From a virus, in IMG/VR virus record IMGVR_UViG_3300025597_000012: a stretch of DNA of 64,000 nt; one strand, written 5' to 3'. The notes beneath the pieces were generated by a model. That model made no database searches, was not told the DNA's origin, and saw nothing but the letters and a program-made list of their open reading frames with translations. Of the stretch, positions 1-64,000 are shown in pieces. How positions within the stretch are numbered: the first letter of the stretch is position 1; each line of letters starts with the position of its first letter. The translations under genes were made by a program, and so were the position numbers.

Positions 1-1979
1 GCTACACCAGTATAAGCATCAGCTAATACAAGTGTATAGTTTGTTGTTTGTGTTGTAAAAATAAGTGAATTAAGTCCTGATGTACCTGCTGTTCCAGATG
101 TACCTGAAACACCAGATGTACCATTTGCACCATTTACTCCACTTGTACCTGAAACACCAGATGTACCTGAAACACCAGATGTACCATTTACACCATTAAT
201 TCCAGAGGTTCCATTTACTCCAGAAGTTCCATCTATACCATTCACACCAGAAGTTCCATTTGCGCCATTTACTCCAGATGTACCATTTACACCATTTACT
301 CCAGATGTTCCTGAAACACCACTAGTTCCAGATACACCACTTGTGCCACTAATACCCGATGTTCCATTAATACCATTAACTCCAGAAGTTCCATTTATAC
401 CATTAACTCCAGATGTACCATCAATTCCAGAAGTTCCATTTATACCATTAACTCCAGATGTACCATCAATTCCAGAAGTTCCATTAACACCATTAATCCC
501 AGATGTGCCGTTAACTCCAGAAGTACCACTCACACCAGAAGCACCAGATGTACCACTAGTTCCATTTATACCAGATGTGCCACTAGTTCCATCAGCAGCA
601 GAACCATTAAGTACAATTCTACCTGCAAATCTATCATCAGGTGAAGAAGGTACTTTTATTGTTACATTATTAGCATCAGTCTGTTCTACTATATCAACAT
701 TTACTTGAACAGGAGTTGAAGTAGTATCCCATAATTCTATTGTATAATTGAAAGTACCAAGTAAGTGATTAAAAGTTATAAAATAATAACCACTTATAGG
801 GCCACTCCAATCTGTAGTTGCATTAAAAATTTGATTAAAGCCAATAGCAGAAAGTCCAGAAGTACCAGAACTACCGAAAAAAGTACCATCAAGTCCTGAA
901 GTTCCTGATACACCAGAAGAACCAGATGTTCCAGAAATTCCAGAAGTTCCTGAAACACCACTAGTTCCAGAAATTCCAGAAGTTCCTGATACTCCAGATG
1001 TACCTGAAACACCAGATGTACCATTGAGACCATTAATACCCGAAGTACCAGATAAACCTGATGTACCATTAATTCCAGAAGTACCATTTATTCCAGAAGT
1101 TCCTGACACACCACTAGTTCCAGATATACCGCTAGTACCATTAATACCATTTACTCCACTTGTACCTGAAATACCAGATGTACCATTTACACCACTTGTA
1201 CCATTTATACCTGACGTTCCGTTTACACCTGACGTTCCATTTATACCTGAAGTACCAGATGTGCCATTTACTCCAGAAGTTCCATTTATACCATTTGCAC
1301 CATTTATTCCAGAAGTTCCATTTACTCCACTTGTACCATTAACACCACTAGTGCCATTAACTCCACTAGTTCCTGAAGTTCCGTTCACACCTGAAGTTCC
1401 GTTCACACCTGAAGTACCAGATGTTCCAGATATACCACTAGTTCCTGATAGTCCACTAGTACCTGATACTCCACTAGTTCCAGATATACCGCTAGTACCA
1501 TTAATACCATTAATACCCGAAGTACCATTTATTCCAGAAGAACCGGAAGTACCATTAATACCTGAAGTTCCTGATATACCAGAACTACCTGAACTACCAC
1601 TAGTTCCAGATATACCGCTGGTACCATTTAATCCAGAAGTTCCTGATATACCAGAACTACCAGATGCACCAGATGAACCTGTAATTCCAGAAGTACCAGA
1701 TGAACCAAAAAATATACCATCAACACCTGAAGTACCAGATGAACCAAAAAATGTACCATCTAAACCAGATGTACCTGATATACCAGAAGAACCAGATGTA
1801 CCAGCTATACCAATACCAGAAGTACCTGAAGTACCTGCACTACCTCTACTACCAGAAGTACCTGCAGTACCAGAAGTACCTGCTGCGTATTTCAGAAGAT
1901 TAACCTCTTTCCAAAGATTATCAATCTGTTTTTCGCAGTTAGTTAAATTAAACTTTATATTTAAATCACCAAGACCCAT
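1..1979 (-). CDS. Collagen-like (Gly-X-Y) repeat fibre protein, 3' end cut by the window edge
   Basis: Absent from the ORF track because it runs off the left edge. Hand translation from the ATG at 1979 gives MGLGDLNIKFNLTNCEKQIDNLWKEVNLLKYAAGTSGTAGTSGSRGSAGTSG... The ATG overlaps the upstream stop as TAATG. Long G-T-S / G-x-N triplet runs flank a non-repeat insert at about 600-850 (...FNATTDWSGPISGYYFITFNHLLGTFNYTIELWD...). I checked codon by codon that the frame is open at 3-104 and 540-866. Confidence 0.8.
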   Translation of the reverse strand, partial: MGLGDLNIKFNLTNCEKQIDNLWKEVNLLKYAAGTSGTAGTSGSRGSAGTSGTSGIGIAGTSGSSGISGTSGLDGTFFGSSGTSGVDGIFFGSSGTSGITGSSGASGSSGISGTSGLNGTSGISGTSGSSGSSGISGTSGINGTSGSSGINGTSGINGINGTSGISGTSGVSGTSGLSGTSGISGTSGTSGVNGTSGVNGTSGTSGVNGTSGVNGTSGVNGTSGINGANGINGTSGVNGTSGTSGINGTSGVNGTSGINGTSGVNGTSGISGTSGVNGINGTSGISGTSGVSGTSGINGTSGINGTSGLSGTSGINGLNGTSGVSGTSGVSGTSGISGTSGVSGTSGISGTSGSSGVSGTSGLDGTFFGSSGTSGLSAIGFNQIFNATTDWSGPISGYYFITFNHLLGTFNYTIELWDTTSTPVQVNVDIVEQTDANNVTIKVPSSPDDRFAGRIVLNGSAADGTSGTSGINGTSGTSGASGVSGTSGVNGTSGINGVNGTSGIDGTSGVNGINGTSGIDGTSGVNGINGTSGVNGINGTSGISGTSGVSGTSGVSGTSGVNGVNGTSGVNGANGTSGVNGIDGTSGVNGTSGINGVNGTSGVSGTSGVSGTSGVNGANGTSGVSGTSGTAGTSGLNSLIFTTQTTNYTLVLADAYTGV
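60..1890 (-). repeat. Triplet (GGT-ACT-TCT type) coding repeats of the collagen-like gene, interrupted at about 600-850
   Basis: The antisense reading gives PEVPDVP-type shadow ORFs (track ORFs 343..708+, 1024..2037+). The sense reading is G-X-Y. Confidence 0.8.
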
Positions 1980-4900
1980 TAATATTTATTTAATAGTCTA
2001 TAATATTGTAATTGTTCTTCCGGTTGCATCATGTTAACAGCTTGTCTTACAATCGGAATTGCTTTAAAGAGTTTGGCTTTTAATATAGAGTCTCCTTTAT
2101 CAAAGGCTCCTGTTTTTCTTTTATATACTTCTGTAGGATTAGTTACTAATTGAGTAAAGAAATCAGTATATCTTGTAGCTGTAAGAATTACGGCTGAAGG
2201 ATTTTGAAGCACCTGCATAATATCAGTAGCTCCAAAGATACTATACATACCTATATCTTTTCTAAGTCTAAGCATTTGAAGAGTAAGGGTATTTTGTAAC
2301 CAAGATTTATCCTTATCATCTCCTGAAGCATTAGCTAAAGCTATTGTTAAAATACCCATTCCTACAAGTAATGAGAGTTCAAACATAGTTTTATTATAGG
2401 CATACTTTTCATCAGCAGACCAACCTTTTCTATTAAAGAAGTTAGCTGCAGCGTTGAATTTCATTTCTTTAATATCAGAAGCAACCTTACTGAAGAATTT
2501 ACGATAGTATCCCTCCATTTCATCACCTATCTCATAATCAAAGCGTTGTCTTCCGTATCTTGACCTGAAAGCGTTGTACATGAACTTACGGTAAATTAAC
2601 ATAAGTTTACCATAAAAGGTTCTCTGCAGTTGAACTTTATCGAATTTACTATAGTTACCGTTAAGTATTTTATTTACACCATGTAGTCTTTGAGTGAAAA
2701 GTCTTTCATCTTCAGCAGTCCAGATAATATCATCTCTAAGTCTCAAGAAACCTTTTTCATTAATTTTATGAGCATCAAATAGAGATATAGTTTCTCCAGA
2801 CGTAGTTTTAACTTTGGTAGCGTTCATTAAAGAAAGCATACCTACAAGCTGAATCTGGTGTTCTGCTGCGTGGTTAATAATAAAGATAGTATCGGCATTT
2901 GCGTATCTTTGTGTAGCATTACCAACAAACTTTTTACCATATTTATCACGGAACTCACCTTGGATAGCATCGTATTTAATACCTAACTGAGTAATCTTTG
3001 ATTTCTTAAGATTAAAGGCATCCTTCATAAACTCATTAAAGTTACTGAAGTATTGTCCTTGAGCTTTTCTCCAGTCAGCAGGTGTATAATATTTAGCACC
3101 AAGAGATTCTCCAAGTGTCATAATATTACCGATACTTACGTTACCTATACCTGCTGTTACGTTGAAAGCCATGTTATTAAGAGCAGTAAGAAAGGCAAAG
3201 TTTCCACCAAGTTTATTTAAATCTACAGCTCTGCCAAAAATTCTAGCAGTATCTTGTAATTCTTCTTGACCATATACTACATCATCTAACCAGCTAAGTA
3301 GTTGTTTATTAAGACGTTCTGCTGTAGTTTTCTTAGAAGGAAGTTTAAGGAATCTATCAAAAATAGTTTTTCTATCAGATGTAACAGGAATTATTTTTCT
3401 TGCTTCCATCTTAAACTGAGCATTACCTTCAAGAACCATTCTTAAAGTTCTTACATTAGGTTCAACTTCTCTCATCATTTCAACAAGATTAGCTGCACCT
3501 GCAAACTTAAAGATTGTTTCGGGGAGAACTAAGCTTACATTAGAATCATCAATAGATTGTACATAAGGAGTTTTAATTCTCTTGTACATACTACCATCAA
3601 GATTTATGTCATTTTGTGCTGTAGTACTTTCTTCAGCTTTAGGTAAAAAGAAATTCAATACTTTATTACCTACTACTTTTGCTTTATTACCAGCACCTTC
3701 AGCAGTTTTAACATCTTGAATTTGACTGGGTTTGTCAAATACCTGAGGTACTATACCAAATTGAAGTCTTTCTTCTTCTCCATATTTATCATTACCTTCT
3801 TTATAGGTATCATACATTTTTGTAAAGAACTCGTCTTTATTGTAGAGTCTATCAAATTCTGCATTTTTATACTTATCAGCAGGTTTTGAAAGGCTACCAT
3901 TCTGTTCTTCCCAAGCAAAAATTTTATCTACATAATTTTGATATAAAGCTCTTTCTGCTGCTGTAGAATTTTCACTTGGCGCATCAGGCATTTCTCCTAA
4001 TGTTTCTAAGAAGGCAGCTTTATCTTTAGTATAAAGGTCATAGAAGTAAGGTTGGTGCAAAGCCCATTTCTGAGTGTAAGCCCATTTGAATTTACCTTCA
4101 TCATCTTTCTCTTCAGTTTTCTGAAGGATAGTAGCTTTTCTTAAGAAATTTTTCTTGTAGTATTCTACAGTACTTTTAGTTTCATTAGCTAAACCTTTTG
4201 CTTTCAAGAATTTAGCATAATCAATTTTAATTTCTTCACCAAGTTTTGCTTCATATAAATGGTTATCTTCCATTACATCAAATAAGGCTGTTCTTGTAAT
4301 AGCAGAAACAGGGTCATTATTTGAGCCAACAGAACCTAAATGGAACTGTAAGAAGCTTAAATCTTCATCAGCATTATACAGTTTATTTTTAAACTGCTCT
4401 TTTGTAAGTACATAACTAGGGTACTTATCTTTAATTCTTTCATTAACTTCCTCAATGTAAGGGAATAACCATTCAGCAGTAAGGTCTATTGAACGTGCCT
4501 TAATCTTATAGTCAGCTATATTTCTAGCTTCTGCAAGAGTTATTTGCATAGCTTTATATGCTTCAGGGGCAAGGTCTTGTGCTACTCTACCAAATAAACC
4601 ATGTACATCTTCGTACATAGCTAAAAGGTTTCTAACTAAGTCAAGGTCTCTATGAAGTTGTTTTACATCTTTCTGAGTAAGCTTATTTTCTTTATCAGAA
4701 AGCTTACCACTAATTCTCTTGAACTCATCACTAGCATAACGAAGACCATCTATACCTTGATAGATATATTGGTTAATACTTTCAAACTCATCATAGTTTT
4801 TAAGTAAAGACCTAACAGCTATAAGTTCAGAAAGAAGTTCAGGAGAAGGTGTTCTTCTTCTGGCTGTATCATCTAAAACAGCTAGTCTTCTTTTAATTCT

Positions 4901-7900
4901 TTCTATAAGTTTCTGGTCGTCAGTCTTTTCTGTAGCATCTGCTTGGAAAGCTTTAACGGCAGTAATTAAGTCTTTTCTTTCAGTAAAGTCAAAAGGCATA
5001 CCATTACTTGAAGTAAGGTCGGCAAACTCGGCAAGATTCATAGCCGGAAGATATTTTATTTTAGCAACTCCTTGTTCACCTGCTTTTGCACCTTTTACAT
5101 TAGCTTTTAAAGCTCCATAAAAACCACTAAGTACACTTACAAACCAATCAAAGAATTTTCTAGCTAAACTAGCTCCAGATTTATGATATTTATCATAAAG
5201 GAATCTACCAGTTCTGTCAAAATTTCTAGCTCCAAGTTTACCTAAATAGTTAACTAAAGCTTCGTCTTGGATTTCTTCTTTATTTTTACCTTTATATAAA
5301 GGACTCTTTAAAGTTTCAGACATAGCTTCACCAGCTATATCATCGTTCTCAAGTACAAGAGCTTTATACTCCTCCATTAAGCTTGTATATAGAGCATGGT
5401 TATCTACTTTAAGTACAGCCATAAATGGGTGAAGATATTCGTGAAATGGTGTATCTCTTGATACTCTACTTAAGTTAATAACAGCTACACTATTTTCAAA
5501 TTTACCTTTCCAATCTTCATCAACATCTACTACTTGATAAGGTATATTATATTTTTGTTTAAGATGCTCAAGTATAACTTTAAGACCAACATAATCAACT
5601 GTTAAGTTATCTTCATCTTCTGTAGATACAGTAAAAGGTTCATTTTGTTTACCATATTCAGTTTTATGATTTTCTGAATAATCTGTATCATAAGATTTAG
5701 GTATAACTATTTCTTTAAGAACACCTTCATCAAAAGGTTCTTCTGTTTCTTCTTGAATTTCAGGAGCAACTTTAGTAAGTTTATCTGAAGCAACAATTTG
5801 TTCACCATACTTTGTACCATCAGTAATAGTAACAAAAGTAGTTCCTTTTACAGTTCCGAAAGGTGTTTCTTTATCAAGACCTTCATTAACTTCAGTAACG
5901 GTAAGTTCTTTACCATTATACATAACTTTAGAACCTACATCTTCCTTAGTGAATACTTCAGGAATACGTTCTTCCTCAGGTTGAGGTTGTTCTTCAGTCT
6001 GTTGTTCAACTGGTTCAGTTTGTTGAGTTTCAGTTTCTTGTGCAGGAGTTATTTCTTTTTCTTGTGTATTTCCTGCATTTAATTTATCAATGATTGACTG
6101 AATAGCCTCATCTTTATTTAAACCTATTGCATCACCAGCTTCATCATACCAAGCACCATCAAATTCATCAATAGTATTGATAAGAGTACCATTATGTTTT
6201 ATCTCTACAAGACCATCTCCTGTAGTACGAATACTTAATTCTTTACGAGTTATAGCTTTAGTAGGTACTGGAGCAGGTTCTTCGGCTTGTGCTTCTTCAA
6301 CCTTTTTCTCTTCTTCCTGTTCAGTTTTTACCTCTTCTTTAATAACAGTCTCATATTTTTCACCAAGCATAGCAGCATAAATCTTTTTCATGCTGTCATT
6401 AAGGGTTACGTCAATATCAGAACCTACGATACCTTTATAAATATCAGTTAACCATTTCTTAAAATTATCAAAGAGTTTTTGTAATGTAGAAGTAGGAGCT
6501 TCACCATCAGCAAGGTATTTCTCAAAACCTCTAGCAAATTTCTCAGATGTTTCTCTACTCCAATCTTCAGTTCCAGCCCATTCTAATACGTCAGCTCTCT
6601 CAGTATCAGTAAGTTGTCCTTCCCAATAGTGAGCAAGTTCATGTAAAGGAGTTGATACATCAGGATTAGTTAATGAATAAATAATAGCCTGACTATCACC
6701 TAAAAGTCTTATAGCACCTTTTGGGCCTTGATTAAACTGTACATTAGTCCAATTAGCAATTTTAGAAGTATCGTTTCTTTTTAAATCATTATCTGAAAAT
6801 TCAGGACGACCTGAATAAGTAGGTTTAAGTAGTCGTGTAAATCTGTGTTCTGAATTTTTTAATTTTTTAATTTGTTCTTTTATTTCACTTAATTTTGCCT
6901 CTATATTATTTTTAAATTCAAGATATTCAGTTATAGAATCAAAATCGTCTTCAGTTACACTATCTAAATTATTTTTAACTAGGTTATATAGTTGTATTGC
7001 CCCTTTATATTTATCTTCTCTAGTACGAGTATTTGTACCACCTTCTATATTTAAATGATTTTTAAGTTGATTATATATAGAATTAGATAATCTATCTTCT
7101 ATTACTTTTTGTTCATCTGATGTAATATTAGATATTAATTTAGAAATATCTTGAACTTTTCTAAAAGTTTCAGTCTGGTCTACTTTTAATAATTTTTTAT
7201 ATAAACTTGCTTCAGCTAAAATATAATGTACATTATCATCTCTTACAAAAGGAGAATTTATAATTTTATCTTCATAAGAATTATTTTCAATATCTTTATC
7301 TGTAACATTAAATTCACGAAGTATGCTTCTTAATCGAGTTACAAAAGAACCTATTTTTATATTTGTTAAAGTAGCTTCTTTATCTAACCCTCCATGACCG
7401 TTATTAAATCTATTCCAAAGTCCTGAAAGTCCTACTTTTATAGAATCATATTGTTGTGTTATTCCATTAAGTGCTTCAATCTCAGCGTCTGTTAAGTTAA
7501 AGATTTGTTTAAATTGAGATAAAGTTTCTTTATCAATATAGTCTACAATACGACCAAAATTTGATATAAGTTGATTTTTATATTCCTCTTCTGTAACAAA
7601 TTCTGTTCCATCACGAAAAACTTTAAGACCTTTGGAAATATCAGTAATAAAGTTTGTAGGATTTTTTATTTTAGAGATATTTTCTAAAATATTAGCTACA
7701 GGTATTCTTAATTTAGACTCAACTGATTGATTTTGAAATAAAAGATTACCTTCATTTATGAAAGGATTAACAGTTCCGTGAGTTGCCTCATATACGAATT
7801 TAAGGGTATTACCATATCCATTATCAGCAAGCCACTTGTTAATTTTCTTAGCAAGTTCGGGGGTAGCTTTACCATTCTTAGTTTGGAAGGCAAGGTTACC

Positions 7901-10900
7901 AAAGCTTTTAGCTTTTTGAAGCTCAAAGCCTTTTACCACGTTTGCTATCATAGCAGAATTAGAATACTGATAATAAATATCAGGATTCTCTGTAGAGAAT
8001 GTGGCATTTCTACCAGAGGCATCTTTAACTTGGTCTGCTTCGTAAACAGCTAAGTTCTTGATTCCCTGTTCTTTAACATAGTAACCATCATAACCATTAT
8101 CTTTGATAAGCTTTTGGAAAGCTTTATCTTCTAAGACTTGCCAGTTATGTTCTTCAGAAAGGTAGAAATTACCATTCTCATCTTCACCACCTGTTAGTCT
8201 GCTATATATAGTTTTATTGTGTTCTTTTAGGAAAGCAAGGTCTTGTTTATTCTCATAGTCAAAAGGTTTATTTGCTTTTACAAATAAAGATAAAACATTG
8301 TTACCTCTTGTCACCATAGCATAGTCTTCAGAAAAATCATACTCTGGTGATAAGAACAGACCCATTCCTCTACCTTGTGTTTTGTCAAAGATACTCCAAT
8401 TTTCAGGAGTACCATGAAACATAACCATAGGCTCACCATTAACATCAAGAACTTTAGAGTTACCAAACCAGTTCTTAAATGCTTTAGTCTTAGTTAAAAG
8501 CCATGTATCTTCATCAAGTAATGAAGGTCTTCCGTTTGGAGCTTTTCTGAAAGTACCATTCTTTTTAGCAGCTTCTTTGATTTGAGCTTTTTCCTGCTCA
8601 ATAGATGGATTCTGCCAAATAGTATCTTCTGAACCTTGAAGACTTTCAGGAGTTGTTTTTCTGAAAGTTATGGATTTATAGAAGTCTTCTTTGGTCTTAC
8701 CATTTCTTAAAGCCCAAGTAGTAGCTACTCTATCATAGATTTCAGATACAGCTTTAGCCTGAGTTGATTTAAGGCTGAATAATGTCTCCATTACTTTAGC
8801 CATACTTTTCTTATCGGCAGCCACTTGGACTGTTTCAAAAGCTCTTTTTTCAGCTTCAGCAGCTTCAGGAATAAGTCTTACCAGTGCATCAGAAACCTTT
8901 TTACCAAAGATATTCTTACCTGCTTCTGGATTATCTATGTATTGAGATACGACTGCATTAAATACATCCTCATCATTAGAGCCGGCAATACCACTCTTAT
9001 AAGGTTCTTTAATGTCAGTTAAGTTCTCTCTAACTATACTTATAAACTCTTCTTTAGGAGTTTGAATTTTCTTTTCTTCAATTCTAGCTTGCTTAACTGC
9101 TTTAGCTGCAGCGGGTTCTTGCTTAGGTTGAGGTTTTACCTCTTGTTTAGCTTCAGTAGGAGCTGAAGGTTTAACAGCAGCTTTCTGACCTTTTTGTAGA
9201 GGGAATACTCTTAAAGAAAACTGTTTGAATACATCAGGTTGAGCTGCTATTGAAAGAGAGTTATTAAGTTGGTCTTGAGTAACTTCTGCGTCATTCAAGA
9301 TACCTGATTTAAAGTCTTGTTTAGCAAGTGAAAGATTAAGTTTGTCTATACTCTTAGTTTCGTAAGATACTTTTCTAATCTTTTCATCAATAGCTCTAAC
9401 CATTCCGTCAAAGTCTTTGGCTTGCTTTATCTCATTAACTTTAACTCTTTTATGTATAGGATTCTCAGGGTCAACTGTTTTATTGAATACATTAAGATAG
9501 ATATTGCCTTGAGTATCAACAGTTAATTTAAGGTCAGTTCTTCTTTCATCTCTATTTCTAGAGTCTGCAATATAAAGTTTTTCTGTAAGTTCAGAATTAA
9601 TTTTATCTACCTGTGCTTTTGTTAAAGTATTAGGAAGATTTTTAAGTTCATTATATACTTCATTAAGAATCTTTTCATCAGCCGCAGAAGGTCTTGCTAC
9701 AAGATGTCTGAAAGTACTGTCAGGCATTTTCATAACATAAAGATAGCGTCTATCAAAAGATTGAATATTCTTCAGATTATTAGCAACATAAGTTACAATA
9801 TCTGTAATTTCATCTTGAGAAAGTTCTGCTTTATTAAGAATAGTAGGTTTAGTACTTCTTTCGTATTGTTTATTTTCTTTGTTATAAACAACTGGGAATG
9901 AAAGTATTGCACTACCTTTTTGACCTTTGTATGTAAGATTTTTAAGTAATGTAGAAGAAGATTCTGATTTTGAATAATTTATACCGCCATAAGAAGTTAC
10001 AATATCAAATAAAGCCTTAAGCTCCTGATTAGTAAATTCAGTTTTACCTGATTTAAATTGAGAATAGAAATGCTCACTAAGTGCTTTATAATCAGTCATT
10101 TGCTGAATAAAGTCAGAATAAGTTGAAGGTTCATTACCTGTAATTCTTTCATATTCTTCAGGAGCAATCTCAATTAACGGAGTATATTTTTCACCTCTTT
10201 TAAAATAAAGTCTATCAGCGTCACTAAGAAAACCAATAGTCTCACCTTCAAATTTTAATTCAATTTGAGTATGTGAACCTGTGTAGTAAACACCCGGAAT
10301 ATTTTTAAAACCTTGATATGCACCATGAGGAAGCCCTTTAGTGCTTTCTGCTACAGTAGCAGTAAGACCATCATAAATTTGTTGAGGTGTTTTACTGAAT
10401 AAAACTTTTCTAAGATTGTCATTATTTTTTTGACCATCTTGATAGTTTACAGAGTTAATCTTGTTAAATAAAACTGAAGGGTTAGCAACCATTTGGATGC
10501 TATTAGTCTTCACACCTTTTCTTTTCTTATCAGCTTCTTTTACACCTTCTTGAATTTCTGCAACATCCTCAGAATCAAATGTTTCGTGAGTAGGAGTATT
10601 GTCTATAAAAGTAACTGGGCCAGCAGAAGTTTGAACTTCTTTAGAAGTATTTTCTTCTAATGTAGCCAGTTCTGCATCATATTTAGCATTAATTTTTTTT
10701 GAATAAGCGTTTAAACTGGATTCCTCCCCTGTTCTTTCTCCTGTTTTAGAGTATTTACCAAAAGAAGTTTGAGAATACGCAACTTTTAAGTAATCTTCTG
10801 TTGTTTGTTCTTTACTGATTTCAAAAGGAGAGTTATCATTAACATTACCATATTTATTTTTTTCAATACCTTGGTAAGCCATTCTTTTTCCATCAGGATA

Positions 10901-13858
10901 CGTTCTTATTTGAACATAAGTAATATCTCCATCATCATTAGTAAATGTAAATTCTTCTACTTTAGACGCATCTTTATCTTTATATTCATTTAATTCTTCC
11001 TGTCTTCTTTTTTCTATATCAGCTTTCTTAGCTTCTATATCAGTAGCTTTATTTTTATTTTCAGCTCTTTGAGCTTGTGCTTTCTTAGTTACTTCTGCTT
11101 TTACTTTAGAAGAAACTTTACCTTTTACTTCTTTACCGTTTTTATCAACGGCTGTAACTTCCCCATTAGGTTTAACTATATAAGTCTTACCTTCATTTTT
11201 TACAAGTACGTCTTTAGTTTCTTTCTTAGTTTCAGCAGGTTTAGCCTCAGTAGCTTTAGTAGCTGCTGCAGCTTTAGGAGCTGGTTCATCTACAACGTCT
11301 TCTACATCAGCACCATTAACATCACCGGGTTTAACTTCAGTATCTAAGAAAGGTGATTTATCAAAGTTATCTTCAGCTCTTTGATATTCAGCCATTACAT
11401 CAGCAAAGAATTTATTATATCCGTTCTTATTTGTAAGTTGCTGATAATGATAAATAGCACCATCTGTAGCACTTATAAGTTTAAATCCATCTTGTGCTTT
11501 GTTTAAAATATCATAAGCATCAATAGGATTAATTATTTTTTCATTACTAAAAGTTTTGTTATTAGCATAATAATTTAATAACTCTGTAGCAGTTTTTGTA
11601 TAGTTTCCTTTATAATCATCAGCTAAAGCATCTTTAAGTTCTTCAACTTTTTTATTTAAAAAGTCTCTTTCTTTTGTTTGCTTTTTATATAAATCGGAAT
11701 CCTTATCTTCAACATCTTTTGTTAATTCATCAATCTCTTTAACTCTTTTTTCAAATCTATTTATAGTATCTTGTACACCTTTATCATTAGTTAAATTAAT
11801 TACTTCATCAACATTAGCACCAGTGGATTGAGCTATCTCTGTAGATATTTTAGAAAGTCTTCTTTTATTATCATTAATTTCTGATAAGTTAAGACCTAAC
11901 TGTGTTTTATATTCATCAAATACAAAATAATTATTAGTTCCTTTTTTATAAGGATTAGGGAAAACTTTTTCTACTTTATCAATATTATCTTTAATATCGT
12001 GAGCTTTTTTGATAATATTATCAACAAAAGCATCTGTAGTTTTTTTGTTTTCTTCTGAGAAATTTATACCAAACATATTTTGGAACTCTTCAGGCTTAAG
12101 TTCTTTAAGCATATTAAGTTGTTCCATTCTTAAATCAAAGCGATTAGCTCTGACTCCACTTTCAACAAAGTTAAATAATTGTTGAAATTTAAGATTTTTA
12201 TGTTCAAAAATATCACCTTTAGCTAAAGCTTCATCCATAGAAGACTTAATAGATTGAGCTACTACAGCTTCATCATAAGTATTTCTAAATAAACCAGAAA
12301 GTCTTTGACTATTAAGTAAAGAAACGGCAGAATTAATTATTTGATTTTTTCCACCATCAATACCTTTTCTACGCTCAAGAGCACCTCTACCAACATGAAT
12401 AACAGCACCGCTAAGAATACCTAAGAATACATTCTCAAGACCTTCTCTTGTAGTTAGTACTTCTTTTAATCCTGTTGCTAAAGATTGGGTAAAATTATCA
12501 ACAGTATCAATATCCTTATTAGAGAATTTACGCTTATAATAATCTTCGGCAGTTCTTTGAATTACAAATTGAGAACCTTCTTCAAATCCTTCAGTAAGAC
12601 TTGTAGTTATAGGTCTAGCTATTTTACCTGCTGATTTAAATAAATCAAATTTTGTACTATTCTTTAATGTATTTTCAAATACATCCATAGATGCTTTAGA
12701 TAATGCAATATCCGCATCACTCATTACTTCAGATTGTACTGCTTTTCTAGCTGCATTTGTAGGACTAAATAGTGAACCAAAAATTTGTGAATTTGTAAAA
12801 GTAAGAAGAGCTACGTTAGCAAGCATACCAGCATTACCACCACCTCTTGCATATTCCTTAATCTGTTCTAAATCATAACCAGATGGGTCACGATGATATG
12901 TATTTCTATAATCTTCTGTTAAATTTTTTTCAATATTACGATATGTTTGATTTGCCTCAAATGTACCTTCAGCAATAGCAGAAGTACCTATAGCCAGACC
13001 ATATCTGAATTTATCAACAATATTTTTTGTTTTATTAGCTGCATTTATAGTAGCAAGAAGTTCATCGGCCTTATCTAAAGATTCAATAACAGCAGTTGAA
13101 ACTCTTTTTTCAGCAGTAAAGTATTTTCCTATTTTACCAAAAGCACTCATTATTTGAGAGCTTACTAATGGAACATCACCAACACCTCCAGTTAAAACTC
13201 CAACTACAGCATCTTCAGCAATAGCACCACCAATAGCACCTGCAGTGAAGCCAAGGTTATTTAATAAAGTACTCCAGTTATTAGCAGAACCATTAGTAAA
13301 AGGAATCCAACTAGCAATAGGATGTAACTGATTAGCAGTAGATTGATATGTAGGATGACTTATTTCTAAATTTTCCATCATATCTGCAATAGAATTTGCT
13401 AATTTTCCATTATATGTTTTATCTATATCTCCTGATGATAAAGCATCTAAAGTTTGGGGAACAGCAACAATAGCTTGTGCAAAAGAACCTGTAGTATTAC
13501 CTAAAAATTTTAAAATATTATTTCCCCATGTAGTCCAAGCACTTTGTCTATCACCATATTGAGCTTCTTGATTTGTATTATATGGGTCAAATCCATAAAT
13601 AGGTGACTGATATCTTAGAGTTTGTTCAAGAGGTGTTCTAACAGGCTGATTTATTTCTAAAGAAGATGACCAAGGTGCAGATTCAGTTCTTACTTTATCA
13701 AAGATACTTGATAAGATTTCTTTAGGAGAAGGAGTAACCTGAGCACCCGGAACATTAGGCATAGGCTGAGTATGTAACTCAGGACTAACTAAGTTATTCA
13801 TTCCTGTATTCAGGAAATCCAAGTTTCTGTTATATGTACCATTTGGAACGTCAGGCAT
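1979..13858 (-). CDS. Giant 3959-aa virion-associated polyvalent protein (two zincin HExxH motifs plus an ART-like domain)
   Basis: Single uninterrupted ORF. HELAH lies at nt 6629-6643 and HEYLH at nt 5429-5443. An ART-like segment at nt ~8040-8480 reads GEPMVMFHGT...LFLSPEYDFSEDYA...LAVYEADQVK. The N-terminus is Gly/Ala-rich and hydrophobic, and there is a hydrophobic segment near the C-terminus. K/E/Q/P low-complexity linkers are present. The gene sits in the tail/virion module. Confidence 0.6.
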   Translation of the reverse strand: MPDVPNGTYNRNLDFLNTGMNNLVSPELHTQPMPNVPGAQVTPSPKEILSSIFDKVRTESAPWSSSLEINQPVRTPLEQTLRYQSPIYGFDPYNTNQEAQYGDRQSAWTTWGNNILKFLGNTTGSFAQAIVAVPQTLDALSSGDIDKTYNGKLANSIADMMENLEISHPTYQSTANQLHPIASWIPFTNGSANNWSTLLNNLGFTAGAIGGAIAEDAVVGVLTGGVGDVPLVSSQIMSAFGKIGKYFTAEKRVSTAVIESLDKADELLATINAANKTKNIVDKFRYGLAIGTSAIAEGTFEANQTYRNIEKNLTEDYRNTYHRDPSGYDLEQIKEYARGGGNAGMLANVALLTFTNSQIFGSLFSPTNAARKAVQSEVMSDADIALSKASMDVFENTLKNSTKFDLFKSAGKIARPITTSLTEGFEEGSQFVIQRTAEDYYKRKFSNKDIDTVDNFTQSLATGLKEVLTTREGLENVFLGILSGAVIHVGRGALERRKGIDGGKNQIINSAVSLLNSQRLSGLFRNTYDEAVVAQSIKSSMDEALAKGDIFEHKNLKFQQLFNFVESGVRANRFDLRMEQLNMLKELKPEEFQNMFGINFSEENKKTTDAFVDNIIKKAHDIKDNIDKVEKVFPNPYKKGTNNYFVFDEYKTQLGLNLSEINDNKRRLSKISTEIAQSTGANVDEVINLTNDKGVQDTINRFEKRVKEIDELTKDVEDKDSDLYKKQTKERDFLNKKVEELKDALADDYKGNYTKTATELLNYYANNKTFSNEKIINPIDAYDILNKAQDGFKLISATDGAIYHYQQLTNKNGYNKFFADVMAEYQRAEDNFDKSPFLDTEVKPGDVNGADVEDVVDEPAPKAAAATKATEAKPAETKKETKDVLVKNEGKTYIVKPNGEVTAVDKNGKEVKGKVSSKVKAEVTKKAQAQRAENKNKATDIEAKKADIEKRRQEELNEYKDKDASKVEEFTFTNDDGDITYVQIRTYPDGKRMAYQGIEKNKYGNVNDNSPFEISKEQTTEDYLKVAYSQTSFGKYSKTGERTGEESSLNAYSKKINAKYDAELATLEENTSKEVQTSAGPVTFIDNTPTHETFDSEDVAEIQEGVKEADKKRKGVKTNSIQMVANPSVLFNKINSVNYQDGQKNNDNLRKVLFSKTPQQIYDGLTATVAESTKGLPHGAYQGFKNIPGVYYTGSHTQIELKFEGETIGFLSDADRLYFKRGEKYTPLIEIAPEEYERITGNEPSTYSDFIQQMTDYKALSEHFYSQFKSGKTEFTNQELKALFDIVTSYGGINYSKSESSSTLLKNLTYKGQKGSAILSFPVVYNKENKQYERSTKPTILNKAELSQDEITDIVTYVANNLKNIQSFDRRYLYVMKMPDSTFRHLVARPSAADEKILNEVYNELKNLPNTLTKAQVDKINSELTEKLYIADSRNRDERRTDLKLTVDTQGNIYLNVFNKTVDPENPIHKRVKVNEIKQAKDFDGMVRAIDEKIRKVSYETKSIDKLNLSLAKQDFKSGILNDAEVTQDQLNNSLSIAAQPDVFKQFSLRVFPLQKGQKAAVKPSAPTEAKQEVKPQPKQEPAAAKAVKQARIEEKKIQTPKEEFISIVRENLTDIKEPYKSGIAGSNDEDVFNAVVSQYIDNPEAGKNIFGKKVSDALVRLIPEAAEAEKRAFETVQVAADKKSMAKVMETLFSLKSTQAKAVSEIYDRVATTWALRNGKTKEDFYKSITFRKTTPESLQGSEDTIWQNPSIEQEKAQIKEAAKKNGTFRKAPNGRPSLLDEDTWLLTKTKAFKNWFGNSKVLDVNGEPMVMFHGTPENWSIFDKTQGRGMGLFLSPEYDFSEDYAMVTRGNNVLSLFVKANKPFDYENKQDLAFLKEHNKTIYSRLTGGEDENGNFYLSEEHNWQVLEDKAFQKLIKDNGYDGYYVKEQGIKNLAVYEADQVKDASGRNATFSTENPDIYYQYSNSAMIANVVKGFELQKAKSFGNLAFQTKNGKATPELAKKINKWLADNGYGNTLKFVYEATHGTVNPFINEGNLLFQNQSVESKLRIPVANILENISKIKNPTNFITDISKGLKVFRDGTEFVTEEEYKNQLISNFGRIVDYIDKETLSQFKQIFNLTDAEIEALNGITQQYDSIKVGLSGLWNRFNNGHGGLDKEATLTNIKIGSFVTRLRSILREFNVTDKDIENNSYEDKIINSPFVRDDNVHYILAEASLYKKLLKVDQTETFRKVQDISKLISNITSDEQKVIEDRLSNSIYNQLKNHLNIEGGTNTRTREDKYKGAIQLYNLVKNNLDSVTEDDFDSITEYLEFKNNIEAKLSEIKEQIKKLKNSEHRFTRLLKPTYSGRPEFSDNDLKRNDTSKIANWTNVQFNQGPKGAIRLLGDSQAIIYSLTNPDVSTPLHELAHYWEGQLTDTERADVLEWAGTEDWSRETSEKFARGFEKYLADGEAPTSTLQKLFDNFKKWLTDIYKGIVGSDIDVTLNDSMKKIYAAMLGEKYETVIKEEVKTEQEEEKKVEEAQAEEPAPVPTKAITRKELSIRTTGDGLVEIKHNGTLINTIDEFDGAWYDEAGDAIGLNKDEAIQSIIDKLNAGNTQEKEITPAQETETQQTEPVEQQTEEQPQPEEERIPEVFTKEDVGSKVMYNGKELTVTEVNEGLDKETPFGTVKGTTFVTITDGTKYGEQIVASDKLTKVAPEIQEETEEPFDEGVLKEIVIPKSYDTDYSENHKTEYGKQNEPFTVSTEDEDNLTVDYVGLKVILEHLKQKYNIPYQVVDVDEDWKGKFENSVAVINLSRVSRDTPFHEYLHPFMAVLKVDNHALYTSLMEEYKALVLENDDIAGEAMSETLKSPLYKGKNKEEIQDEALVNYLGKLGARNFDRTGRFLYDKYHKSGASLARKFFDWFVSVLSGFYGALKANVKGAKAGEQGVAKIKYLPAMNLAEFADLTSSNGMPFDFTERKDLITAVKAFQADATEKTDDQKLIERIKRRLAVLDDTARRRTPSPELLSELIAVRSLLKNYDEFESINQYIYQGIDGLRYASDEFKRISGKLSDKENKLTQKDVKQLHRDLDLVRNLLAMYEDVHGLFGRVAQDLAPEAYKAMQITLAEARNIADYKIKARSIDLTAEWLFPYIEEVNERIKDKYPSYVLTKEQFKNKLYNADEDLSFLQFHLGSVGSNNDPVSAITRTALFDVMEDNHLYEAKLGEEIKIDYAKFLKAKGLANETKSTVEYYKKNFLRKATILQKTEEKDDEGKFKWAYTQKWALHQPYFYDLYTKDKAAFLETLGEMPDAPSENSTAAERALYQNYVDKIFAWEEQNGSLSKPADKYKNAEFDRLYNKDEFFTKMYDTYKEGNDKYGEEERLQFGIVPQVFDKPSQIQDVKTAEGAGNKAKVVGNKVLNFFLPKAEESTTAQNDINLDGSMYKRIKTPYVQSIDDSNVSLVLPETIFKFAGAANLVEMMREVEPNVRTLRMVLEGNAQFKMEARKIIPVTSDRKTIFDRFLKLPSKKTTAERLNKQLLSWLDDVVYGQEELQDTARIFGRAVDLNKLGGNFAFLTALNNMAFNVTAGIGNVSIGNIMTLGESLGAKYYTPADWRKAQGQYFSNFNEFMKDAFNLKKSKITQLGIKYDAIQGEFRDKYGKKFVGNATQRYANADTIFIINHAAEHQIQLVGMLSLMNATKVKTTSGETISLFDAHKINEKGFLRLRDDIIWTAEDERLFTQRLHGVNKILNGNYSKFDKVQLQRTFYGKLMLIYRKFMYNAFRSRYGRQRFDYEIGDEMEGYYRKFFSKVASDIKEMKFNAAANFFNRKGWSADEKYAYNKTMFELSLLVGMGILTIALANASGDDKDKSWLQNTLTLQMLRLRKDIGMYSIFGATDIMQVLQNPSAVILTATRYTDFFTQLVTNPTEVYKRKTGAFDKGDSILKAKLFKAIPIVRQAVNMMQPEEQLQYYRLLNKY

Positions 13859-16488
13859 TATTTATAATTTCTTAATTCTTCTATAAATTGTTCGTGTGTA
13901 AGTCCTTGTTGCGATGCAAGTTTAACTACTTGTTTTGCTTTATTATAAGCATCAGAAGGACTTAAACCATTGGTTGCTGGTATTGTAATTCTATCTACTC
14001 TATTTGTTTTATTACCATTTTCATCTAAATAATAAACTACAGCTTGTGCATAAGAGTTATTATCATTTAAATCTGATGAATTTCTATCTACTATATTTAC
14101 AAAGATAGACATATCTTTATTTCCATAAATAGGTAAATCAGAACTTCTACCGTTTATTTTTACACTATAGTTAAGTGAGTTTTCATAAGGGTCTCTTACA
14201 ATTCCCATTTTAGCAGCTTGACTATCACTAATAAAAGTTTTATATTTAGTTTTTACTGTTTTATCACCATTACCTACTTCAATATCAGATATAACAAAGT
14301 AACGTCCAGTACCATCAGATGCTTTTCCTATCATTGTAGGAGTAATCTTTTTTTCTACTGTTAAATCACTATTGCTAAGTTTAGGAGAATCTCTATAAGG
14401 TTCTGATTTTCCATTTATTAATTCTGTACTTATTAAATTAGATAATTGTCCATCACTAACAAAAGGGTCTTTATTTGAAATAGTTCTTAAACCATAAACA
14501 TCTCTTGTTTTTGTAGTTTTAAGACCTTCATTAATATTTTGTATGACTGTAGTTAAATAATCTCCAAATTCAGAATTTGCATAACCGGGAGTTACAAAAC
14601 CAAGAGCAGCAAGTCCATTTTGAATTATTGAAGCTGCTTCATTTGTGCTTTTTGAACTAAGTTCTGGATGTTTATTAATAAACTCAGTTATTTTTTCTCT
14701 AGCTGCTTCTGGAATGTTAAAATCATCATAAACTTTATTACGAACAGCTTCTACTTTTTTATTGTTAGCTTTGATAACTTCATTGTTCATTAATATCTTC
14801 TCAACATCAGCATCAAAACCATCTATTAAATCGGGAGTTACTGAACCTTTTCCTAAAGCTAAAGCTTCATAGTTCTTATATTGATTAGCAATAAATTGTA
14901 ATTGAGAACTATTTAAATTTGCTAAATGACCATATTGCTGAACTACAGCGTCATGTTTATAAACAGGTTTTCCATCAGGGCCTGTTGTCGTTTCAAACAT
15001 AGCTAAGTCATCTGCTTGTAATCCGGGTTGACCATTAAAATCTTCTATAAACTTCTGATTCTTAAGAAGTCTGGCTGTTCCTTTACCTATAGTTGTTACT
15101 TCTGTAACACCAACTTCAGGGTGTTCACCAACTAGCTTGTTTATAATAGATGCGGATATTTGGTCATTTTCTAGCTTTAATGCTGTATTTTCATCTGTAA
15201 TTTTAGCTAATGTTGGAATAGATGCTTCTTCTGTATTAGGGTCATCTGTTACTAAGTGGTTATCTCCTGTTGGTAAATCAAGTAATTCAATTTCTCCTGT
15301 TATAGGATTAACATGTCTATACTTACCTGCAGCAGCTAACTTAACTTGAAGCTCTCCCTCTTTAATATCAAGCTCTCTATTTTTTAATTCTACTGTTTTA
15401 GCAAAATGTCTATCAGCTTGTTCCATCTTATCAGTGAACATCTTAGCTTGGTCAAATTGTATAGTTCTGTCTGTTCTATTAACTGAGAATCTATTACCTA
15501 ATCCTCTAAAATAATCATCTGCATATAGATTGTAATAGACTTCATCAGGGTTAGATTGAAGTGCTTTACCAAAATTCTGTGAGAATTGTGACTTAGCCGA
15601 GGCAATAGAAGATACTACTTTAGCTTGTTCATCTGCTAATTTATTGTAATTTTTTCTAGCTTGGGGGTCATTAACTGCTTGAGCAGCAAGGTCTTCGTAT
15701 TCTCTTTGAAGTCTTACAGCATCATCAACTTTAGTTTGATATTGTGCTTCTCCTTTTTGCATAAGAGCCTTAGGGTCAGCTCCTCTGTATAAAAACCAAG
15801 CATCTCTTTTCATTTGTTCTCTTTCCTGAGGAAGCATATTATCAGCAGCAATAGCCATTATTCTGTCTGGACTAATTCTTTCACCTGTTTCCTTAGTTAT
15901 GTAATATCCATTTTGCATGATATTAGTAGTAAGGTCAGATTTAATTTTATCAAATAACTTATAGTGAGCATCACGATAAGCTACATAAGGAGTAGCCTCA
16001 GATGGGCCATTATAACTACTTCCAATAGTTTTATCATTCATGTAAGCATTAACACTTTGCATGTCATATGCTTCATTTACTTGGCTATAAAGTTTTGAAA
16101 GTTTAGGGTCTGTTTTAAATTTTTCATAAGAACTCATTAAATTTCTAACTTTCTTTGTTGAAGCAAGTGCAGAAAGAACTTTATTATCAGAATAAATATC
16201 AGAACCTAAACCTTCTACTTGTGCTGTTACACTTTGGTCAGATAAGTCAATTCCACCATATGTATTTAAAGAACTAACAAGATTATTAATCTTACCGTTA
16301 AGATAGTCTCTATCTTCTGTCTTTAATACATCTAAGCTACCAAGTTGGTCTATATCAGATTGTATCTTTTGGCCTGCCTTATCAAACTGTTCTTGCTTGA
16401 TACTCAACACTTTAGAGAAAAGGTTGAGGTCAAGTGGTAGCTCGTAAGGGCTAGACTTAAAAGGTGTACTTAAATAACTTATCGCCAT
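13858..16488 (-). CDS. 876-aa virion structural protein (function unassigned)
   Basis: Long ORF. Its stop overlaps the giant gene's start. A promoter-like site lies upstream. No diagnostic motif recognised. Confidence 0.5.
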   Translation of the reverse strand: MAISYLSTPFKSSPYELPLDLNLFSKVLSIKQEQFDKAGQKIQSDIDQLGSLDVLKTEDRDYLNGKINNLVSSLNTYGGIDLSDQSVTAQVEGLGSDIYSDNKVLSALASTKKVRNLMSSYEKFKTDPKLSKLYSQVNEAYDMQSVNAYMNDKTIGSSYNGPSEATPYVAYRDAHYKLFDKIKSDLTTNIMQNGYYITKETGERISPDRIMAIAADNMLPQEREQMKRDAWFLYRGADPKALMQKGEAQYQTKVDDAVRLQREYEDLAAQAVNDPQARKNYNKLADEQAKVVSSIASAKSQFSQNFGKALQSNPDEVYYNLYADDYFRGLGNRFSVNRTDRTIQFDQAKMFTDKMEQADRHFAKTVELKNRELDIKEGELQVKLAAAGKYRHVNPITGEIELLDLPTGDNHLVTDDPNTEEASIPTLAKITDENTALKLENDQISASIINKLVGEHPEVGVTEVTTIGKGTARLLKNQKFIEDFNGQPGLQADDLAMFETTTGPDGKPVYKHDAVVQQYGHLANLNSSQLQFIANQYKNYEALALGKGSVTPDLIDGFDADVEKILMNNEVIKANNKKVEAVRNKVYDDFNIPEAAREKITEFINKHPELSSKSTNEAASIIQNGLAALGFVTPGYANSEFGDYLTTVIQNINEGLKTTKTRDVYGLRTISNKDPFVSDGQLSNLISTELINGKSEPYRDSPKLSNSDLTVEKKITPTMIGKASDGTGRYFVISDIEVGNGDKTVKTKYKTFISDSQAAKMGIVRDPYENSLNYSVKINGRSSDLPIYGNKDMSIFVNIVDRNSSDLNDNNSYAQAVVYYLDENGNKTNRVDRITIPATNGLSPSDAYNKAKQVVKLASQQGLTHEQFIEELRNYK

Positions 16489-16505
16489 ATCAAATGTAAG
16501 TTAAG

Positions 16506-16537
16506 CAAAGGTAGTGATTTTCATTGATTTAATGAAA
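16506..16537 (-). promoter_or_regulatory. Bacteroidota-type promoter (weak -33 TTTC) before the 876-aa and giant genes
   Basis: Minus strand reads TTTC-N20-TACCTTTG. Confidence 0.35.
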
Positions 16538-16563
16538 TCTCTAATGGATTGCTGTTAAAATTA

Positions 16564-18651
16564 TTATTTTTTAGGTTTAGCAGAAGCAGCAGCCGTAGGT
16601 ATTCCAAGTGGTCTTCTGAAAATATACTGTCTTCCGTTGAATTGTCCTTGTTGATTAAAGTTCGGGAATAGCTGCATAAGAAGATTTCCTTCTCTATTAA
16701 GTTTTGCATTTTGTGCAAGACGTTGATAAAGCTCATCCCAAGATGTTCTCTTTTGCTTGCTTTGTGCTTCTAAGCTACCAAGTTGCTTACGTTCAAACAA
16801 TTCTCTTGCTTGTTGGTCAGCTTGAGATTGTTGTCCTCTTGCTGTAGCATTATACATTGTTTCTTTATTCTTAATATCTTTATTTACATTCTCATCATTA
16901 CCAAGTATTTGATTATCAAGGGAATACTTGCTTGTAAAGATATTGGCTAGATTAGCATATCCTTGCCCGTTTGCAGGTAAAAGCTTTAATGCAGCATTAA
17001 AAGCAGCCTGACCTGATTGTAACGCAGGTGTAGGATTTTGTCTATTTAATCTTATTTGCGGAACCTCAATAGGATTATACTTTACAGGTATTCTTTGTGA
17101 AGCATCTAATAATCCTTGAAGCGGGCCAGCTACATCATACCAATTAAGAGGTTGATTAAATCTACTATCAGAACTACCATCACCATTTGCAGTATTAGCC
17201 GCAGTTGGTGTACCTTGACCTAAAGAACCACTAGCACCATCAGGATTTCCTGAAGTATTAGCAGCAGATACCCCATTTTCATTTCCTGTAGGTAATGTAG
17301 GAATTGGTGAATCTGGCATATACCAGTTATAATTTGGATTATTATCCGGTGTTAATTGAGGGCCAACACCAAGTCCATTACCCTGATTACCATGAGAGTA
17401 AACAGTAACATTACCTAATGTTTTTGACTTTGCTAAATTTCCAGTAGGTTCATCTGAACCAGCAGGAATATGATACCATTTACCATTAATATATTGCCAG
17501 TCATTAGGATTAAAATTAGGGTTTCTTCTATTAGGTCTCCAGTTATGACCTACACCAACTTGTGCTTTTGATACTTTATATTTACCACCGCATTTAGCTT
17601 TAGGTTGCTCTATACCAGCCATTTGTTTTATAAACTCTTGATGGTCAAATAGTTTATCAAAAAGTTCACCTTCTGTTGGTACAGTTTGGAGATGTTGTAA
17701 ATTCATATCCATTGAATTTTGTGCAAACTTATTGTTAGGAGTTTGTGTAAGTGATTTTACATTACTCTTTAACTTAGCTTGTAATTTATTTATATGTTTA
17801 TTATTTTTTTCAAGAGCTAATTCTAGAGCTTTTGAGTGTGAAACTTCTTTACCCGGATTATGACCAGTAAGAAGTTCTGCCATCATAGGACTAAGTTTAA
17901 GATGTTGAGAATCAGTATCTTTTCTCATAGTGCTTGTATTTTCAAGTACTCTTGATACATCTTGTAAAAGCTCTCCTCCTTGTTCATGTGTATTACCATT
18001 GTCTGAAACCTTCTTTATTTGCCCTGTAGCTTCCTGAAATACTTCACCCTTCTCTGCCTCTACATTAGGATTATCATCCTTAGAAACGCCTTTAACGGCC
18101 TCTAGACCATACTCAGCTTTCTTTGGCATTTTAGAATCAATCATTTTTCTTGCAGCTTCTGGACTTTTACCTCTTGCAACAAGTCTAAGAAAGGCAGCCT
18201 GTCTTGATGTAATTTTATGACCATATACAGTTCCTTGATTAAGTAAAGCGGATGCCTCACCTTTATCTAAAGCTCCACCGTTTTTAGCATACATAGGTAA
18301 ATCACCAATACCATCTTCTTGTCCACTTTCATAACTAGGTGATTGTAAAGCTTTTAGGTATTGTTCTTGCTCTTGTTTTCTATTTTTAATTTCTTGTATA
18401 TCATTTGCTGTCTTAGTTATAATTCTAGCAGCAGGATTGATTATATTAAACGGATTATTATTTCCAATATTTCCTATACCATTAGCAAGAGAAATAATGT
18501 CATCAATACCGCCACTGCCAGCAAGACTTAAACTATTCAAATCATAACGCCCTGTATTACGTACATCTATTCTTTTATCGGAAATAGAAGGAATAGGTAT
18601 ATCTTTATATAAACCAACTTGAGCTTTTTTTACTGTATATTTTTTAGCCAT
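16564..18651 (-). CDS. 695-aa virion protein, Gly/Asn/Gln-rich (function unassigned)
   Basis: Long ORF, start/stop coupled with its neighbour. Repeated K-A-Q-V-G motifs are shared with the next gene. Confidence 0.45.
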   Translation of the reverse strand: MAKKYTVKKAQVGLYKDIPIPSISDKRIDVRNTGRYDLNSLSLAGSGGIDDIISLANGIGNIGNNNPFNIINPAARIITKTANDIQEIKNRKQEQEQYLKALQSPSYESGQEDGIGDLPMYAKNGGALDKGEASALLNQGTVYGHKITSRQAAFLRLVARGKSPEAARKMIDSKMPKKAEYGLEAVKGVSKDDNPNVEAEKGEVFQEATGQIKKVSDNGNTHEQGGELLQDVSRVLENTSTMRKDTDSQHLKLSPMMAELLTGHNPGKEVSHSKALELALEKNNKHINKLQAKLKSNVKSLTQTPNNKFAQNSMDMNLQHLQTVPTEGELFDKLFDHQEFIKQMAGIEQPKAKCGGKYKVSKAQVGVGHNWRPNRRNPNFNPNDWQYINGKWYHIPAGSDEPTGNLAKSKTLGNVTVYSHGNQGNGLGVGPQLTPDNNPNYNWYMPDSPIPTLPTGNENGVSAANTSGNPDGASGSLGQGTPTAANTANGDGSSDSRFNQPLNWYDVAGPLQGLLDASQRIPVKYNPIEVPQIRLNRQNPTPALQSGQAAFNAALKLLPANGQGYANLANIFTSKYSLDNQILGNDENVNKDIKNKETMYNATARGQQSQADQQARELFERKQLGSLEAQSKQKRTSWDELYQRLAQNAKLNREGNLLMQLFPNFNQQGQFNGRQYIFRRPLGIPTAAASAKPKK

Positions 18652-19925
18652 TACGGATTCTTTTTAAATCGTGGAGAATAGAAGTTTTGTTTTTGTGTGT
18701 ATTGTATATCACCTGAACTAGGGTCAATATAATAAGGCAAATTTAATTTTTCATCCCAAAATAACTCATTTACTTGTTGAGGAACATAAGGAGAAACTAA
18801 AGACTTAGGAATAGGACTATAATCAGGAGATAATTTATTTCCATTTATATCTACATAATCAGGTACTCTATTACCAACGGTAGCATTTTCTCCCATTATT
18901 AAATTTCTTTCTACTGCAAATTTTTTAGCCTGCTTATTAGCTTCTGCTATTTGTTCTTTTGTATATCCACCAACTTGCATCTTATGTTCCTTTACAACTC
19001 CATACATAGCTACAGTATGATTAGGGCCATGTAATACAGCGGTCTTTCCTCTTTGGTCTGTTACCTTTATAGGTCTTCCAGAATCTAATCCGCGTATAAG
19101 ATTATACTGCGGTGGTAAATCAAGCGTCATACTTTGTAAAGAACTACCGTTCAATCCATTAGCTAGTTCTGTAGGTGTGCTTGCTACTCCACCCATTTGT
19201 CTTTTAGCGGGTTCTATATGCCAGTGAGGGCCAACTCCTTTTACATTTCTTTCATCAATTATTTCATAACCTTGACTTTGCATATATGCTCTTCCTTCAG
19301 GAGAAGCAAAAAAAGCATCTGTCTTAGGCTCTGTTCTAATATCGGCAGCTCTACCAGTTAAGTGAAACGAGTTCTTTGCAGAACCAGTTATCTTACTATT
19401 TTCTTGAGGTGTTCTAAGTCCACTTGTTACTGTAAAATTTCCTATTTTTGATTTAATCCCTGATAATACTCCAGTTAATTGATTAGATAATCCTTGTGAG
19501 CTAACTCCTTGTTTAAAAGATATTCCTTCTGCGCTTGGTGTTCTAGACACATTTGTATTAGGAGTTGAAGCAGGAGTTCCACTAACTTCCTCATCACTAA
19601 AAGTTATAGGCATATTATCATCATCCTGAAAAATAAAATTTAGGAAGGGGTCATTAAAATCCTTACCTATAGTTTGATTTCTTTGTAAACTTTCAAGTTG
19701 GCTAGCAAGGTCATTATATTTACCTAAAAGCTCCTGATAATTATCATCTCCAATATCTGAAGACGTTGTTTCGGCAGCCTCTTCGGTATTATTATCTTCA
19801 CTCTCTTGTTCGTCCTGTTGTGGTTGCTGTTGATTAGCTTGTAAATAACTAGCTACCTGATTAAAAAAATCAGTACTATATAAATCATTTTGACCACCAA
19901 CTTGATATTTAGATTTCTTTCTCAT
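18651..19925 (-). CDS. Virion-associated peptidoglycan peptidase, M15A-like
   Basis: The segment SGLRTPQENSKITGSAKNSFHLTGRAADI...GPHWHIE fits the M15 zinc-ligand pattern HxxxxxxD...H. Located among virion genes. Confidence 0.55.
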   Translation of the reverse strand: MRKKSKYQVGGQNDLYSTDFFNQVASYLQANQQQPQQDEQESEDNNTEEAAETTSSDIGDDNYQELLGKYNDLASQLESLQRNQTIGKDFNDPFLNFIFQDDDNMPITFSDEEVSGTPASTPNTNVSRTPSAEGISFKQGVSSQGLSNQLTGVLSGIKSKIGNFTVTSGLRTPQENSKITGSAKNSFHLTGRAADIRTEPKTDAFFASPEGRAYMQSQGYEIIDERNVKGVGPHWHIEPAKRQMGGVASTPTELANGLNGSSLQSMTLDLPPQYNLIRGLDSGRPIKVTDQRGKTAVLHGPNHTVAMYGVVKEHKMQVGGYTKEQIAEANKQAKKFAVERNLIMGENATVGNRVPDYVDINGNKLSPDYSPIPKSLVSPYVPQQVNELFWDEKLNLPYYIDPSSGDIQYTQKQNFYSPRFKKNP

Positions 19926-22900
19926 TAACTATCCCTTTTAGTTTGGTTCTCTTGTCCAAAATTAAATATAAATTTATAGTTTGAATATTTATCGTTCTCT
20001 AATCTAATTCTAGTTTGTCGTCCAGCAATAGGCTGTTTGTAAACATCTGATTTATAATAGTTAAGAGAAGACGTATTAAGTACTTTGTTTACATTAGAAC
20101 ATTCATTTTTAATAAATGGTACATTATTTGTTTGTGATTTTACAGTATCAAAGAACTGATTAAATCTCCATTTATTATCTCTGTTTGTAACAAGTATCTT
20201 AATTTTGTTATTCTCTACTTTAGGATATTGTATACTAGCAAATAAGTCTTCCTCATTTTTAACTATAAGTTCAAGAGGGCCGCTACATTGTCTATCATTG
20301 TAAATCAATGCTTTATTAAATGTTATGTTTCTTAGATATACAGTATCATATAAATTATGGTATCTAATAACATCACAATCATATTGTACTGAATTTAAAA
20401 CTCCATTTAAAAGCATAGGTTCTGATAACAACTCTATGATAAACGGATATATTTTACCATAGTAAACTTGATAAGATTTATTAGTAAGATTATGTGACCA
20501 AAGAGAACTATGAGTTAAATTATGTTCAAGGTCATTTATACCAGACTGAGTATATTCTACATCATCCACATAAAAGTTAGGTATGAATGAATGGAAAGAT
20601 ACCCATGTCTTAGTCATAAAATTATACGAAGCAGTCCATGATTTATTACAGAAATACTTAGTATTTGTAACTCTAACTACTTGATTATCGTGTATAAATT
20701 CTTTTTGAACTGGGTCATAGATTACGCCTGCATGTATCCTTTTATAGTCAAGTTTAGTTATAAAGAATCTATTAAATCTTTTATCAAAAGAGAAGTGAAG
20801 GCCGATTCCTTTAAAGTTATTATCAATATCTTTCAAGTCAATAGCTGGAAAGTCTTTAATAATCTGGAACGGAAGATTTTCTTTAAACCAGTTTTTCATA
20901 CCTGAAGCACAAAGTTCGTCAAGACTATCTGCATTTGCTCCCATATTGAAAATCTGCCCTCTCTTAGCATCAGCCCAGATATGACCAAATTCAGTATTTA
21001 ATATATCAGAATGCTGAGAACCAGCGTATCCAAGATTTGTAGCACTAAACTGTTTAGGACGAGAAGTGAATAAGCCACCATTACTGATAGCTACCTCTTT
21101 TGCATCTAGCTTTAAGGTATCATAAGAATTAAATATCTGGGATGTATTCTCAAATCTAGCAAGTATTCTATTATTCTCAATACCATCAAGTCCAATGATT
21201 CTACCTAAAGAAGCAGGTGCATCATATAGGTCGTTTGCTTTGAACACCAACCAATTATCATAAGAGTTATCATTATAAGATTCCTGAGAATTAATAATTC
21301 TATAAGGATATACTGTCTTGCAATCTTCCACTTTTATAAAAGGTTGAGTTCCGATTACACTTTCTTTATTTTGTTTAGAATATGTTTTATTATAAAAGAA
21401 GTAATTATCTTCTGTTATAGGTACATTTTTCTCTTGAAACCAGAAATTCAAATCTTGCTGGTGAGGGTAGAAGTCTTTTTCCTTAGCGTTTTCACCGTGT
21501 CTGAAATCACAGTTGACATCAGATTCTGAAAGGAAATAAGGTATTCCGTAATTATATACGTGTATGAATCCACTTTGGTTGAATAATTTTTGTTTCTTTG
21601 CATCCAGTCTTGTATTAGCAACACCGATTAAATCTGCAAAGGATGCAAGTAATTTTGTTATATCGAATGTATTTCCCGATAGTCTATCTAATAGAGGTTC
21701 AGGAGTGTTAAAATAATAGTTAGGATAACCTACATTACCTAAATCACTATATCTTACATCAGCTTCATTGTTAAATCTGAATCTTGTTTGTAAGAAGAAA
21801 GGCATCTTTCTTTTTAAGGCAAATCTAGTTATAAAGGTATCTCCACCATATAATCCATCTTGAGATGTTGTATATGTTTTACTTAAATCAAAAGTACAAC
21901 TATTTGTTTCAAGATAAGCAATATCAGTTATAGCACCGTATTGGTCAGGTACAAAATTCTTAAGTGAAGCATAATAAGAAGATATATCTTTATATACTCT
22001 TTTATTTAAATCATCTTGTTTAAGACCTTCACTATCTAAAGTTATTCTACTTGTATCTTGAGTTATTGTAGAAGGGAATCCTATTTTAGCATTATCAAGT
22101 TTAAGATATACTGAACGCTCTCTATTCCAATTATTTACATATACATTAGTATATTGATTAGCTGTTGTATTTACAGCTTCATTTACTAATTGTATAATAG
22201 GCTCAAGATAAGCACTTCTTTCAATCTTTCTTATTTTGTTACCTGTAGAATTATTTACTAGTCTAAAATTATTATACTTACCAATAGAGTTATACTGAAT
22301 AGCAAAGTTTTTTAAAGAGATAATTGATTTGAATAAATCATTCATTATATCAATTTCCTTTAAGCTCATTACAGCTAAATAAGGTAACTGTTGGAAGAAA
22401 GCACCAGCAGGATTACCAGAAGCAAGATTTAATAATTGGAATGTTTTACCATGACAAGTATTTCTTTGTACTTCTGCTACTTGTAAACTAAGAGGGTCAA
22501 GAACACTTACAGGAAGTACAGGTAATCCTGTAAAATCTTCATATTTCATTACTCCACCGGGGTCAAGAACACTTATTGGTGCATATTGAACTCCTGGAAT
22601 TGCAGGAGCTGTAGTACCTGTACCAGCAACTAAATCAATAGCTTGTGTACTTCTTGATACAATAGTTTTACACTCTTTCTCTTTTTCAGCAGAGAAAGCA
22701 GCAGCTATACCAGCAGCAAAACTTACTAAAGTTGCAGCAGTAGATAAGAACTTATATTTAGCTTGTTCTTCAGCTTCATTGAAGTATCCTTCAGATTTAC
22801 CATATTCTTCAGTCTCAAGTTTAATCTCAGTTCCTATAAAAGGATTATTAAAATGAGTATCAGGAGAATGGAAAGTATATCTTTTAGAAGGAGCAAATGT

Positions 22901-24883
22901 ATTAGGTTTAGGACTTGAGTTATTACCAAAAGTATAAGTATTTGGATTATTACTTATAAGGTTATCAGGTCTTAAATCGTTATAAGGATAATTGGGATAA
23001 TAATATGTATTACCATGCTTGTCATACTTCCACATATCATAGAGCAATCCTTTGGCAACAATAGATTTATTACCTACACGATTACCTCTTACAATACGAT
23101 ATTCTGTTATTTCATCTCTTTCTTCTTGAGTTATAATACCATCTATAACTGCTTGAGTAAGAGCTGCTTTTACAGAATTATGGTCAACTCTAAGACCAAT
23201 AGGATATATAATATTAAGGTCAAAGTAAGACTTAGCACCATTTAACCCATCGTGAATATGTGTTACACGACTGTCTGGGAATTTGTGGTGTCTAATAGGT
23301 TTACCACAAAGGTCACCCCATACTTCAGGGTCATTAGGATATGTTCTGGTTGATTCCCAGTATGAGAATTCACCATACTCCCAAGTACCATCAGATTCAC
23401 AATTAGGAATACTTTCGTGTGGTGTTCCTATAACTGTAGCTGTATTGTATACTTGCCAAAGTTTATTTCTTGTAAGACCACTACAAGTAGTATCTTCTAA
23501 TACATCATTATTAGATACAGTAGCATCTACGTTAATACCATAAGTATTAAGAAATCTCGCTTTACTAGGGCCGGGAATATGGAAAGGCCCAAGTTCTTCA
23601 CCTGTGCCTTTTACAAAAATAATAGCAAAAGGATATACCTCATCTCTTTGGTATCCTCTGAATAAAAATGAATATTTAGGGTCTTTATATATAGTTTCTG
23701 GTACAGCAATAGTCTTCCAGTAAAGAGATACATTATTAGCTACTCTTTGTAGATTAGGTTTACTGAACTCCTCTAAGTCACTGAAAAACAGAATGTTATT
23801 GGAATCAGCAATACCTCCAGCAGTTTTATAAAAAGCACTTTTCGAAAAAACATCTTCAGCAGTAAGGTTTAATAATCCTTGCTCATTACCCGAATAAGTA
23901 ATAAATTTTTGTACAGTCGGGAAAGTTCCTACAAGTTTAAATGAAGTAAAATTGTTTATTGTTTCAGCTACTATTAAATTATAATAGTCATATACTTTAG
24001 GTTCATTTAGATTACTGATTACTAATGAAATAGCTTTGTCAGTTCTGTAATCAGTATCTATAGTAATTTCTTTTGAAAAAATAGGTATTGGATTTGTAGC
24101 AGGAAAAGCATCGCTAAAAGCATTTCCTTTAACATCAGAATATTGTATAATAAACTGATAAGTACCTGCCTGTAAACTACCTCCATAAACTACCTCTGCA
24201 AAATCAATACAAGGCTTGCTTATAAGAGGATGGTAGTTTAGCTTATTACAATCAAGCTCATCTGAATATATAGGTTCGTGACAAGCATCGTTAGTATATC
24301 CAATAATCTTCTTAAAATATTGATTTATAACAAGTTGATTTGATGCATTATAATCAAAGTATAAGAATCTTCTCTGGTTTAATTTATCGGTAAAATAGAT
24401 ATTTAAACTACAATCAGTTATTTTATATCTGATTTTTACAGGATAATTTATATTAAAATTTAAACACTTATTGCTAATGATTGTACGATATACACAATAA
24501 GGTTCTTGAGTTGTTTGTTCTAAAGGAGTAGTTTCTTTTTGTGTTACACAATCTATACAACTACCCATAAGTTTATCATCCTTATTATCATCATAGGGAC
24601 ATTCAATAACTTCACCAAATTCAGAATCTCCTGTTATTGTATTTAAAAGAGCATATATTGTTCTATTTTGCTCATGTATTTTTCTTTTACCTATTACTAC
24701 ATAATTTAAAGGAAAATTTATAGCTAAAATATTACTACCTTCATTTTGAATAGACAATAAGTTTCCTTCCTGTGAATTAGATTCTACAGAACCATTTAAC
24801 ATAAAAGGATATGATGTACCATCTAGATTAGATGGAACTATATCCTTTATCATGCCTTTTCTTGGAACACTGTTAGTTATCAT
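19925..24883 (-). CDS. 1652-aa large structural (tail/host-interaction?) protein
   Basis: Uninterrupted long ORF in the structural operon. No motif recognised. Confidence 0.45.
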   Translation of the reverse strand: MITNSVPRKGMIKDIVPSNLDGTSYPFMLNGSVESNSQEGNLLSIQNEGSNILAINFPLNYVVIGKRKIHEQNRTIYALLNTITGDSEFGEVIECPYDDNKDDKLMGSCIDCVTQKETTPLEQTTQEPYCVYRTIISNKCLNFNINYPVKIRYKITDCSLNIYFTDKLNQRRFLYFDYNASNQLVINQYFKKIIGYTNDACHEPIYSDELDCNKLNYHPLISKPCIDFAEVVYGGSLQAGTYQFIIQYSDVKGNAFSDAFPATNPIPIFSKEITIDTDYRTDKAISLVISNLNEPKVYDYYNLIVAETINNFTSFKLVGTFPTVQKFITYSGNEQGLLNLTAEDVFSKSAFYKTAGGIADSNNILFFSDLEEFSKPNLQRVANNVSLYWKTIAVPETIYKDPKYSFLFRGYQRDEVYPFAIIFVKGTGEELGPFHIPGPSKARFLNTYGINVDATVSNNDVLEDTTCSGLTRNKLWQVYNTATVIGTPHESIPNCESDGTWEYGEFSYWESTRTYPNDPEVWGDLCGKPIRHHKFPDSRVTHIHDGLNGAKSYFDLNIIYPIGLRVDHNSVKAALTQAVIDGIITQEERDEITEYRIVRGNRVGNKSIVAKGLLYDMWKYDKHGNTYYYPNYPYNDLRPDNLISNNPNTYTFGNNSSPKPNTFAPSKRYTFHSPDTHFNNPFIGTEIKLETEEYGKSEGYFNEAEEQAKYKFLSTAATLVSFAAGIAAAFSAEKEKECKTIVSRSTQAIDLVAGTGTTAPAIPGVQYAPISVLDPGGVMKYEDFTGLPVLPVSVLDPLSLQVAEVQRNTCHGKTFQLLNLASGNPAGAFFQQLPYLAVMSLKEIDIMNDLFKSIISLKNFAIQYNSIGKYNNFRLVNNSTGNKIRKIERSAYLEPIIQLVNEAVNTTANQYTNVYVNNWNRERSVYLKLDNAKIGFPSTITQDTSRITLDSEGLKQDDLNKRVYKDISSYYASLKNFVPDQYGAITDIAYLETNSCTFDLSKTYTTSQDGLYGGDTFITRFALKRKMPFFLQTRFRFNNEADVRYSDLGNVGYPNYYFNTPEPLLDRLSGNTFDITKLLASFADLIGVANTRLDAKKQKLFNQSGFIHVYNYGIPYFLSESDVNCDFRHGENAKEKDFYPHQQDLNFWFQEKNVPITEDNYFFYNKTYSKQNKESVIGTQPFIKVEDCKTVYPYRIINSQESYNDNSYDNWLVFKANDLYDAPASLGRIIGLDGIENNRILARFENTSQIFNSYDTLKLDAKEVAISNGGLFTSRPKQFSATNLGYAGSQHSDILNTEFGHIWADAKRGQIFNMGANADSLDELCASGMKNWFKENLPFQIIKDFPAIDLKDIDNNFKGIGLHFSFDKRFNRFFITKLDYKRIHAGVIYDPVQKEFIHDNQVVRVTNTKYFCNKSWTASYNFMTKTWVSFHSFIPNFYVDDVEYTQSGINDLEHNLTHSSLWSHNLTNKSYQVYYGKIYPFIIELLSEPMLLNGVLNSVQYDCDVIRYHNLYDTVYLRNITFNKALIYNDRQCSGPLELIVKNEEDLFASIQYPKVENNKIKILVTNRDNKWRFNQFFDTVKSQTNNVPFIKNECSNVNKVLNTSSLNYYKSDVYKQPIAGRQTRIRLENDKYSNYKFIFNFGQENQTKRDS

Positions 24884-24884
24884 A

Positions 24885-25775
24885 TTATACTTGCTGTGCT
24901 ATAACTTTTACTATATTTGAACTTCTTTGTCTTCTTACTGTATTTATCATATTTTGGAAAGAAGGAAGTCTGTTTATAAATTTGGCTTCTGCAAAATACT
25001 TATTATATTCAGCTTCTGCAAGCTGCCAACGATTTTGTAAATCAGGAACTTCCCCATTGATAAACCACTTTAGCATCAACTGGTAGATTATGTACCATTC
25101 TATAGTTTTTTCTACTTCCTTAATATCAGGAATTAAAGGTACACCATTTTCATCTTTAGCAAGTTCATAGTATTTTATATATACACAATCTTTATTAAAA
25201 TTTGTAAGTAAAAAACCATCATCTATAGTAATCTCAAATGGAGAAGTACCTAAGATATTTTGACAGTCATCTGTACACTTATTTCTTTTTACATTAGGGC
25301 TAAGAGAAAGTAATATAGGACTTGTAAAATTCATTATTACATTCTCTTCTTTTACATACTGTCTTACAGTTATTCTTTCAAGTATTTTATTATCTGAATT
25401 TGCAACACAATTAATATCACAATTTTTTCCAGAATCTAATACTTCCCATGTTACATCGTTATATACAGAAATAGGATTTCCTTGTTGATGAACAAAATCT
25501 TTTCCTTCAAAAACAGGAGTTACTTTATATGCAGCATAAAGTATTGAAAAATTTGCAGGTAGAGGAGCTTTAAAATTATTTACATTTAAAACAGCATCAC
25601 TTTCTTTATACACACCTACACCTAAACTTCTTAATACTTCATTTATATAAATAGGAAATTCACCTTCATCAATTAAGTTTGCAGCATTGTATGAAGATAA
25701 AAATCTTTTTACTTTAGAATACATCTCAGATGCACTCTTAAAAACATTATTACTATCAGGATTAATTATAGACAT
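24885..25775 (-). CDS. Hypothetical structural-module protein (296 aa)
   Basis: ORF tightly packed in the operon. Confidence 0.45.
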   Translation of the reverse strand: MSIINPDSNNVFKSASEMYSKVKRFLSSYNAANLIDEGEFPIYINEVLRSLGVGVYKESDAVLNVNNFKAPLPANFSILYAAYKVTPVFEGKDFVHQQGNPISVYNDVTWEVLDSGKNCDINCVANSDNKILERITVRQYVKEENVIMNFTSPILLSLSPNVKRNKCTDDCQNILGTSPFEITIDDGFLLTNFNKDCVYIKYYELAKDENGVPLIPDIKEVEKTIEWYIIYQLMLKWFINGEVPDLQNRWQLAEAEYNKYFAEAKFINRLPSFQNMINTVRRQRSSNIVKVIAQQV

Positions 25776-25777
25776 TA

Positions 25778-26287
25778 TTAGTCTTTTTTGTATATTTTAT
25801 TAAATCTTCTCTCCATTTTCGTTGAACTCCAAAGGTCTGTATTTTCCCAAGTGAAATATTTTTTACCATCTTTAATACTCTTAGCCACACCTCTTTTAAG
25901 TATTCTATAAGGAACAAATTTATAGATATGTTTGTTAGCACAAATCATTCCTATTCTAAACCATTTTATATGATGTACAAAACCAAAAGAATGTAAATTA
26001 AGAAGTGGTATTTTCTTTTGAAACTTTATAGAGTTAATCCAGTCTGTAGGTACTTTTTTAGATTTATATTTTGTAACAATTACATTTCCTAAATTTTCCG
26101 GTAATTTAATTCCTGCCTCTTCCTCTATAACAGAATTTCTCATTATAGTATTGGTAGTTTTTATTATATTACAGAAAGTTTCATAGTCTATATTTATAAA
26201 AGTTTCATCTATAAACTGCTTATAGAGTTTCTTTCCTAATGGATTATGACGATTTCCTACTGTTAATTTTGAACCTTTTGAGGGCAT
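25778..26287 (-). CDS. Hypothetical protein (169 aa, basic)
   Basis: ORF tightly packed in the operon. Confidence 0.4.
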   Translation of the reverse strand: MPSKGSKLTVGNRHNPLGKKLYKQFIDETFINIDYETFCNIIKTTNTIMRNSVIEEEAGIKLPENLGNVIVTKYKSKKVPTDWINSIKFQKKIPLLNLHSFGFVHHIKWFRIGMICANKHIYKFVPYRILKRGVAKSIKDGKKYFTWENTDLWSSTKMERRFNKIYKKD

Positions 26288-26955
26288 TACTTATTACTTT
26301 GGTTTGGATTTGTATCTTCTACTATTGCTTTATAAGTTCTTGCAAACTCGATAATTGTGTCTTTTTTAACAGGGTCTAAAAGATGTTCAGGACATGGAAA
26401 ATATTGGTCTAATGGTTTAGCACAATCAGCTCCTTTTTCTTCATTTAATTTGTCAACTTCTTCTGGTCTCTCAAAAAGTCCTTGTATACTAACTGCCTCT
26501 ACTTCTGAATCAGGTATATAAACATATTGGTCATCTATCCAAAAATACTTTACAGAAGGGTCAATAATTTCTCTATTTTTTATATCTTTATACTCACTAA
26601 AGCTTACCTGCTTATACTCTTTACTTCCATCTATGGTAAATACTTTTACAATGCTTCCGTAATTGCTATCAAAACTCTGTGGTATTCTTTTTGTGGATTT
26701 CATAAAACATTGACAATGAGGTATATCGAATCCACACTCCATAGGGTCATACGACTTCATATGAAGGCATTTGATTCTTTTCCAGATATTCGTTATTTTA
26801 AATAATCTTCTGGAGTCTAAATCTTGTTTTATCATATTACGAGCCTTATCTTTAGCACGGGATAAAACCAGTCTATTACTGATTCTATCATCAATATTCA
26901 TGCTGCGTAGTTGCCCTATAATATCTGATACTAATTGTCTGTTTGTTAATTCCAT
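26287..26955 (-). CDS. Hypothetical protein (222 aa)
   Basis: ORF coupled to its neighbour. Confidence 0.4.
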   Translation of the reverse strand: MELTNRQLVSDIIGQLRSMNIDDRISNRLVLSRAKDKARNMIKQDLDSRRLFKITNIWKRIKCLHMKSYDPMECGFDIPHCQCFMKSTKRIPQSFDSNYGSIVKVFTIDGSKEYKQVSFSEYKDIKNREIIDPSVKYFWIDDQYVYIPDSEVEAVSIQGLFERPEEVDKLNEEKGADCAKPLDQYFPCPEHLLDPVKKDTIIEFARTYKAIVEDTNPNQSNK

Positions 26956-26973
26956 TGAATTTGATTATTCCGG

Positions 26974-27384
26974 TTAGCGGTTATTAATTATATAGCTAAG
27001 TGCTTTTTCTAATGAAACAACAGAATCTTTAAAATAACCAAGTCCAGTATTGCAATTAGAACATAAAAGACCTCTTACTTTACCTGTTGAATGACAATGA
27101 TCTACACTTAATTTATTTTTTAAATGTGTTTGATGAATACCACAAATAGCACAACTACCATTTTGCATAGTAAACATATCATTGTATTCTGCCATTGTAA
27201 TACCGTATTTATGCTTATAAGCATCTTTCCTTTGTCTTTCTTTTTCTTTATTTCTTCTATGTGCTAAATCTTTTTCAAAACAACTATTACATTTATGGAA
27301 GGGCATATTTGTTTCTGGATGCTTATCAAAAAAGTCTGCACTTTTGTACGTCTCACATTTAAAACAATAAAACTTGTCTTCCAT
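26974..27384 (-). CDS. Recombination endonuclease VII-family nuclease
   Basis: SCAICG...LSVDHCHSTGKVRGLLCSNCNTGLG is the characteristic Endo VII zinc/His-Cys block. Confidence 0.7.
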   Translation of the reverse strand: MEDKFYCFKCETYKSADFFDKHPETNMPFHKCNSCFEKDLAHRRNKEKERQRKDAYKHKYGITMAEYNDMFTMQNGSCAICGIHQTHLKNKLSVDHCHSTGKVRGLLCSNCNTGLGYFKDSVVSLEKALSYIINNR

Positions 27385-27484
27385 ATTAATTAAATAAAGT
27401 TATTTTGAATAGAGCTTTTTAGCGGATTCTCCGCTAAGGTACGAAAAATTAGGCACATACAGAAATGAGTAACCATAATTAATT

Positions 27485-27512
27485 AAAAAAGCCCCATCTA
27501 AAAAGATGAGGC
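27485..27512 (-). terminator. Intrinsic terminator after the metallophosphoesterase gene
   Basis: Minus strand reads GCCTCATC-ttttta-GATGGGGC followed by TTTTTT. Confidence 0.6.
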
Positions 27513-27543
27513 TTACCTGCAAAGTCCCTGTCCGAATCGGGGA

Positions 27544-28815
27544 TTATATCGTGTATGTATATTCTGCTATTAGTCCTTCTTCAGGATGGAATAAGAAGGC
27601 TTTTGCTTGCTTAAGGCTAGCATATCCTTTTCCGGCATGCCAAGCATCGGTTCCACTTAAAGATGGCATAATTTGAATCTGGAAGCCCGGATGCGTGTCC
27701 ACAGATACGAAGTTTGTCTTCTTCTGTTTATGGAAGTGTCCAAGTTGACAGAATCTATACTTAGTACCTGCCCATAAAATAGGCTGCTCTGTGGCAAAAA
27801 TAAGCCCTAAATCAAGGTGTTTTTCACGGTCACCGTGTGTAAACTGGAAACCGTTTTTACCGTATTTGTAATACTTTCTAAGTTTAGGGGCATTATTAAC
27901 GGAGACATTAGGATTCTTGGAATACCAAGCATCTAAGATTTCTCCTATAAGGAATGTAACTGTTGTGTCGTGGTTACCCGGAACAATGAGAACATCAACC
28001 GGGGCTATAAGACTAAGTTCATCAATAGTTTCTATAAGAACCCTTTTTACAGTGGTTACTATTTTATGGAAACGTGTGTCTGCGTCTTGGGGTGTACCAG
28101 CAAAAGTCGTATTTACAATATTATCTACGTGTACCAAGTCATTACCTACAGGGAACAAAATCTTGCGTACAAGCTTGAGATTCACTCTTTTAAGTAGTTC
28201 TCTAAGTGCTGTTTTAAATCTTTTCTCAGCTATTTTAAGGTCGTAATCTTCACCTGTTTCATTCTTATGAGCAAGTTTACCAAAGTGAATATCAAATAAG
28301 CTGATTTCAAGGAGAGATTCTCTATCTTGTTCCTGATTATAGTCTATAGCTTCATAGATAGGAGCATGTTTCTTTAACTCACTGATAATCAATTCCTTCT
28401 GTTTACCAAGGTCAGTATCAAGTTTTCTACGCTCAAGTTTAGCTTTTACTTGGAATAAAGGTTCTACTGTAATAGTTCCATCATCAAGTTTTGCACCAAC
28501 CTCCCATTTGTTACATTCCCATCTTACTATATTCCACTCTTCAGTATCAATATTACATACTCTGATAAGGTCTTCAAGAGTAACAATTCTTTCTTTTACA
28601 AGACTTGTTATTTCAGTAATATCACCTTTAGCTACAAATTGTGATTTTGTTGCTTCATTTTCTACTAAGCCACTTTCTCTGAGTCTTCTATAAATTCTTC
28701 TAATAGTCTCAGTAGGCACTCCAAAATGATTAGCTGCTTTTGCATAGCAGTTGTTTTTTGAACGGTCTACAGGATTTTTTAAAAGATATTCTTTTATTTC
28801 TCTATTTTTTATCAT
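27544..28815 (-). CDS. HTH + calcineurin-like metallophosphoesterase
   Basis: The N-terminus is HTH-like (AANHFGVPTETIRRIYRRL). Phosphoesterase motifs GNDLVHVDN, VPGNHD and GHFH are present. Confidence 0.55.
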   Translation of the reverse strand: MIKNREIKEYLLKNPVDRSKNNCYAKAANHFGVPTETIRRIYRRLRESGLVENEATKSQFVAKGDITEITSLVKERIVTLEDLIRVCNIDTEEWNIVRWECNKWEVGAKLDDGTITVEPLFQVKAKLERRKLDTDLGKQKELIISELKKHAPIYEAIDYNQEQDRESLLEISLFDIHFGKLAHKNETGEDYDLKIAEKRFKTALRELLKRVNLKLVRKILFPVGNDLVHVDNIVNTTFAGTPQDADTRFHKIVTTVKRVLIETIDELSLIAPVDVLIVPGNHDTTVTFLIGEILDAWYSKNPNVSVNNAPKLRKYYKYGKNGFQFTHGDREKHLDLGLIFATEQPILWAGTKYRFCQLGHFHKQKKTNFVSVDTHPGFQIQIMPSLSGTDAWHAGKGYASLKQAKAFLFHPEEGLIAEYTYTI

Positions 28816-29213
28816 AAGTTTTTATTTAAAATTACCCAAATAATAGTAGCTATTACAAAGAAAATACTCTTTTTAAAAGCACCATGCTTTCCAAATATTT
28901 TAATAAATATCTTATCAAACAAAGCTGTACTTCCTAAGTAAGTTACTGACAAGCCTGCCCACTTATTAAAAGCAATATCAAAAACTGCTAATCTAATAAG
29001 TAATGATGTTATTGGTACCTGCCAATATTGATGTGAATAATAAGCAAGTACTCCTGTAAATAAAGCGGCTAGTGCTACACCATCTCTATGCCATCTTTTA
29101 ATCCTCTTAAAATCAAGAGCATCAGCCGTATTTTTATCTTTGAGAAGAAAAGATGTTGCGTCTTTTCCTGCTAAAAATAAAGTAAAAATTAAAAGTAATA
29201 AGCCTTCTGTCAT
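28812..29213 (-). CDS. Multi-pass membrane protein
   Basis: Several hydrophobic segments. 4-nt overlap with its neighbour. Confidence 0.4.
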   Translation of the reverse strand: MTEGLLLLIFTLFLAGKDATSFLLKDKNTADALDFKRIKRWHRDGVALAALFTGVLAYYSHQYWQVPITSLLIRLAVFDIAFNKWAGLSVTYLGSTALFDKIFIKIFGKHGAFKKSIFFVIATIIWVILNKNL

Positions 29214-29473
29214 TATGCTTTGTAATAATCAATAGCTATTGCTATAAGAGAAACTATCCATAGAACGATTGCTACATAAGCTAATTTTGTTGTATCAAGT
29301 TTCCAAAAGGAAATATTCTCTTTGGATTCATGTACACCAAGAACATCGTTAGTATAAGAACCAGATTTTGAAGCTTTAAAAGACTGATATAAAAATATAC
29401 CAGTTATTAATGCAAAAACAGCAGATACACCTAAAGTGAGTCCACCAGTTTTAAAAAGATTAAGTAATGTCAT
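29213..29473 (-). CDS. Small two-TM membrane protein
   Basis: Two hydrophobic helices in 86 aa. Confidence 0.4.
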   Translation of the reverse strand: MTLLNLFKTGGLTLGVSAVFALITGIFLYQSFKASKSGSYTNDVLGVHESKENISFWKLDTTKLAYVAIVLWIVSLIAIAIDYYKA

Positions 29474-29490
29474 ATTTTGAGTTTTAAATT

Positions 29491-29520
29491 AAAAAAGAAA
29501 AGGGTAGGGAAACCCTACCC
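29491..29520 (-). terminator. Intrinsic terminator
   Basis: Perfect 8-bp stem GGGTAGGG-ttt-CCCTACCC followed by TTTTCTTTTTT on the minus strand. Confidence 0.7.
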
Positions 29521-29528
29521 TTAATCAC

Positions 29529-29696
29529 TTAGTTAGACAAATCTTTAATATAACGTCTCTTTACATTTACAAGAGAGCGTTTAACTTGACGAGCAGTTCT
29601 TTCAGAAACACCGAAGTTTTCAGAAAGCCATGAATCGCCTTTTTTCAGATAAGAAGGTTTTGTCTTAAGAATGTTTGTAAAATTTGTGATTGTCAT
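29529..29696 (-). CDS. Small basic DNA-binding-like protein (55 aa; start trimmed to MTITNF)
   Basis: The track ORF starts at 29717, but a -7 box (TACATTTG, 29715-29722) overlaps that start. The next ATG is at 29696. Confidence 0.35.
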   Translation of the reverse strand: MTITNFTNILKTKPSYLKKGDSWLSENFGVSERTARQVKRSLVNVKRRYIKDLSN

Positions 29697-29714
29697 ATTG
29701 ATTAATTTATACAG

Positions 29715-29746
29715 CAAATGTACGACCTTTTCGCCATATAAAAAAA
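29715..29746 (-). promoter_or_regulatory. Bacteroidota-type promoter (weak -33)
   Basis: Minus strand reads TTTT-N20-TACATTTG. Confidence 0.35.
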
Positions 29747-29777
29747 TTTATTAAGTTAAAAGACTGTTAAAGGAAAG

Positions 29778-29802
29778 AAAAAAAAAGGGCGTAGAAACGC
29801 CC
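29778..29802 (-). terminator. Intrinsic terminator after the collagen-like gene
   Basis: GGGCG-tttcta-CGCCC followed by T9 on the minus strand. Confidence 0.65.
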
Positions 29803-29846
29803 GGTAGAAGGAAAACCAATATAACCTTTCTACTATCTTTAATTAC

Positions 29847-30782
29847 TTATACTAGAGTTCCTATGTAATAAGTAAATGTAAACCAATATGTTTCAGCTAC
29901 ACCTGTACCTATTCCTACAGCATAAAATTCAGCTAAATCATCAGCGGCTCTTGCTCGTATAGCAAAGCCTGCTCCTGAGTTACTACCATTACTACAAGCA
30001 GTTCCACCACAGTTTTCTTCTGCTGTAAAATTGGCAGCAATAGGTAAGCTAATTGTCATTTTTGTAACAGTTCCTGCATTTGTAAATACTAATCTAAATC
30101 TACCACTAACAGTAACTACATTACCAACTCTTAAATACTGACATTGGTATGCTGTTGTACTAGTTACGTTACCATCACCAGCTAATGTAGGTGTATATGT
30201 TCCAGCATCTAATGAAAATGAAGGGGATGTTCCAGAGGTACCTGCTGTACCAGAAGTACCGTGTGTTCCAGATGTACCAGAAGTTCCAGCGGCACCATTA
30301 ACTCCTGAAGTTCCGTTTGCTCCAGATGTGCCAGAAGTTCCAGCAGCACCGTTCACTCCTGAAGTTCCAGCAGCACCGTTCACTCCTGAAGTTCCAGCAG
30401 CACCATTTACACCAGATGTTCCATTAACTCCTGATGTTCCTGATGTTCCATTTGAACCAGCAACACCTGCAGCAGAAGTACCTGATGTACCATTTATGCC
30501 CGATGTACCATTACGTCCAGAAGTACCTGATGTACCACTAAAATTATCACCTATTAAGTCATCAATTTTTTCAAGAATTTGCTCAACAGTTGATAAATTA
30601 GGCATTGCAATATTGTTCAGTTTTGTTGGTTTATCATCTTTAGAATGATAAATAACACACTGAGAATCAATTTGCTCTATACATATATTCTGTTCGGTAC
30701 ATTGTTCACAATAGGGAACTTGTGGTTCAGAAATAGTAACTACGCTGCCTCCGGGTAATTCATTGCAATTTAAACAGCTCAT
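29847..30782 (-). CDS. Collagen-like repeat fibre protein with Cys-rich N-domain and globular C-domain
   Basis: GTSGTSGRNGTSGINGTSG...GAAGTSGVNG repeats. The N-terminal block QCVIYHSKD...ILEKIDD is paralogous to the protein at 30793..31254. Confidence 0.7.
   Translation of the reverse strand: MSCLNCNELPGGSVVTISEPQVPYCEQCTEQNICIEQIDSQCVIYHSKDDKPTKLNNIAMPNLSTVEQILEKIDDLIGDNFSGTSGTSGRNGTSGINGTSGTSAAGVAGSNGTSGTSGVNGTSGVNGAAGTSGVNGAAGTSGVNGAAGTSGTSGANGTSGVNGAAGTSGTSGTHGTSGTAGTSGTSPSFSLDAGTYTPTLAGDGNVTSTTAYQCQYLRVGNVVTVSGRFRLVFTNAGTVTKMTISLPIAANFTAEENCGGTACSNGSNSGAGFAIRARAADDLAEFYAVGIGTGVAETYWFTFTYYIGTLV
30232..30540 (-). repeat. G-X-Y triplet coding repeat
   Basis: The shadow ORF 30328..30648+ (PEVPAAPFTPEVP...) is its antisense reading. 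Confidence 0.75.
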
Positions 30783-30792
30783 TTATTATAGT

Positions 30793-31254
30793 TTAGGCGG
30801 GAGTTATCGTAATTTTATAAATTACGTTATTTAAATTTATATGAAGTTCTGATAAGTCGGTTCTAAACCAGTATTGTCCGGGTTTAGAATCACTAAGTGT
30901 ACCATCAATATTTCCTAAATAAAAGGAGTTTTTAATATTACATAGTTCTGTGTCAACTGCTTGTATGAATTGTTGTAGGGTATTTACAACATAGTTTTGT
31001 CTTAAACAAGGCAAATCAAAATCAATTACATTAAGTTGTTTTATTTTTTCATCTATACTTTCTATTACAAGTTCTAGTGTTGCACCATTTGATAAATTTA
31101 ATCCATCAAGTTCAGATACAGCACTATTGCTTTTGTGATAAATCACGCAATCAAAGTCAAGTTGTACGGGACATCCACAATTTGTATTGTAGCTATAGTT
31201 TCCACAACTACATGAATTACATGAATTTCCGCATCTGTTACAATAACAAGACAT
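30793..31254 (-). CDS. Cys-rich fibre-associated protein (paralogue of the fibre N-domain)
   Basis: MSCYCNRCGNSCNSCSCG..., then DCVIYHKSN...VIESIDEKI, shared with the N-terminus of 29847..30782. Confidence 0.5.
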   Translation of the reverse strand: MSCYCNRCGNSCNSCSCGNYSYNTNCGCPVQLDFDCVIYHKSNSAVSELDGLNLSNGATLELVIESIDEKIKQLNVIDFDLPCLRQNYVVNTLQQFIQAVDTELCNIKNSFYLGNIDGTLSDSKPGQYWFRTDLSELHINLNNVIYKITITPA

Positions 31255-31271
31255 TATATATTATTTTAAAA

Positions 31272-32369
31272 TTAAGAATAACAAGGGCCATTATTTGATA
31301 CTACTATATAACTTCCAAGAGGAACTATTCTTGAACATACAGTGTATTGTTGATATTCAGCTACAAATATGGATAAAGGTGCGCTTGTAGTGCAATCTTC
31401 CCATTCTAAAGTAGTTCCACCAGCGTTTGCTTGTATAGTATATGAGTTACAAGTACTAGATGAAACACAAGCATTACAATTAAGAAGAACACTCCAGTTT
31501 CCACTACCAATAGCAAAACCTGTAAAGGTATATACTCCTGCACCGCTATAATCTTGGCATTGTGATACACCGTTGCTATCAGTAACTGTTATAGAGCCTG
31601 CTATACCATCAGCAAATACAAGTAATGTACCTACAGAAGGAGTATTAGCAGTTGTTATAAATGTATTTCCAGAAGTTACTGGGAATGAACCACTTGATGC
31701 TGTAACAGATAATCCATTAAATTTAACATCTGTAATTCTACCAGTTGTTACACAATTTGAATTAGATATAGTACCTACACCACCAGCTACTCCAGAAGTA
31801 CCTGTTGTTCCAGATGTTCCTGAAGAACCTGATGTTCCGTTTGCTCCAGATGTTCCACTATTTCCAGAAGTACCAGAAGTACAATTACATCCAGAAGTAC
31901 CAGATGTTCCACCTCCACCACCATTTTCAATTAAATCACAAATAGCGTCTCTAAAAATAGATAAAATACTTAATAAAGAATAAGTATTTGTTCCTTGAAG
32001 ACAAGGTACTCCTTGAGGAGTAAGACATTTTAAATCTAAAGTTATAAGAGAAGAACCTATATTTAAATCACCAAGGGCTGTTTCTAAATAAGAAAGTCTT
32101 GTTCTTAAATCACAAATTTTATCTATTTCTTCTTGATGTAATTCTTTAATAGTTCCTGTAGCAGGAGTAAAATTAAAGCATTTTGCATCAATATCTGTTA
32201 AATTAGTTCCATCAAATAATTCTTGTAATTTATCATTTGTTAAATTCAATACGTCATCTAACATTGCATCACAATCAAGTGAATCTGCATTTATAAAAGA
32301 TGGTACTACTCCTGTAAAGAGTACGCAACCACTTGGAAAAATATTACCGCAAAATGTTTTGTTACCCAT
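31272..32369 (-). CDS. Collagen-like repeat fibre protein
   Basis: A central GGGGGTSGTSGCNCTSGTSGNSGTSGANGTSGSSGTSGTTGTSG block lies between Cys-containing N- and C-terminal domains. Confidence 0.65.
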   Translation of the reverse strand: MGNKTFCGNIFPSGCVLFTGVVPSFINADSLDCDAMLDDVLNLTNDKLQELFDGTNLTDIDAKCFNFTPATGTIKELHQEEIDKICDLRTRLSYLETALGDLNIGSSLITLDLKCLTPQGVPCLQGTNTYSLLSILSIFRDAICDLIENGGGGGTSGTSGCNCTSGTSGNSGTSGANGTSGSSGTSGTTGTSGVAGGVGTISNSNCVTTGRITDVKFNGLSVTASSGSFPVTSGNTFITTANTPSVGTLLVFADGIAGSITVTDSNGVSQCQDYSGAGVYTFTGFAIGSGNWSVLLNCNACVSSSTCNSYTIQANAGGTTLEWEDCTTSAPLSIFVAEYQQYTVCSRIVPLGSYIVVSNNGPCYS

Positions 32370-32381
32370 TATAAATTTTAT

Positions 32382-32675
32382 TTAACACTTTCCTAAGTTA
32401 ATTAGAGAAAGAATAATTCCATTAATTTCGTCAAGTTGTTTTTTAAAAGGACAAGCATCACCTGTATTTATTGCAGAATCAACTGTTCCTATTGCAAAAT
32501 TTATTTTATATTTTTGTATGTTTAATTGGTCAAATAAATTATTAGTTCTTATACATTCTAATTTAGCTTTCCAAATATACATCAATTCTATAGTATAATC
32601 GCAAGTACTTATAGCTGATTGATTTGTATTAGATACAGGTGCTGATACACTAAATGCTGAAGCACAACCACACAT
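32382..32675 (-). CDS. Small Cys-containing hypothetical protein
   Basis: ORF in the fibre cluster. Confidence 0.35.
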   Translation of the reverse strand: MCGCASAFSVSAPVSNTNQSAISTCDYTIELMYIWKAKLECIRTNNLFDQLNIQKYKINFAIGTVDSAINTGDACPFKKQLDEINGIILSLINLGKC

Positions 32676-32676
32676 A

Positions 32677-33228
32677 TTAGCAAGTTTGCGTTAATTTATT
32701 TAATGTTTTATTTACTAATGAACTTGCTTTTTGGTAAAGTGTTGATGCTTTTTTAACATTTCCTAAAGCCGCATTACTTTTACCAGATTCAATAGCCAAA
32801 ATAATATCAATTATATTATTTTTAAGTTTTATATCTCTTTCAATATCACAGTCAGATAAATCTAAATATTCATATATTTTTGCAAGTCTATTTTCTAAAT
32901 CTACTGTTCTTAAGTGATATTTTTGAATATATACTTCTTCATACGGACATACTTTAAATTTTAATTTCCAAACACCATCTGGTAAATCAGCTAAATCAAA
33001 AGTATTTAATGTTTCTGTTAAACCTATGGTATTAGAATTAAATGTATTTATTTTTCTTGCTGATACATTTAATAAAAAATATTTTGTATATCCCGGAAGT
33101 GTAACTTCTAAAAGAGGACTTTCAGGTTCTTTATAATACTGAGAAGAATCTAAAAATACTAATGTTCTAGGATTCTTTGTTTCAAGTATTTCAAAATCAA
33201 GTAAATGATGTTTTACTCCTAAACTCAT
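32677..33228 (-). CDS. Hypothetical protein (183 aa)
   Basis: ORF packed between the lysis and fibre genes. Confidence 0.4.
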   Translation of the reverse strand: MSLGVKHHLLDFEILETKNPRTLVFLDSSQYYKEPESPLLEVTLPGYTKYFLLNVSARKINTFNSNTIGLTETLNTFDLADLPDGVWKLKFKVCPYEEVYIQKYHLRTVDLENRLAKIYEYLDLSDCDIERDIKLKNNIIDIILAIESGKSNAALGNVKKASTLYQKASSLVNKTLNKLTQTC

Positions 33229-33229
33229 G

Positions 33230-33739
33230 TTATAAATTTAAATAGTGTGTACCGGGAATAAAATCTTTATTTTTATATTTGTTTAAAAGAGTACTAATAG
33301 AATAACCAAAAGATTTTTCAAAGTGAGGATAATCCTTCCATGATGCTCCCCAAGTCCAGCCATATTTGAGAAATATTTTAACTACTTCCATCCAGTCAAT
33401 AGTATTGTCTTTGTCTATGTCTGTATTTCTATCCCAAATAATTTCATCTCCAGAAATATGACCATCATTATTTTTATCACTTATAAGACAAAAATCTATA
33501 GCTAGTCCGTAATTATGATAAGATTTTCCACCGGGCGCATCTGTTACTTTAGGGCCTGGTTTAGTTCTACCTTGAGCATATAGAGCATCTTGTTCTTCAA
33601 AAGTTCTAAATACCTGAACAAAACGACAACCTAGATTTCCTCCTAAAACTGAACAAATTTCATCATATATCTTTAAAAGTTCATCTTTAAGTTTAGGATG
33701 AATATATTGTATTCTGTCTATTGTTACTTTATCTTTCAT
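33230..33739 (-). CDS. Endolysin, peptidase M15 (VanY/L-Ala-D-Glu peptidase-like)
   Basis: QGRTKPGPKVTDAPGGKSYHNYGLAIDF...WGASWKDYPHFE carries the SxHxxGxAxD and D..H zinc-ligand motifs. Confidence 0.75.
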   Translation of the reverse strand: MKDKVTIDRIQYIHPKLKDELLKIYDEICSVLGGNLGCRFVQVFRTFEEQDALYAQGRTKPGPKVTDAPGGKSYHNYGLAIDFCLISDKNNDGHISGDEIIWDRNTDIDKDNTIDWMEVVKIFLKYGWTWGASWKDYPHFEKSFGYSISTLLNKYKNKDFIPGTHYLNL

Positions 33740-34014
33740 TAATCTACAATTTTTTCGTCACTATTAGTTGTTTCACAATGATTCTCATTAAAGTTTTCAG
33801 TTTCTTTAACTATTTGAGACTTAAGAAATTGTCTTATAAAACCTTCAATAGCTCCGGGAGCAAGCAATAGAATACTACCAGTGATAAGTCCAGCAACACC
33901 CTGCCAAACAAAGTCTATATCCTTTGTCCAGATGAGTACTAATGTTATTACCATTGTAATAGTACCTACTATACTTGTAATCCATCCTTTTACTATATTT
34001 GTTTGTACTGACAT
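33739..34014 (-). CDS. Holin candidate (2 TM)
   Basis: 91 aa with two hydrophobic helices and a charged C-terminus, immediately upstream of the endolysin. Confidence 0.45.
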   Translation of the reverse strand: MSVQTNIVKGWITSIVGTITMVITLVLIWTKDIDFVWQGVAGLITGSILLLAPGAIEGFIRQFLKSQIVKETENFNENHCETTNSDEKIVD

Positions 34015-34322
34015 TATTTTATAACAAATTTGAGAATAATCTCCAGACCAGCTATAAGAACTCCAACAAATATCATATTTCTTTGTTGTCTTTTTTCTGA
34101 TTCATCCTGAAGTTTTTTATTAATAGCCATTTCTGTTTCCAGTTGTACTATTCTTTTTGCCTGCTCTGCTAATTCTTTTTGTGTTGTATTGTTTTTTCTA
34201 TAATCATCGAACTCCGTTCTCAAATTATGTAATTCTCTATAAACAAGCTTTAACAATTCCTTTTCAGTGTATTCTGAAGGGTTAAAAATATCTTCCATAG
34301 CCATTTCTAAAACTTTATCCAT
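34014..34322 (-). CDS. Tail-anchored coiled-coil membrane protein (lysis accessory?)
   Basis: Coiled-coil N-terminal part and a single C-terminal TM segment (MIFVGVLIAGLEIILKFVI). Confidence 0.3.
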   Translation of the reverse strand: MDKVLEMAMEDIFNPSEYTEKELLKLVYRELHNLRTEFDDYRKNNTTQKELAEQAKRIVQLETEMAINKKLQDESEKRQQRNMIFVGVLIAGLEIILKFVIK

Positions 34323-34332
34323 TTTTTAAATT

Positions 34333-34638
34333 TTAGGCACAATATACACACTTATTTACAAATATTTCAAGAACAGTTTTAGCTCTGTTTAAAGAAGCTC
34401 TATTAGCAGCGGTATTAGGCATACCATTAATATACATTTTTACTGCTCTAGTCAATGTATTATCTCTAAATGTATGAATATCTACAGGGCCAGTTCCTTC
34501 ACAACATGAAGGATTAAGCTTCTCAGAAATTAATGTGATTGCTTTTTGTATATAAACAAGTGCTACTTTACGTCTAGCAAATTGTCTAACATAAGAATTT
34601 ATAAATACCTCCAGAGGAGATTTTTTTAATACTGCCAT
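34333..34638 (-). CDS. Hypothetical protein (101 aa)
   Basis: ORF. Confidence 0.35.
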   Translation of the reverse strand: MAVLKKSPLEVFINSYVRQFARRKVALVYIQKAITLISEKLNPSCCEGTGPVDIHTFRDNTLTRAVKMYINGMPNTAANRASLNRAKTVLEIFVNKCVYCA

Positions 34639-34651
34639 TTTTGTATTTATT

Positions 34652-34692
34652 AAAAAAGGTGGGTAGGATTCTTGTTAAACCCAAACCCACCT
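34652..34692 (-). terminator. Intrinsic terminator after the 630-aa structural gene
   Basis: AGGTGGGT...ACCCACCT stem followed by TTTTTT on the minus strand. Confidence 0.6.
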
Positions 34693-34714
34693 TTGTGTTA
34701 GAAAATTATTACTA

Positions 34715-36607
34715 TTAGAGAACTACAGGTTCTATATTGATATTAGCACTTGAGATGTATCCGTTAACTGCGGCCTCAAAGTTTTTACCTTGACCAGCAG
34801 GGAAGAATACATGAAGATGATAACTATCAGTATATTGCTCTGACCATCCACCTACTTTATAAGAGAAGTCAAATTCAAGCACATACTCATCGTAGTATTT
34901 GTTCGGGTCAGCTTGGAAGCTATATCCTTCAACTTCTCTGATTACAGGGTCAAAAGAACGCTCTTTTAAAGCATAGCTCTTAGACTCTTTTTCAAGTTTT
35001 CTCACATTAGCTCCAAATCCAGCAGGATGTTGGTAAGCTTGGAGTTTCTTAACAGCCCATGCATCTTCTGTAGGAGCTGCGTTGTAATCAGGATTAAAGT
35101 TAGATACCTGAATATGAATTGTTTCTGCTTCGTAAGGGAAGTAATCAAAAGTACATTCACCTGTTACACGATTTACAAAAGCAACTTCAAGTTTAATACC
35201 ACAAAGACAAGTACCTTCGTCTGCAAGTGTAGTATCTGCTTTCCATTCAACTCCTTCAAATGCTTGAGGAATAGTCCATACTAAATCATCCTTAGAACAT
35301 CCTGCTTTTACTGCATTAGAGTAAACGGTTGTGCTATATGTGTGAACACATGAACCACTAGCATTTACAACAGCTACTGTAAGGTTAGGATAAGCTGCTT
35401 GAATATCAGTAAGACGATTTGTTCCACAAACGCTATCAGCGATTGTAAGTTTAAAAGTTTTACCGTATTTAGTTACAGTACCTGCTCCAAGCCATGCTGT
35501 AGTTGTCGGAGAAGTAAGAACACAAGAGTTTCTAGCTTTACCAAGGAATACAACAGTGTCTGTACCAGAAGCGGTAAGAGCAGTTGTAGAAACTACAACA
35601 TAAGTGGAAGTACCAAACTCATAACTTACTCTTGAAGCAACTTCATCACCAGTAAGACTATAATCAGATTTGAATGTAGTTAATGCACCAGCACTACCAG
35701 CATCAAGTCTTGAAATTTTGTAAGCAAATCCACCAGTTACTAAACTGTAACCAGAAGGACAAGTATCACAATCAGGAACGATTGCAATAGCACTGTTTGA
35801 GAAAGAAGTAGGAGTAGAGTTTGTATCTTTAACTACTTGATATACAGATAGATTTCCTTCAATACCTACTCTTTTTACTACATCATTAGGATATTGTGCT
35901 TGAACAATTCCAAGAGCAATATCATCTTTGGTATCACAAATTCTAAGCTCAAATACATAGTCTGTATCAGTTGTTCCTGCTACGGGAGCAGTACATTGGC
36001 TGATAACACTAGCTTTGATAAGAGGTTGTTTACCATAAGGTTGAGTACCGATAAGCGGGTCAGAGTTGATTTGTTTTACCAAATCAGCAGCTATTAGGCG
36101 GCAATCAACACTAGCACAAGGGTCATCACAATCAGGTGATGTACTACGAACAACTGTAGAGAATTGACGAGTAATACCTTGTCTTGAGAAAAGTTTGTCA
36201 ATAGGGCCACCAGTTAACTTGATATACAAGTTTTTGATTTCACCCGGTTTAGCAAATAAAGTGTTTGTATCAGTTACATCACCAGTGTTACCTACAGCCC
36301 ATACTTCTGTTTGACCAGTTTTTGCTGCTTTACCTCTAAAGTTTTTAAGAAGTTTCCCTTTAATGAGTTTTGAATACTCATTTTCATTAGGAACTCCTGA
36401 CATTAAAGATTTGTTAGGAACATCGGGTGTACCCCATACTAACTGAAATGCTTTTGTTGTCGCATAAGTGGGAGAAGTCAATCCTTTGTGGGTCTTGGCA
36501 TCTACAAAGCCAACTTGACCTACAGCGATGCTCTCAACGGTTGCGCCTTGTGCGAGTAAGGCAGGGTTGTTTGTAACGAACACCTGTCTGAACGATTCGT
36601 GAGCCAT
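34715..36607 (-). CDS. Abundant-looking beta-rich virion protein (630 aa; role unassigned)
   Basis: S/T/G/A/V-rich ORF with its own strong terminator, located three genes downstream of the MCP. It could be a sheath, a major tail protein or a capsid accessory protein. I cannot tell which. Confidence 0.4.
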   Translation of the reverse strand: MAHESFRQVFVTNNPALLAQGATVESIAVGQVGFVDAKTHKGLTSPTYATTKAFQLVWGTPDVPNKSLMSGVPNENEYSKLIKGKLLKNFRGKAAKTGQTEVWAVGNTGDVTDTNTLFAKPGEIKNLYIKLTGGPIDKLFSRQGITRQFSTVVRSTSPDCDDPCASVDCRLIAADLVKQINSDPLIGTQPYGKQPLIKASVISQCTAPVAGTTDTDYVFELRICDTKDDIALGIVQAQYPNDVVKRVGIEGNLSVYQVVKDTNSTPTSFSNSAIAIVPDCDTCPSGYSLVTGGFAYKISRLDAGSAGALTTFKSDYSLTGDEVASRVSYEFGTSTYVVVSTTALTASGTDTVVFLGKARNSCVLTSPTTTAWLGAGTVTKYGKTFKLTIADSVCGTNRLTDIQAAYPNLTVAVVNASGSCVHTYSTTVYSNAVKAGCSKDDLVWTIPQAFEGVEWKADTTLADEGTCLCGIKLEVAFVNRVTGECTFDYFPYEAETIHIQVSNFNPDYNAAPTEDAWAVKKLQAYQHPAGFGANVRKLEKESKSYALKERSFDPVIREVEGYSFQADPNKYYDEYVLEFDFSYKVGGWSEQYTDSYHLHVFFPAGQGKNFEAAVNGYISSANINIEPVVL

Positions 36608-36629
36608 TTTTGTTTAATTTTTGTTTAAG

Positions 36630-37298
36630 TTATTCTTCTGTTAAAATTCTATCTTTTGAAATCTGAAATCCTTCAGCGTTCTCAGATATACCCTGAAATT
36701 CTAAAACACATCTGCTAATTATTTCATTAACAGCTATATCTGGTAAATCAGGATTTATATTCGTTGAATGACTACCATCTATTTTTATGTAGCCTTCAAT
36801 GTCTATACTAATTGGTTCTCTGTAATAAGTTAAATATGTTTCTTTAATTTTAAAGTCATTAAAATAGACTTTTAACTTATTATTTACTGCTGTACAAAGA
36901 CTTTCTTCATAATCAAAAGAGGGTTTAAAATTAGCATCTCTTAAAAGATTTCTGATATTTTTGTCTTTTGTAGGCCAGTTATCAAGTGTTCTAGTACAAT
37001 TACCTCTTGTAGCTATTGAAATACAACTTGATATATCAAAGAAGTCATCAGGGAGTGTGAAATCAAAATGGTCTAAATGCTTGCCCTGAGATTTTAACGA
37101 TAAGTCGTCAACAAGCAAATAGTTTAATTCGTCTAGCTCATTGGTTCCTAGTTTTCTTTTTAATTTCTGTTTAAGCCAGCGTTTAGCTTGCTCATTGTAA
37201 GAAATAACAAATTTACCTTTTGGAACATTTATATTAGAGTTAGAGTCGTTTCTATTCAGTTTAAGAAGAAAGCTGTTATATGCTTCCAGAGAGGTCAT
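36630..37298 (-). CDS. Hypothetical head/tail-joining module protein (222 aa)
   Basis: ORF coupled to its neighbour. Confidence 0.35.
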   Translation of the reverse strand: MTSLEAYNSFLLKLNRNDSNSNINVPKGKFVISYNEQAKRWLKQKLKRKLGTNELDELNYLLVDDLSLKSQGKHLDHFDFTLPDDFFDISSCISIATRGNCTRTLDNWPTKDKNIRNLLRDANFKPSFDYEESLCTAVNNKLKVYFNDFKIKETYLTYYREPISIDIEGYIKIDGSHSTNINPDLPDIAVNEIISRCVLEFQGISENAEGFQISKDRILTEE

Positions 37299-38173
37299 TA
37301 TTCTAATTCTTCTTTAAGTGATAAAAATTCTGTAGCAAATTCAGGTTTCTTGAGATTTTCGTAAACCTCTAAAGGATTTGTACCTAAAGTAACCTGTCCT
37401 CTCTGATAGTAACCTTTGTTAAGTCTGATAATTTTCTTCTTAATAGCACGGTCAACAATAATTTTGAACTGAAGTTCTTCATTTGAGAGACCTACTGCTT
37501 TTACAAAGCGTTTGATATTATCAGGTTCAAGTACTGAAGAAATATAATCAGAGAGCATTTTGTATAAAGTCATTTGCTTCATACCAGCTTTATACTTATC
37601 TCCTTCGAGATACTGTCCTACGATAACCATACGATTTTCGTCTTCTGACAGTTTAAGAAGTTCAGAACGAGCTTTATCTCTGCTCATCTGAGTAGAAACT
37701 TCTTCATCATTTACTTTATCCTCTACAAAACAGTAATACTTTGTAGCCCTATATTCAGGCAATCCAGCTTTATTTTTATCAGGGATTGCATAGTGATTAG
37801 ATACTAAAACATGGTATCTTATTACATCTATAGGATTTGCACGATTAAGAACTAGGTCAGAATCACTAGAAAGTCTTACACCAAATGTTTCCCAAAAAGG
37901 ACTTGTTGCACTAAGGTCTTTACCTGTTAGTTTTTCAAGACTTTCACGAAGAGCTTTAGTTTCTTTTGCTACTTTTTCTCTTTCAAAGTCATCTTTAATT
38001 CTTTGAATTTGAAAACTGTCTTCGTCTATTCCTGTAACTGCCCTTCCACCTTCTATAGCAGGCTGGAGAAAATCTCCAGTTGACGGCATTTTACTTCTGT
38101 TGTACTTATTTAACCCTGTTAATGATGCTACATCATCAGGGATTTGTTTGATAGTTACTTTATCGTATATCAT
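37298..38173 (-). CDS. Hypothetical structural-module protein (291 aa)
   Basis: ORF downstream of the MCP. Confidence 0.4.
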   Translation of the reverse strand: MIYDKVTIKQIPDDVASLTGLNKYNRSKMPSTGDFLQPAIEGGRAVTGIDEDSFQIQRIKDDFEREKVAKETKALRESLEKLTGKDLSATSPFWETFGVRLSSDSDLVLNRANPIDVIRYHVLVSNHYAIPDKNKAGLPEYRATKYYCFVEDKVNDEEVSTQMSRDKARSELLKLSEDENRMVIVGQYLEGDKYKAGMKQMTLYKMLSDYISSVLEPDNIKRFVKAVGLSNEELQFKIIVDRAIKKKIIRLNKGYYQRGQVTLGTNPLEVYENLKKPEFATEFLSLKEELE

Positions 38174-38232
38174 ATTACTGGTTTTTTAAAAGAAATTTGC
38201 GCTTTTTGCGTTATCGCCCAACGACTTATATA

Positions 38233-39900
38233 TTAAGACAATGTATAGGAAGGTCTAGCCTTTTCTATAATAAGAGTCTTAGTTACGTCTTTTACCCAAA
38301 TGTTGGAGAAAGCTTTCATCCAAATTTGATAACCGTCATGGTGGTTAGCAGACATCATACCCTTCATAGCGGCGGGGCCGAGAGGAGAGTGTGTACCTAC
38401 AATGTAACCCCAATAGAGTTCACCATAGTTTTGAGGTTTAACAAGAACGATATTAGCGTTACTATTGAAACCATCATCAACACGGTATTTTACGTTGTCT
38501 ACTCTAGCAGCAGCATTACTTACTTTACCGTCAGTTACGTCCATAATCATATAAGTATATGATTCAATCGGATATTCACCGATAAGACCATCCTGAGTTC
38601 TGCTGTTGTAAACATTATCAAGTGCGGGGTTGATTTCGAACTCAAGCAATCCTGCAACAGGAGAGATGAATTTAACGAATCTGTAACCAAATCCAAGGTT
38701 CATTGAGTCTTTACCGAAAAGAACTCCACCCGGAACATCACCTGTATTTGTTAAGAACGGAACTGTTTGTTTGAATCTATCTTCAAGTTCTTTGGAGATT
38801 TGAATCATACCACCAGTACCAGTCATTACTTTAGTTCTACGTTGCTCAATGGGCACGCCTGATTTTGAGTAAAGGTTGGCTACTGCAGATTCGATAAGGT
38901 TAAGAGTAATCTTGTTATAGATATATCTGTTACCATTACGAAGTTGCTCATAAAGACCAGCACCAATACGGAGAGAACGGCGACCAGAACCTGTAGCGAA
39001 ACCACCTTTAGCCCACATAAGGTCTTTTTCGGTCATCATTTCCATTTCAGCACGAAGTAATACTTCAATAGTAGGCTGCCAAGTTAATGATTTAGGAAGG
39101 GGAGCACCTGTTTTGGGGTCTTTGTTCATATAAACCATTGTAGAACCCATACCTTCAAGACGTTGGTTGATGAAGGCAAGTTGAGGATGCTTAGACTCAT
39201 CAATACGAGCCATATCAGCATAACCTGTAATCCAGTGATTTACAGAACGGTGTCCACCACCAAGTTCCATTTCAAGGTGCATAAAACCAGTACGAAGACC
39301 TTCTGAAGAAATAGAAGATTTTTGAGTATCGTACTCGTTGTTTACGTTAGCTACTTTCATGTACTGAACACCGGGCTGAAGCCAAGCTTTCGGATAGTAA
39401 GTACCTTTACGATTTTTAGAAACGATTTCAACTGTATAAACGAAACCATCAGCTTCTTCTACAATTTCATCTTCTGTTACATATAGCTCGATACCATCAC
39501 GGAAATCGGCTGTAAGACGGTCTGTATTTTGATAGCAGTTTTCATTAAGTTTAAGTTTGAAACGCTGACCATCAAGACCGGGTTTATCGTTGTCTTTTTC
39601 TAAATCCTCAACAACGAAAGGAAGACCCAATTCATAAGGAACACTATAACGGAAACGACCTTCTGTATTAGGAACGTACATTACGTTATTCTTAAGCTCA
39701 GTCATGTTAATCAACGGAGTATTAATAATACTACGCTGGTTCCAAAGAGCGATAAGACCCTTATAAACAGTAAAAGAATCTTTACTGTAGTTGTTATACA
39801 AAAAGTTCAAATCTGTGAACTTCTTTGGGTCGAACTTAGTTTGTCCAACAATAACCGAGTTATTAATTTGATTTAATGTCGGTACTTTAAATTCTGACAT
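38233..39900 (-). CDS. Major capsid protein candidate
   Basis: 555-aa ORF directly after the scaffold-like gene, in portal-scaffold-capsid order. Confidence 0.6.
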   Translation of the reverse strand: MSEFKVPTLNQINNSVIVGQTKFDPKKFTDLNFLYNNYSKDSFTVYKGLIALWNQRSIINTPLINMTELKNNVMYVPNTEGRFRYSVPYELGLPFVVEDLEKDNDKPGLDGQRFKLKLNENCYQNTDRLTADFRDGIELYVTEDEIVEEADGFVYTVEIVSKNRKGTYYPKAWLQPGVQYMKVANVNNEYDTQKSSISSEGLRTGFMHLEMELGGGHRSVNHWITGYADMARIDESKHPQLAFINQRLEGMGSTMVYMNKDPKTGAPLPKSLTWQPTIEVLLRAEMEMMTEKDLMWAKGGFATGSGRRSLRIGAGLYEQLRNGNRYIYNKITLNLIESAVANLYSKSGVPIEQRRTKVMTGTGGMIQISKELEDRFKQTVPFLTNTGDVPGGVLFGKDSMNLGFGYRFVKFISPVAGLLEFEINPALDNVYNSRTQDGLIGEYPIESYTYMIMDVTDGKVSNAAARVDNVKYRVDDGFNSNANIVLVKPQNYGELYWGYIVGTHSPLGPAAMKGMMSANHHDGYQIWMKAFSNIWVKDVTKTLIIEKARPSYTLS

Positions 39901-39923
39901 GATTGTTAATTTTTACTTTAAAT

Positions 39924-41147
39924 TTATTTGAATATTACTGAAAAGTCAGTACCACTTTCTTTGGAAGAACTTGCTGAACCTTTTTCAACGTGATTACTTC
40001 CTTTATTTTTATCAAGAGTTCCGTTTCTTTTTATAAAGTTAAACGTCTTGTCTGTTACTTTATTTTCTACTTCGATAGCTTTTCTTTTAAGATAACCGTC
40101 TTTATCTAATATGAACTCTGCAAGTTCAATATATTTTGAAGGGTCATTTTGCCATTCAGCAAATTTTAAATAGAAATCATTTACTTTAGTTCCATCTTCA
40201 AGTGTTTTAAATTTAAAGATTGAATTTTTCAGTAATTGTTTTCTTTTACTATCGAATTCTTGATTAGAATCAATTACTTTGCTTATATTGCTCTCAAAGA
40301 CTTTTTGTTTTTCTTGTTGAGCTTTATTATAATCAAGCTGTTGTTGTTGAAGTTCTTGTAACTGATGTTTGTAGTTTTCTTCGTACTTACTCTTAATTTC
40401 TTCAGCTTCAGAGTCTAATGCGTTATCTTCTGCTTCTAAAGTATTAAGATATTTATTAATCTTATCGGATTTCCAACCGTGTACTTCTTTATACCACTTA
40501 GTTACAAGGGCTTTTTTAGAATCATCTGTAGAAATGTCAAATTCTTCTATTGCTTTTCTCTCTTTAAAGAGGTCAATTAATTTGTCAGCATCTCCACCGT
40601 TTTCTACATATTCAAGTACGGCTTCACCGAACTCTCCTGTAGATTTTTTTCTGCTTGTATATAGTTCATCAACTTTTGCTTCTACTTGTTTTTCAAGAAG
40701 TTGAGCAAAAATATCATCTGTAACTTCTAATTCTTCACTACCTTCAAAATCCTTAAAAAGACCTTTTTCTATAAGATATTGAACACTTGTTTTAAGAAGA
40801 GCTTTTCTTTCAGCTAGTAAAGTTTCTTCCTGAGCTTTTTCTTCTTCAGTTTTCTCTTCCTCTTTTTTAACCTCTTCAGGTTTCTTTACTTCTTCTACTT
40901 TTTCTACTTCTTCCTCAGTTTTCTCTTCCTCTTTAGGTTTAGTTTCAGTTTTAACTTCATCAAGTTTATCTAAATCTATTGTTTCTACATTAAAATTAGA
41001 TGATGTACTTACTTGAAGTGGTTTATCATTACCAGTAGGAAGGTTCAGATTATTTGCATTTACTTGATTATCAGGTGTTTCTGAGAATAAAGCATCTAAA
41101 CTTTCAGGTGAAATAGTTGCAACAGAAGTGTTTAAATCTCCTATCAT
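39924..41147 (-). CDS. Scaffolding protein candidate
   Basis: Acidic, E/K-rich coiled-coil protein (KPKEEEKTEEEVEKVEEVKKPEEVKKEEEK) between the portal and the MCP. Confidence 0.55.
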   Translation of the reverse strand: MIGDLNTSVATISPESLDALFSETPDNQVNANNLNLPTGNDKPLQVSTSSNFNVETIDLDKLDEVKTETKPKEEEKTEEEVEKVEEVKKPEEVKKEEEKTEEEKAQEETLLAERKALLKTSVQYLIEKGLFKDFEGSEELEVTDDIFAQLLEKQVEAKVDELYTSRKKSTGEFGEAVLEYVENGGDADKLIDLFKERKAIEEFDISTDDSKKALVTKWYKEVHGWKSDKINKYLNTLEAEDNALDSEAEEIKSKYEENYKHQLQELQQQQLDYNKAQQEKQKVFESNISKVIDSNQEFDSKRKQLLKNSIFKFKTLEDGTKVNDFYLKFAEWQNDPSKYIELAEFILDKDGYLKRKAIEVENKVTDKTFNFIKRNGTLDKNKGSNHVEKGSASSSKESGTDFSVIFK

Positions 41148-41185
41148 ATAATTGGTTTTTTTAAGTTCTTGATTGTCAGTGAATA

Positions 41186-41217
41186 CAAAGGTAATTAATT
41201 AAATTGAATTAATAAAA
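41186..41217 (-). promoter_or_regulatory. Bacteroidota-type promoter (weak -33)
   Basis: Minus strand reads TTTT-N20-TACCTTTG. Confidence 0.35.
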
Positions 41218-41246
41218 CGTATGAAAAAGTTTGAGCTATTATGGCA

Positions 41247-43958
41247 TTACTTAGTTTTCTTCTTAATTTTATCAGCTTTTGCCTTCTGTTCAAGCTCTTT
41301 TCCTTTCATTATTTTAGCATAATCTAGTTTCTTTTCTTCTACTTGTAGACCAGCTTCTATCTTCTTTTTATCAAGTTCAAGCTTTTTCATTCTATAATCA
41401 TGTTCTGAAATTGCTTTATCTCTTTCTAAAGAAGTTTTTTCACGTTGAGCTTCAATCTTATCGGAAGCTTCTTGTTGTTTTTGACCAAGTTTATCATACT
41501 CTAGAATATCTGGAGTTTGGTCTGTATTCTGGTCTTTAAGATTATCTTGTTGTCTTCCAAAAGTAGTGATATAAGCCACTTCTTTTTTATTCTCAAGAGT
41601 CTTATCAAGGTCAGCACTTTCTTGTTGCATCTTAAGTTCTTCCAGTTGTTTTTGCTGGTCAATCTTTTGTTGCTCAAGTTGGAATTGTTGGTCAAGTCTT
41701 TGTTGCTGCTTGTCATAAGATTCTTTAAGTTTAATCTTAATTTGAGCAGGAGAATTAGATGTAATAATTTCAGCAAGGTCTACAACCGTTGCATTTGTAG
41801 TATTATTACTTAAAGCAAGTTGTTTTAAACTTTCAAGTTGTCTAATATCTTCTTGAGAATTAGATACATATACGTGGAGGTCTGATAGTAAAAGGTCAGT
41901 TCCAAGTATTTTTACAAAAGCTCTACTTAGGTCAGATTTAACATAAGTAACTGTAACATCTTGTTCTTTAGATTGTACATATTGAGCTATATCCAAGTTC
42001 ATTTTATTACATCTTTGGATATAGTTACTAAAGTTAGTAAAGTAGGATTCTGTTTGTGCAAATGAACGTGTTTGTCCTGCTTCTGCAGTACCAACAGGTG
42101 TTGAATTAGATTGCTGTCCTAAACGATACTGGTTAAAACCAACTTGTTTAAGAGCAAATTCTTCAAATGCTTCTGCTATTTTAAGTCTTGAAAGTATTCT
42201 TGCTGAAGCATCTAAGTCAATTTCTTTAGGATAATGACCACCAGCTATACCAGCAGCACCTTGTACGTTTGCAGGAGAAGTATCTACTACAGTTACTCCA
42301 AGCTCTTTAGCAATAAGCATAAATCTTTCATATGCTTTTGCTCCTCCCCAGTCTTTCTTATCAGGGAACATATTAACATCCATGATAAGGAATTTACCAT
42401 AATCTTTTTGCATTTCAGCATAAGCTTGGTTCATAGCTACGTTATGACCAATTTGGTGAGGCTTTATTAAATCTACAAGTGATTGAGACTGAGAATTTCT
42501 TATGCTAAATACTTGTCCACAAACCGGTAATTTTGAGCCGTATAAATTATTATCTGCTTTAAATTGAAAATCTGTAGGTTTAACATCTACATAAATATCA
42601 GAAGTAAAGCCGGCATGATTTTTAACACAAATTTTAGTTCCTTTCCATGTTCTATTTACCCAAGTCCATGTCACAGTATTTTCTTCATTAGATTCATCAA
42701 ATACAGAATCTATTTCTTTAAAATTAGCCGGAACTACAAAATCTTCATCTACATAGACTTTTCTTATTTGTCCAGTTTCAGGGTCTTTAAATATTAGTTT
42801 GCCAATTTTTTCTTGTGATTTCCAATAACCTTCAACAACAAAAAAATAACCTCTTCTTTCATTAAAATAACGACCACCATATAGACTAGTAAAGAAATTA
42901 CTATCTAAATAAGGTAAATTATTTTCTGGTTGAAGAAATCCTTGTGATTGTCTTACAATGTCATATGCTGGATACCCTTTAAAAGGCATCATATAATTTT
43001 CATAAACATATTCAGTACCAGCAGCATAATTCCAATGTTTATCTTTTGGTTTGGCTAGTTCTTGAAGATGTTCAATATCTTCTTTTTTCATCTTATAACC
43101 GTATCTATCAATAATATCAGATACTGTAAGATAAAATACACGACCCACATAATCTCCATCTTCAATATAGTTTACATCAGGAGATTTATGAAAAAATACA
43201 TTTATAGGGTTCCAAGTTTCTTGGTTATAACCATTAGGTGTTAAGTAAAAGTGTCTAAAGCATCTATCTGCAATTAGCATATCTTCAAATTCAACTTTCT
43301 CTTTTTCTAGAAATTTGAAGCGTTTACGGTCAAGCTCTAACTGATGTTGTCCCCATAGTTCTGCTGAAGAACTCCATGTTGTCTTCATGTATTCAGAAAT
43401 TTGTGGGGGAGTAAGCTGTTGCTTTAACTGTTCTACTTGCTTTTGATAAGCTTGCATTTCTTCATCAGAGTTGAAATCTTGTTTATTCTCATCAACTCCC
43501 ATCTCAAGTAATTTACGACTTACTTCGGCATTTATCTTAGCCATTACATATTTCTGTAATAGGTCAGTTTGAGTTCTTTGATACTCATTTCCAGTCTTTT
43601 CATCATGAGCTTTAACTCTAAAAAAATCTGGTCTTGTTTGCCATTCACCAGATAGTGTGTTTACTACCTTTGATGCAATATCATAATGTCTTAAGTATGA
43701 AGGAATTGCAAACTCTTTTGTAAGTTGACCAATCATATCAGAGTAGTCATCTTCTTCAAAATAGTGCTTATATATAAAACGTCCTTTTACAAGTTCGTAG
43801 TTTTCTACGAATCTCATATTTTGTATAAACTGGCTTCTGCCCACAGACTCCAGTGCATCCATACAGTTTTGCCACCACTCTTCATTCTTTTCACTTTTCT
43901 TTAACATCTGCGGGGGCAGCATTGCTAAGATGGACGATGTATAAAACGCGTTGTACAT
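41247..43958 (-). CDS. Portal protein candidate
   Basis: 903-aa ORF directly downstream of the large terminase, with a Q/K/E coiled-coil C-terminus. Confidence 0.6.
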   Translation of the reverse strand: MYNAFYTSSILAMLPPQMLKKSEKNEEWWQNCMDALESVGRSQFIQNMRFVENYELVKGRFIYKHYFEEDDYSDMIGQLTKEFAIPSYLRHYDIASKVVNTLSGEWQTRPDFFRVKAHDEKTGNEYQRTQTDLLQKYVMAKINAEVSRKLLEMGVDENKQDFNSDEEMQAYQKQVEQLKQQLTPPQISEYMKTTWSSSAELWGQHQLELDRKRFKFLEKEKVEFEDMLIADRCFRHFYLTPNGYNQETWNPINVFFHKSPDVNYIEDGDYVGRVFYLTVSDIIDRYGYKMKKEDIEHLQELAKPKDKHWNYAAGTEYVYENYMMPFKGYPAYDIVRQSQGFLQPENNLPYLDSNFFTSLYGGRYFNERRGYFFVVEGYWKSQEKIGKLIFKDPETGQIRKVYVDEDFVVPANFKEIDSVFDESNEENTVTWTWVNRTWKGTKICVKNHAGFTSDIYVDVKPTDFQFKADNNLYGSKLPVCGQVFSIRNSQSQSLVDLIKPHQIGHNVAMNQAYAEMQKDYGKFLIMDVNMFPDKKDWGGAKAYERFMLIAKELGVTVVDTSPANVQGAAGIAGGHYPKEIDLDASARILSRLKIAEAFEEFALKQVGFNQYRLGQQSNSTPVGTAEAGQTRSFAQTESYFTNFSNYIQRCNKMNLDIAQYVQSKEQDVTVTYVKSDLSRAFVKILGTDLLLSDLHVYVSNSQEDIRQLESLKQLALSNNTTNATVVDLAEIITSNSPAQIKIKLKESYDKQQQRLDQQFQLEQQKIDQQKQLEELKMQQESADLDKTLENKKEVAYITTFGRQQDNLKDQNTDQTPDILEYDKLGQKQQEASDKIEAQREKTSLERDKAISEHDYRMKKLELDKKKIEAGLQVEEKKLDYAKIMKGKELEQKAKADKIKKKTK

Positions 43959-43973
43959 AAATTAATTAAAAAG

Positions 43974-44005
43974 CAAATATACGCAAAAATCAGGATTCAT
44001 TAAAA
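43974..44005 (-). promoter_or_regulatory. Bacteroidota-type promoter (weak -33)
   Basis: Minus strand reads TTTT-N20-TATATTTG, 16 nt before the portal ATG. Confidence 0.4.
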
Positions 44006-44032
44006 TTTTGTGAAAATTTTAATCAATTCTAA

Positions 44033-46072
44033 TTAAAATGGTGAAGTATTAGTTCTAAATGTAGAAGCTCTACTTAATCTAAACGGAGAGCGTATAGGTT
44101 TAAACTCTTTAGTAGGTTGAGGAGTATCTGAATGATTTACTAAAGGACTTGTTTTTTGTAGGTGAGAATCATATGCTAAAGCGTGTCTAAATGCCACAAT
44201 TCTATCCACATTTACTGTACTACTATAATTAAGCATTTCTACAAGAAGCATTTTATCTGGGATTCTTGTTACTCCAAGTTTTTTGATTACTCTTCCATCC
44301 TCTAGAACAGTAGTCAATTCTTCTTTACAGTATTGGTAAAGTAGAGCCATACAGTGATTTATAACTCCTACTGTAGGAGGTAAACCCTTTGGTTTGTTTC
44401 TAATAGATGTATTTGGTGAAATCTGTACTAGCAAGTTATAGCCATCAGCAAGGTAGTGAGCCTTATTTTTGGCATCCATATACTCTATGAAGTTAGTACC
44501 TACGTTTTCTATCATCAGAGTTGCGTTGTATAATTCCAAGAGCATCTCTACTATATTATGCCACTCTTTCATTTGTGTTGGACGAGCTGCATAACTTGCT
44601 ACAATAGAGTTTTGGTATGTTCCGTTTACAGGGTCATAAAGTCTTTTATATATACAAACTGTACCTAATGAAGGACTATTGTTTGATGTACTTTGGTTAT
44701 ATGGGTCACCTCCCGCTATATATAAAAGAGGTGTAATATTTTCAGGTTCAGCTACAGGAGGCTCAAACATCATAATAGGAGCATCTTTAATAGTAGCTCC
44801 TGTTACAGGGAAATCTGTAATTTCTTTTAAAGATGTATTAAATGTATATTTTACTTTTCCTAATTGGTCTCTATAAAGTTCTACAGGAGTACCGCTTTTT
44901 TCTAAACTATTCAAATAAGCAAGATGCTCTCTAATAGCTTCAATAGGAAATTCATTTACTTCATCACTTAAGAAACAATCTTCTGGTTCCTTCGGAAAAT
45001 ACATTCTAGCTTTAAGAGCAGCTTTTGGGTCTTTAGCATTTTGAGCATCTGCTATTTCTCTATCTGTTACAGAATCTGCTAATGCTTTATCTGATTCATA
45101 AAAAGGAAGATTTAATAATTCAGAATCTTCTGGAAGTAATATATTATTTTTTCTTACAAAATTTCCAAAAGTTGTTTTAACTTTTCCTTCCATTCTATAA
45201 CTACCCGGAACAAAAAGACCATATTTTTTGGATTTACCCGGCCATTCTACACCTAAAAAACCATATGCTTCAGGGTCTGTAAATAGTTTTTCTGCATCTG
45301 AATTAGGGATGAAAGTACCACCTGTACCAGTTAGAATAGGTACACAACGCCATCCAAAGGGAGATGTAAAACCGGGTTTAGCAGCTTCAAAAGCTTCAAT
45401 AATTTTTTCAGCTTTACCAATCTCATCTATTACAAGAGTTTTAGGAGTAGTACCTGCAATAGCTTCCGTTTTTCTACCTTCTTCAAGGTTACGAATAAGT
45501 ATTTTAGACCATTCTACTTTCTCACCAGATTTCTTTTTAAGACCAAGAGAAACCTCTTTTCTCCAGTCATCTAATAGTCTATCAAATTTAAAATAAGGAT
45601 TTAATGATGCTAATCCTCTATCTGTAGAAGCAGCAATAATTTTAATATCAGATTCTGTAGTACTAGAAATGATATTTTGAGAACCTTCATAAATAGTAGC
45701 ACCTCTTCCAATCCAAGAGGCTTCAAATTCAGTCTTTGCAAAACGGCGTGTACCAAAAATTAATAGTCCTTTATTTTTTGCATCTTCCGCTTTCTTAATA
45801 TATTCTGCTATAAGCCACTCATTATCACGAAAATCAGGGTTTTTAAATACACGAATAATATCTTGTGGTCTATTTGGGTCTTCTTGGTCAAGATAAATTT
45901 TCCAGTGATTCAAATGCCAATATAACCAACCATGTATGTAAATACCATTAATTGTTACACCATATTTTATCTTTTTTAACTCTTCCTGAAAAAAAGGATG
46001 CCATTCCTCAGATTTCTCATCTGGAATGGCTTTCATATTAATAAATAATTCAGGACTTGTACTTAGGCTCAT
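44033..46072 (-). CDS. terL: Terminase large subunit
   Basis: Walker A-like LIFGTRRFAKTE and Walker B-like TLVIDEIG. Its size and its position next to the portal fit. Confidence 0.7.
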   Translation of the reverse strand: MSLSTSPELFINMKAIPDEKSEEWHPFFQEELKKIKYGVTINGIYIHGWLYWHLNHWKIYLDQEDPNRPQDIIRVFKNPDFRDNEWLIAEYIKKAEDAKNKGLLIFGTRRFAKTEFEASWIGRGATIYEGSQNIISSTTESDIKIIAASTDRGLASLNPYFKFDRLLDDWRKEVSLGLKKKSGEKVEWSKILIRNLEEGRKTEAIAGTTPKTLVIDEIGKAEKIIEAFEAAKPGFTSPFGWRCVPILTGTGGTFIPNSDAEKLFTDPEAYGFLGVEWPGKSKKYGLFVPGSYRMEGKVKTTFGNFVRKNNILLPEDSELLNLPFYESDKALADSVTDREIADAQNAKDPKAALKARMYFPKEPEDCFLSDEVNEFPIEAIREHLAYLNSLEKSGTPVELYRDQLGKVKYTFNTSLKEITDFPVTGATIKDAPIMMFEPPVAEPENITPLLYIAGGDPYNQSTSNNSPSLGTVCIYKRLYDPVNGTYQNSIVASYAARPTQMKEWHNIVEMLLELYNATLMIENVGTNFIEYMDAKNKAHYLADGYNLLVQISPNTSIRNKPKGLPPTVGVINHCMALLYQYCKEELTTVLEDGRVIKKLGVTRIPDKMLLVEMLNYSSTVNVDRIVAFRHALAYDSHLQKTSPLVNHSDTPQPTKEFKPIRSPFRLSRASTFRTNTSPF

Positions 46073-46404
46073 GTGGTTTCTTCTAGTTTGGAACTCATCA
46101 TTCCATTTATATTAGACCCTTTTCTTACTTGGGCTTCTACTTCTGCTTTTGTTTCTCTTGCTTCTTCTACTGCTTTTAAAAGTGATGCAAATTCTTTAAG
46201 AGCTAAAATCCAACCTTTTAAAGCAGCTTCTTTAGTAGCAATAATTTTAACTACAGGCTGACCTTTAGAAGAAGTAACTGTTTCAATTCTATCATCTATA
46301 TCTTCAATAGGATTATTATCTATAAATGTTTTAAGGCTTGCAAGTTTACTTTCAAGCCAATCAATTTCAAATTGTGTATATAAATGGTCTTTCTGTTTAG
46401 TCAT
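46069..46404 (-). CDS. Small coiled-coil protein (small terminase candidate)
   Basis: 111 aa with a 4-nt overlap onto terL. Call is from position only. Confidence 0.3.
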   Translation of the reverse strand: MTKQKDHLYTQFEIDWLESKLASLKTFIDNNPIEDIDDRIETVTSSKGQPVVKIIATKEAALKGWILALKEFASLLKAVEEARETKAEVEAQVRKGSNINGMMSSKLEETT

Positions 46405-46936
46405 TTTTTACTGGTTCAACTTCGTTAAATATTCTTACTGAAGGTATGAGACCAATATCAGTCATTGTAAACTTCTCAATTTCAATACCCCATTTTTTTA
46501 CTTCTACTCTTAATTTCTTAGCAATAATATTGTCAATCTCATTATCATTACATTCTTGCCAATCTCTTTGTATAATTTGCTCTTTAATAATGGCTTGTGT
46601 TGTATCTGAAAGAGCATCTTTACTATCTGATACTTTTAAAAGGAAAGGAGTTACATCAGCTATGTTATATTTGATTACTCCTTTAACAACTACTTGTTTT
46701 TTATCTTTAGTCGTTAAGGATTGTGATGGTGTAGATAATGTAGTTGTTACAACACTTTGTGTAAAGATTTCATCTAAAAAAGGTATTTTAAGATAAAATC
46801 CGGGAGATAATGTTTTAATATAAGTACCACCTCTTAGACGTATTCCAGCTTCCCACTGTTTTATCATCCAGAAAGGAATTACTTTATCTATTATACCAAT
46901 TATCCATTGTATAAGAGAATCAAGCATTTGATGCAT
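46397..46936 (-). CDS. SPFH/band-7 (prohibitin-like) domain protein
   Basis: N-terminal TM segment, then IKQWEAGIRLRGGTYIKTLSPGFYLKIPFLDEI...VKGVIKYNIADV, the typical SPFH core pattern. Confidence 0.55.
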   Translation of the reverse strand: MHQMLDSLIQWIIGIIDKVIPFWMIKQWEAGIRLRGGTYIKTLSPGFYLKIPFLDEIFTQSVVTTTLSTPSQSLTTKDKKQVVVKGVIKYNIADVTPFLLKVSDSKDALSDTTQAIIKEQIIQRDWQECNDNEIDNIIAKKLRVEVKKWGIEIEKFTMTDIGLIPSVRIFNEVEPVKND

Positions 46937-47177
46937 CCTCCTCGCCTAATGTCAGCTCTCTATCTAACTCATCTTTATAATCCTCTATTTTTTTCAATAG
47001 TTTATCATTATTCCAATGATAGGATTCTTCAGAATCTTCTTTCTTTCTGAGAATATGACATAAGTGTTGAGAAATAGTATATTGAGGAAATTGTTGTACA
47101 ACTTGCATAAAGTTGTAAAAAATTTGCTCTTCTATCTGTTTTCTCTTCTTGTCTATTGGTTTTTGAATGTTAATCAT
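46920..47177 (-). CDS. Hypothetical protein (85 aa)
   Basis: ORF. Confidence 0.35.
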   Translation of the reverse strand: MINIQKPIDKKRKQIEEQIFYNFMQVVQQFPQYTISQHLCHILRKKEDSEESYHWNNDKLLKKIEDYKDELDRELTLGEEDASNA

Positions 47178-47538
47178 GTTTTTTATTTTTATCGTATGCT
47201 GTCCATTTTAACTCCATTTTATTATCTTTATTTGAAGCGTTAAATATTTCAATTCCACAATTTGAAGAAAGAGATGCCGTCTTTTTTACTATAGGACAGC
47301 CACACTGAATACAGTGTTCATCTTTTCTCATAGTTACATAATTGCCGGCAGCTACTGCATTCTTACTTAAAAAAGGACATCCTTCACAGATAGCTCTTCT
47401 TCTTACTATCTCTTTAACTTCATCTTCTTGTAGGTCTCCTGCTTCTAATTTAATATCATTAAGCCATCCTTCAAGTATTTTATCAGCATTAGTCAATGCT
47501 CTCGGTATCAATTTCAGGTATTCCAAAAGTGCGCTCAT
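47170..47538 (-). CDS. Cys-cluster (zinc-binding?) protein
   Basis: CEGCPF...CIQCGCP motifs. Confidence 0.35.
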   Translation of the reverse strand: MSALLEYLKLIPRALTNADKILEGWLNDIKLEAGDLQEDEVKEIVRRRAICEGCPFLSKNAVAAGNYVTMRKDEHCIQCGCPIVKKTASLSSNCGIEIFNASNKDNKMELKWTAYDKNKKHD

Positions 47539-47893
47539 CTTTTAATTTTTTCTGTTCTAATCTATAAATTGCTAAGTCGTTTCTTTTCTTTAATAACTTT
47601 CTAAGATTTTCATATTTATAATCTAAGATTAAATTTTTCTTTTTTTCTGTAAACTTAGGTGAATAATATATGTTTCTTATTTTAGCTATTTCATCTTTTA
47701 TTTCAAAATAAAGTTTTTTAGGACTTACACAAATAGTTCCAAAATTCTTTATATAGATAGCATCATAAACTACATTAGCCAGTTGTTTTTTAATTCCTTC
47801 TTTCCAATAAAAAGCATTTACTTTCTTAACTAGATTAACTGGTAGATTTAGTTCTTCGGCTGCCTGTTTATAATAATTATCGGGTGTCTTCAT
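47489..47893 (-). CDS. Hypothetical basic protein (134 aa)
   Basis: ORF. It overlaps the next gene by 50 nt, so one of the two boundaries is uncertain. Confidence 0.35.
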   Translation of the reverse strand: MKTPDNYYKQAAEELNLPVNLVKKVNAFYWKEGIKKQLANVVYDAIYIKNFGTICVSPKKLYFEIKDEIAKIRNIYYSPKFTEKKKNLILDYKYENLRKLLKKRNDLAIYRLEQKKLKDERTFGIPEIDTESID

Positions 47894-48234
47894 TAACTAT
47901 TATCAACTTTAATTAAAACTCCTATAGCTGCGTCAGATTGAAAATTAATTTTATCGTTTATATGATATTCTTTAAGAGATGTTGATTTTTTAAGCAAACC
48001 AACTCTTTTAAGTTTAGAAATTGTATTGTTTAAAGAATCTTCGCTTTTCAAAAGTTCACTTTTTAATATCAGTTGTCTTGTGCTCTCACTATCTTTATAA
48101 ACTAAAAAATAAGCTAATACGGTAAGTTCCGTATCTGAAAGTTTAATATCAGACAATAAACAAAAAATTGAAAGAACAACTTTTGCCTGTTCAATCTTTC
48201 CGTAGCTCTTTTTTTCAATCTTTATAAGTTGCAC
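47893..48234 (-). CDS. Hypothetical protein (113 aa, HTH-like?)
   Basis: First ORF after the promoter at 48254-48284. Confidence 0.35.
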   Translation of the reverse strand: MQLIKIEKKSYGKIEQAKVVLSIFCLLSDIKLSDTELTVLAYFLVYKDSESTRQLILKSELLKSEDSLNNTISKLKRVGLLKKSTSLKEYHINDKINFQSDAAIGVLIKVDNS

Positions 48235-48253
48235 AACTAATTGGTTTTGAGGA

Positions 48254-48284
48254 CAAAGATAAGTATTTTATTTGAAATAACAAA
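48254..48284 (-). promoter_or_regulatory. Bacteroidota-type promoter of the morphogenesis operon
   Basis: Minus strand reads TTTG-N19-TATCTTTG. Confidence 0.6.
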
Positions 48285-48322
48285 ATTTTATATAAGACTT
48301 TAACATTTTGGTAACAAACAGG

Positions 48323-48358
48323 AAAGGCCGACTTACAACTAGTTGTAAATCAGCCTTT
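48323..48358 (-). terminator. Long near-perfect hairpin closing tRNA array 1
   Basis: AAAGGCCGACTTACAACT/AGTTGTAAATCAGCCTTT palindrome. The T-tract is clear on the plus strand and weaker on the minus strand. Confidence 0.45.
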
Positions 48359-48408
48359 TAATTTAACCCTCCACCTTAGTCCTGTACCAGCGGGATTGGG
48401 GGAATACG

Positions 48409-48480
48409 CACGGGCTGTGGGCATCGAACCCATCTCCATGCAAGGTTTTGGAGACCTGCTGCTTCCTAAAGCTAGCCCGG
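48409..48480 (-). tRNA. tRNA-Trp(CCA), non-canonical
   Basis: Anticodon loop CTCCAAA and T-arm ATGGG-TTCGATG-CCCAC. Irregular features are a tiny D-loop (GCTT-TAGG-AAGC), a C1.U72 mismatch and an 8-nt variable region. The TGG codon in the upstream leader supports the call. Confidence 0.5.
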
Positions 48481-48485
48481 ATAAG

Positions 48486-48558
48486 TACACTCTAAAAGAT
48501 TCGAACTTTTATTTCTTGGTTCGTAGCCAAGTGTCCTCATCCATTGGACGAAGAGTGC
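48486..48558 (-). tRNA. tRNA-Arg(ACG)
   Basis: Cloverleaf with anticodon loop CTACGAA and T-arm AAAAG-TTCGAAT-CTTTT. Confidence 0.8.
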
Positions 48559-48563
48559 AAAAG

Positions 48564-48636
48564 TGTGAATGACCAGACTCGAACTGGTACTTAGTAGCTC
48601 CACAAACTACCGCTCTACCATTAAGCTACATCCACC
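48564..48636 (-). tRNA. tRNA-His(GUG) with encoded G-1
   Basis: Anticodon loop TTGTGGA, an extra 5' G before acceptor GTGGATG, and T-arm ACCAG-TTCGAGT-CTGGT. Confidence 0.8.
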
Positions 48637-48643
48637 ATATGAG

Positions 48644-48714
48644 ATGCCTCTAAAGGACTCGAACCTGTAACTCTTGACCCAAAATCAAGCGTGTTGCCAT
48701 TACACTAAGAGGCA
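48644..48714 (-). tRNA. tRNA-Gln(UUG)
   Basis: Acceptor TGCCTCT/AGAGGCA (U1:A72) and anticodon loop TTTTGGG. Confidence 0.8.
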
Positions 48715-48719
48715 AAAAG

Positions 48720-48791
48720 CGTGGAAGGTGGATTCCGAGACCACAACACCTTGCTCTTCAGGCAAGTGCTCTACCTTTGAGCTACATCCAC
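48720..48791 (-). tRNA. tRNA-Phe(GAA), unusual T-loop
   Basis: Anticodon loop CTGAAGA. The T-loop is 9 nt (TCTCGGAAT) and there is one acceptor mismatch. Confidence 0.6.
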
Positions 48792-48798
48792 ATAATTG

Positions 48799-48872
48799 AG
48801 CCTGAGAAGGGAATCGAACCCTCAACCGCTAGTTTACAAAACTAGTGCTCTACCGATTGAGCCACTGCAGGC
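48799..48872 (-). tRNA. tRNA-Thr(UGU), bulged acceptor stem
   Basis: Anticodon loop TTTGTAA. The acceptor GCCTG(C)AG/CTCAGGC needs a 1-nt bulge. Confidence 0.6.
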
Positions 48873-48876
48873 ATAG

Positions 48877-48948
48877 TCTAGTTGACAGGGTTCGAACCTG
48901 CCTAGTCTTGCTCCCAAAGCAAGTGCCTAACCAATCGGCCACAACTAG
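48877..48948 (-). tRNA. tRNA-Pro(UGG)
   Basis: Perfect acceptor CTAGTTG/CAACTAG and anticodon loop TTTGGGA. Confidence 0.85.
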
Positions 48949-48952
48949 AAAT

Positions 48953-48977
48953 AAAAAACCCCGCTTTATAGGCGGGG
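48953..48977 (-). terminator. Intrinsic terminator (attenuator) immediately 5' of tRNA array 1
   Basis: Minus strand reads CCCCGC-CTATAAA-GCGGGG followed by TTTTTT. It ends 4 nt before tRNA-Pro. Confidence 0.7.
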
Positions 48978-49003
48978 CTTTAAGTATAATAATTGAGTTT
49001 CAA

Positions 49004-49078
49004 TTAGTTACACGTAGTGCATCCGCCACCAGATATTGTGGGCGTAAACCAAAAGCGTGTATGTTGAAACTGTTTCAT
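49004..49078 (-). CDS. Leader peptide L1 (24 aa) MKQFQHTRFWFTPTISGGGCTTCN
   Basis: Hand-translated, and below the ORF-track size cutoff. Codons 3-14 (Q F Q H T R F W F T P T) use only the 7 amino acids whose tRNAs follow, and they use all 7. It lies between the promoter and the terminator. Confidence 0.6.
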   Translation of the reverse strand: MKQFQHTRFWFTPTISGGGCTTCN

Positions 49079-49139
49079 ATTTAAAAAAGACCAATTCTAA
49101 GCGCGCTGTTCTATAGGAAGCGGAACTGGTATATTGATG

Positions 49140-49171
49140 CAAACTTACGAAGAATTTTTCAATCCTCCAAA
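49140..49171 (-). promoter_or_regulatory. Bacteroidota-type promoter of leader L1 / tRNA array 1
   Basis: Minus strand reads TTTG-N20-TAAGTTTG. Confidence 0.65.
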
Positions 49172-49204
49172 TTTATTTTGTTAAAATAACTAAAAAGAAT
49201 TAAT

Positions 49205-49741
49205 TTAACTTCCTAACTCATTGTCTAACAGACGTAAAGCTATTTTATCTGTACCAAAGGCAGCTAATCTATCCATAAGATTTTGAGTCTTTTCATGCTC
49301 TTCTATTTGTTCTTGTAAATATTTCATACCTAAAGTATAGAGCATAAAATCTGCTTCTTTTAAAGCATTAGCTGTCAATTCTTTACATTGCTTAGTTATA
49401 TCAATTTCATGTTGATAAGACTGTTTAATTATATCCGGTAAACCTGCAAATGTTTGTTTAGGTGAGTCTAGTTTTGGAGTTTCAGGTTGAACACCCATAG
49501 CTAAGAGATACTCTCTAGACCATTCTGCGTGTTTTAGCTCTTCCTCTGAATATTTTCTCCAAAGCTTTGCTGAACCTAGATAACCATTATTATTTAACCA
49601 CAGACTCATGGCTAAATATAGACGAGAAGAAAGCTCCTCTTGTTGGATTCTATTATTTAAAAATTGAACACATTTATTAGATAATAGTTCATTTTTACCT
49701 GTAAGGGAAATAGAATCTGTAGTTTTAAAATTAAGTTCCAT
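49205..49741 (-). CDS. Ferritin-like iron-storage protein
   Basis: IQQEELSSRLYLAMSLW...GSAKLWRKYSEEELKHAEW...SYQHEIDIT...LQEQIEEHE reproduces the spacing of ferroxidase-centre E/H residues in bacterial Ftn (compared from memory with E. coli FtnA). Confidence 0.7.
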   Translation of the reverse strand: MELNFKTTDSISLTGKNELLSNKCVQFLNNRIQQEELSSRLYLAMSLWLNNNGYLGSAKLWRKYSEEELKHAEWSREYLLAMGVQPETPKLDSPKQTFAGLPDIIKQSYQHEIDITKQCKELTANALKEADFMLYTLGMKYLQEQIEEHEKTQNLMDRLAAFGTDKIALRLLDNELGS

Positions 49742-49754
49742 TAAAAATTTTTCA

Positions 49755-49786
49755 CAAATATAACACTTTTTTGTGAAATTACCAAA
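49755..49786 (-). promoter_or_regulatory. Bacteroidota-type promoter of the ferritin gene
   Basis: Minus strand reads TTTG-N20-TATATTTG, 13 nt before the ATG. Confidence 0.65.
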
Positions 49787-49790
49787 TTTG

Positions 49791-49875
49791 TGAGAGTGGC
49801 TGGAGTCGAACCAGCACCCTTGCGGGACTACAGTTTTACAGACTGCTCCACCTAACCGATAGGTAGCTCACTCTC
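49791..49875 (-). tRNA. tRNA-Tyr(GUA), class II
   Basis: Anticodon loop CTGTAAA, variable arm CCC-GCAA-GGG and perfect acceptor GAGAGTG/CACTCTC. Confidence 0.8.
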
Positions 49876-49881
49876 AAATAG

Positions 49882-49967
49882 CGGAAACGAAAGGACTCGA
49901 ACCTTCAACCCAAATTAACGAGTAACGGTTTAGCAAACCGCTGCAGTACCATTATGCTTACGCTTCC
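49882..49967 (-). tRNA. tRNA-Ser(GCU), class II
   Basis: Anticodon loop TTGCTAA, long variable arm and T-arm GAAGG-TTCGAGT-CCTTT. Confidence 0.7.
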
Positions 49968-49972
49968 AATAG

Positions 49973-50056
49973 CGGTAGAGACAGGAATCGAACCTGTACG
50001 GCTATTACACCTTCATGGTTTTCAAGACCAATAAGCCCTCTCATTTGCGCTCTACC
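49973..50056 (-). tRNA. tRNA-Ser(UGA), class II
   Basis: Acceptor GGTAGAG/CTCTACC, anticodon loop CTTGAAA and long variable arm. The D-stem is weak. Confidence 0.6.
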
Positions 50057-50062
50057 AATATG

Positions 50063-50148
50063 TACTCCTGACTGGACTCGAACCAGCACGTCCATTTCTG
50101 GACAAGGGATTTTAAGTCCCTCGTGTCTACCAATTCCACCACAGGAGC
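50063..50148 (-). tRNA. tRNA-Leu(UAA), class II
   Basis: D-arm GTGGAATTGGTAGACAC, anticodon loop CTTAAAA and variable arm GTCC-AGAAAT-GGAC. Confidence 0.8.
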
Positions 50149-50153
50149 ATATG

Positions 50154-50237
50154 TAGCCTCGGAGAGACTCGAACTCTCACGTCCTTACGGACACTAGCTC
50201 CTAAGGCTAGCGCGTCTACCAATTCCGCCACAAGGCC
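50154..50237 (-). tRNA. tRNA-Leu(UAG), class II
   Basis: D-arm GCGGAATTGGTAGACGC, anticodon loop CTTAGGA and variable arm GTCC-GTAA-GGAC. Confidence 0.8.
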
Positions 50238-50240
50238 AAT

Positions 50241-50268
50241 AAAAAACCCCGACTATTGCTCGCCGGGG
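50241..50268 (-). terminator. Intrinsic terminator (attenuator) immediately 5' of tRNA array 2
   Basis: Minus strand reads CCCCGGC-GAGCAATA-GTCGGGG followed by TTTTTT. It ends 3 nt before tRNA-Leu. Confidence 0.7.
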
Positions 50269-50300
50269 TTTGAGGTTAAAGACCGTAGTCTAAAACAAGT

Positions 50301-50369
50301 TTACATAGTATTCCCAGCTCGATTTTTACTCGATAAACTGAGGGAATAATATGTGTTGTTTGTCTTCAT
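50301..50369 (-). CDS. Leader peptide L2 (22 aa) MKTNNTYYSLSLSSKNRAGNTM
   Basis: Hand-translated. Codons 7-14 are TAT TAT TCC CTC AGT TTA TCG AGT (Y Y S L S L S S). They use only Tyr/Ser/Leu and cover both Ser boxes and both Leu boxes, matching the downstream Leu, Leu, Ser, Ser, Tyr tRNAs. Confidence 0.6.
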   Translation of the reverse strand: MKTNNTYYSLSLSSKNRAGNTM

Positions 50370-50386
50370 TGCGTTTGAAAGGAATA

Positions 50387-50418
50387 CAAATATACGAAAA
50401 ATATTTGAAACTACCAAA
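50387..50418 (-). promoter_or_regulatory. Bacteroidota-type promoter of leader L2 / tRNA array 2
   Basis: Minus strand reads TTTG-N20-TATATTTG. Confidence 0.65.
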
Positions 50419-50424
50419 TTTTTA

Positions 50425-52368
50425 TTAATAAATATTTATTGCTAGTTTTTCTTTAAATAACTGCTTTTGGTAAAAGCGTTGTTTTAAAAATGAATATCTA
50501 TCGTAAGATTTGTTAATATCATATAATAAATTAGCTAATAAAGAGTTACCAACAGAAGCTATAAAAGTATTTATTTTTTGAAATAACGCTCTGAAATACA
50601 AGATATTAGTTTCTCTTGTAGGAAGGTGAATCTTTACTGATTTAGGTACTCTTACTGGCGGTGCTTCATTTACTGTTACCTGAACAGTATCTGTTCCTAC
50701 TGCACCATTGTTATCAGTAACTGTTAATGTAAATGTATATATTCCGGCTGCTAAACCGCTAACTATAGTAGTTGGTGAAGTAGGTGTTTCTATTAAATGT
50801 GCTGTAGGCCCACTTGTTTTTGTCCAATTATAAGAAGAAATAGTGCCATCTGTATCAGTCCCGCTACCATTTAAAGTTGCACTATTAGCAGGAAGAGTTA
50901 TAATTTTATCTTCTCCTGCATTTGCAACTGGGGCTATATTTTGTGCAGCAATTACAGTAATTATTACATTAGAACTGCCTGTTGCACCGTTATTATCAGT
51001 AACTGTAAGTCTAAAAGTATATATACCTGTAGATAAAGCACTTACAACCGTTGATGCGGAATTAGGTGATTGTATAGTAGCATTTGTAGGGCCACTAACT
51101 TGAGTCCAAGCATATGAAGAAATAGTCCCATCACTATCCGAACCGGTTCCGTTTAAAGTCACAGAACTTGCTGGTGCTTGTATAGATTGATTATTTCCTG
51201 CATTTGCAGTGGGTGGGGTATTTCCAACACAATTTGTTGTATATACTATTCCCGGTGTAACATCTATATCCGATGGAGAATTATCTGCTAATTTTGTATT
51301 TCCACAAATTATATTATCTGTGTTATATCTATTTGGATAATTTCCTCCATTATCATCAACACTAATATCAAAAGTTTGAAGAGAACCGCGAGAACCTGTT
51401 CTATTATTCTTGATAATAAATGTAGTATTCTCTACAGGAATTGTATTTCTTGGAGAAACAATAATAGCCCAAGGCCATACAAGACTATGGTCTAAACCAT
51501 CTCTTGTAGCTGAAGCAGGAAGAAATCCACTATGATTAATAGTATTATTTTCAATTCTTACATAAGTTCCTCCAAGTGAAGCAATACCCCAAACATAAGT
51601 ATAATCAATATTATTATCATGAATATACACTTTTGAATAAAGTCCTATATTAATACCGTTACCTTGACCATCACTAATTTCAAGACCTGCATTAGTAATT
51701 GTATTATTATAAATTTCACTTATACCAAGTTCAGCATCAGAAAGTTGAATAGCGGCACGACCTGTTTTATCAAATATGTTATGGTGAATTTTAAAATTAC
51801 CAAGGCGTGTCGGTTTATATTGTCCTTGAGTTGCAGGCACTCCATTACAAACAATAGGATTTCTATCTAACCAAAGAGCATTAGGGTCTGTAGAACCACA
51901 GTACATACCTTCGTATGTAATATTTCTTACTCTACAGTGATGAACTTCAATATTATTTATATACCAGTTAGGATATTGTAATGATGGGTCACAACTAGCT
52001 TCATTTTTAATCCAAAAACCAAAGGCTCCACCATCTATATCTATGTTAGAAACTTCTATATCAGAAACTCTTCCATGTAAAGAACATCCTGTTGAAACAA
52101 AACCATAGGTATCTGCTGAACCAGTTCCTAAAATTTTAATATGTGTACAATGTTCAATATCAAATGATACTTGAACTTGTCCGCCTTCATTTATAATGGT
52201 GATAGGCTGGTCAGCAGTACCATGTACTTCTGCCATATAAAAATAACTTCTAGGATTATCTGAAGCTCTAAGTACAATAGTATCTCCCGGATTAAAAATA
52301 CCCGGACTATTGATACCATTAAACATGTAACCGTTGTCTCCCTGTTTACCGGGATAATGTATTGCCAT
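50425..52368 (-). CDS. Right-handed beta-helix (polysaccharide lyase/depolymerase-like) protein with two PKD/Ig-like repeats
   Basis: Beta-helix repeat signatures NNTITNAG, IHDNNIDY and IENNTINHSG. Two repeats follow of the form ANAG.(D/N)..I..P...(V/A)TLNG(T/S)G(S/T)D(S/T)DGTISSY.WT.(V/T)SGPT. Confidence 0.55.
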   Translation of the reverse strand: MAIHYPGKQGDNGYMFNGINSPGIFNPGDTIVLRASDNPRSYFYMAEVHGTADQPITIINEGGQVQVSFDIEHCTHIKILGTGSADTYGFVSTGCSLHGRVSDIEVSNIDIDGGAFGFWIKNEASCDPSLQYPNWYINNIEVHHCRVRNITYEGMYCGSTDPNALWLDRNPIVCNGVPATQGQYKPTRLGNFKIHHNIFDKTGRAAIQLSDAELGISEIYNNTITNAGLEISDGQGNGINIGLYSKVYIHDNNIDYTYVWGIASLGGTYVRIENNTINHSGFLPASATRDGLDHSLVWPWAIIVSPRNTIPVENTTFIIKNNRTGSRGSLQTFDISVDDNGGNYPNRYNTDNIICGNTKLADNSPSDIDVTPGIVYTTNCVGNTPPTANAGNNQSIQAPASSVTLNGTGSDSDGTISSYAWTQVSGPTNATIQSPNSASTVVSALSTGIYTFRLTVTDNNGATGSSNVIITVIAAQNIAPVANAGEDKIITLPANSATLNGSGTDTDGTISSYNWTKTSGPTAHLIETPTSPTTIVSGLAAGIYTFTLTVTDNNGAVGTDTVQVTVNEAPPVRVPKSVKIHLPTRETNILYFRALFQKINTFIASVGNSLLANLLYDINKSYDRYSFLKQRFYQKQLFKEKLAINIY

Positions 52369-52378
52369 TTATTTTAAT

Positions 52379-52744
52379 TTAGGATATTACTTTAGTTGTT
52401 GAATCACTATAGGTTATAGTGACTATTTTTGTATCAAAATCTACTACTACATCATCTATTACTCTAGTAACAGTTACTTTTACACTATCTGAACTAGTTG
52501 CTCCTTTGTTATCAGTAGCAGTTAATTTAAACGTATAACTACCTAAAAGAAGTCCTGTAATTGTAGGAGTAAGGGTATTTTGTCCTGTAATTGTACAAGT
52601 ACCTCCGCTAGTTTTAGTCCAAACTACTGAAGAAATAGTACCATCAGGGTCTGTGGCAGTTCCAGTTAGAACTATTTGATTATTAGGAAGTTGTACTATT
52701 TTATCAACTCCTGCATTTACTATAGGTACTTTATTTATTGCCAT
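52379..52744 (-). CDS. PKD/Ig-like domain protein (start trimmed to MAINKVP)
   Basis: The same repeat type is present (VNAGVDKIVQLPNNQIVLTGTATDPDGTISSVVWTKTSG). The track start at 52780 lies inside the promoter, and the next ATG is 52744. Confidence 0.5.
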   Translation of the reverse strand: MAINKVPIVNAGVDKIVQLPNNQIVLTGTATDPDGTISSVVWTKTSGGTCTITGQNTLTPTITGLLLGSYTFKLTATDNKGATSSDSVKVTVTRVIDDVVVDFDTKIVTITYSDSTTKVIS

Positions 52745-52749
52745 ATTTA

Positions 52750-52781
52750 CAAATATACAAAAAAAAAACCATATTGCCAAA
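52750..52781 (-). promoter_or_regulatory. Bacteroidota-type promoter
   Basis: Minus strand reads TTTG-N20-TATATTTG, 5 nt before ATG 52744. Confidence 0.6.
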
Positions 52782-52784
52782 TTT

Positions 52785-53243
52785 CTAGTTTCGGCAAATA
52801 TGGTCTGCTGCTTTTGAAGCTATCATCTCGTCTGGTTTTACTAAAACATTATATCCTAGTGATTTAACCCAACCGGTAATAGCTGGAACAAGATTTGTTG
52901 ATTTTGTTATTTTTGCATTATTATAATCGAACTCAAGGGCTTCAAATTGGACTGGAACTTCTGCATTTATAGTTTGAGCTGTATCTATTGTTATTTCAGC
53001 TTCCTTCCATAAACGGCTAAAAGTATCCCTTATCCTAGGGATTCTTTGCTTTCTATATACAAAGTGTGCTCCCCTAAGTCCATATCTGAACACAACCGCC
53101 GTAGCGTAAACTGTATTCGACCCGTAATTCTGTGAGTCAGTAGCTATGTAAATCTTTAGGTTTGGATTCTGCTGTATTTGTTCTACAACGTGTTCCACTA
53201 TGTTTACTAACTTTCCTTCCTCTGTCCGAAAGTATTTGTCCAT
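52785..53243 (-). CDS. YkuK/DUF458-like RNase-H-fold protein
   Basis: The pattern LKIYIATDSQNYGSNTVYATAVVFRYGLRGAHFVYRKQRIPRIRDTFSRLWKEAEITI matches, from memory, the ..GTDSQ....tiv.H..g.Ga.f.Y.k signature of this family. Confidence 0.5.
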   Translation of the reverse strand: MDKYFRTEEGKLVNIVEHVVEQIQQNPNLKIYIATDSQNYGSNTVYATAVVFRYGLRGAHFVYRKQRIPRIRDTFSRLWKEAEITIDTAQTINAEVPVQFEALEFDYNNAKITKSTNLVPAITGWVKSLGYNVLVKPDEMIASKAADHICRN

Positions 53244-53255
53244 TGGTTTTATTTG

Positions 53256-53331
53256 TGGAATCTATGGGCATCGAACCCATCTGGTATTCTGCTTGCAAGG
53301 CAGACGACCACTCCAAGCAGTCCCAGACCCC
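53256..53331 (-). tRNA. tRNA-Ala(UGC)
   Basis: Acceptor GGGGTCT/AGATTCC includes the G3.U70 pair. Anticodon loop CTTGCAA and T-arm ATGGG-TTCGATG-CCCAT. Confidence 0.7.
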
Positions 53332-53456
53332 AAATGCGGGGGACTACGGCCCCCTAAAGATGTCTTATTAGGTTTCATCTCTGTCCCGGATTACGCTAGC
53401 GAGCTACCGGGGAAACCACGCTACATACTTTCGTAGAGGTTATGCGGGTTACACTG
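53332..53456 (-). other. Structured 125-nt spacer inside the tRNA array (not foldable as a tRNA)
   Basis: Nested stems GGTTTC/GAAACC and CCCGG/CCGGG, hairpin GGGGG-CCGTAGT-CCCCC and hairpin TAC-GAAA-GTA. No T-loop. Confidence 0.35.
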
Positions 53457-53529
53457 TGCTCACGCTAAGACTCGAACTTAGACTCTCTCGCGTATCAGGC
53501 GAGAGCTTTAACCATTAAGCTACATGAGC
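53457..53529 (-). tRNA. tRNA-Ile(GAU)
   Basis: Anticodon loop CTGATAC and T-arm CTAAG-TTCGAGT-CTTAG. Confidence 0.8.
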
Positions 53530-53581
53530 TGGAGAGGGACAGGTTATTTATACCTTCAAAGGACTCCCTCAGACCTCTTCG

Positions 53582-53654
53582 TACTCTCAAAGGGATTCGA
53601 ACCCTAAATTGCCTGTGTATAAGACAGGAGTTTTCACCGTTAAACTATGAGAGC
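53582..53654 (-). tRNA. tRNA-Ile(UAU)
   Basis: Anticodon loop CTTATAC and T-arm TAGGG-TTCGAAT-CCCTT. AUA codons are used three times in leader L3. Confidence 0.7.
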
Positions 53655-53801
53655 AAGTAAAGAGAGTGGGATTAGATTTCCGGGGATTGACCCAACCTGT
53701 GTCCTAATCTTATTTATCCTTGTACGGAGGCACACTCTCTTTGAATGGTCGGGCGGATTGCTTCTTTCAGCCTCAGACATTAATTACAATGTTGCCCGAT
53801 G
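53655..53801 (-). other. Structured 147-nt spacer inside the tRNA array (tRNA-like stems but no canonical cloverleaf)
   Basis: Acceptor-like pairs TCGGGC/GCCCGA and GAGAGTG/CACTCTC. Internal hairpins ACATT-GTAATTA-AATGT and GATTAG...CTAATC. No TTCGA T-loop. Confidence 0.3.
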
Positions 53802-53874
53802 CGGTCTATCACGGATTCGAACCGAGACTACCGCATAGACAGTGCGGCGTGTTCAACCATTACACTAATAGACC
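53802..53874 (-). tRNA. tRNA-Asp(GUC)
   Basis: Perfect acceptor GGTCTAT/ATAGACC and anticodon loop CTGTCTA. Confidence 0.8.
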
Positions 53875-54504
53875 ATAAACTTTATCCATGTTTGTTTTTC
53901 CGTTGCCATGAATAATCAACGGCTGAGTACCAGTTTTTTTATTAATCAGGATTCCATGTCTGTACTCAAAGTCATCTTCTGATTCAAAAGCTACAGATTG
54001 AAATAAATCACAGTTGGTATCCAACTTCATGTTATATTTATCTCTGTGCTTCAGATAAATTTCTGCTAAGTTAACTTGGTCATTATCACTATGTTTTATT
54101 GGATAATCCTCAAACATCTTGATAAATAAATCTACATTAACAAAGCATGCACCACCATTCAGATATTTCCAATCACTTTTTACTTTAGGATATTTTTCTG
54201 CCCAATCTGAATAAGGCCAGCATCCTTTTTCTGCGTTAAATATAATAGAATCAATATCATCTATTCTATCTATTGCTTGTTGCATTGTACCCAAAACTAT
54301 GATGTCATAAGTGTCTAGGATAAACAAGTGAGTACAATCTGTTTGCTTTGCATAGTTATAAGCGTTAACCATTTTACTACCATAAGCTTTATAGGTATCA
54401 GTCAGAATATCATAATTCCAATCAAACCTATCAAGTGAATCTTTAAACTGTTTAAACCCTTCGTGGTTTAAGTTGGTTGCTGTTCCTATTACGTTTACTT
54501 TCAT
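53860..54504 (-). CDS. GT-A glycosyltransferase resembling the collagen (LH3/PLOD-type) glycosyltransferase domain
   Basis: LFILDTYDIIV (DxD-like), FNAEKGCWPY, KYLNGGACFVNV and PLIIHGNGKT. From memory, these parallel VDSYDVI / FSAE.FCWP / FLNSGGFIG / VHGNGPTK of LH3. The 3' end overlaps tRNA-Asp by 15 nt. Confidence 0.5.
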   Translation of the reverse strand: MKVNVIGTATNLNHEGFKQFKDSLDRFDWNYDILTDTYKAYGSKMVNAYNYAKQTDCTHLFILDTYDIIVLGTMQQAIDRIDDIDSIIFNAEKGCWPYSDWAEKYPKVKSDWKYLNGGACFVNVDLFIKMFEDYPIKHSDNDQVNLAEIYLKHRDKYNMKLDTNCDLFQSVAFESEDDFEYRHGILINKKTGTQPLIIHGNGKTNMDKVYGLLV

Positions 54505-55289
54505 TTGAATGGATTATAATAAATAGATATTGTATTATTCTTATAACCCTGAACGGTTTCGTGATAGGTTTTCCATTGTTCAGAAGCATGGTTTTCTTTC
54601 CATTTCTGGTATGGTGTTCCTCCTGTATCTATGTGTTCTATCTCTATATGAGGTAAGAATACACTTTTAAACCCTGATAGTCTTGCTCTTATAGACATAA
54701 GGACATCATCAAATCCGTATAAACTAGGTTGGTATAAATAACCTATTTTATCAAGTAAAGCTGCTGAGTGCATAACACAAGTACCCATCACATGATTTAC
54801 TTGTTCTACTACTACCCATTTTTCACCGGGCTGGTGTTGAAGCATTAGTAATTCTGACTTATAAAAATCAGTTCTATTTGGTGATTCCCAACAATCTTTT
54901 CTTTTCAAGCCCACCTGTCCAATAGTATTGTCACGGCGAAAAACTTCTTCCATCTGTTCTATCCAACCTGATTGATGTATTACTACATCATCATCAATTT
55001 TAACACAATTCTCTCCGGGTTTTCTTTCTTTCCATGCTAAATTAATAGCTTCAGCAGTTCCTAGATTTTTATCATTCCAGATAACTTTATCAATTACAGA
55101 AAAAATTCCATTTGATTCAGAAAAATCTTCTATTATTTCTTTTGTTCTAGTAGTATAGGAATTTACAGAAAGTATTAATCTGTGTGAATCCCAGTCAACT
55201 GTTTTTTCTAAAGAATCTAATGTTTTATAAAGATATGTATCTTTATCATTATCTTCAGTACAATAAACAGCCATTGCTATTAAAGCCAT
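54501..55289 (-). CDS. Family-2-like glycosyltransferase (start trimmed to MALIAMAVYC)
   Basis: GT2-like N-terminal beta-strand, NLGTAEAINLAW and a KIDDDVVI DxD motif. The track start at 55331 lies inside tRNA-Glu. Confidence 0.55.
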   Translation of the reverse strand: MALIAMAVYCTEDNDKDTYLYKTLDSLEKTVDWDSHRLILSVNSYTTRTKEIIEDFSESNGIFSVIDKVIWNDKNLGTAEAINLAWKERKPGENCVKIDDDVVIHQSGWIEQMEEVFRRDNTIGQVGLKRKDCWESPNRTDFYKSELLMLQHQPGEKWVVVEQVNHVMGTCVMHSAALLDKIGYLYQPSLYGFDDVLMSIRARLSGFKSVFLPHIEIEHIDTGGTPYQKWKENHASEQWKTYHETVQGYKNNTISIYYNPFK

Positions 55290-55304
55290 TGGTTTTATTT
55301 TTAG

Positions 55305-55379
55305 TATTCTGGAAGGGACTCGAACCCTCACTGACCACAGTGAAAGTGTGGTGACTTATTCCAATTTGTCAACCAGAAC
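55305..55379 (-). tRNA. tRNA-Glu(UUC)
   Basis: Anticodon loop CTTTCAC and T-arm GAGGG-TTCGAGT-CCCTT. Confidence 0.8.
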
Positions 55380-55380
55380 A

Positions 55381-55452
55381 TTTGCAGTTTAGTCGGCCTC
55401 TACTATACCTAGGCCGCAGAGAGTATAGACTCGTATTCCATCTACTGCAAAA
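55381..55452 (-). other. 72-nt three-way-junction element between tRNA-Gly and tRNA-Glu
   Basis: Closing stem TTTGCAG(tt)TAG/CTACTGCAAA and hairpins CGGCC-13nt-GGCCG and GAGT-ATAG-ACTC. Its size is tRNA-like, but there is no T-loop and no anticodon arm. Confidence 0.3.
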
Positions 55453-55460
55453 AGGAATTG

Positions 55461-55531
55461 AGCGAGTAGTGGGAGTCAAACCCACGCCTTAACCTTGGAA
55501 GGGTCATATGCTATCGTAACACTTCACTCGC
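55461..55531 (-). tRNA. tRNA-Gly(UCC)
   Basis: Anticodon loop CTTCCAA and T-arm GTGGG-TTTGACT-CCCAC. The 5' 21 nt overlap the HNH ORF's 3' end. Confidence 0.7.
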
Positions 55532-55942
55532 TAATGCTTCTTTATAATGTAAATCTCTATGACAATTAGCACATAAAACTTTACATTTATTTATTTCTTC
55601 TTGTAATAGTTTTTTAGAACATTTTGTTACAAGTTGTGATACTTCTGAATCTTTTTCATTTGGATTTTTATGATGAAAATCTAAAACCCAATATCTACTA
55701 TCTCCACATGATTCACAAGATAAAGTACTTTTGTATTCAGAAAACCATTTTCTAAAGTCTTGTTTATACTTTACTGCTTTTTGAATATACTTTTCTTTAT
55801 TTTTTTCGTAATGCTTTTTTCTATATTCTTTTTGACAAGCTTTACAATTACTTTGATAAAGTAAATTTTTTCTATCTTTTCTTGTAGCAAACTCCGTTAA
55901 AGGAAGTTCTTTTTTACAAATTGTACATTTTTTAATTTTCAT
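55511..55942 (-). CDS. HNH endonuclease (start trimmed to MKIKKCT)
   Basis: CxxC pairs plus DFHHKNP...CANCHRDLH. The track start at 55978 lies inside the promoter. Confidence 0.65.
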   Translation of the reverse strand: MKIKKCTICKKELPLTEFATRKDRKNLLYQSNCKACQKEYRKKHYEKNKEKYIQKAVKYKQDFRKWFSEYKSTLSCESCGDSRYWVLDFHHKNPNEKDSEVSQLVTKCSKKLLQEEINKCKVLCANCHRDLHYKEALASEVLR

Positions 55943-55947
55943 ATATG

Positions 55948-55979
55948 TAAATATACGAAAAATAATTGATACTTCCAAA
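55948..55979 (-). promoter_or_regulatory. Bacteroidota-type promoter (imperfect -7 box TATATTTA)
   Basis: Minus strand reads TTTG-N20-TATATTTA, 5 nt before ATG 55942. Confidence 0.45.
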
Positions 55980-56001
55980 TTTTATTTTATTTGGAAGGAT
56001 G

Positions 56002-56073
56002 TTGCGTAGGCTGGATTCGAACCAGCGACCTAATGGTTATGAGCCATCCGAGCTACCTCTGCTCTACCACGCA
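56002..56073 (-). tRNA. tRNA-Met(CAU) (elongator or Ile2-type; not initiator-like)
   Basis: Anticodon loop CTCATAA and T-arm GCTGG-TTCGAAT-CCAGC. There is no GGG/CCC anticodon stem. Confidence 0.75.
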
Positions 56074-56183
56074 ATTTATCCCCGGACTAGTGCGCCTTCC
56101 TCCGGGGGTGTTATTGCTTATCTTCTTCGTCAATAACTAAACCCTTTTGGGTCGGCCAACGGATACTATCCGCAGGGGGGGGG
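56074..56183 (-). other. Hairpin-dense 110-nt spacer upstream of tRNA-Met with a C9 (plus-strand G9) homopolymer
   Basis: Stems CGGA/TCCG, ACCC/GGGT, TTATTG/CAATAA and CCCCGGA/TCCGGGG. The G9 run is at about 56175-56183. Confidence 0.3.
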
Positions 56184-56396
56184 CTATCTTAATATCTTTA
56201 AACCGCTGGTAGCAGTCCAAAGAACATAATTGTTTTTCTTTACTTCACCCATTACTATTTTCTTTTCATAATTAGTAACTCGTGAAGTAGGAAGGGTAAC
56301 CAACCAGTGAATGAATTTTTCTCGTTCACCTTTGTATTTTTTAATACTGGCTATCCTACGGTATTCCTTACCGTCTTTTATGACTGTATCATTCAT
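56184..56396 (-). CDS. Hypothetical protein (70 aa)
   Basis: ORF starting 2 nt after the tRNA-Asn 3' end. Confidence 0.35.
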   Translation of the reverse strand: MNDTVIKDGKEYRRIASIKKYKGEREKFIHWLVTLPTSRVTNYEKKIVMGEVKKNNYVLWTATSGLKILR

Positions 56397-56397
56397 G

Positions 56398-56472
56398 CGG
56401 GACAGGATGGACTCGAACCAACGACCTTAGAGTTAACAGCTCTCTGCTCTCGACCAACTGAGCTACAGTCCC
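56398..56472 (-). tRNA. tRNA-Asn(GUU)
   Basis: Anticodon loop CTGTTAA. One mismatch each in the acceptor and T stems. Confidence 0.65.
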
Positions 56473-56513
56473 CTTTTGTATTTTTAACTCCACGCAGAAT
56501 ACTAACTGACCTG

Positions 56514-56587
56514 AAGCCCTGAAAGGAGTCGAACCTTCATCTAATAGTTTAGAAAACTATGACATTCATCCATTATGCTACAGGGCC
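56514..56587 (-). tRNA. tRNA-Arg(UCU)
   Basis: Anticodon loop TTTCTAA and T-arm GAAGG-TTCGACT-CCTTT. Confidence 0.8.
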
Positions 56588-56590
56588 ATG

Positions 56591-56665
56591 TACATCTGGA
56601 ATGAGTCGAACATTCGGTCTCCGTCTTGTAAGGGCGGTGCTTTCAACCAACTAAGCTACAGATGC
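56591..56665 (-). tRNA. tRNA-Val(UAC)
   Basis: Anticodon loop CTTACAA and T-arm GAATG-TTCGACT-CATTC. One C.A mismatch in the anticodon stem. Confidence 0.7.
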
Positions 56666-56720
56666 AAATATAATACTTTATTTAAAGCTTACCAAATAAA
56701 GTATGTTAAAGTTTTGTTAG

Positions 56721-56791
56721 AGGACAAGATAGGAATCGAACCTACGCTGGAGGTGTTGCAGACCTCTGCCTTACCGCTTGGCTACTTGTCC
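56721..56791 (-). tRNA. tRNA-Cys(GCA)
   Basis: Perfect acceptor GGACAAG/CTTGTCC and anticodon loop CTGCAAC. Confidence 0.8.
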
Positions 56792-56794
56792 ATG

Positions 56795-56868
56795 TGCTAC
56801 CGAAGGGACTCGAACCCATAACCTCCTGATTAAAAGTCAGAAGCTCTACACTATTGAGCTACGATAGC
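56795..56868 (-). tRNA. tRNA-Lys(UUU)
   Basis: Anticodon loop CTTTTAA and D-arm GCTC-AATAGTGTA-GAGC. Confidence 0.75.
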
Positions 56869-56872
56869 AAAT

Positions 56873-56897
56873 AAAAAACCCTCCTTTAAGGGGAGGG
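56873..56897 (-). terminator. Intrinsic terminator (attenuator) immediately 5' of tRNA-Lys
   Basis: Minus strand reads CCCTCC-CCTTAAA-GGAGGG followed by TTTTTT. It ends 4 nt before tRNA-Lys. Confidence 0.7.
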
Positions 56898-56920
56898 CTT
56901 CAGTAATATTCGTGGTTAAA

Positions 56921-57013
56921 TTAAACCAGTTCTATATCAGACATAGCTCTCCTGATGATGGTATCTCTACCCACCTCTTTACAAATCATATTTATGGCTA
57001 TGTTCTTTCTCAT
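56921..57013 (-). CDS. Leader peptide L3 (30 aa) MRKNIAINMICKEVGRDTIIRRAMSDIELV
   Basis: Hand-translated. The first 17 residues use exactly the 11 amino acids (K C V R N M G E D I A) of the 12 tRNAs between here and the next leader. All Arg codons are AGA/AGG, and Ile is encoded by ATA three times plus ATT/ATC. Confidence 0.55.
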   Translation of the reverse strand: MRKNIAINMICKEVGRDTIIRRAMSDIELV

Positions 57014-57030
57014 TTTAAATTTAAGTTATG

Positions 57031-57062
57031 CAAACTTACGACAAATATTTGGATTTTCCAAA
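57031..57062 (-). promoter_or_regulatory. Bacteroidota-type promoter of leader L3
   Basis: Minus strand reads TTTG-N20-TAAGTTTG. Confidence 0.65.
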
Positions 57063-57080
57063 TTTATTAATAGAAAATAA

Positions 57081-57281
57081 TTAAATCTTTTGTGAATATC
57101 TTTTCCAGCCTGTAACTTTATTGATAGCGTCTACTAGTTTATTGTAATCTTTACGCCAGTTTTTATAAGCTTTGGAGCGTTTATCTGATGGCTCCTTAGC
57201 GGCCTGTTCAGCTAAAAGTTCATCAGCATGACCTACGTTTACAATAATTATTTCTTTATCGTCAATCATTACTCTTTCCAT
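57081..57281 (-). CDS. Hypothetical protein (66 aa)
   Basis: ORF coupled to its upstream neighbour. Confidence 0.35.
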   Translation of the reverse strand: MERVMIDDKEIIIVNVGHADELLAEQAAKEPSDKRSKAYKNWRKDYNKLVDAINKVTGWKRYSQKI

Positions 57282-57607
57282 TACTTTATTCTTTTAATAA
57301 GTTCACCACTAAGCTCCTCATAAATTCTTGAGAATTTTTCATAACCCATTCTTATTAAGAACATTCCGTAGTTTAAAAATATCTTTACGTGCTCATCATC
57401 TTCTTTACCATAAGCTACAATATCATTTAAATTGACTACTAATGGTTTATATGTAGTTTCTGAATCATCTTCATCTTCTTCATCTTCTTCATATTTATCA
57501 CCTTTAATCAGACGTTTAGCTATTCTTGCAGCTTTGTCTTCTTCTGATTCATTGTTCTTGTCTTTAAAGACTCTTACTTTTACAAAAAATTCTACGCGTT
57601 GTGCCAT
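57281..57607 (-). CDS. Hypothetical acidic protein (108 aa)
   Basis: ORF with an EDEEDEDD tract. Confidence 0.35.
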   Translation of the reverse strand: MAQRVEFFVKVRVFKDKNNESEEDKAARIAKRLIKGDKYEEDEEDEDDSETTYKPLVVNLNDIVAYGKEDDEHVKIFLNYGMFLIRMGYEKFSRIYEELSGELIKRIK

Positions 57608-57620
57608 GTTTTTTATTTTG

Positions 57621-57736
57621 CAGTATGGGAAGGATTCGAACCTTCATAGTTTAATGTATCGTTCACTAGGAATACTTAATACTTATAAACTGCCACCGAG
57701 ACTAGGTGGTGCGTCTGCCAGTTCCGCCACCGTACT
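57621..57736 (-). tRNA. Aberrant 116-nt tRNA-like gene (identity unassigned)
   Basis: Acceptor AGTACGG/CCATACT (one mismatch), a Leu-type D-arm GCGGAACTGGCAGACGC and a canonical T-arm GAAGG-TTCGAAT-CCTTC. The anticodon loop TAGTCTC has A at position 33, and about 46 nt are inserted in the variable region. Its own promoter ends 7 nt upstream. Confidence 0.4.
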
Positions 57737-57743
57737 ATAAGTA

Positions 57744-57774
57744 CAAAGATAGTGAAAAATTTTGAGATTACAAA
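57744..57774 (-). promoter_or_regulatory. Bacteroidota-type promoter of the tRNA-like gene
   Basis: Minus strand reads TTTG-N19-TATCTTTG. Confidence 0.6.
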
Positions 57775-57776
57775 AT

Positions 57777-58544
57777 TTATAATCGACTTCCTAGAAAAAT
57801 TAATCCTCCAAATTCCAGAGCTTTTAACAAAATATTAGGTTTTTTAACAGGAGAATAGATTACTGAATTCTGTCCCATTACGTTAATAAATTGTGAACTA
57901 TGCAATACCTGAACCTGAAATTTAGGTTTAGAGAAAGGATGGAAAAATCCTCTTTTAAGTTTTACTACTCTAATATATTGAGTATCAGCTATTGAGATAG
58001 TTCCAAGATGAAATCCTGTCTTTGTGATTACTCCTGAAAGTCTTATACCTTCCTGATATTTATCTTCAACGCTATCTAAAGTTACAGCTTTAGGAACCTT
58101 AATCATATTGTTCAGGACGTAGTTATATAAAGAGGCTGTGTCTTTATATTTACTTAATTCCTTTCTAACACTGTCTATGGTAGCTGTGTCCTTATAAGGA
58201 ATGAAGGTATTATCTATATGAGCTGAGAGTTGTGCTTCGTAGTAGAATGTGACATCCTTAATTTTCTTCTCATACTTTTTAGTCAGATTAAACTTCTGGT
58301 CAGTAAGGTCTTTAATCTCAGCTTGATTATCTGTGATAATAGAAGTCTGAGTATAAACGGTTTGTTTTAACTCATTTTTAATACTGTCTAATTTTTGGTT
58401 AGCTAAGGTCAAAGAATCCAATGCCACGTTCTGACGAGCTACTTGGGATTCGTAATTACACTTGTTAAGAAAAAGACAAAGAAATAATCCAGCTATTACT
58501 GAGAAATAAATGTAGTCTTTGAAATTAATTTTAGGGAATGTCAT
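57777..58544 (-). CDS. Membrane-anchored / lipoprotein-like protein (255 aa)
   Basis: N-terminal hydrophobic segment ending ...LFLNKC. Confidence 0.4.
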   Translation of the reverse strand: MTFPKINFKDYIYFSVIAGLFLCLFLNKCNYESQVARQNVALDSLTLANQKLDSIKNELKQTVYTQTSIITDNQAEIKDLTDQKFNLTKKYEKKIKDVTFYYEAQLSAHIDNTFIPYKDTATIDSVRKELSKYKDTASLYNYVLNNMIKVPKAVTLDSVEDKYQEGIRLSGVITKTGFHLGTISIADTQYIRVVKLKRGFFHPFSKPKFQVQVLHSSQFINVMGQNSVIYSPVKKPNILLKALEFGGLIFLGSRL

Positions 58545-58558
58545 GTTTTTGATTTGTT

Positions 58559-58591
58559 CAAATATAAGGCATTTGGATACCCAAATCCAAA
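58559..58591 (-). promoter_or_regulatory. Bacteroidota-type promoter
   Basis: Minus strand reads TTTG-N21-TATATTTG, 14 nt before ATG 58544. Confidence 0.55.
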
Positions 58592-58604
58592 TCTTTTAAG
58601 TTAA

Positions 58605-59090
58605 TTAAATGTTAAGGAGTCTACAGATATAGCGGAAGGCAGATTTATCTTTACATTCTCCTTCAAAAAGTATTTTGTCACTATTATGTATTTTAAAAAT
58701 ACTTAGATATGTAGTGTCATCTTCATCTTCTTTTTGTCCATTGAAAAAATGAATAATTCTATTTTCTTTCTCCCAAAGGTATTCTCTCCAATGAATACAT
58801 CTCCATCCCTCAGCTATTATATCTTCCTTGGTAAGATAGGGTACTCTAATAAGTCCTCTTTCCAAATTGGAGGCTAAAGTTGGGCTTCCGTCTGATAAGA
58901 ATGTTTCTTTAACCCAGTTGTCCTCAAGTACCCAGTCTGCTACAGGTTGGGGATAATCCATTTTAATTAGCTGTTCCTTAGGTATATATCTAAGGAAATT
59001 TTGTTCATACTCGTACCCGTAAATAAAGTCTTCCAGTTTAGGAGTGAAATACTTACTGTCCATTGTCTTTGGTTTTATGTGAGCCGTCAC
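58605..59090 (-). CDS. Hypothetical protein (161 aa; start may be the internal MDSKYF at 59063)
   Basis: ORF. The first ATG overlaps the upstream gene by 38 nt. Confidence 0.4.
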   Translation of the reverse strand: MTAHIKPKTMDSKYFTPKLEDFIYGYEYEQNFLRYIPKEQLIKMDYPQPVADWVLEDNWVKETFLSDGSPTLASNLERGLIRVPYLTKEDIIAEGWRCIHWREYLWEKENRIIHFFNGQKEDEDDTTYLSIFKIHNSDKILFEGECKDKSAFRYICRLLNI

Positions 59091-59271
59091 AGAAGATACC
59101 GTCTTTACTTTTCCCGCAGCGGCACAGGGCTATTGTTCCGTTTTTTGAAGTATTGAAGATTCCTTGGATACCTTGATTAGGTTGTTTATCCTTAGGGTGA
59201 AGTTCAATTTCGTAGTCGGTGCATGCTATAAGAGCAGGGCCACCTTCGAGCAGTTTAATCTTTAATGCCAT
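59053..59271 (-). CDS. CDGSH-type iron-sulfur domain protein
   Basis: CRCGKSKDGIFCDGSH fits C-X-C-X2-S-X3-(P)-X-C-D-G-S-H, with Ile at the usual Pro position. Confidence 0.65.
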   Translation of the reverse strand: MALKIKLLEGGPALIACTDYEIELHPKDKQPNQGIQGIFNTSKNGTIALCRCGKSKDGIFCDGSHKTKDNGQ

Positions 59272-59295
59272 AATATATTGGTTTTTTTAGGGGTT

Positions 59296-59544
59296 TTACT
59301 GTTTTGATGTCTTCATTGATTGATTATAAGAAGGGCCAAAAAAGGAGAAGCTTGGCTTAATGTAGGAGGAGCCTTTAACGGCGTTGCCTTCCTTCTCGAT
59401 AAACTCAACAGCTTGTCTGGCCTCTTCGTTATCCCTAGAGTCAACTACAGGGATATTAAAAGTCTCACCTTTGGTATTGGTTACCTTCAGTTGGTAGGAG
59501 CGTTCTCCGGGCGTTGTAATCTTTTCGATTTTCGTCTTATTCAT
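59296..59544 (-). CDS. Hypothetical protein (82 aa)
   Basis: ORF. Confidence 0.35.
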   Translation of the reverse strand: MNKTKIEKITTPGERSYQLKVTNTKGETFNIPVVDSRDNEEARQAVEFIEKEGNAVKGSSYIKPSFSFFGPSYNQSMKTSKQ

Positions 59545-59878
59545 TTTCAGGCGTTTTAACGGGGTTAATTGAATCTGGTGTCTCGGTCTGGGGTTCTTGG
59601 GTAGTGTCGGTTAAATCGACCGTAATAGCTTCAGGGATGGTCATAGAGGCTAACTGTTCAGGAGTAATCCTAGATAAAGGGAAAACTCCATTAGGAGTAT
59701 GAACGAATATATGGTTCTCTAGGATGGCATCCTCTATATGTAATCTGCGGCATACCTGTACATAATCTATAAAGGCTTTATAGTCGGAAGTGTACTGGAT
59801 TGTATAGGTCTTGTCAATTACACCACCTGCCTGCCCAACACTATAAGCAAATCCGGGTATTAGTTTGTCTGTAATCAT
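59537..59878 (-). CDS. Hypothetical protein (start trimmed to MITDKL; possibly leaderless)
   Basis: The -7 box ends at 59884, so the ATG at 59878 is about where transcription should start. Confidence 0.35.
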   Translation of the reverse strand: MITDKLIPGFAYSVGQAGGVIDKTYTIQYTSDYKAFIDYVQVCRRLHIEDAILENHIFVHTPNGVFPLSRITPEQLASMTIPEAITVDLTDTTQEPQTETPDSINPVKTPENE

Positions 59879-59883
59879 AACCA

Positions 59884-59915
59884 CAAAGGTAGTGTTTTTC
59901 TCTCACTTAACCAAA
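59884..59915 (-). promoter_or_regulatory. Bacteroidota-type promoter, first of the leftward transcription units
   Basis: Minus strand reads TTTG-N20-TACCTTTG. Confidence 0.6.
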
Positions 59916-61435
59916 TTTAATTTGTTAAAATAGGCCCCCGGTATTTAACATTTGAAAAAGATACCCCCGTACTTACCTAAAGGGGAAATAAGGGGAGGCT
60001 CTCACTCTTAGGAACCCGGTTATAACTCCTCCCCCGCGTTCCCTTAGTCCGTGACCTATCCCCCTGCTTAAAGCCGTAACGAATTGAGAACCAGCGACTT
60101 ACAACTATTTTCAAAGTTTTTGCCCTGAATAGTTGGAAACGGTCAGCAGGATGACCTACTTTTGTCTGGTAATCCTACCACACAGCCCAAAGGGGCAAAG
60201 CAAAGTAAGGCAAGCCGCAAGGCCATCCCTGAACTGTTCGTGGCGTGATTACCCTGCATATAAACTATAGGCAAACTTTGCCTACAGTCCAAAGTATGGA
60301 ATGTCGGAATAACTGATGTTTATTGGTGTCTATGTAGCATCCAACTCAGGTGTTAGTCTACATAGGATTAAACAGTAGGCCAGTTGACCAGTCGGGGTAT
60401 TTTTATACCTAACTGCAAACCATTGGTTAATCCAAAAAACCCGTCCTTTACGCGGGCTTGCTAAAAACAGGCTCTTAAATTGGACTCCCTAAGGGGATAT
60501 GCTTATACGATTGTGTCTGCTCATGCAGGTACATCGGTCAAGGGCAAAGTGTTACCGTCATCAGAATACAGGAACAAACCTGTATACGGTAGGGGTATAT
60601 CCCAACGCAGCCGGCTTGGTACGGACTTGGCAAGTCCAAACCATGACAATACTCGGTCAAACAACCCTGCTGTCCTAAATGGGCATCATATAGGCAGGGA
60701 CTGCGAAGCAACGTAGTGGACAACTCCCTGCTTAGGGTAGGGGTATATAGTGTCCGGTGCGTAGTGTAAAGGTGGCTATTGTTACCTGAAAGCGTAACGA
60801 AAGGAATAAACTGCAAAGTTTTTGAGGCTCGTCATGTACTAACGGGCTATTTTGCGTGTAGAATAATATTCAACCACGTTTCTGAATAGTACAAAGTAAG
60901 GTAAGCTACCTGCGAAAACGGTCTAAACGGGCTAATTGCACCCGCAAGGATTAGACTAAACTCACAATTATTTCTATAATTGAGTATAAAGCGGAAGCAC
61001 TCTTGTCATTTAGTGACAGGACTAATCTGCAAGTAAGGTATGAGGGTGGCCGCAAGGTTGCACCCTCATGTCGGGGTCAAATCCGGCGGAAGGCTCATAA
61101 CTTTCCGCCTTACCACATTTGGACACGGACGGATAACACAATAGGGGATGGGGCACGTCAAAGCACTACTAATGTAGGCGAGCACGGCACTCATTCCCTT
61201 GTTGTGTTAAAGTTGTGTTACATTTTACGTTATGTAAAGCCAGCAGTGTGCCGCGAGGTTCTTTTGCTGGCTCAATGTACTGAAAGAGAACCGTTTGCGG
61301 GTTGTTCCGTATGGGTCGGTATGTCCATATCTTTTGCTCGTAAATTGTTGATTTTCAATGTTTCAAAGGCTCTCATTAGTTATTACTGGGTCTTTATGGG
61401 GGGTGTGTCGGTACTGTCCTGCACACCCCTTTTCT
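59916..61435 (+). ncRNA. Candidate large structured RNA locus (one or several RNAs), identity unknown
   Basis: About 1.5 kb with no credible ORF and visibly higher GC. More than 20 local hairpins are present. Several are capped by GNRA loops only when read on the plus strand: gcc-GCAA-ggc at ~60212, cc-GCAA-gg at ~60943, GAGGGTG..cc-GCAA-gg..CACCCTC at ~61042-61067, and GCCAGCA..cc-GCGA-gg..TGCTGGC at ~61239-61271. The region ends in an intrinsic terminator. Confidence 0.35.
61398..61435 (+). terminator. Intrinsic terminator (plus strand)
   Basis: GGGGTGTG (61400-61407) pairs with CACACCCC (61422-61429), followed by TTTTCT. Confidence 0.65.
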
Positions 61436-61474
61436 ATTAGGATTATCGTGCCTCTTATGGCATAATGATACAAT

Positions 61475-64000: not shown

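Follow-up and report, generated by a model that had tools for sequence, protein, structure and literature searches.

What a virus would do with a protein of 3959 residues, and whether such a protein is the product of one gene at all, are the questions raised by an open reading frame that fills 11.9 kb of the 64,000-nucleotide stretch of viral DNA analysed here (the window; IMG/VR record IMGVR_UViG_3300025597_000012). ORF listing and translation confirmed the single frame of 3959 codons reported in the first-pass annotation, at 1979..13858 on the minus strand, and the two HExxH motifs, the segment resembling an ADP-ribosyltransferase (ART), the hydrophobic ends and the K/E/Q/P linkers that it had described were all recovered in the translated protein (hereafter the giant). 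Stretches in which K, E, Q, P, T and A make up 0.52-0.61 of residues occur around aa 801-1000, 1501-1600, 2501-2700 and 3201-3300. The parts of the giant and the genes upstream of it are as follows.

1979..13858, minus strand: whole giant gene, ATG start, 3959 aa, cysteine-free
13181..13249, minus strand (aa 204-226): Gly-rich hydrophobic segment FTAGAIGGAIAEDAVVGVLTGGV, with similar segments in the sequences of relatives
11108..13744, minus strand (aa 39-917): N module 1, homologous to the N-part of crAss001 gp47 and to Lbo-JY46 gene e
10454..11107, minus strand (aa 918-1135): low-complexity linker, K/E/A/T-rich by composition, unmatched in relatives
9191..10453, minus strand (aa 1136-1556): N module 2, found only in Lbo-JY46 gene e and close relatives (phmmer E 2e-38)
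9002..9190, minus strand (aa 1557-1619): K/E/P-rich linker, the site of the Lbo-JY46 gene split (e / f)
8459..9001, minus strand (aa 1620-1800): conserved flank before the effector slot, present in many relatives (phmmer against JY46_f aa 46-108, E 3e-10)
7997..8446, minus strand (aa 1805-1954): ART-PolyVal ADP-ribosyltransferase domain (Pfam PF18760) in the variable effector slot
8408-8440 (aa 1807-1817): NGEPMVMFHGT, motif of the ART-like segment
aa 1833-1847: GLFLSPEYDFSEDYA, within the ART-like segment
8024-8056 (aa 1935-1945): NLAVYEADQVK, motif of the ART-like segment
7679..7996, minus strand (aa 1955-2060): conserved flank following the effector slot (phmmer match to JY46_f aa 230-301)
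6740..7678, minus strand (aa 2061-2373): lineage-specific region, matched only by the cluster representative of identical length, P0008
6329..6739, minus strand (aa 2374-2510): zincin-like domain 1 (H2406, E2407, H2410, E2413; S2438, E2439)
6620-6643 (aa 2406-2413): HELAHYWE, first HExxH
5639..6328, minus strand (aa 2511-2740): E/K/Q/P/T-rich linker (composition 0.52-0.61)
5054..5638, minus strand (aa 2741-2935): zincin-like domain 2, gp65 type (H2806, E2807, H2810; E2866)
5423-5446 (aa 2805-2812): FHEYLHPF, second HExxH
1982..5053, minus strand (aa 2936-3959): C module, mostly alpha-helical (phmmer homologies; AF2 model)
2321..2392, minus strand (aa 3823-3846): TM-like hydrophobic helix (mean Kyte-Doolittle 1.89), followed by an acidic patch
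13858..19925, minus strand: upstream cargo-block genes of 876, 695 and 424 aa, with 0, 1 and 0 cysteines
19925..24883, minus strand: muzzle protein gene, 1652 aa (Pfam crAss_MUZ E 8e-27; PHROG 37948 E 3e-182)

The surroundings of the giant gene are a Crassvirales-type structural module, in which terminase, portal, capsid, Ring1/Ring2 and muzzle genes are followed by the genes of 424, 695 and 876 aa and then by the giant, with a TAATG stop/start overlap at each border of the giant gene. The muzzle gene marks the tail as being of the crAss type. The closest cultured relative, the Leptolyngbya phage Lbo-JY46, is syntenic gene by gene, the 876-, 695- and 424-aa cargo genes being homologous to its genes d, c/b and a, respectively; the 424-aa protein carries a Peptidase_M15_3 domain. 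Promoter and terminator scans gave no enrichment. The genome position, after the muzzle and small cargo genes, is the same as that of the RNAP-associated cargo of Crassvirales, namely phi14:2 gp65/gp67, crAss001 gp47/gp49 and the fused N-RNAP-zincin-C polyproteins.

Homology to these cargo proteins was seen towards both ends of the giant. N module 1 matched the product of Lbo-JY46 gene e (phmmer E 2e-93, also supported by tblastn) and, over aa 330-677, residues 359-723 of crAss001 gp47 (phmmer E 1e-10). The C module, which always forms the C-terminus of family members, matched JY46_f (phmmer E 6e-159), crAss001 gp49 (aa 3447-3909, E 7e-29) and phi14:2 gp65 (aa 3310-3942, E 1e-12), as well as 1848 cluster representatives and 68 phage records; the hydrophobic helix and D-rich patch near its end also appear in the family consensus. 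Pfam and NCBIfam scans of the giant in 520-aa windows returned nothing except the ART, a PHROGs search with the whole giant returned only the uninformative phrog_9880, and the lineage-specific region (aa 2061-2373) had no match in Pfam, NCBIfam or the PDB. Mass spectrometry has identified crAss001 gp47 and gp49 and phi14:2 gp65 as virion proteins (PMC10172136; phi14:2 record annotation), and the crAss001 homologs of the giant are cargo stored in the capsid (PMC10172136). The giant shares with the crAss cargo proteins the N module of gp47, the C module of gp49 and gp65, a collinear HExxH and a near-zero cysteine content, but differs from them in its extra N module 2, in an effector slot occupied by an ART and in having no DFDxD polymerase inside or beside it in the sequence searched; its N and C parts lie on one polypeptide, whereas those of crAss001 are encoded on opposite strands. 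Packaging and ejection of the giant itself are predicted from the virion homologs, at 22-25% identity.

An origin of the frame in two or more genes joined through sequencing or assembly error would be in line with Lbo-JY46, where the same sequence is split into two genes of 1552 and 2748 aa. The junction, however, is an in-frame K/E/P linker, four independent cluster members (at least 90% identity; JGI, ENA and NCBI data) are each exactly 3959 aa long, two contigs, one of 118,377 bp among them, carry the exact protein, and N module 1 is fused in the same layout in at least 12 relatives at 26-50% identity, so that we consider an artefact extremely improbable. IMG/VR pattern scans for relatives of the giant returned two, both partial. 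Equally improbable, and rejected, is a role as a tape measure, which the first-pass annotation had suggested as a possible second function, or as some other tail-length or tail-tube component. Great length, helical content and hydrophobic segments are what such a role would predict, but the tail genes belong to the crAss ring/muzzle type, the gene is part of the cargo block, the crAss001 homologs are capsid-stored, and a family in which length varies between 1000 and 5400 aa and enzymatic inserts are swapped is unlike a length ruler.

The ART assignment made at first pass proved right: PF18760 was matched over its full length (profile 1-140 of 140) with E 9e-19 and 2.5e-20 and scores of 69 and 74.1 bits against a gathering cut-off of 31.2. 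The active site of ART-PolyVal, a member of the H-Y-D clade, comprises a His on strand 1, a Tyr on strand 2 and an Asp on strand 5 (Iyer 2017, PMC5512222). As placed by motif and alignment, H1815 of the giant falls in MFHGT, the tyrosines in SPEYDFSEDYA, and E1940 and D1942 in VYEADQ, which aligned with Y[DEN]PxQ of other crAss ARTs. The conserved flanks that enclose the ART in the giant enclose a GNAT acetyltransferase in Lbo-JY46. Among 17 relatives, six carry ART-PolyVal and three LPD23, and the crAss phage ctcc615 has an ART as well, in an 'RNAP associated protein fused to zincin protease'. A kinase-like cassette discerned by eye in P0009, P0017, P0019 and P0025 is not claimed here, with no Pfam support.

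Downstream of the slot, two HExxH motifs were seen against 0.033 expected from the giant's own H and E content, each on a helix. Relatives keep both motifs and a downstream Glu without exception (78/78 for the second motif), and such strict conservation of H, E, H and Glu suggests a metal site under selection. By hhalign the two domains are homologs of one another (94.7%), and the second is collinear with HEIMH of phi14:2 gp65 and with HEAFH at the C-end of crAss001 gp47: HEYLH of the giant (aa 2806) precedes the aligned C part by 504 aa, and HEIMH of gp65 (aa 245) by 480 aa. The second is the domain already reported as 'Zincin-like' in gp65 orthologs (10.1101/2020.03.07.982082), and one relative alone, P0007, reached the Pfam model PhageMetallopep (28.7 bits, cut-off 23.7, E 1.5e-6). 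The profile search for a peptidase fold, set beforehand in the first-pass annotation as a test that could refute it, gave a different outcome: neither HExxH region of the giant reached a Pfam or NCBIfam peptidase model, nothing appearing for its segments at E up to 10, and no PDB profile match supported a peptidase fold. Matches of the relatives' regions to SprT, M48, M13 and DUF4932 were all sub-threshold, and fold searches with the zincin-like regions were weak or empty, Foldseek returning none with low-confidence models. The proposal of two zincins is supported indirectly, by the invariant HExxH/Glu, the mutual homology, P0007 and the gp65 literature.

Elsewhere among crAss-like phages, the N and C modules form a scaffold around a virion RNA polymerase, in one fused protein or split into gp67/gp66/gp65-type genes. 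Among relatives of at least 3000 aa, the crAss polymerase lies between the same N and C modules in 11 of 25, and is absent from the giant and 13 others. The giant is thus a member of the crAss 'RNAP-associated' family of giant polyproteins without the polymerase, a relationship missed at first pass. A polymerase hidden inside the giant was considered and rejected, neither candidate being conserved. Retention of the N and C modules and of HExxH without a polymerase, together with the exchange of cassettes at a fixed slot, suggests that these modules act in packaging, ejection and anchoring, not in transcription.

Homologs bear database annotations such as 'putative RNA-polymerase subunit' and 'RNAP associated protein', which would instead suit a giant that is mainly the accessory subunit of a virion RNA polymerase encoded elsewhere, with N and C modules serving the polymerase, as proposed for gp47, gp49 and gp65, and the ART as a passenger; about 40 kb of the phage genome, which may encode such a polymerase, lies outside the searched sequence. 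Yet neither a DFDxD motif nor a gp66 or gp50 match was found anywhere in the 64-kb window, nor in L010; the 10 kb downstream and the 20 kb early region hold no giant gene; the complete 125-kb genome of the syntenic Lbo-JY46 contains no gp66/gp50 match, no DFDxD motif and no unassigned ORF above 900 aa; and the motif is also missing from 14 fused relatives. We therefore regard an accessory subunit as quite unlikely. Somewhat less unlikely, though still not favored, is that the HExxH domains do not process the giant itself. They would then either target the host envelope or host proteins as the phage penetrates, or be catalytically silent modules with a metal-binding or structural role. Drobysheva et al. 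suggested that gp65 could digest the host peptidoglycan layer, Iyer et al. gave effector functions as another option for these metallopeptidase domains, and in N4 the C-terminal domain that bears HExxH autoinhibits the polymerase, no protease activity having been reported for it (PMC13434306); the failure to match peptidase profiles points the same way. Against this, a cell-wall peptidase domain (M15) is already present in the 424-aa cargo protein, the invariance of H, E, H and Glu suggests a selected metal site, and the long interdomain linkers would suit cleavage. These three points do not separate self-cleavage from action on other targets.

The locus is best read as encoding a polyvalent cargo protein that a crAss-like phage packages in its virion and ejects, an RNA-polymerase-less form of a known kind, and we consider this reading probable. 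The polyvalent, packaged and ejected character proposed at first pass fits the cargo block downstream of the muzzle gene, the virion homologs of the N and C modules and the relatives with ART-PolyVal and LPD23. Unrelated activities are combined in one polypeptide, as judged from domain content (an ART and two HExxH domains), the gene lies inside the structural module after the muzzle gene, and domains are shuffled among orthologs, ART and GNAT alternating between the same flanks. With the polyvalent proteins described by Iyer et al. (2017, PMC5512222), such as the N4-like vRNAP, metallopeptidase and ART protein of Roseovarius Plymouth podovirus 1, the giant shares unrelated enzymatic domains in a giant late-gene product, ART-PolyVal of the H-Y-D type, HExxH domains and a predicted delivery with the DNA, as well as LPD23 and GNAT in its relatives. 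Unlike in those proteins, its scaffold consists of crAss N and C modules, not of MuF, portal or N4 RNAP, and its metallopeptidase-like domains miss the Pfam models of polyvalent-protein peptidases.

A further comparison is offered by the N4 virion RNA polymerase gp50, in which the RNAP stands between an N-terminal and a C-terminal domain, the latter comprising an HExxH subdomain and a helical subdomain of about 1100 aa (PMC13434306). Its parts come in the same order as those of the giant: both proteins begin with an N domain of about 900 aa, continue with a central enzyme and an HExxH domain, and end in a large helical C domain of about 1000 aa. N4 gp50 likewise lacks cysteine and, as predicted for the giant, is ejected with the DNA. 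The family HMM nevertheless scored -32 bits against N4 gp50 (residues 2124-3500 at issue), with shuffled controls reaching 3.4, and Foldseek with the AF2 model, a poor one, found no N4 match in a library extending to 2026-04-08 that may lack N4 C-terminal-domain entries such as 9PNR. The resemblance is one of layout only.

The N module and the helical C module, both conserved and the latter with a single TM-like helix, form the scaffold of the giant. Between them lie the variable effector slot (here with the ART), the lineage-specific region and the two homologous HExxH...E domains, with long low-complexity linkers between. In the proposed mechanism, the giant would be made late and packed in the cargo zone of the capsid, and would then pass in unfolded form through portal, tail barrel and muzzle before the DNA does. 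Helping to build or anchor a trans-envelope conduit may be the part of the N and/or C modules, and the zincin-like domains may cleave either the polyprotein, at its linkers, or proteins of the host. A freed ART could then use NAD+ to modify host targets at the very start of infection, in the manner of T4 Alt on host RNA polymerase; processing and targets are both conjectural. T4 Alt, an ART packed in the head, injected and active at the start of infection, is a possible model for the ART of the giant, although Alt is a single-domain enzyme of the R-S-E clade and the ART of the giant an H-Y-D ART-PolyVal embedded in 3959 aa. More tentatively than for the giant as cargo, the clade formed by this phage, Lbo-JY46 and metagenomic relatives may have lost the virion RNA polymerase and kept the N/C ejection scaffold, which would now inject swappable host-modifying enzymes (ART, GNAT and others), host RNA polymerase being taken over by covalent modification as T4 Alt does. 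We hold this to be possible, if somewhat doubtful.

Were it true, the crassvirus 'RNAP-associated' proteins would be a general protein-delivery module and not polymerase subunits. The 2026 structural paper on N4 leaves open which components of an ejected polymerase these crassvirus giants would correspond to (PMC13434306), and three giant 'RNAP-associated' crassvirus proteins have no established role, hence the interest of members free of polymerase. Lbo-JY46, a cultured phage with the same architecture, provides a testable system, and the family would be a natural chassis for bringing bulky enzymatic cargo into a cell by way of a phage tail.

The composition of the giant is also distinctive. 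Cysteine is entirely absent (0/3959), against 1.07% in 18 other ORFs of the window (P = 2.6e-19), a total lack that fits passage through the oxidising periplasm. Near-absence of cysteine is worth testing as a marker of ejected proteins, on a basis formed only by the giant's family and N4: the other cargo genes and the relatives have 0-1 cysteines each, and the N4 vRNAP has 0 in 3500 residues.

The 3959-aa product of the window (the giant) is best taken as a variant of the giant crAss cargo polyprotein that carries effectors and has no polymerase. It is encoded by a single minus-strand ORF of 3959 codons (1979..13858), in which every string quoted in the first-pass annotation was located at the mapped residues.

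NGEPMVMFHGT: aa 1807-1817, nt 8408-8440
GLFLSPEYDFSEDYA: aa 1833-1847, nt 8318-8362
NLAVYEADQVK: aa 1935-1945, nt 8024-8056
HELAHYWE: aa 2406-2413, nt 6620-6643
FHEYLHPF: aa 2805-2812, nt 5423-5446

The two HExxH motifs compare with 0.033 expected from the protein's own composition; aa 204-226 are hydrophobic and Gly-rich, aa 3823-3846 form a TM-like helix and four stretches are rich in K/E/Q/P/T/A. The gene lies within an operon because TAATG stop/start overlaps occur at both its borders. An assembly artefact was ruled out by the length of 3959 aa in all four cluster members from separate data sets, by the exact protein encoded on a 118-kb contig and by the fused layout shared with relatives at 26-50% identity. 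The gene order from the terminase to the giant is that of the Crassvirales virion module.

44036-46072, minus strand, large terminase
41250-43958, minus strand, portal
38236-39900, minus strand, major capsid protein
26290-26955, minus strand, ring protein 2
24888-25775, minus strand, ring protein 1
19928-24883, minus strand, muzzle protein (Pfam crAss_MUZ)
18651-19925, minus strand, 424-aa gene (Peptidase_M15_3)
16564-18651, minus strand, 695-aa gene
13858-16488, minus strand, 876-aa gene
1979-13858, minus strand, giant gene

In crAss001 the muzzle gp44 is followed by cargo proteins gp45 and gp46 and then by gp47. The giant matched crAss001 gp47 (aa 330-677 with aa 359-723, E 1e-10), crAss001 gp49 (aa 3447-3909 with aa 822-1295, E 7e-29) and phi14:2 gp65 (aa 3310-3942 with aa 725-1406, E 1e-12). 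Mass spectrometry found gp45, gp46, gp47, gp49 and gp50 in crAss001 virions; gp46, gp47, gp49 and gp50 were assigned to the capsid cargo zone, whose proteins were argued to exit partly unfolded, before the DNA (Bayfield et al., PMC10172136). The nearest cultured relative, Leptolyngbya phage Lbo-JY46, carries the giant's sequence as two adjoining genes, e (1552 aa) and f (2748 aa), and its genes a-d correspond to the 424-, 695- and 876-aa genes. Searched exhaustively with HMMER, aa 2740-3939 of the giant matched 1848 cluster representatives of 1000-5400 aa, this module being C-terminal in all. Pfam matches, alignments with Lbo-JY46 and relatives, and conserved columns were combined into a domain map of the giant.

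aa 39-917, N1
aa 918-1135, linker
aa 1136-1556, N2
aa 1557-1619, linker, at the e/f gene boundary of Lbo-JY46
aa 1620-1800, conserved 'pre' flank
aa 1805-1954, ART-PolyVal
aa 1955-2060, conserved 'post' flank
aa 2061-2373, region without assignment
aa 2511-2740, linker
aa 2936-3959, helical C module

Pfam bore out the proposed ART-like domain, with ART-PolyVal scoring 69-74 bits (cut-off 31.2) over the entire profile. This is the most frequent protein-modifying domain among polyvalent proteins, with an H-Y-D active site and T4 Alt as functional model (Iyer et al., PMC5512222). By alignment with relatives, the HGT histidine and an acidic residue of VYEADQ occupy their predicted active-site positions. 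ART-PolyVal also occurs in other crAss genomes, such as isolate ctcc615 (Pfam E 3e-14), in a 2532-aa 'putative RNAP associated protein fused to zincin protease'. Between common flanks (giant aa 1680-1742 aligning with aa 46-108 of the Lbo-JY46 f product, and aa 1959-2035 with aa 230-301), the giant holds ART whereas Lbo-JY46 holds a GNAT acetyltransferase (Pfam E 4e-8). In at least eight representatives the pre and post flanks enclose differing inserts; ART-PolyVal was found in 6 of 17 relatives and LPD23 in 3 of 17. Domain shuffling of this kind is a defining trait of polyvalent proteins, as one of which the giant qualifies: three of four defining features are present, and the fourth, delivery with the DNA, we infer. 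In relatives P0009, P0017, P0019 and P0025 the slot holds a common segment of about 250 aa, without a Pfam match at E 0.001, with the kinase-like strings GSDRDVYDLG, (V/L)KIAKTARG (KIAKHPRG in P0025) and DFSN.(D/N)NWG (P0009, P0017), DFRHPNNWG (P0019) or DIVKEDSWG (P0025).

Of the two proposed zincin motifs, both HExxH sequences are present, and H2806, E2807, H2810 and E2866 of the second domain were invariant across 23 diverse aligned sequences; a peptidase profile match was not obtained. Neither region reached a Pfam or NCBIfam peptidase model or a PDB sequence match, and Foldseek with structure models of the domains returned no match, leaving structural support weak. Because peptidase models were unmatched, motif residues invariant and structural evidence weak, both domains are termed zincin-like; from residue conservation they are probably strongly selected, gluzincin-type metal sites of putative proteases. 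In relative P0007 the C-terminal half of this domain is the same, but it follows an HExxH half of PhageMetallopep type (Pfam E 1.5e-6). The gp65 protein and its orthologs were said to hold a Zincin-like protease domain, with proposed roles in polymerase activation or in digesting the host peptidoglycan layer (Drobysheva et al., citing Yutin et al. 2018 for the domain).

Fusion of gp65, the polymerase gp66 and gp67 into a single polyprotein has been noted for some phages (Drobysheva et al.). Among 25 relatives of at least 3000 aa, 11 carry the polymerase between N and C modules like the giant's, and the remaining 14, the giant among them, were without its motif. No gp66 match or DFDxD motif was detected in any frame of the window, nor any giant gene in the 10 kb downstream or in 20 kb of the early region, both read from the phage's own contig. 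The Lbo-JY46 genome, which is complete and syntenic, contained no gp66/gp50 match, no DFDxD-type motif and no ORF >900 aa left without assignment. The polymerase is thus absent from the giant protein and from Lbo-JY46; for the window phage its absence is presumed, because about 40 kb of its own genome lies outside the data. N4 gp50, with an N domain of ~900 aa, polymerase, HExxH subdomain and helical subdomain of ~1100 aa, has an undecided relation to crAss proteins according to its authors (PMC13434306), and shares its layout of parts with the giant. A family HMM of the giant's relatives gave no signal against N4 gp50, and Foldseek returned no match for an AF2 model of aa 2740-3939, itself of low confidence (pLDDT 59); the likeness is treated as one of layout.

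The giant contains no cysteine, for which P = 2.6e-19 at the frequency of the 18 other window ORFs.

Giant: 0 cysteines in 3959 residues
876-, 695- and 424-aa neighbours: 0, 1 and 0 cysteines
18 other window ORFs: 105 cysteines (1.07%) in 9767 residues
Most relatives compared: 0-1 cysteines in 2000-5400 residues each
Polymerase-bearing fusions P0044, P0084 and P0085: 2, 5 and 2 cysteines in 4734, 4378 and 5004 residues
phi14:2 gp65-67: 1-2 cysteines each
N4 vRNAP: 0 cysteines in 3500 residues

Such depletion would reflect selection that keeps disulfides from trapping proteins which have to unfold and cross the envelope, and it would lend independent support to ejection of the giant. The core reading of the first-pass annotation, a virion-packaged, ejected multi-effector protein, stands; its tape-measure idea does not; packaging, ejection, self-processing and ART targets are what we infer. 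Like the giant, the three gene products of 13858-19925 contain almost no cysteine, as against about 1% in the muzzle, ring, fibre and other neighbours, and low cysteine may mark this entire block as ejected proteins. The f-type relatives P0012-P0026 (2000-2760 aa, with effector-plus-zincin as a separate gene) have their sole cysteine at residue 3-5, as MxxC (e.g. MSNCVFSY, MACTVVF, MQFCAL), which the fused giants lack.

The 424-aa protein of the cargo block (18651-19925) matched Peptidase_M15_3 (E 3e-8) and an endolysin PHROG, and is likely, from these profiles, an ejection protein cutting the cell wall. A minus-strand gene with collagen-like Gly-X-Y repeats (1-1979), probably a fibre protein, opens with an ATG (1979..1977) that overlaps the stop codon of the giant (TAATG) and continues past the window start, reaching 781 aa on the phage's own contig; plus-strand 'ORFs' over it, such as 1024..2037 with PxVPE repeats, are antisense shadows of this gene. 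Two more collagen-repeat proteins (29847-30782 and 31272-32369) matched tail-fibre PHROGs and have unusually high cysteine counts (9 and 18). At 16548-20757 Lbo-JY46 carries the NAD+/PRPP salvage genes PncB and PrsA with GATase and gamma-glutamyl cyclotransferase (GGACT) genes; the latter two also occur in the window phage's early region. The window has 21 minus-strand tRNA genes in several arrays (48485-56868), with a His-Gln-Phe-Thr-Pro order identical in Lbo-JY46. Over 58000-64000, the beginning of a block of small early genes on contig NODE_75, G+C rises from ~0.33 to 0.44, GC skew changes sign and ORFs move to the plus strand; the window is a circular permutation with respect to that contig.

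Follow-up and report, generated by a model that had tools for sequence, protein, structure and literature searches.

The genome of a large crAss-like phage (IMG/VR record IMGVR_UViG_3300025597_000012), of which a stretch of 64,000 nucleotides, hereafter the window, was analyzed, encodes collagen-like fiber proteins together with a glycosyltransferase (GT) of the PLOD/LH3 type, which raises the question of whether the phage glycosylates its own fibers, as an earlier note on this DNA had proposed. Our analysis moderately favors the explanation that the window contains two independent modules rather than one system, i.e., fibers with exchangeable stalks and a mobile cassette of two GT genes (GT2→PLOD-type GT) that would form a disaccharide. 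This explanation builds on the family membership and catalytic-residue conservation of the enzymes, their occurrence as a pair and as a fusion, the mobility of the cassette, and its lack of association with collagen-like genes.

As the earlier note described, Gly-X-Y runs dominated by G-T-S are present in three genes, all on the minus strand, with 178, 34, and 10 triplets, respectively. The gene for the 781-aa fiber protein (positions 1 to 1979; Pfam Collagen, E = 1.4e-70) starts with an ATG at 1979 and continues past the window edge; its 659 5' codons are in the window, and the 781 aa were read from the source contig. A short N-terminal segment is followed by three collagen-like regions of G-T-S and G-x-N triplets (178 triplets in all, the longest uninterrupted run being 92), and two globular inserts of ~95 aa each are located between these regions. 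The collagen-like runs in the window are at 1809 to 1880, 1749 to 1802, 879 to 1706, and 69 to 590. The gene for the 311-aa, predicted receptor-binding fiber (29847 to 30782; Pfam Collagen, E = 8.7e-14) encodes a Cys-rich N-terminal anchor domain (about residues 1 to 80), a collagen-like stalk of 34 triplets (DNA 30225 to 30536), and a C-terminal β-sandwich head (residues 190 to 306 in the structure model). The 365-aa fiber protein, encoded at 31272 to 32369, has 10 clean triplets (31785 to 31874) and is only weakly collagen-like, because its Pfam Collagen score of 18.9 bits is below the cut-off of 27.2 bits; of the three genes previously called collagen-like, Pfam thus confirms two. The N-terminal ~150 aa of the 365-aa protein constitute a conserved stand-alone protein of 151 to 156 aa in relatives, and this module is extended by G4, a short G-T-S stalk, and a distal domain of ~170 aa.

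A 153-aa ORF (30793 to 31254, minus strand) has the Cys-rich anchor domain without a collagen region; the tail fiber protein annotated in phage Lbo-JY46 has a homologous N-terminus. The Cys-rich domain (CVIYH...ID.KI), reported earlier as shared by two proteins of the cluster, is indeed common to the 311-aa and 153-aa proteins (36% identity over 44 aa, pairwise E = 2e-7). Two conserved genes for 97-aa and 183-aa proteins (32382 to 33228, minus strand), the latter of which matches the PHROG "virion structural protein," form the upstream edge of the variable fiber slot in all relatives. The identity of these genes as fiber genes is supported by tail-fiber PHROG matches and by the modeled C-terminal domain of the 311-aa protein, which is predicted to fold like viral receptor-binding heads. 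The head model (pLDDT about 90) matches reovirus sigma1 and the receptor-binding proteins of p2, TP901-1, and PSA (E = 3e-4 to 1e-2, probability 1.0), instead of the C1q/TNF fold, while a PDB sequence search with the head gave no match. In lactococcal p2/TP901-1, Listeria PSA gp15, and reovirus sigma1, the same β-sandwich caps a trimeric stalk; however, the sequence identity to the 311-aa head is only 13 to 18%, and their stalks are a coiled coil or β-spiral, whereas that of the 311-aa fiber is collagen-like. The trimeric relatives of the head fold suggest that the phage fibers are also trimers. The same type of head is found on non-collagen proteins, a homologue of the 311-aa fiber (P0186) has only ~10 triplets, and the fiber orthologues in three related loci (L308, L464, and L465) keep the anchors with non-collagen stalks. 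Because the same anchors bear non-collagen stalks in relatives, the collagen-like stalk is an exchangeable cassette. The fibers would be trimeric receptor-binding fibers consisting of a conserved N-terminal anchor, a collagen-like stalk, and a distal binding head, in which the Pro-free and Lys-free G-T-S/G-x-N stalk would serve as a length-variable spacer.

The triplets of the fibers are of the types G-T-S, G-V-N, and G-I-N, with Thr at X and Ser or Asn at Y. Only 8 charged residues are present among the 666 repeat residues of the collagen-like runs, and the repeats of the 781-aa protein alone contain 211 Ser and Thr. Runs of up to 92 triplets have the length seen in collagen triple-helix proteins, and stabilization of the helix by Pro/Hyp or charged residues is not apparent in the 222 triplets. 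Since these triplets contain neither Lys nor Pro, the canonical galactosyl-hydroxylysine acceptor cannot exist. The layout of the fibers is the same as that of BclA, which has an N-terminal anchor, a Thr-rich collagen-like region of variable length that is O-glycosylated on Thr, and a C-terminal trimeric β domain. BclA, however, has Pro-containing G-P-T repeats in which Thr occupies Y, its C-terminal domain is C1q-like, and we know of no PLOD-type GT that is used in its glycosylation. Membership of the BclA family was rejected for the phage proteins on account of the absence of G-P-T repeats and the head, which is not C1q-like. The longest exact DNA strings common to the three fiber genes are 15, 18, and 20 nt, which does not agree with the near-identical triplet DNA that had been claimed; the proposed recombination between fibers is weak because the exact identity is at most 20 nt.

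The earlier note had also placed two adjacent GTs at 53860 to 55289, and both assignments hold (112 bits for GT_PLOD and 34.3 bits for GT2). The PLOD/LH3-type GT (53860 to 54504, minus strand) is a 214-aa protein that consists of a GT-A catalytic domain only. Its residues 2 to 206 align with positions 4 to 227 of the 246-position Pfam profile PF25342 GT_PLOD (E = 3.5e-32; cut-off of 27 bits), and a phmmer search of the PDB identified mimivirus R699 (1.6e-16) and human LH3 (1.7e-16) as its closest solved relatives. The parallel to LH3 drawn in the earlier note is confirmed by alignment, in which LDTYDI, AEKGCWP, YLNGGACF, and IIHGNGKT match the DxxD, E..W, LNxG, and HGNG motifs of R699/LH3. The key residues are D64 and D67 of DxxD, E92, W96, N116, D142, Q143, H199, and N201; the Mn2+-binding DxxD (D64-T-Y-D67) and the C-terminal H199 are invariant in 22 homologues. 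The donor- and acceptor-sugar-binding residues of R699 were shown by mutagenesis (PMC12279948), and they are conserved or invariant across the 22 homologues. In the 214-aa protein, E114, W118, N138, D163, Q164, H216, and N218 of R699 are conserved, D162 is replaced by N141, and K62 probably corresponds to K44, with a one-residue shift at the alignment edge. At the level of sequence, the 214-aa protein is a genuine PLOD/LH3-type GT.

Human LH3/PLOD3 (PDB accession numbers 6fxk and 6wfv) belongs to the same Pfam family, and its Mn2+- and UDP-sugar-dependent, retaining chemistry is expected also for the phage enzyme, which, unlike LH3, has neither an accessory domain nor a lysyl-hydroxylase domain. 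Mimivirus R699 (PDB accession number 9dyt), a collagen galactosylhydroxylysyl glucosyltransferase that is the best solved match and also viral, has a solved chain of 458 residues and forms a dimer with a collagen-binding cleft; the phage enzyme is only half as large. Free glucose is glucosylated by R699 as well, with kojibiose as the product (PMC9546862, PMC12279948); therefore, the acceptor is essentially a hexose. Mimivirus has Lys-bearing collagens and the hydroxylase L230, whereas the collagen-like proteins of the phage offer no Lys for hydroxylation. The GT_PLOD profile matched 3,465 cluster representatives at E ≤ 0.001 and 1,578 at E ≤ 1e-10, and proteins of ~210 to 230 aa with no other domain make up the close homologues and the majority of the top 150 profile matches.

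The second enzyme, a 262-aa GT of the inverting family GT2 (54501 to 55289, minus strand; PF00535, cut-off of 23.3 bits), is encoded upstream of the PLOD-type GT, and the two genes overlap by 4 nt. Its true start is the ATG at 55289, because the homologues begin at this position and an extension farther upstream would run into tRNA-Glu. This tRNA gene (55304 to 55379, minus strand) is on the 5' side of the cassette, and tRNA-Asp (53801 to 53874, minus strand) shares 15 nt with the 3' end of the PLOD-type GT gene; the cassette thus sits inside a tRNA array. The equivalent slot of Lbo-JY46 contains a homing endonuclease. D99/D101 and D194/D195 of the GT2 are invariant in 28 sequences. A PDB sequence search with the GT2 gave no match, and Foldseek with its AF2 model (pLDDT = 93.9) retrieved GT-A enzymes at E values of about 1e-9, among which polypeptide GalNAc-transferases, TarS, TarP, RmlT, and hyaluronan synthase score equally well. 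This modeled fold is generic GT-A and fits protein, teichoic-acid, and polysaccharide GTs alike. The two genes are adjacent in 65 of 80 IMG/VR GT2 loci and in all contexts read, and in 43 of the 65 pairs they overlap or are ≤50 nt apart. A single GT2+GT_PLOD protein (P0308) is 45% identical to the window GT2, and GT25+GT_PLOD fusions found elsewhere mirror the order of galactosyl and then glucosyl transfer in collagen. Conservation and fusion of the pair indicate that the PLOD-type GT works together with the neighboring GT2.

The GT2→PLOD-type GT pair is a mobile accessory cassette that has spread among unrelated phages. The carriers, most of which are ~35-kb phages, have only the two GT genes in common with the window (44 to 65% identity). 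Within the group of ~35-kb phages, only 4 of the 21 loci with adequate coverage contain the cassette, and the gene order is sigma-like regulator, GT-B, GT2, PLOD-type GT, Methyltransf_24, TerS, and TerL. In the phage loci read, the PLOD-type GT is usually beside packaging genes and is almost always accompanied by one particular GT2, often with a methyltransferase and a GT-B. Neither Lbo-JY46, the closest relative in culture, nor contig 3300043403_000051 has the cassette, and none of the cultured phages in the collection has the GT2 or a stand-alone PLOD-type GT. A scan of GTDB with the PLOD-type GT gave no match, and the matches of the GT2 were limited to four MAG contigs (Chitinophagia, Chitinophagaceae, Obscuribacter, and one further bacterium), which are probably binned phage DNA.

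Whether the cassette is coupled to collagen-like fibers was examined by co-occurrence in several hundred related phage loci, each comprising ±10 kb around an anchor gene (GT2, tail protein c8, MCP, TerL, RNaseH-like, or portal). Gly-X-Y runs of ≥5 triplets were found in 0 of 80 GT2 loci (1.13 Mb) and 0 of 80 tail-protein loci; because all loci were limited to ±10 kb, the tail-fiber genes of many carriers are outside this view. The cassette-bearing contig 3300031787_000409 has no collagen-like run over the scanned 80% of its 36 kb. The closest cassette carrier, a 131,721-bp IMG/VR contig of the same phage as L462, has an orthologue of the 365-aa gene without collagen; this contig was read only at the start of the fiber slot, and the orthologues of the 311-aa and 781-aa genes are beyond that reach. 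G-T-S fibers occupy the same slot in 6 of 63 related phages, and in three of these six contigs (L370, L373, and L374) ~10 kb upstream of TerL is without the cassette, which occurs in 0 of 80 TerL loci of the group that includes them. At least 120 viral contigs in IMG/VR match a degenerate (GTS)x4 DNA pattern, none of the 80 listed among them is a cassette carrier, and G-T-S repeats are common among viral contigs generally. Compared by length, the contigs of the fiber homologues (best 120 of 987 matches) do not overlap with those of the GT carriers, which is weak evidence. Among the nearest relatives, the window has both features, and Lbo-JY46 and contig 3300043403_000051 have neither, a pattern (n = 3) that is compatible with coupling. 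In the window, 22 kb and 52 kb separate the cassette from the fiber genes. The fibers and the cassette assort independently, and dedication of the enzymes to the fibers is not supported.

The other components of a collagen-modification system were not found either. Pfam annotation and phmmer with the oxygenases of phage S-CAM9 identified no 2OG oxygenase in the window and 20 kb of flanking DNA, a region covering all but about 35 kb of the genome, and the hydroxylysine acceptor of the LH3 system is absent, with 0 Lys in 222 triplets. The partner of the PLOD-type GT is a GT2 (PF00535) instead of the GT25 (COLGALT-type, PF01755) that accompanies LH3. With these results, the independent assortment, and the distance between the genes, the proposal that the pair glycosylates collagen-like fibers is not supported, and the earlier interpretation as a whole is partly supported.

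Cyanophage S-CAM9 has a complete collagen-modification gene set beside a Lys-rich collagen-like tail fiber. Synechococcus phage S-CAM9 gp218-gp222 (NC_031922.1) resembles the window in having a PLOD-type GT domain (GT_PLOD, E = 7.5e-47; 31% identical to the window protein) and collagen-like fiber proteins. Unlike the stand-alone window enzyme, this domain is fused to a GT25 and a C-terminal stretch that by eye resembles a 2OG oxygenase, and the fusion is preceded by two 2OG-Fe(II) oxygenases, which the window lacks. It is immediately downstream of the tail fiber, which has a 59-triplet repeat rich in Gly-X-Lys, again unlike the window. S-CAM9-type cyanophages are where a real phage pathway of collagen hydroxylation and glycosylation could be put to the test.

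The acceptor of the cassette can be considered in the light of these findings. If Ser/Thr in the G-T-S stalks received a sugar from the GT2 by O-glycosylation, which the PLOD-type GT then extended, Pro-free helices would be decorated and perhaps stabilized, as helices are by glycosylated Thr in BclA or worm cuticle collagen. Both features are in one genome and absent from the two best-read close relatives, the extremely Ser/Thr-rich, Pro-free stalks would be an obvious substrate, and in animals and mimivirus, GTs of the PLOD type act on collagen. The distant PLOD-type GT beside the S-CAM9 tail fiber means that the family can be fiber-linked in phages, and Ser/Thr-glycosylating ppGalNAc-transferases are among the fold neighbors of the GT2, although the generic match extends equally to TarS, TarP, RmlT, and hyaluronan synthase. 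We nevertheless regard this possibility as unlikely, given the lack of Lys and a hydroxylase and hence of the known acceptor of the family, the 22 to 52 kb between the genes, the wide occurrence of the cassette in phages whose DNA, as far as it was read, has no collagen-like run, the G-T-S fibers of relatives without the cassette upstream of TerL (three of six contigs read), and the abundance of G-T-S repeats across IMG/VR.

Modification of a host molecule, such as a wall polymer, a protein, or an undecaprenyl-linked precursor of an envelope glycan, would alter the cell surface (superinfection exclusion or receptor masking) or serve host takeover, and prophage TarP is known to modify teichoic acid. 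An accessory, mobile, moron-like cassette would suit such a role, as would the wall-teichoic-acid GTs TarS, TarP, and RmlT and the polysaccharide synthases among the GT2 fold neighbors, the PglD-like, DegT, and pyruvyl transferase genes in larger versions of the locus, which are typical of surface polysaccharide pathways, and the PHROG class of the partner GT-B ("moron/auxiliary"). Both enzymes, however, are small, soluble proteins in whose sequences no membrane segment is seen, the carriers look lytic with the gene among late/packaging genes on the same strand, and matches in bacteria are confined to four MAG contigs, with none in cultured genomes; this role is very unlikely. Glycosylation of phage DNA bases, e.g., of a hydroxymethylated pyrimidine that receives a second sugar as in the gentiobiosyl-hmC of T2/T6, would evade restriction and appears highly improbable. 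Modification of DNA is the classical role of phage GTs, the cassette resembles anti-restriction genes in being accessory and mobile, and in one carrier (L007) it lies among genes for Endo VII, a methyltransferase, and ribonucleotide reductase; characterized PLOD-type GTs, however, use protein-attached sugar acceptors. Known phage DNA GTs are GT-B enzymes co-encoded with a ThyA-like hydroxymethylase or 5hodCMP synthase, dCTPase, and kinase (PMC13326640), whereas both cassette GTs are GT-A, and no ThyA-like ORF was found in 80 GT2 loci or in the window and 20 kb of flanking DNA by phmmer, the sensitivity of which is limited. DNA glucosylation of the T-even/RB69/DLP3 type was rejected on these two grounds.

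Within the explanation of two independent modules, we infer which sugars are used, in what order the enzymes act, and what the acceptor is, as follows. The GT2 would put the first hexose on an acceptor hydroxyl, and the PLOD-type enzyme, acting with Mn2+ and UDP-glucose as a retaining enzyme like LH3 and R699, would add glucose α-1,2 to this hexose, so that the product would be a Glc-α-1,2-Hex disaccharide. We tentatively propose, at somewhat less than even probability, that the acceptor is Ser/Thr on late-made virion proteins and is not collagen-specific; the cassette adjoins packaging/late genes on the same strand, and the acceptors in the source phage could include the fibers incidentally. 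In mycobacteriophage Che8, the glycosylation targets include tail-tube subunits, and the cassette also has an O-methyltransferase. The ~35-kb carriers similarly combine GT-B, GT2, PLOD-type GT, and Methyltransf_24. The Che8-type GTs glycosylate virion proteins of the phage itself (Freeman et al. 2023, cited in PMC11256854) and provide a precedent for this class of acceptor, although the hosts and phage lineages differ and the targets cited for Che8 are capsid proteins, not fibers. A combined version, in which a widespread O-glycosylation module for virion proteins decorates Ser/Thr of the Pro-free G-T-S stalks in this phage, is distinctly improbable; if true, Glc-α-1,2-Hex on the stalks would supply the triple-helix stability and the resistance to proteases and grazing that hydroxyproline or glycosylated Thr gives elsewhere, and the fold of a collagen glucosyltransferase would be used independently of hydroxylysine.

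The fold of the PLOD/LH3 glucosyltransferases, known from animal collagen and mimivirus, is common in uncultured phages in a minimal 214-aa version. The distribution of this enzyme sets a tempting inference from names, a collagen enzyme beside a collagen-like fiber, apart from how the two are actually combined in genomes. The identity of the acceptor would reveal a general system of virion glycosylation in phages, or a new modification of the host or of DNA.

The window has a low GC content (34%) and belongs to a large phage genome; a 118,377-bp metagenome contig contains a sequence identical to it. Its genes lie almost entirely on the minus strand; the region from 48.4 to 56.9 kb holds 21 tRNA genes. 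The structural genes are crAss-like (a P22-type portal, TerL, the major head protein, and crAss tail ring proteins 1 and 2). Among cultured phages, the Leptolyngbya phage Lbo-JY46 comes closest, with a 78% identical major capsid protein and the same gene order; its host on record is the cyanobacterium Leptolyngbya, whereas the structural genes of the phage are crAss-like. A polyvalent protein of 3,959 aa is encoded at 1979-13858 (minus strand); it has an ART-PolyVal domain (ADP-ribosyltransferase, polyvalent protein), and its ORF lies directly upstream of the 781-aa fibre gene with a start/stop overlap. A ferritin-like gene and two K319L-like PKD/Ig-domain proteins (647 and 133 aa) are found at 49205-52780, within the tRNA region and between the packaging genes and the glycosyltransferase cassette. 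At 60000-64000 the GC content rises from about 0.33 to 0.44, the genes turn to the plus strand, and no called ORF has a Pfam match; this is probably the edge of another (early?) module.

The 214-aa protein encoded at 53860-54504 (minus strand) matches Pfam GT_PLOD with 112 bits against a cut-off of 27, and its best solved relatives are the mimivirus collagen glucosyltransferase R699 and human LH3 (PLOD3), each at about 1e-16, so that the resemblance to LH3 described in the earlier note was correct. LH3 also has accessory and hydroxylase domains, whereas the phage protein consists of the catalytic domain only. In R699, the binding residues for donor glucose and for acceptor sugar have been mapped by mutagenesis (PMC12279948). 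The phage protein keeps Asp64 and Asp67 (DxxD), Glu92, Trp96, Asn116, Asp142, Gln143, His199, and Asn201, and these catalytic residues are invariant or nearly so across 22 homologues. As judged from this conservation, the PLOD-type protein is very likely an active retaining glucosyltransferase, the acceptor of which would be a sugar and not a bare amino acid. A GT_PLOD profile search returned 3,465 cluster representatives, the best 150 of which are mostly proteins of 205-235 aa.

The gene upstream (54501-55289, minus strand; 262 aa) overlaps the PLOD-type gene by 4 nt and encodes a GT2 enzyme, which confirms the two adjacent glycosyltransferases that had been proposed. Its model (pLDDT 94) takes a standard GT-A fold, and the PDB neighbours are polypeptide GalNAc-transferases, an archaeal mannosyltransferase, the teichoic-acid glycosyltransferases TarS, TarP, and RmlT, and hyaluronan synthase; because all of them score about E=1e-9, the fold leaves the acceptor unassigned. 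GT2 has 1,723 homologues, and none of the cultured phages in the collection carries it. The two genes adjoin in all contexts read. The PLOD-type gene is present in 65 of the 80 IMG/VR loci retrieved with GT2, overlapping it or lying within 50 nt in 43 and within 1 kb in 62. Fusions were seen in four metagenome proteins (P0308, P0420, P0360, and P0343) and in 14 of the 65 loci. They comprise GT2+GT_PLOD as one polypeptide (P0308, 506 aa), GT25+GT_PLOD, GT11+GT10+GT25+GT_PLOD (1,781 aa), and, in the 14 phage loci, GT_PLOD with a methyltransferase (Methyltransf_24; about 420-455 aa). GT25 is the collagen galactosyltransferase family, and the GT25 fusions thus support a paired action in which GT2, as the counterpart of GT25, would add the first sugar and the PLOD-type enzyme the second.

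This cassette is mobile and accessory. In the window it lies within 53801-55379 (minus strand), an interval bounded by tRNA-Glu and tRNA-Asp of the 21-gene array, with the pair inserted precisely between these two tRNA genes; the last 15 nt of the PLOD-type gene overlap tRNA-Asp. Lbo-JY46 has a homing endonuclease in the equivalent slot and no glycosyltransferase anywhere in its genome; the tRNA array therefore seems to serve mobile genes as a landing site. The two glycosyltransferases, at 44-65% identity, are the sole genes that the carrier phages have in common with the window. The majority of carriers are phages of ~35 kb, in which the order is sigma-like regulator, GT-B glycosyltransferase, small membrane protein, GT2, PLOD-type enzyme, Methyltransf_24, TerS, TerL, and tail genes, and even in this group the cassette is present in only 4 of 21 adequately covered loci. 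Since the GT-B, GT2, PLOD-type, and methyltransferase genes are optional in an otherwise fixed order from the sigma-like regulator to TerS and TerL, they form an on/off accessory block at the early/late junction. This uncultured group is very large (L216 and about 60 similar IMG/VR loci, with at least 595 tail-protein relatives in IMG/VR). The few matches to the cassette in GTDB genomes include contigs of Chitinophagia (Bacteroidota) MAGs. A larger glycan locus surrounds the same pair in L141 (4634-11781 of a 113-kb metagenome contig) and L143 (400-6128 of a 202-kb metagenome contig), with a PglD-like acetyltransferase, a PhyH-type 2OG oxygenase, a DegT aminotransferase, a polysaccharide pyruvyl transferase, a Glyco_transf_7C glycosyltransferase, and an Rce1-like protease; the oxygenase beside the PLOD-type enzyme echoes the domain pairing of LH3.

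The earlier note had also described three collagen-like fibre genes, and all three are confirmed, the third as only weakly collagen-like. The 781-aa protein, the first 659 codons of which lie at 1-1979 (minus strand), has three collagen-like regions with two globular inserts between them (178 Gly-X-Y triplets, longest clean run 92; Pfam Collagen, 1.4e-70), and the 311-aa protein (29847-30782, minus strand) has 34 triplets (8.7e-14). The 365-aa protein (31272-32369, minus strand) has only 10 and scores under the Pfam threshold. G-T-S accounts for 100 of the 222 triplets, followed by G-V-N, G-I-N, G-V-S, and G-I-S, with Thr in the X position and Ser or Asn in the Y position. The 311-aa protein does share its Cys-rich CVIYH domain, the partner being the 153-aa ORF at 30793-31254, which has no collagen region; the domain also matches the N-terminus of an annotated tail fiber protein of Lbo-JY46. 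No exact DNA identity among the three fibre genes exceeds 20 nt, which offers little substrate for the repeat-driven recombination once suggested. Further fibre-like genes lie downstream of the 781-aa gene in L138 (24243-31677), a locus that extends past window position 1: a 320-aa protein mostly of Gly/Ala/Thr runs, a 345-aa lipoprotein-like esterase, a 291-aa protein with a weak ArabFuran-catal match that we read as lectin-like, and a paralogous pair of 388 and 395 aa.

The AlphaFold model of the 311-aa protein is confident for residues 190-306 only (pLDDT about 90). This domain resembles the trimeric heads with which reovirus sigma1, the lactococcal phages p2 and TP901-1, and Listeria phage PSA bind their receptors. 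It is also found on many collagen-free proteins, and in one homologue that keeps both anchor and head, the stalk is down to about ten triplets. In three loci of close relatives (L308, L464, and L465), orthologous anchors bear non-collagen stalks, and the orthologue of the 365-aa protein in close relatives stands alone (151-156 aa). The fibres are thus modular, with an anchor, an exchangeable stalk, and a head, and the collagen-like stalk is one interchangeable spacer.

The proposal that the phage glycosylates its own collagen-like fibres was not supported. The known acceptor of the PLOD-type family is galactosyl-hydroxylysine; the 222 triplets contain neither Lys nor Pro, the window plus 20 kb of flanking DNA yields no 2OG oxygenase, either by annotation or by search, and one fibre cluster is 22 kb and the other 52 kb away from the cassette. 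Gly-X-Y runs of at least five triplets are absent from the 80 GT2 loci (1.13 Mb), from 80 loci taken around the tail-protein gene of the ~35-kb phages (a set that includes cassette carriers and in which 33 loci extend at least 6 kb downstream), and from the covered 80% of one cassette-bearing 36-kb contig. Long G-T-S fibres occur in the same variable fibre slot in 6 of 63 phages related by capsid protein. In the three of these six contigs that were read around TerL, neither glycosyltransferase is present in the ~10 kb upstream of it, and the cassette is absent from that interval in all 80 TerL loci of the capsid-related group. (GTS)x4 repeats are common across IMG/VR (at least 120 contigs). 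Among the nearest relatives, the window has both features, Lbo-JY46 (full genome) has neither, and contig 3300043403_000051 has neither within the regions read. In the closest cassette carrier, joined through a metagenome contig 100% identical over 11.7 kb, the orthologue of the 365-aa gene is collagen-free, this locus covering the fibre slot only up to that gene. Overall, as seen in ±10-kb loci and by pattern-based retrieval, which misses relatives, cassette and collagen-like fibres assort independently; the closest relatives are thinly sampled, and a local connection is possible.

Cyanophage S-CAM9 (NC_031922.1; L486, 27398-36254 of the record), the only cultured phage that matches the PLOD-type enzyme, differs in each of these respects. 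Its tail fiber gp222 contains a collagen-like run of 59 triplets, rich in Gly-X-Lys, and is followed by gp221 (a 124-aa ORF), two 2OG-Fe(II) oxygenases, and a 613-aa protein that combines GT25 and GT_PLOD with a C-terminal stretch resembling a 2OG oxygenase (an HTD…H motif by eye, without a Pfam match). This is apparently a complete hydroxylase, galactosyltransferase, and glucosyltransferase set for collagen modification beside its likely substrate, of which we found no description in the literature. The window repeats, in contrast, are without Lys, oxygenases are missing, GT_PLOD is paired with GT2 instead of GT25, and the enzymes lie far from the fibre genes.

We consider it somewhat probable that the window holds two unrelated modules, the fibres and the cassette. 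A pair dedicated to the G-T-S stalks would agree with the fibre-linked set of S-CAM9 and is unlikely given the Lys-free repeats and the independent assortment. Glycosylation of DNA bases is very improbable, since known phage DNA glycosyltransferases are GT-B enzymes with a thymidylate-synthase-like partner (PMC13326640), whereas both enzymes here are GT-A, and an approximate query found no ThyA-like partner in the window plus 20 kb of flanks or in the 80 GT2 loci. Action on the host envelope or a host protein, for which teichoic-acid enzymes among the GT2 neighbours might speak, is scarcely less doubtful. The cassette shares its strand and neighbourhood with packaging and late genes, phage-encoded glycosyltransferases are known to glycosylate virion proteins in mycobacteriophage Che8 (as cited in PMC11256854), and S-CAM9 ties the PLOD-type family to phage fibres; for these reasons, we tentatively favour Ser/Thr of late-made virion proteins as the acceptor class. 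Most likely, as we infer for sugars, order, and acceptor alike, the mobile cassette would make Glc-alpha-1,2-Hex, the acceptor being one that many phages have in common.

Follow-up and report, generated by a model that had tools for sequence, protein, structure and literature searches.

This locus raises the question of why a short open reading frame (ORF) and a terminator should stand in front of each of three tRNA gene arrays, and whether the codons of these ORFs are related to the tRNAs that follow. The window, by which we mean the whole 64,000-nt stretch of viral DNA analysed (IMG/VR record IMGVR_UViG_3300025597_000012), had been described in a preliminary manner from sequence alone. That description proposed that the mini-ORFs and the arrays were functionally linked, and gave no mechanism. 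It would have been refuted by changed tRNA identities on independent annotation, by absence of the architecture from relatives, or by relatives lacking the correspondence between leaders and tRNAs. None of these occurred, and the proposed link was supported.

The anatomy fits ribosome-mediated transcription attenuation. The three units are likely to be leader-peptide attenuators gating the phage tRNA arrays, although this function is inferred, without expression, ribosome-profiling or termination data.

Three tRNA arrays, each behind a short leader ORF

Relaxed ARAGORN searches together with Rfam gave 24 tRNAs in three minus-strand arrays, representing all 20 amino acids (Table 1). The same number, amino acid coverage and arrangement had been claimed in the preliminary description, and all 24 identities were recovered independently. 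Support was strong for 21 and weaker for three; ARAGORN at default settings gave 21 tRNAs. Gly(tcc) at 55460-55531 was detected only at the relaxed threshold (50 bits in Rfam), Ser(tga) at 49974-50056 only by Rfam (35.6 bits), and Trp(cca) at 48408-48480 only with aragorn -ps85. The Trp gene was 90% identical over 50 nt to the annotated tRNA-Trp of Vibrio phage Ceto, and relatives carried a Trp tRNA at the equivalent position.

Table 1. Coordinates of the arrays and their putative control elements in the window
Feature	Position	Strand	Details
Array 1	48408..48948	-	Pro(tgg), Thr(tgt), Phe(gaa), Gln(ttg), His(gtg), Arg(acg), Trp(cca)
Array 2	49790..50237	-	Leu(tag), Leu(taa), Ser(tga), Ser(gct), Tyr(gta)
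Array 3	53255..56868	-	Lys(ttt), Cys(gca), Val(tac), Arg(tct), Asn(gtt), Met(cat), Gly(tcc), Glu(ttc), Asp(gtc), Ile(tat), Ile(gat), Ala(tgc)
Promoter, unit 1	49140..49172	-	Motif match
Promoter, unit 2	50387..50419	-	Motif match
Promoter, unit 3	57031..57063	-	Bacteroidota type, ATTTGG-N19-TAagTTTG
Leader ORF L1	49004..49078	-	24 codons; MKQFQHTRFWFTPTISGGGCTTCN; run = codons 3-14 (49037-49072)
Leader ORF L2	50301..50369	-	22 codons; MKTNNTYYSLSLSSKNRAGNTM; run = codons 7-14 (50328-50351)
Leader ORF L3	56921..57013	-	30 codons + stop; MRKNIAINMICKEVGRDTIIRRAMSDIELV; run = codons 2-17 (56963-57010)
L1 antiterminator 5' strand	49024..49032	-	CUGGUGGCG; partner GCCCCGCC of terminator arm
L2 antiterminator 5' strand	50312..50319	-	AGCUGGGA; partner CCCCGGC of terminator arm, alternatively run codons (region 1)
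L3 antiterminator 5' strand (region 2)	56944..56953	-	AGGAGAGCUA; partner terminator 5' arm GAAGCCCUCC
L1 intrinsic terminator	48949..48981	-	Hairpin + GGGG-T6-ATTT, adjoining tRNA-Pro
L2 intrinsic terminator	50238..50271	-	Hairpin + GGGG-T6-ATT, adjoining tRNA-Leu
L3 intrinsic terminator	56869..56901	-	10-bp hairpin + GGG-T6-ATT, ends 2 nt before tRNA-Lys
Terminator-like hairpin closing array 1	48323..48358	-	Strong, 16-bp

The Bacteroidota-type promoter motif ATTTGG-N14-20-TANNTTTG matched the window at eight sites, none of them on the plus strand, versus 0.18 expected (44-fold enrichment). Three of them lay directly 5' of the three leaders, the ORFs of which (22-30 codons) start 17-60 nt downstream of the TAnnTTTG -7 boxes. 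The terminators consist of a 10-bp GC hairpin and a T6 tract. Their shared motif, AATAAAAAACCC, occurred exactly three times in the window, each time at one of them, versus 0.01 expected. The earlier claim of GGG-T6-ATT terminators before the first tRNA held, with a spacing of 3-4 nt (2 nt in unit 3). This unit anatomy we regard as shown.

Array 3 is 3.6 kb long and is broken up by ORFs and at least one internal promoter (56665-56697), which has no leader and lies immediately 5' of tRNA-Val. This suggested that the attenuator is probably not the sole control of the tRNAs behind that promoter.

Read directly from the sequence, the leader peptides are MK-QFQHTRFWFTPT-ISGGGCTTCN (L1), MKTNNT-YYSLSLSS-KNRAGNTM (L2) and M-RKNIAINMICKEVGRD-TIIRRAMSDIELV (L3). 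They contain in-frame runs of 12, 8 and 16 codons, respectively, in which every amino acid of the array behind is present and no others. With codons for R(AGA), K, N, I, A, M, C, E, V, G and D, the L3 run leaves out none of the 11 array 3 amino acids. The L2 run, TAT TAT TCC CTC AGT TTA TCG AGT, gave codon-box matches to Tyr, Ser(tga), Leu(tag), Ser(gct) and Leu(taa). The Arg codon is CGC in L1, where the array tRNA is acg, and AGA in L3, where it is tct. It had been claimed that the leader codon sets partition the amino acids, with Arg split by isoacceptor. This was true of the runs, but not of the entire peptides, in which the flanking residues are non-cognate.

The L3 reading frame scored 21, whereas the alternative frames reached 4 and 3. 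About 14,500 segments of matching length from the phage's own proteins were used to assess chance. The longest uninterrupted in-set runs in these were 6 for the L1 set and 5 for the L2 set, versus 12 and 8 in the leaders. The L3 run of 16 was equalled by 32 of 14,399 segments. Such runs are not very rare for L3, because its set makes up 59% of the residues in phage proteins.

Leaders and arrays co-vary among related phages

The relatives, with terminases 31-63% identical, included the cultured Cellulophaga phage phi17:2. The architecture of promoter, mini-ORF, terminator and tRNAs was found in many of them: in the GenBank phages Lbo-JY46 and phi17:2 and in about a dozen IMG/VR contigs. They split their tRNAs among the arrays differently, and the leaders follow. 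When the tRNA for Arg(acg), Asp, Asn, Thr, Trp, Phe, Tyr, Leu, Glu or Cys was in another array, its codons were in the leader of that array. Two contigs (L015 and L016) have Arg(acg) relocated to array 3; leader 3 contains both AGA and CGC, and leader 1 is without Arg. In another (L040), a 14-tRNA array has each of its 13 amino acids represented in a stretch of 23 consecutive codons. The phi17:2 leaders QRLHLQELEQP, TKTGITVIDKTKGARA and NYCTYNNSNWSFSY fit three arrays of different composition.

An identity-blind pipeline was applied to 26 unique leaders, and the leader/array pairings were shuffled 100,000 times. The summed local match score was 272, versus 100.9 ± 15.9 in the permutations (z = 10.8); none of the 100,000 reached 272, and the outcome was unchanged at the codon-box level. 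Within genomes, the cognate leader carried 148 of 149 array amino-acid classes within its first 20 codons; no class was present solely in a non-cognate leader. All 17 Arg codons in runs agreed in box with the Arg tRNA of the same array. In-frame scores were 4-23, versus 1-5 in the two other frames. The codon-to-tRNA correspondence, its covariation across genomes and its frame dependence are in our view shown.

The leaders start with ATG, except for one GTG, and 15 of the 26 open with MK. Between homologous leaders the composition was kept and the residue order was scrambled, which argues against a conserved peptide function. In unrelated tRNA-rich phages, taken as negative controls, leader scores were 0-4. 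No such leaders were seen in Vibrio phage Ceto, Bacillus phage Nate, Microbacterium phage A3Wally, Bacteroides phage DAC19 or csAssE-Sib.

Some cases were imperfect. Leader 2 of Lbo-JY46 kept Tyr and AGT codons, but no Tyr or Ser(gct) tRNA was found. In L007 the leader was kept before a truncated array. Only 92 of 282 run codons had a Watson-Crick match to an array anticodon, and some (e.g. CCC with anticodon UGG) require four-way wobble. This scarcity suggested that part of the leader signal could report host tRNAs instead.

Antiterminators, the attenuation model and its rivals

Every leader folded contained an antiterminator, the 5' strand of which (region 2) starts just past the codon run, where a ribosome at the stop codon would cover it. 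In L3 the antiterminator (-14.5 kcal/mol) remained intact with the A site on codons 2-16, began melting at codon 17, the last of the run, and was gone by codon 19. The L1 fold containing the antiterminator (-19.9 kcal/mol) persisted as long as the A site lay on codons 2-13 and had disappeared by codon 16. All three window leaders behaved alike, the antiterminator being intact until the A site reached the last run codon and lost 1-2 codons later.

Over 25 leaders, the antiterminator duplex was more stable than in shuffled sequences (mean z = -3.2; Fisher p = 2e-23), and its sequence covaried with the terminator arm. All 26 leaders have region 2 inside the ORF or at most 12 nt past its stop, and all 26 end in a canonical GC hairpin with a T5-6 tract; in every case the hairpin begins 12-38 nt beyond the stop, and the T-run ends 0-9 nt from the tRNA +1. 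The existence, placement and covariation of the antiterminator are shown, in silico only. With it, four features of the attenuator class are present: a promoter-proximal ORF, cognate codons, an intrinsic terminator, and an antiterminator that is mutually exclusive with the terminator.

At equilibrium, the fold of the full leader retained the terminator in every case, so that the switch must be kinetic, like that of the trp leader. An anti-antiterminator (region 1:2) was found in L1, L2 and some relatives, and was absent from L3 and most others (mean z = -0.67). This pairing is not general, and many leaders would thus read through when untranslated, unlike those of trp and his.

We propose the following model. 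RNA polymerase would initiate at the Bacteroidota-type promoter and transcribe the short ORF. An unhindered ribosome would cover region 2, in the 3' part of the ORF, and halt at the stop codon. The terminator 5' arm, left free, would form the GC hairpin, and with the U6 tract transcription would stop a few nucleotides before the first tRNA. If an aminoacyl-tRNA is scarce, the ribosome would stall on a run codon with its leading edge upstream of region 2. Region 2 would then capture the emerging terminator arm, no terminator would form, and the polymerase would enter the array. Since a run holds one to several codons for each amino acid with a tRNA downstream, the leader would act as an OR gate over 3-13 amino-acid classes (for arrays of up to 14 tRNA genes). 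Fresh phage tRNAs would end the pause and shut the array off, a negative feedback. If so, tRNA synthesis is driven by demand, the tRNAs being made only when ribosomes run short. Translation of the leader ORFs, actual switching between termination and readthrough, and tRNA rather than amino-acid supply as the signal are inferred. So is increased readthrough when the cognate charged tRNA is limiting, for which there are no transcriptomic or biochemical data.

The best surviving rival keeps the same elements, but lets leader translation act on 5' processing or stability of the precursor (how readily RNase P or RNase E reaches the first tRNA) or on Rho-dependent termination. In its favor, the terminator hairpin lies so near the tRNA +1 (0-9 nt) as to be within the RNase P substrate, and L002 and L040 each have a Glu-rich mini-ORF, under a promoter of its own, that reads straight into tRNA-Glu without an obvious terminator. 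Against it stand the canonical terminators of all 26 leaders and the competing helix, which in every leader sequesters the hairpin 5' arm and sits exactly under a ribosome translating through. A processing-only model has no obvious use for this geometry, and we consider this rival unlikely.

Still less probable is a translation-independent, T-box-like RNA sensor, in which the run would serve as specifier triplets that bind (uncharged) tRNA anticodons and stabilize the antiterminator. Codons are by definition complementary to anticodons, and the element lies 5' of translation-apparatus genes, as T-boxes do. On the other hand, Rfam gave no T-box or other riboswitch match at E <= 1. The triplets are contiguous in a single frame, from a start codon soon after the promoter to a stop; the other frames score at background, and the frequent MK opening also speaks against a sensor. 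Most run codons need wobble, which is weak for ribosome-free triplet pairing.

Coincidence, by which ordinary or spurious small ORFs would match the tRNAs by luck, draws on the runs having been picked by eye in the preliminary description and on the commonness of L3-type runs, but was tested and all but excluded by the identity-blind permutation, the coverage within genomes, the shifting partitions tracked by the leaders, and the negative controls.

A bolder extension of the attenuation model is possible and no more than that: the attenuators may be a multiplexed, inducible counter-defence, with a full 20-amino-acid tRNA set kept mostly silent. Pausing on a leader would activate only the array holding the tRNA species that the host had just destroyed, for example by anticodon nucleases or tRNA-cleaving abortive-infection systems, or that had been lost in host shut-off. 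If true, this would be the first instance of tRNA genes detecting and mending deficits in their own pool, and the first attenuator whose leader itemizes, like a table of contents, the operon under its control.

Comparison with known systems

The tRNA clusters of other phages (T4, T5-like, KVP40 and others) resemble these arrays, and are thought to offset codon-usage differences or the loss or cleavage of host tRNAs. No earlier description of leader-ORF regulation of such clusters was found in the literature searched.

T-box riboswitches likewise sense the state of a specific tRNA through a terminator/antiterminator switch before translation-related genes. They bind uncharged tRNA directly, without translation, via specifier-loop and T-box motifs, whereas the phage signal is frame-dependent and lacks these motifs; the T-box model (RF00230) had no match at E <= 1 in 47500-58000.

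The Bacteroid-trp motif (RF01692) was listed by Weinberg et al. (2010, PMC2864571) among candidate cis-regulatory leaders of Bacteroidetes. It is read as a Trp-codon attenuator, which suggests that the phylum may use such control. Unlike the phage leaders, it precedes trp biosynthesis genes, responds to a single amino acid and is not known from phages. It had no Rfam match in the window. The Rfam Trp_leader model (RF00513) hit L1 at 48951-49037 (-) with 33.9 bits (E = 7e-4); this is below the gathering score of 41, and membership was ruled out.

The E. coli pheST attenuator is an instance of leader-peptide control of a translation-apparatus gene, in which Phe codons sense charged tRNA. It is chromosomal, controls a synthetase and responds to a single amino acid; the phage units make tRNA, so that the feedback would close on tRNA abundance.

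The closest likeness is to the enterobacterial attenuators (trpL, hisL, leuL, thrL, ilvGMEDA and ilvBN). Both have a promoter-proximal short ORF rich in regulatory codons, and a downstream intrinsic terminator with a mutually exclusive antiterminator, the 5' strand of which is masked by a ribosome at the stop codon. Readthrough after a pause at hungry codons is also shared, though inferred for the phage leaders. Region 1:2 pairing, which is not obligatory for the class, is often lacking in the phage leaders. The phage element occurs in a phage of a Bacteroidota-type host, and controls tRNAs instead of biosynthetic enzymes. Multivalent leaders for two or three amino acids exist for thr and ilv. 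The enterobacterial leaders carry a homopolymeric run, whereas the phage leaders hold 3-13 amino-acid classes with usually one to three codons each. Leader-peptide attenuation of the trp, his and ilv kind is thus already known. What appears to be new, with the function inferred, is its application to tRNA genes with so many classes per leader, in which, unlike in the enterobacterial attenuators, the genes downstream define the set, and the set co-evolves with them.

tRNA arrays, leaders and signals of the window

ARAGORN at default settings found 21 tRNAs in the window. Three more had weaker support: Gly(tcc), detected by Rfam (50 bits) as well as with a relaxed threshold; Ser(tga), by Rfam alone (35.6 bits); and Trp(cca), seen only with aragorn -ps85. 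The last was 90% identical over 50 nt to the annotated tRNA-Trp of Vibrio phage Ceto, and relatives carry Trp tRNAs at the equivalent position. This independent annotation confirmed the 24 tRNAs for all 20 amino acids counted in the preliminary description, and placed them in three arrays.

All tRNA units, leaders and promoters of the window were on the minus strand. Arrays 1, 2 and 3 lie behind the leader mini-ORFs L1, L2 and L3, each with a run, a central in-frame stretch of codons drawn only from the amino acids of its array. The claim that the leaders partition the amino acids held for the runs, which contained every array amino acid and no others, but not for the whole peptides. The claimed split of Arg also held, with CGC in the L1 run (array Arg(acg)) and AGA in the L3 run (Arg(tct)). 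At the codon-box level, the Leu run codons were CTC and TTA, and the Ser run codons TCC, TCG and AGT; for every Arg, Leu and Ser run codon of the window, a same-box tRNA was present in the cognate array. Leader composition anticipated the Trp, Ser and Gly tRNAs overlooked by default ARAGORN.

The runs of L1 (12 codons) and L2 (8 codons) exceeded the longest found in same-length windows of the phage's own proteins (6 and 5, respectively; about 14,500 windows). The length of the L3 run (16 codons) was reached in 32 of about 14,500.

The motif ATTTGG-N14-20-TAnnTTTG, which matches the Bacteroidota -33/-7 promoter consensus, was present upstream of each leader. Eight matches occurred in the window, where 0.18 were expected, and every one was on the minus strand. 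The common terminator design proposed earlier was also borne out: plus-strand AATAAAAAACCC occurred three times in the window, solely at the three terminators, against 0.01 expected.

One full promoter match lay inside array 3, between tRNA-Cys and tRNA-Val, ending at tRNA-Val +1, with neither leader nor terminator. Transcription of tRNA-Val, of Arg(tct) and Asn and of those beyond may thus also be independent of L3, and part of array 3 probably has additional constitutive expression from this promoter.

Array 3 spanned 3.6 kb and was interrupted by four ORFs. Its inter-tRNA spacers matched no Rfam family. Their folding z against shuffles was modest, ranging from +0.1 to -2.4 overall, and from -1.1 to -2.4 for three GC-rich spacers. 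The latter could represent remnants of decayed tRNAs, signals for processing or small RNAs.

Array 2 consisted solely of tRNAs with long variable arms. The Leu/Ser/Tyr grouping, with a leader of its own, was kept in five relatives (L008, L011, L015, L016 and L020; these handles denote genomes, not window leaders), while other tRNAs shifted arrays. The tRNA-Ile with anticodon UAU, also present in relatives L011 and L012, decodes ATA without lysidine, and ATA was used twice in the L3 run.

Features of the window and of related phages (leader peptides are sequence readings; L002, L007, L008 and L040 are relatives, L008 being Lbo-JY46, PP438436)
Feature	Genome	Coordinates	Strand	Content
Leader L1	window		-	MK-QFQHTRFWFTPT-ISGGGCTTCN; run, middle segment
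Leader L2	window		-	MKTNNT-YYSLSLSS-KNRAGNTM; run, YYSLSLSS
Leader L3	window		-	M-RKNIAINMICKEVGRD-TIIRRAMSDIELV; run, RKNIAINMICKEVGRD
Array 1	window	48948-48408	-	Pro, Thr, Phe, Gln, His, Arg(acg), Trp
Array 2	window	50237-49790	-	Leu(tag), Leu(taa), Ser(tga), Ser(gct), Tyr
Array 3	window	56868-53255	-	Lys, Cys, Val, Arg(tct), Asn, Met, Gly, Glu, Asp, Ile(tat), Ile(gat), Ala
tRNA-Trp(cca)	window	48408-48480	-	weaker support
tRNA-Ser(tga)	window	49974-50056	-	weaker support
tRNA-Gly(tcc)	window	55460-55531	-	weaker support
tRNA-Ile, anticodon UAU	window	53581-53654	-
Internal promoter	window	56665-56697	-	full motif match
Embedded ORF	window	56187-56396	-	70 aa; begins at tRNA-Asn 3' end
Embedded ORF	window	55511-55951	-	CxxC-rich, HNH-like, no Pfam match; 3' end overlaps tRNA-Gly
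Embedded ORF	window	54501-55289	-	GT2 glycosyltransferase
Embedded ORF	window	53860-54504	-	PLOD-type glycosyltransferase
ORF after tRNA-Ala	window	52785-53243	-	RNaseH-like PF04308 protein; likewise in Lbo-JY46
GC-rich spacers	window	53655-53800, 53332-53455, 56074-56185	-	110-150 nt
Long ORF	window	1979-13858	-	3959 aa, single ORF
Last 6 kb	window	58000-64000		G+C and skew change
ORF in last 6 kb	window	62764-63351	+
Leader	L002			MIQNIHS-YRPQQLLQ...; ahead of Pro, Gln, His, Arg(acg), Leu, Tyr
Leader	L002			MK-RNNWFNNAAAFTTTDCG-...; ahead of Ala, Gly, Asp, Asn, Trp, Thr, Arg(tct), Phe, Cys
Leader	L040			MMNNWFNIIDTAFATRNCGKVGI; 23 uninterrupted in-set codons; array of 14 tRNAs for 13 amino acids, every one covered
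Leader	phi17:2			QRLHLQELEQP; ahead of Pro, Glu, Gln, His, Leu, Leu, Arg(acg)
Leader	phi17:2			TKTGITVIDKTKGARA; ahead of Ala, Lys, Ile, Gly, Met, Asp, Thr, Val, Arg(tct), Met; already annotated, hypothetical protein gp077
Leader	phi17:2			NYCTYNNSNWSFSY; ahead of Tyr, Ser, Ser, Asn, Trp, Phe, Cys-like tRNA
Orphan leader (apparent)	L007	6230-6460		MNTFLRPSLSLYSQHLY
Leader promoters	L008	1780-1825, 5350-5390, 6080-6118
tRNA-Glu with mini-ORF	L002	5535-5603		MKVDSHIQEQEIEGEELNALIV
tRNA-Glu with mini-ORF	L040	about 2585-2640		MKTNTLIEDKTEAEEIYAP...

Leaders and arrays in related phages

The comparative test was decisive because the tRNA partition varies among the relatives and the leaders track it. 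In L015 and L016, Arg(acg) was relocated to the Lys/Gly/Glu array, and the leader there carried both AGA and CGC (VIIAGRGAERIVK). Their Pro-array leader had lost Arg, and had gained Asn and Asp alongside the tRNAs for Asn and Asp.

An identity-blind pipeline took terminators no more than 18 nt from a tRNA, together with all ORFs 15-45 codons long that ended before the terminator. The best local segment was scored against the tRNAs as far as the next leader, with the maximum over all candidate ORFs taken for real and permuted pairings alike. The summed score of 26 unique leaders was 272, against 100.9 ± 15.9 for permuted leader/array pairings (maximum 174; z = 10.8), and none of 100,000 permutations reached the real score. 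At the codon-box level, the sum was 259 against 93.9 ± 14.9. The other two reading frames scored 1-5, with one exception.

Nearly all array amino-acid classes (148/149) were present within codons 1-20 of the cognate leader, and none was present solely in a non-cognate leader. All 17 Arg run codons fell in the box of the cognate Arg tRNA. The proposed link between leaders and arrays was supported outside the window: the architecture was present in relatives, and the correspondence covaried. Five unrelated tRNA-carrying phages (DAC19, csAssE-Sib, Vibrio Ceto, Bacillus Nate and Microbacterium A3Wally) had no comparable leaders, with best scores of 0-4.

Two leaders did not fit. In L007, the leader and terminator were kept and the array was truncated, the 5' part of tRNA-Pro being joined to an apparent tRNA-Phe 3' end. 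We interpreted this as probably a leader orphaned by a recent deletion. Leader 2 of Lbo-JY46 kept Tyr and AGT codons, although neither a tRNA-Tyr nor a tRNA-Ser(gct) could be identified. Decay may explain both misfits.

In L002 and L040, a tRNA-Glu had its own promoter and a Glu-rich mini-ORF, which ran into the 5' part of the tRNA without an obvious terminator. This might be a distinct, translation-coupled control of a single tRNA.

Folding and the attenuation reading

When the full leaders were folded at equilibrium, the terminator was retained every time, whether or not a ribosome footprint was masked, as equilibrium folds of the trp leader likewise do. Such folds reveal little about a kinetic switch, and folds truncated ahead of the terminator 3' arm were used instead, with everything up to the ribosome leading edge (A site + 14 nt) masked.

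In the truncated folds, L1, L2 and L3 formed an antiterminator that paired 6-7 of the 10 nt of the terminator 5' arm (folds of -19.9, -14.9 and -14.5 kcal/mol, respectively). It was unbroken with the A site inside the run, began to melt at the last run codon (14, 14 and 17), and was lost one to two codons beyond.

The duplex formed by the terminator arm with the part of the leader beyond the run was far more stable than in shuffles (25 leaders; mean z = -3.2, Fisher p = 2e-23). It covaried with the terminator arm, as in CUGGGCU/AGCCCAG, GGCUCAGG/CCUGAGC and GGCAGGGGG/CCCCCUGC. Region 2, the 5' strand of the antiterminator, lay within the ORF or no more than 12 nt past its stop in 26 of 26 leaders. 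The terminator hairpin started 12-38 nt (median 26) past the stop in these 26, and the T-run ended 0-9 nt ahead of tRNA +1.

Region 1:2, an anti-antiterminator pairing with the run part of the leader, was found in L1, L2 and some relatives, and is lacking in L3. It was not significant across leaders, and the strict four-region trp model was dropped. Without a general region 1:2, many of the switches would default to ON if untranslated.

Apart from a general region 1:2, which is not obligatory in the leader-peptide attenuator class, every sequence-level feature of this class that could be tested was found, and the units most likely follow this logic. Translation of the ORFs, actual switching of termination and tRNA supply as the signal are inferred. 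An unhindered ribosome would mask region 2, and the terminator would form. With the ribosome paused in the run, region 2 would stay exposed and pair with the terminator arm, and the polymerase would enter the tRNAs.

Over all leaders, 92 of 282 run codons were Watson-Crick matches to an array anticodon, and 176 required wobble. The run codons were mostly the wobble-read member of their pair (TTT, CAT, AAT, TAT, GAT). The wobble-rich runs could reflect AT-rich codon usage, a tuned or heightened sensitivity to pausing, or host tRNAs in the readout.

Phage lineage and comparison with known attenuators

The window encodes terminase, portal and major head protein. The nearest GenBank terminase was that of Leptolyngbya phage Lbo-JY46 (49% identity). 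Those of Cellulophaga phages phi17:2 and phi4:1 were 31% identical, crAss-like phages were further off, and IMG/VR relatives ranged over 30-63%. No close DNA relative was found among GenBank phages, where the matches were merely tRNA-sized. A terminase search of genome contigs gave two matches, one to a fragment of a Bacteroidota MAG and one to a Lachnospiraceae MAG contig that is probably mis-binned; these are weak evidence on the host.

Although the host on record for Lbo-JY46 is cyanobacterial, the promoters ahead of its leaders show the TTTG / TAnnTTTG pattern characteristic of Bacteroidota, and Flavobacteriia are the hosts of its closest relatives. The recorded host may merit re-examination.

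A very long ORF lay downstream of the structural genes of the window. Over the last 6 kb, G+C rose from about 0.32 to 0.44, the GC skew changed sign and plus-strand ORFs were present; these changes may mark a module boundary.

How phage tRNAs are regulated, and why they are carried, is debated; the main proposals are that they match codon usage, that they make up for host tRNAs as these decay, and that they help to evade defences directed at tRNA. None of the open-access papers and bioRxiv preprints searched described tRNA genes under the control of a leader peptide, although such absence is not proof. If the attenuation reading is true, leaders that sense exactly the tRNAs encoded downstream would provide on-demand tRNA synthesis in at least one phage lineage, and the signal that induces it would become an experimentally addressable question. 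A cultured counterpart exists in Cellulophaga baltica with phi17:2 or phi4:1. Leader composition can also predict array content and expose decayed arrays or unannotated tRNAs, and the leaders would offer a natural blueprint for compact sensors, in which each chosen set of codons has its own switch.

The Rfam Trp_leader model scored 33.9 bits on L1, below its threshold of 41, and no T-box match was found in Rfam. The phage leaders are not members of RF00513 or of the T-box family. They would share their working principle with pheST and with the attenuators of trp, his, thr and ilv, and differ from these in their phage and Bacteroidota setting and in their targets, which are tRNA genes. Classical attenuation would thereby be extended to a regulated product that is RNA of the translation machinery itself. 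They differ also in multivalency, which would be a second such extension: each phage leader covers 3-13 amino acids, a set fixed by, and co-evolving with, the content of its operon.
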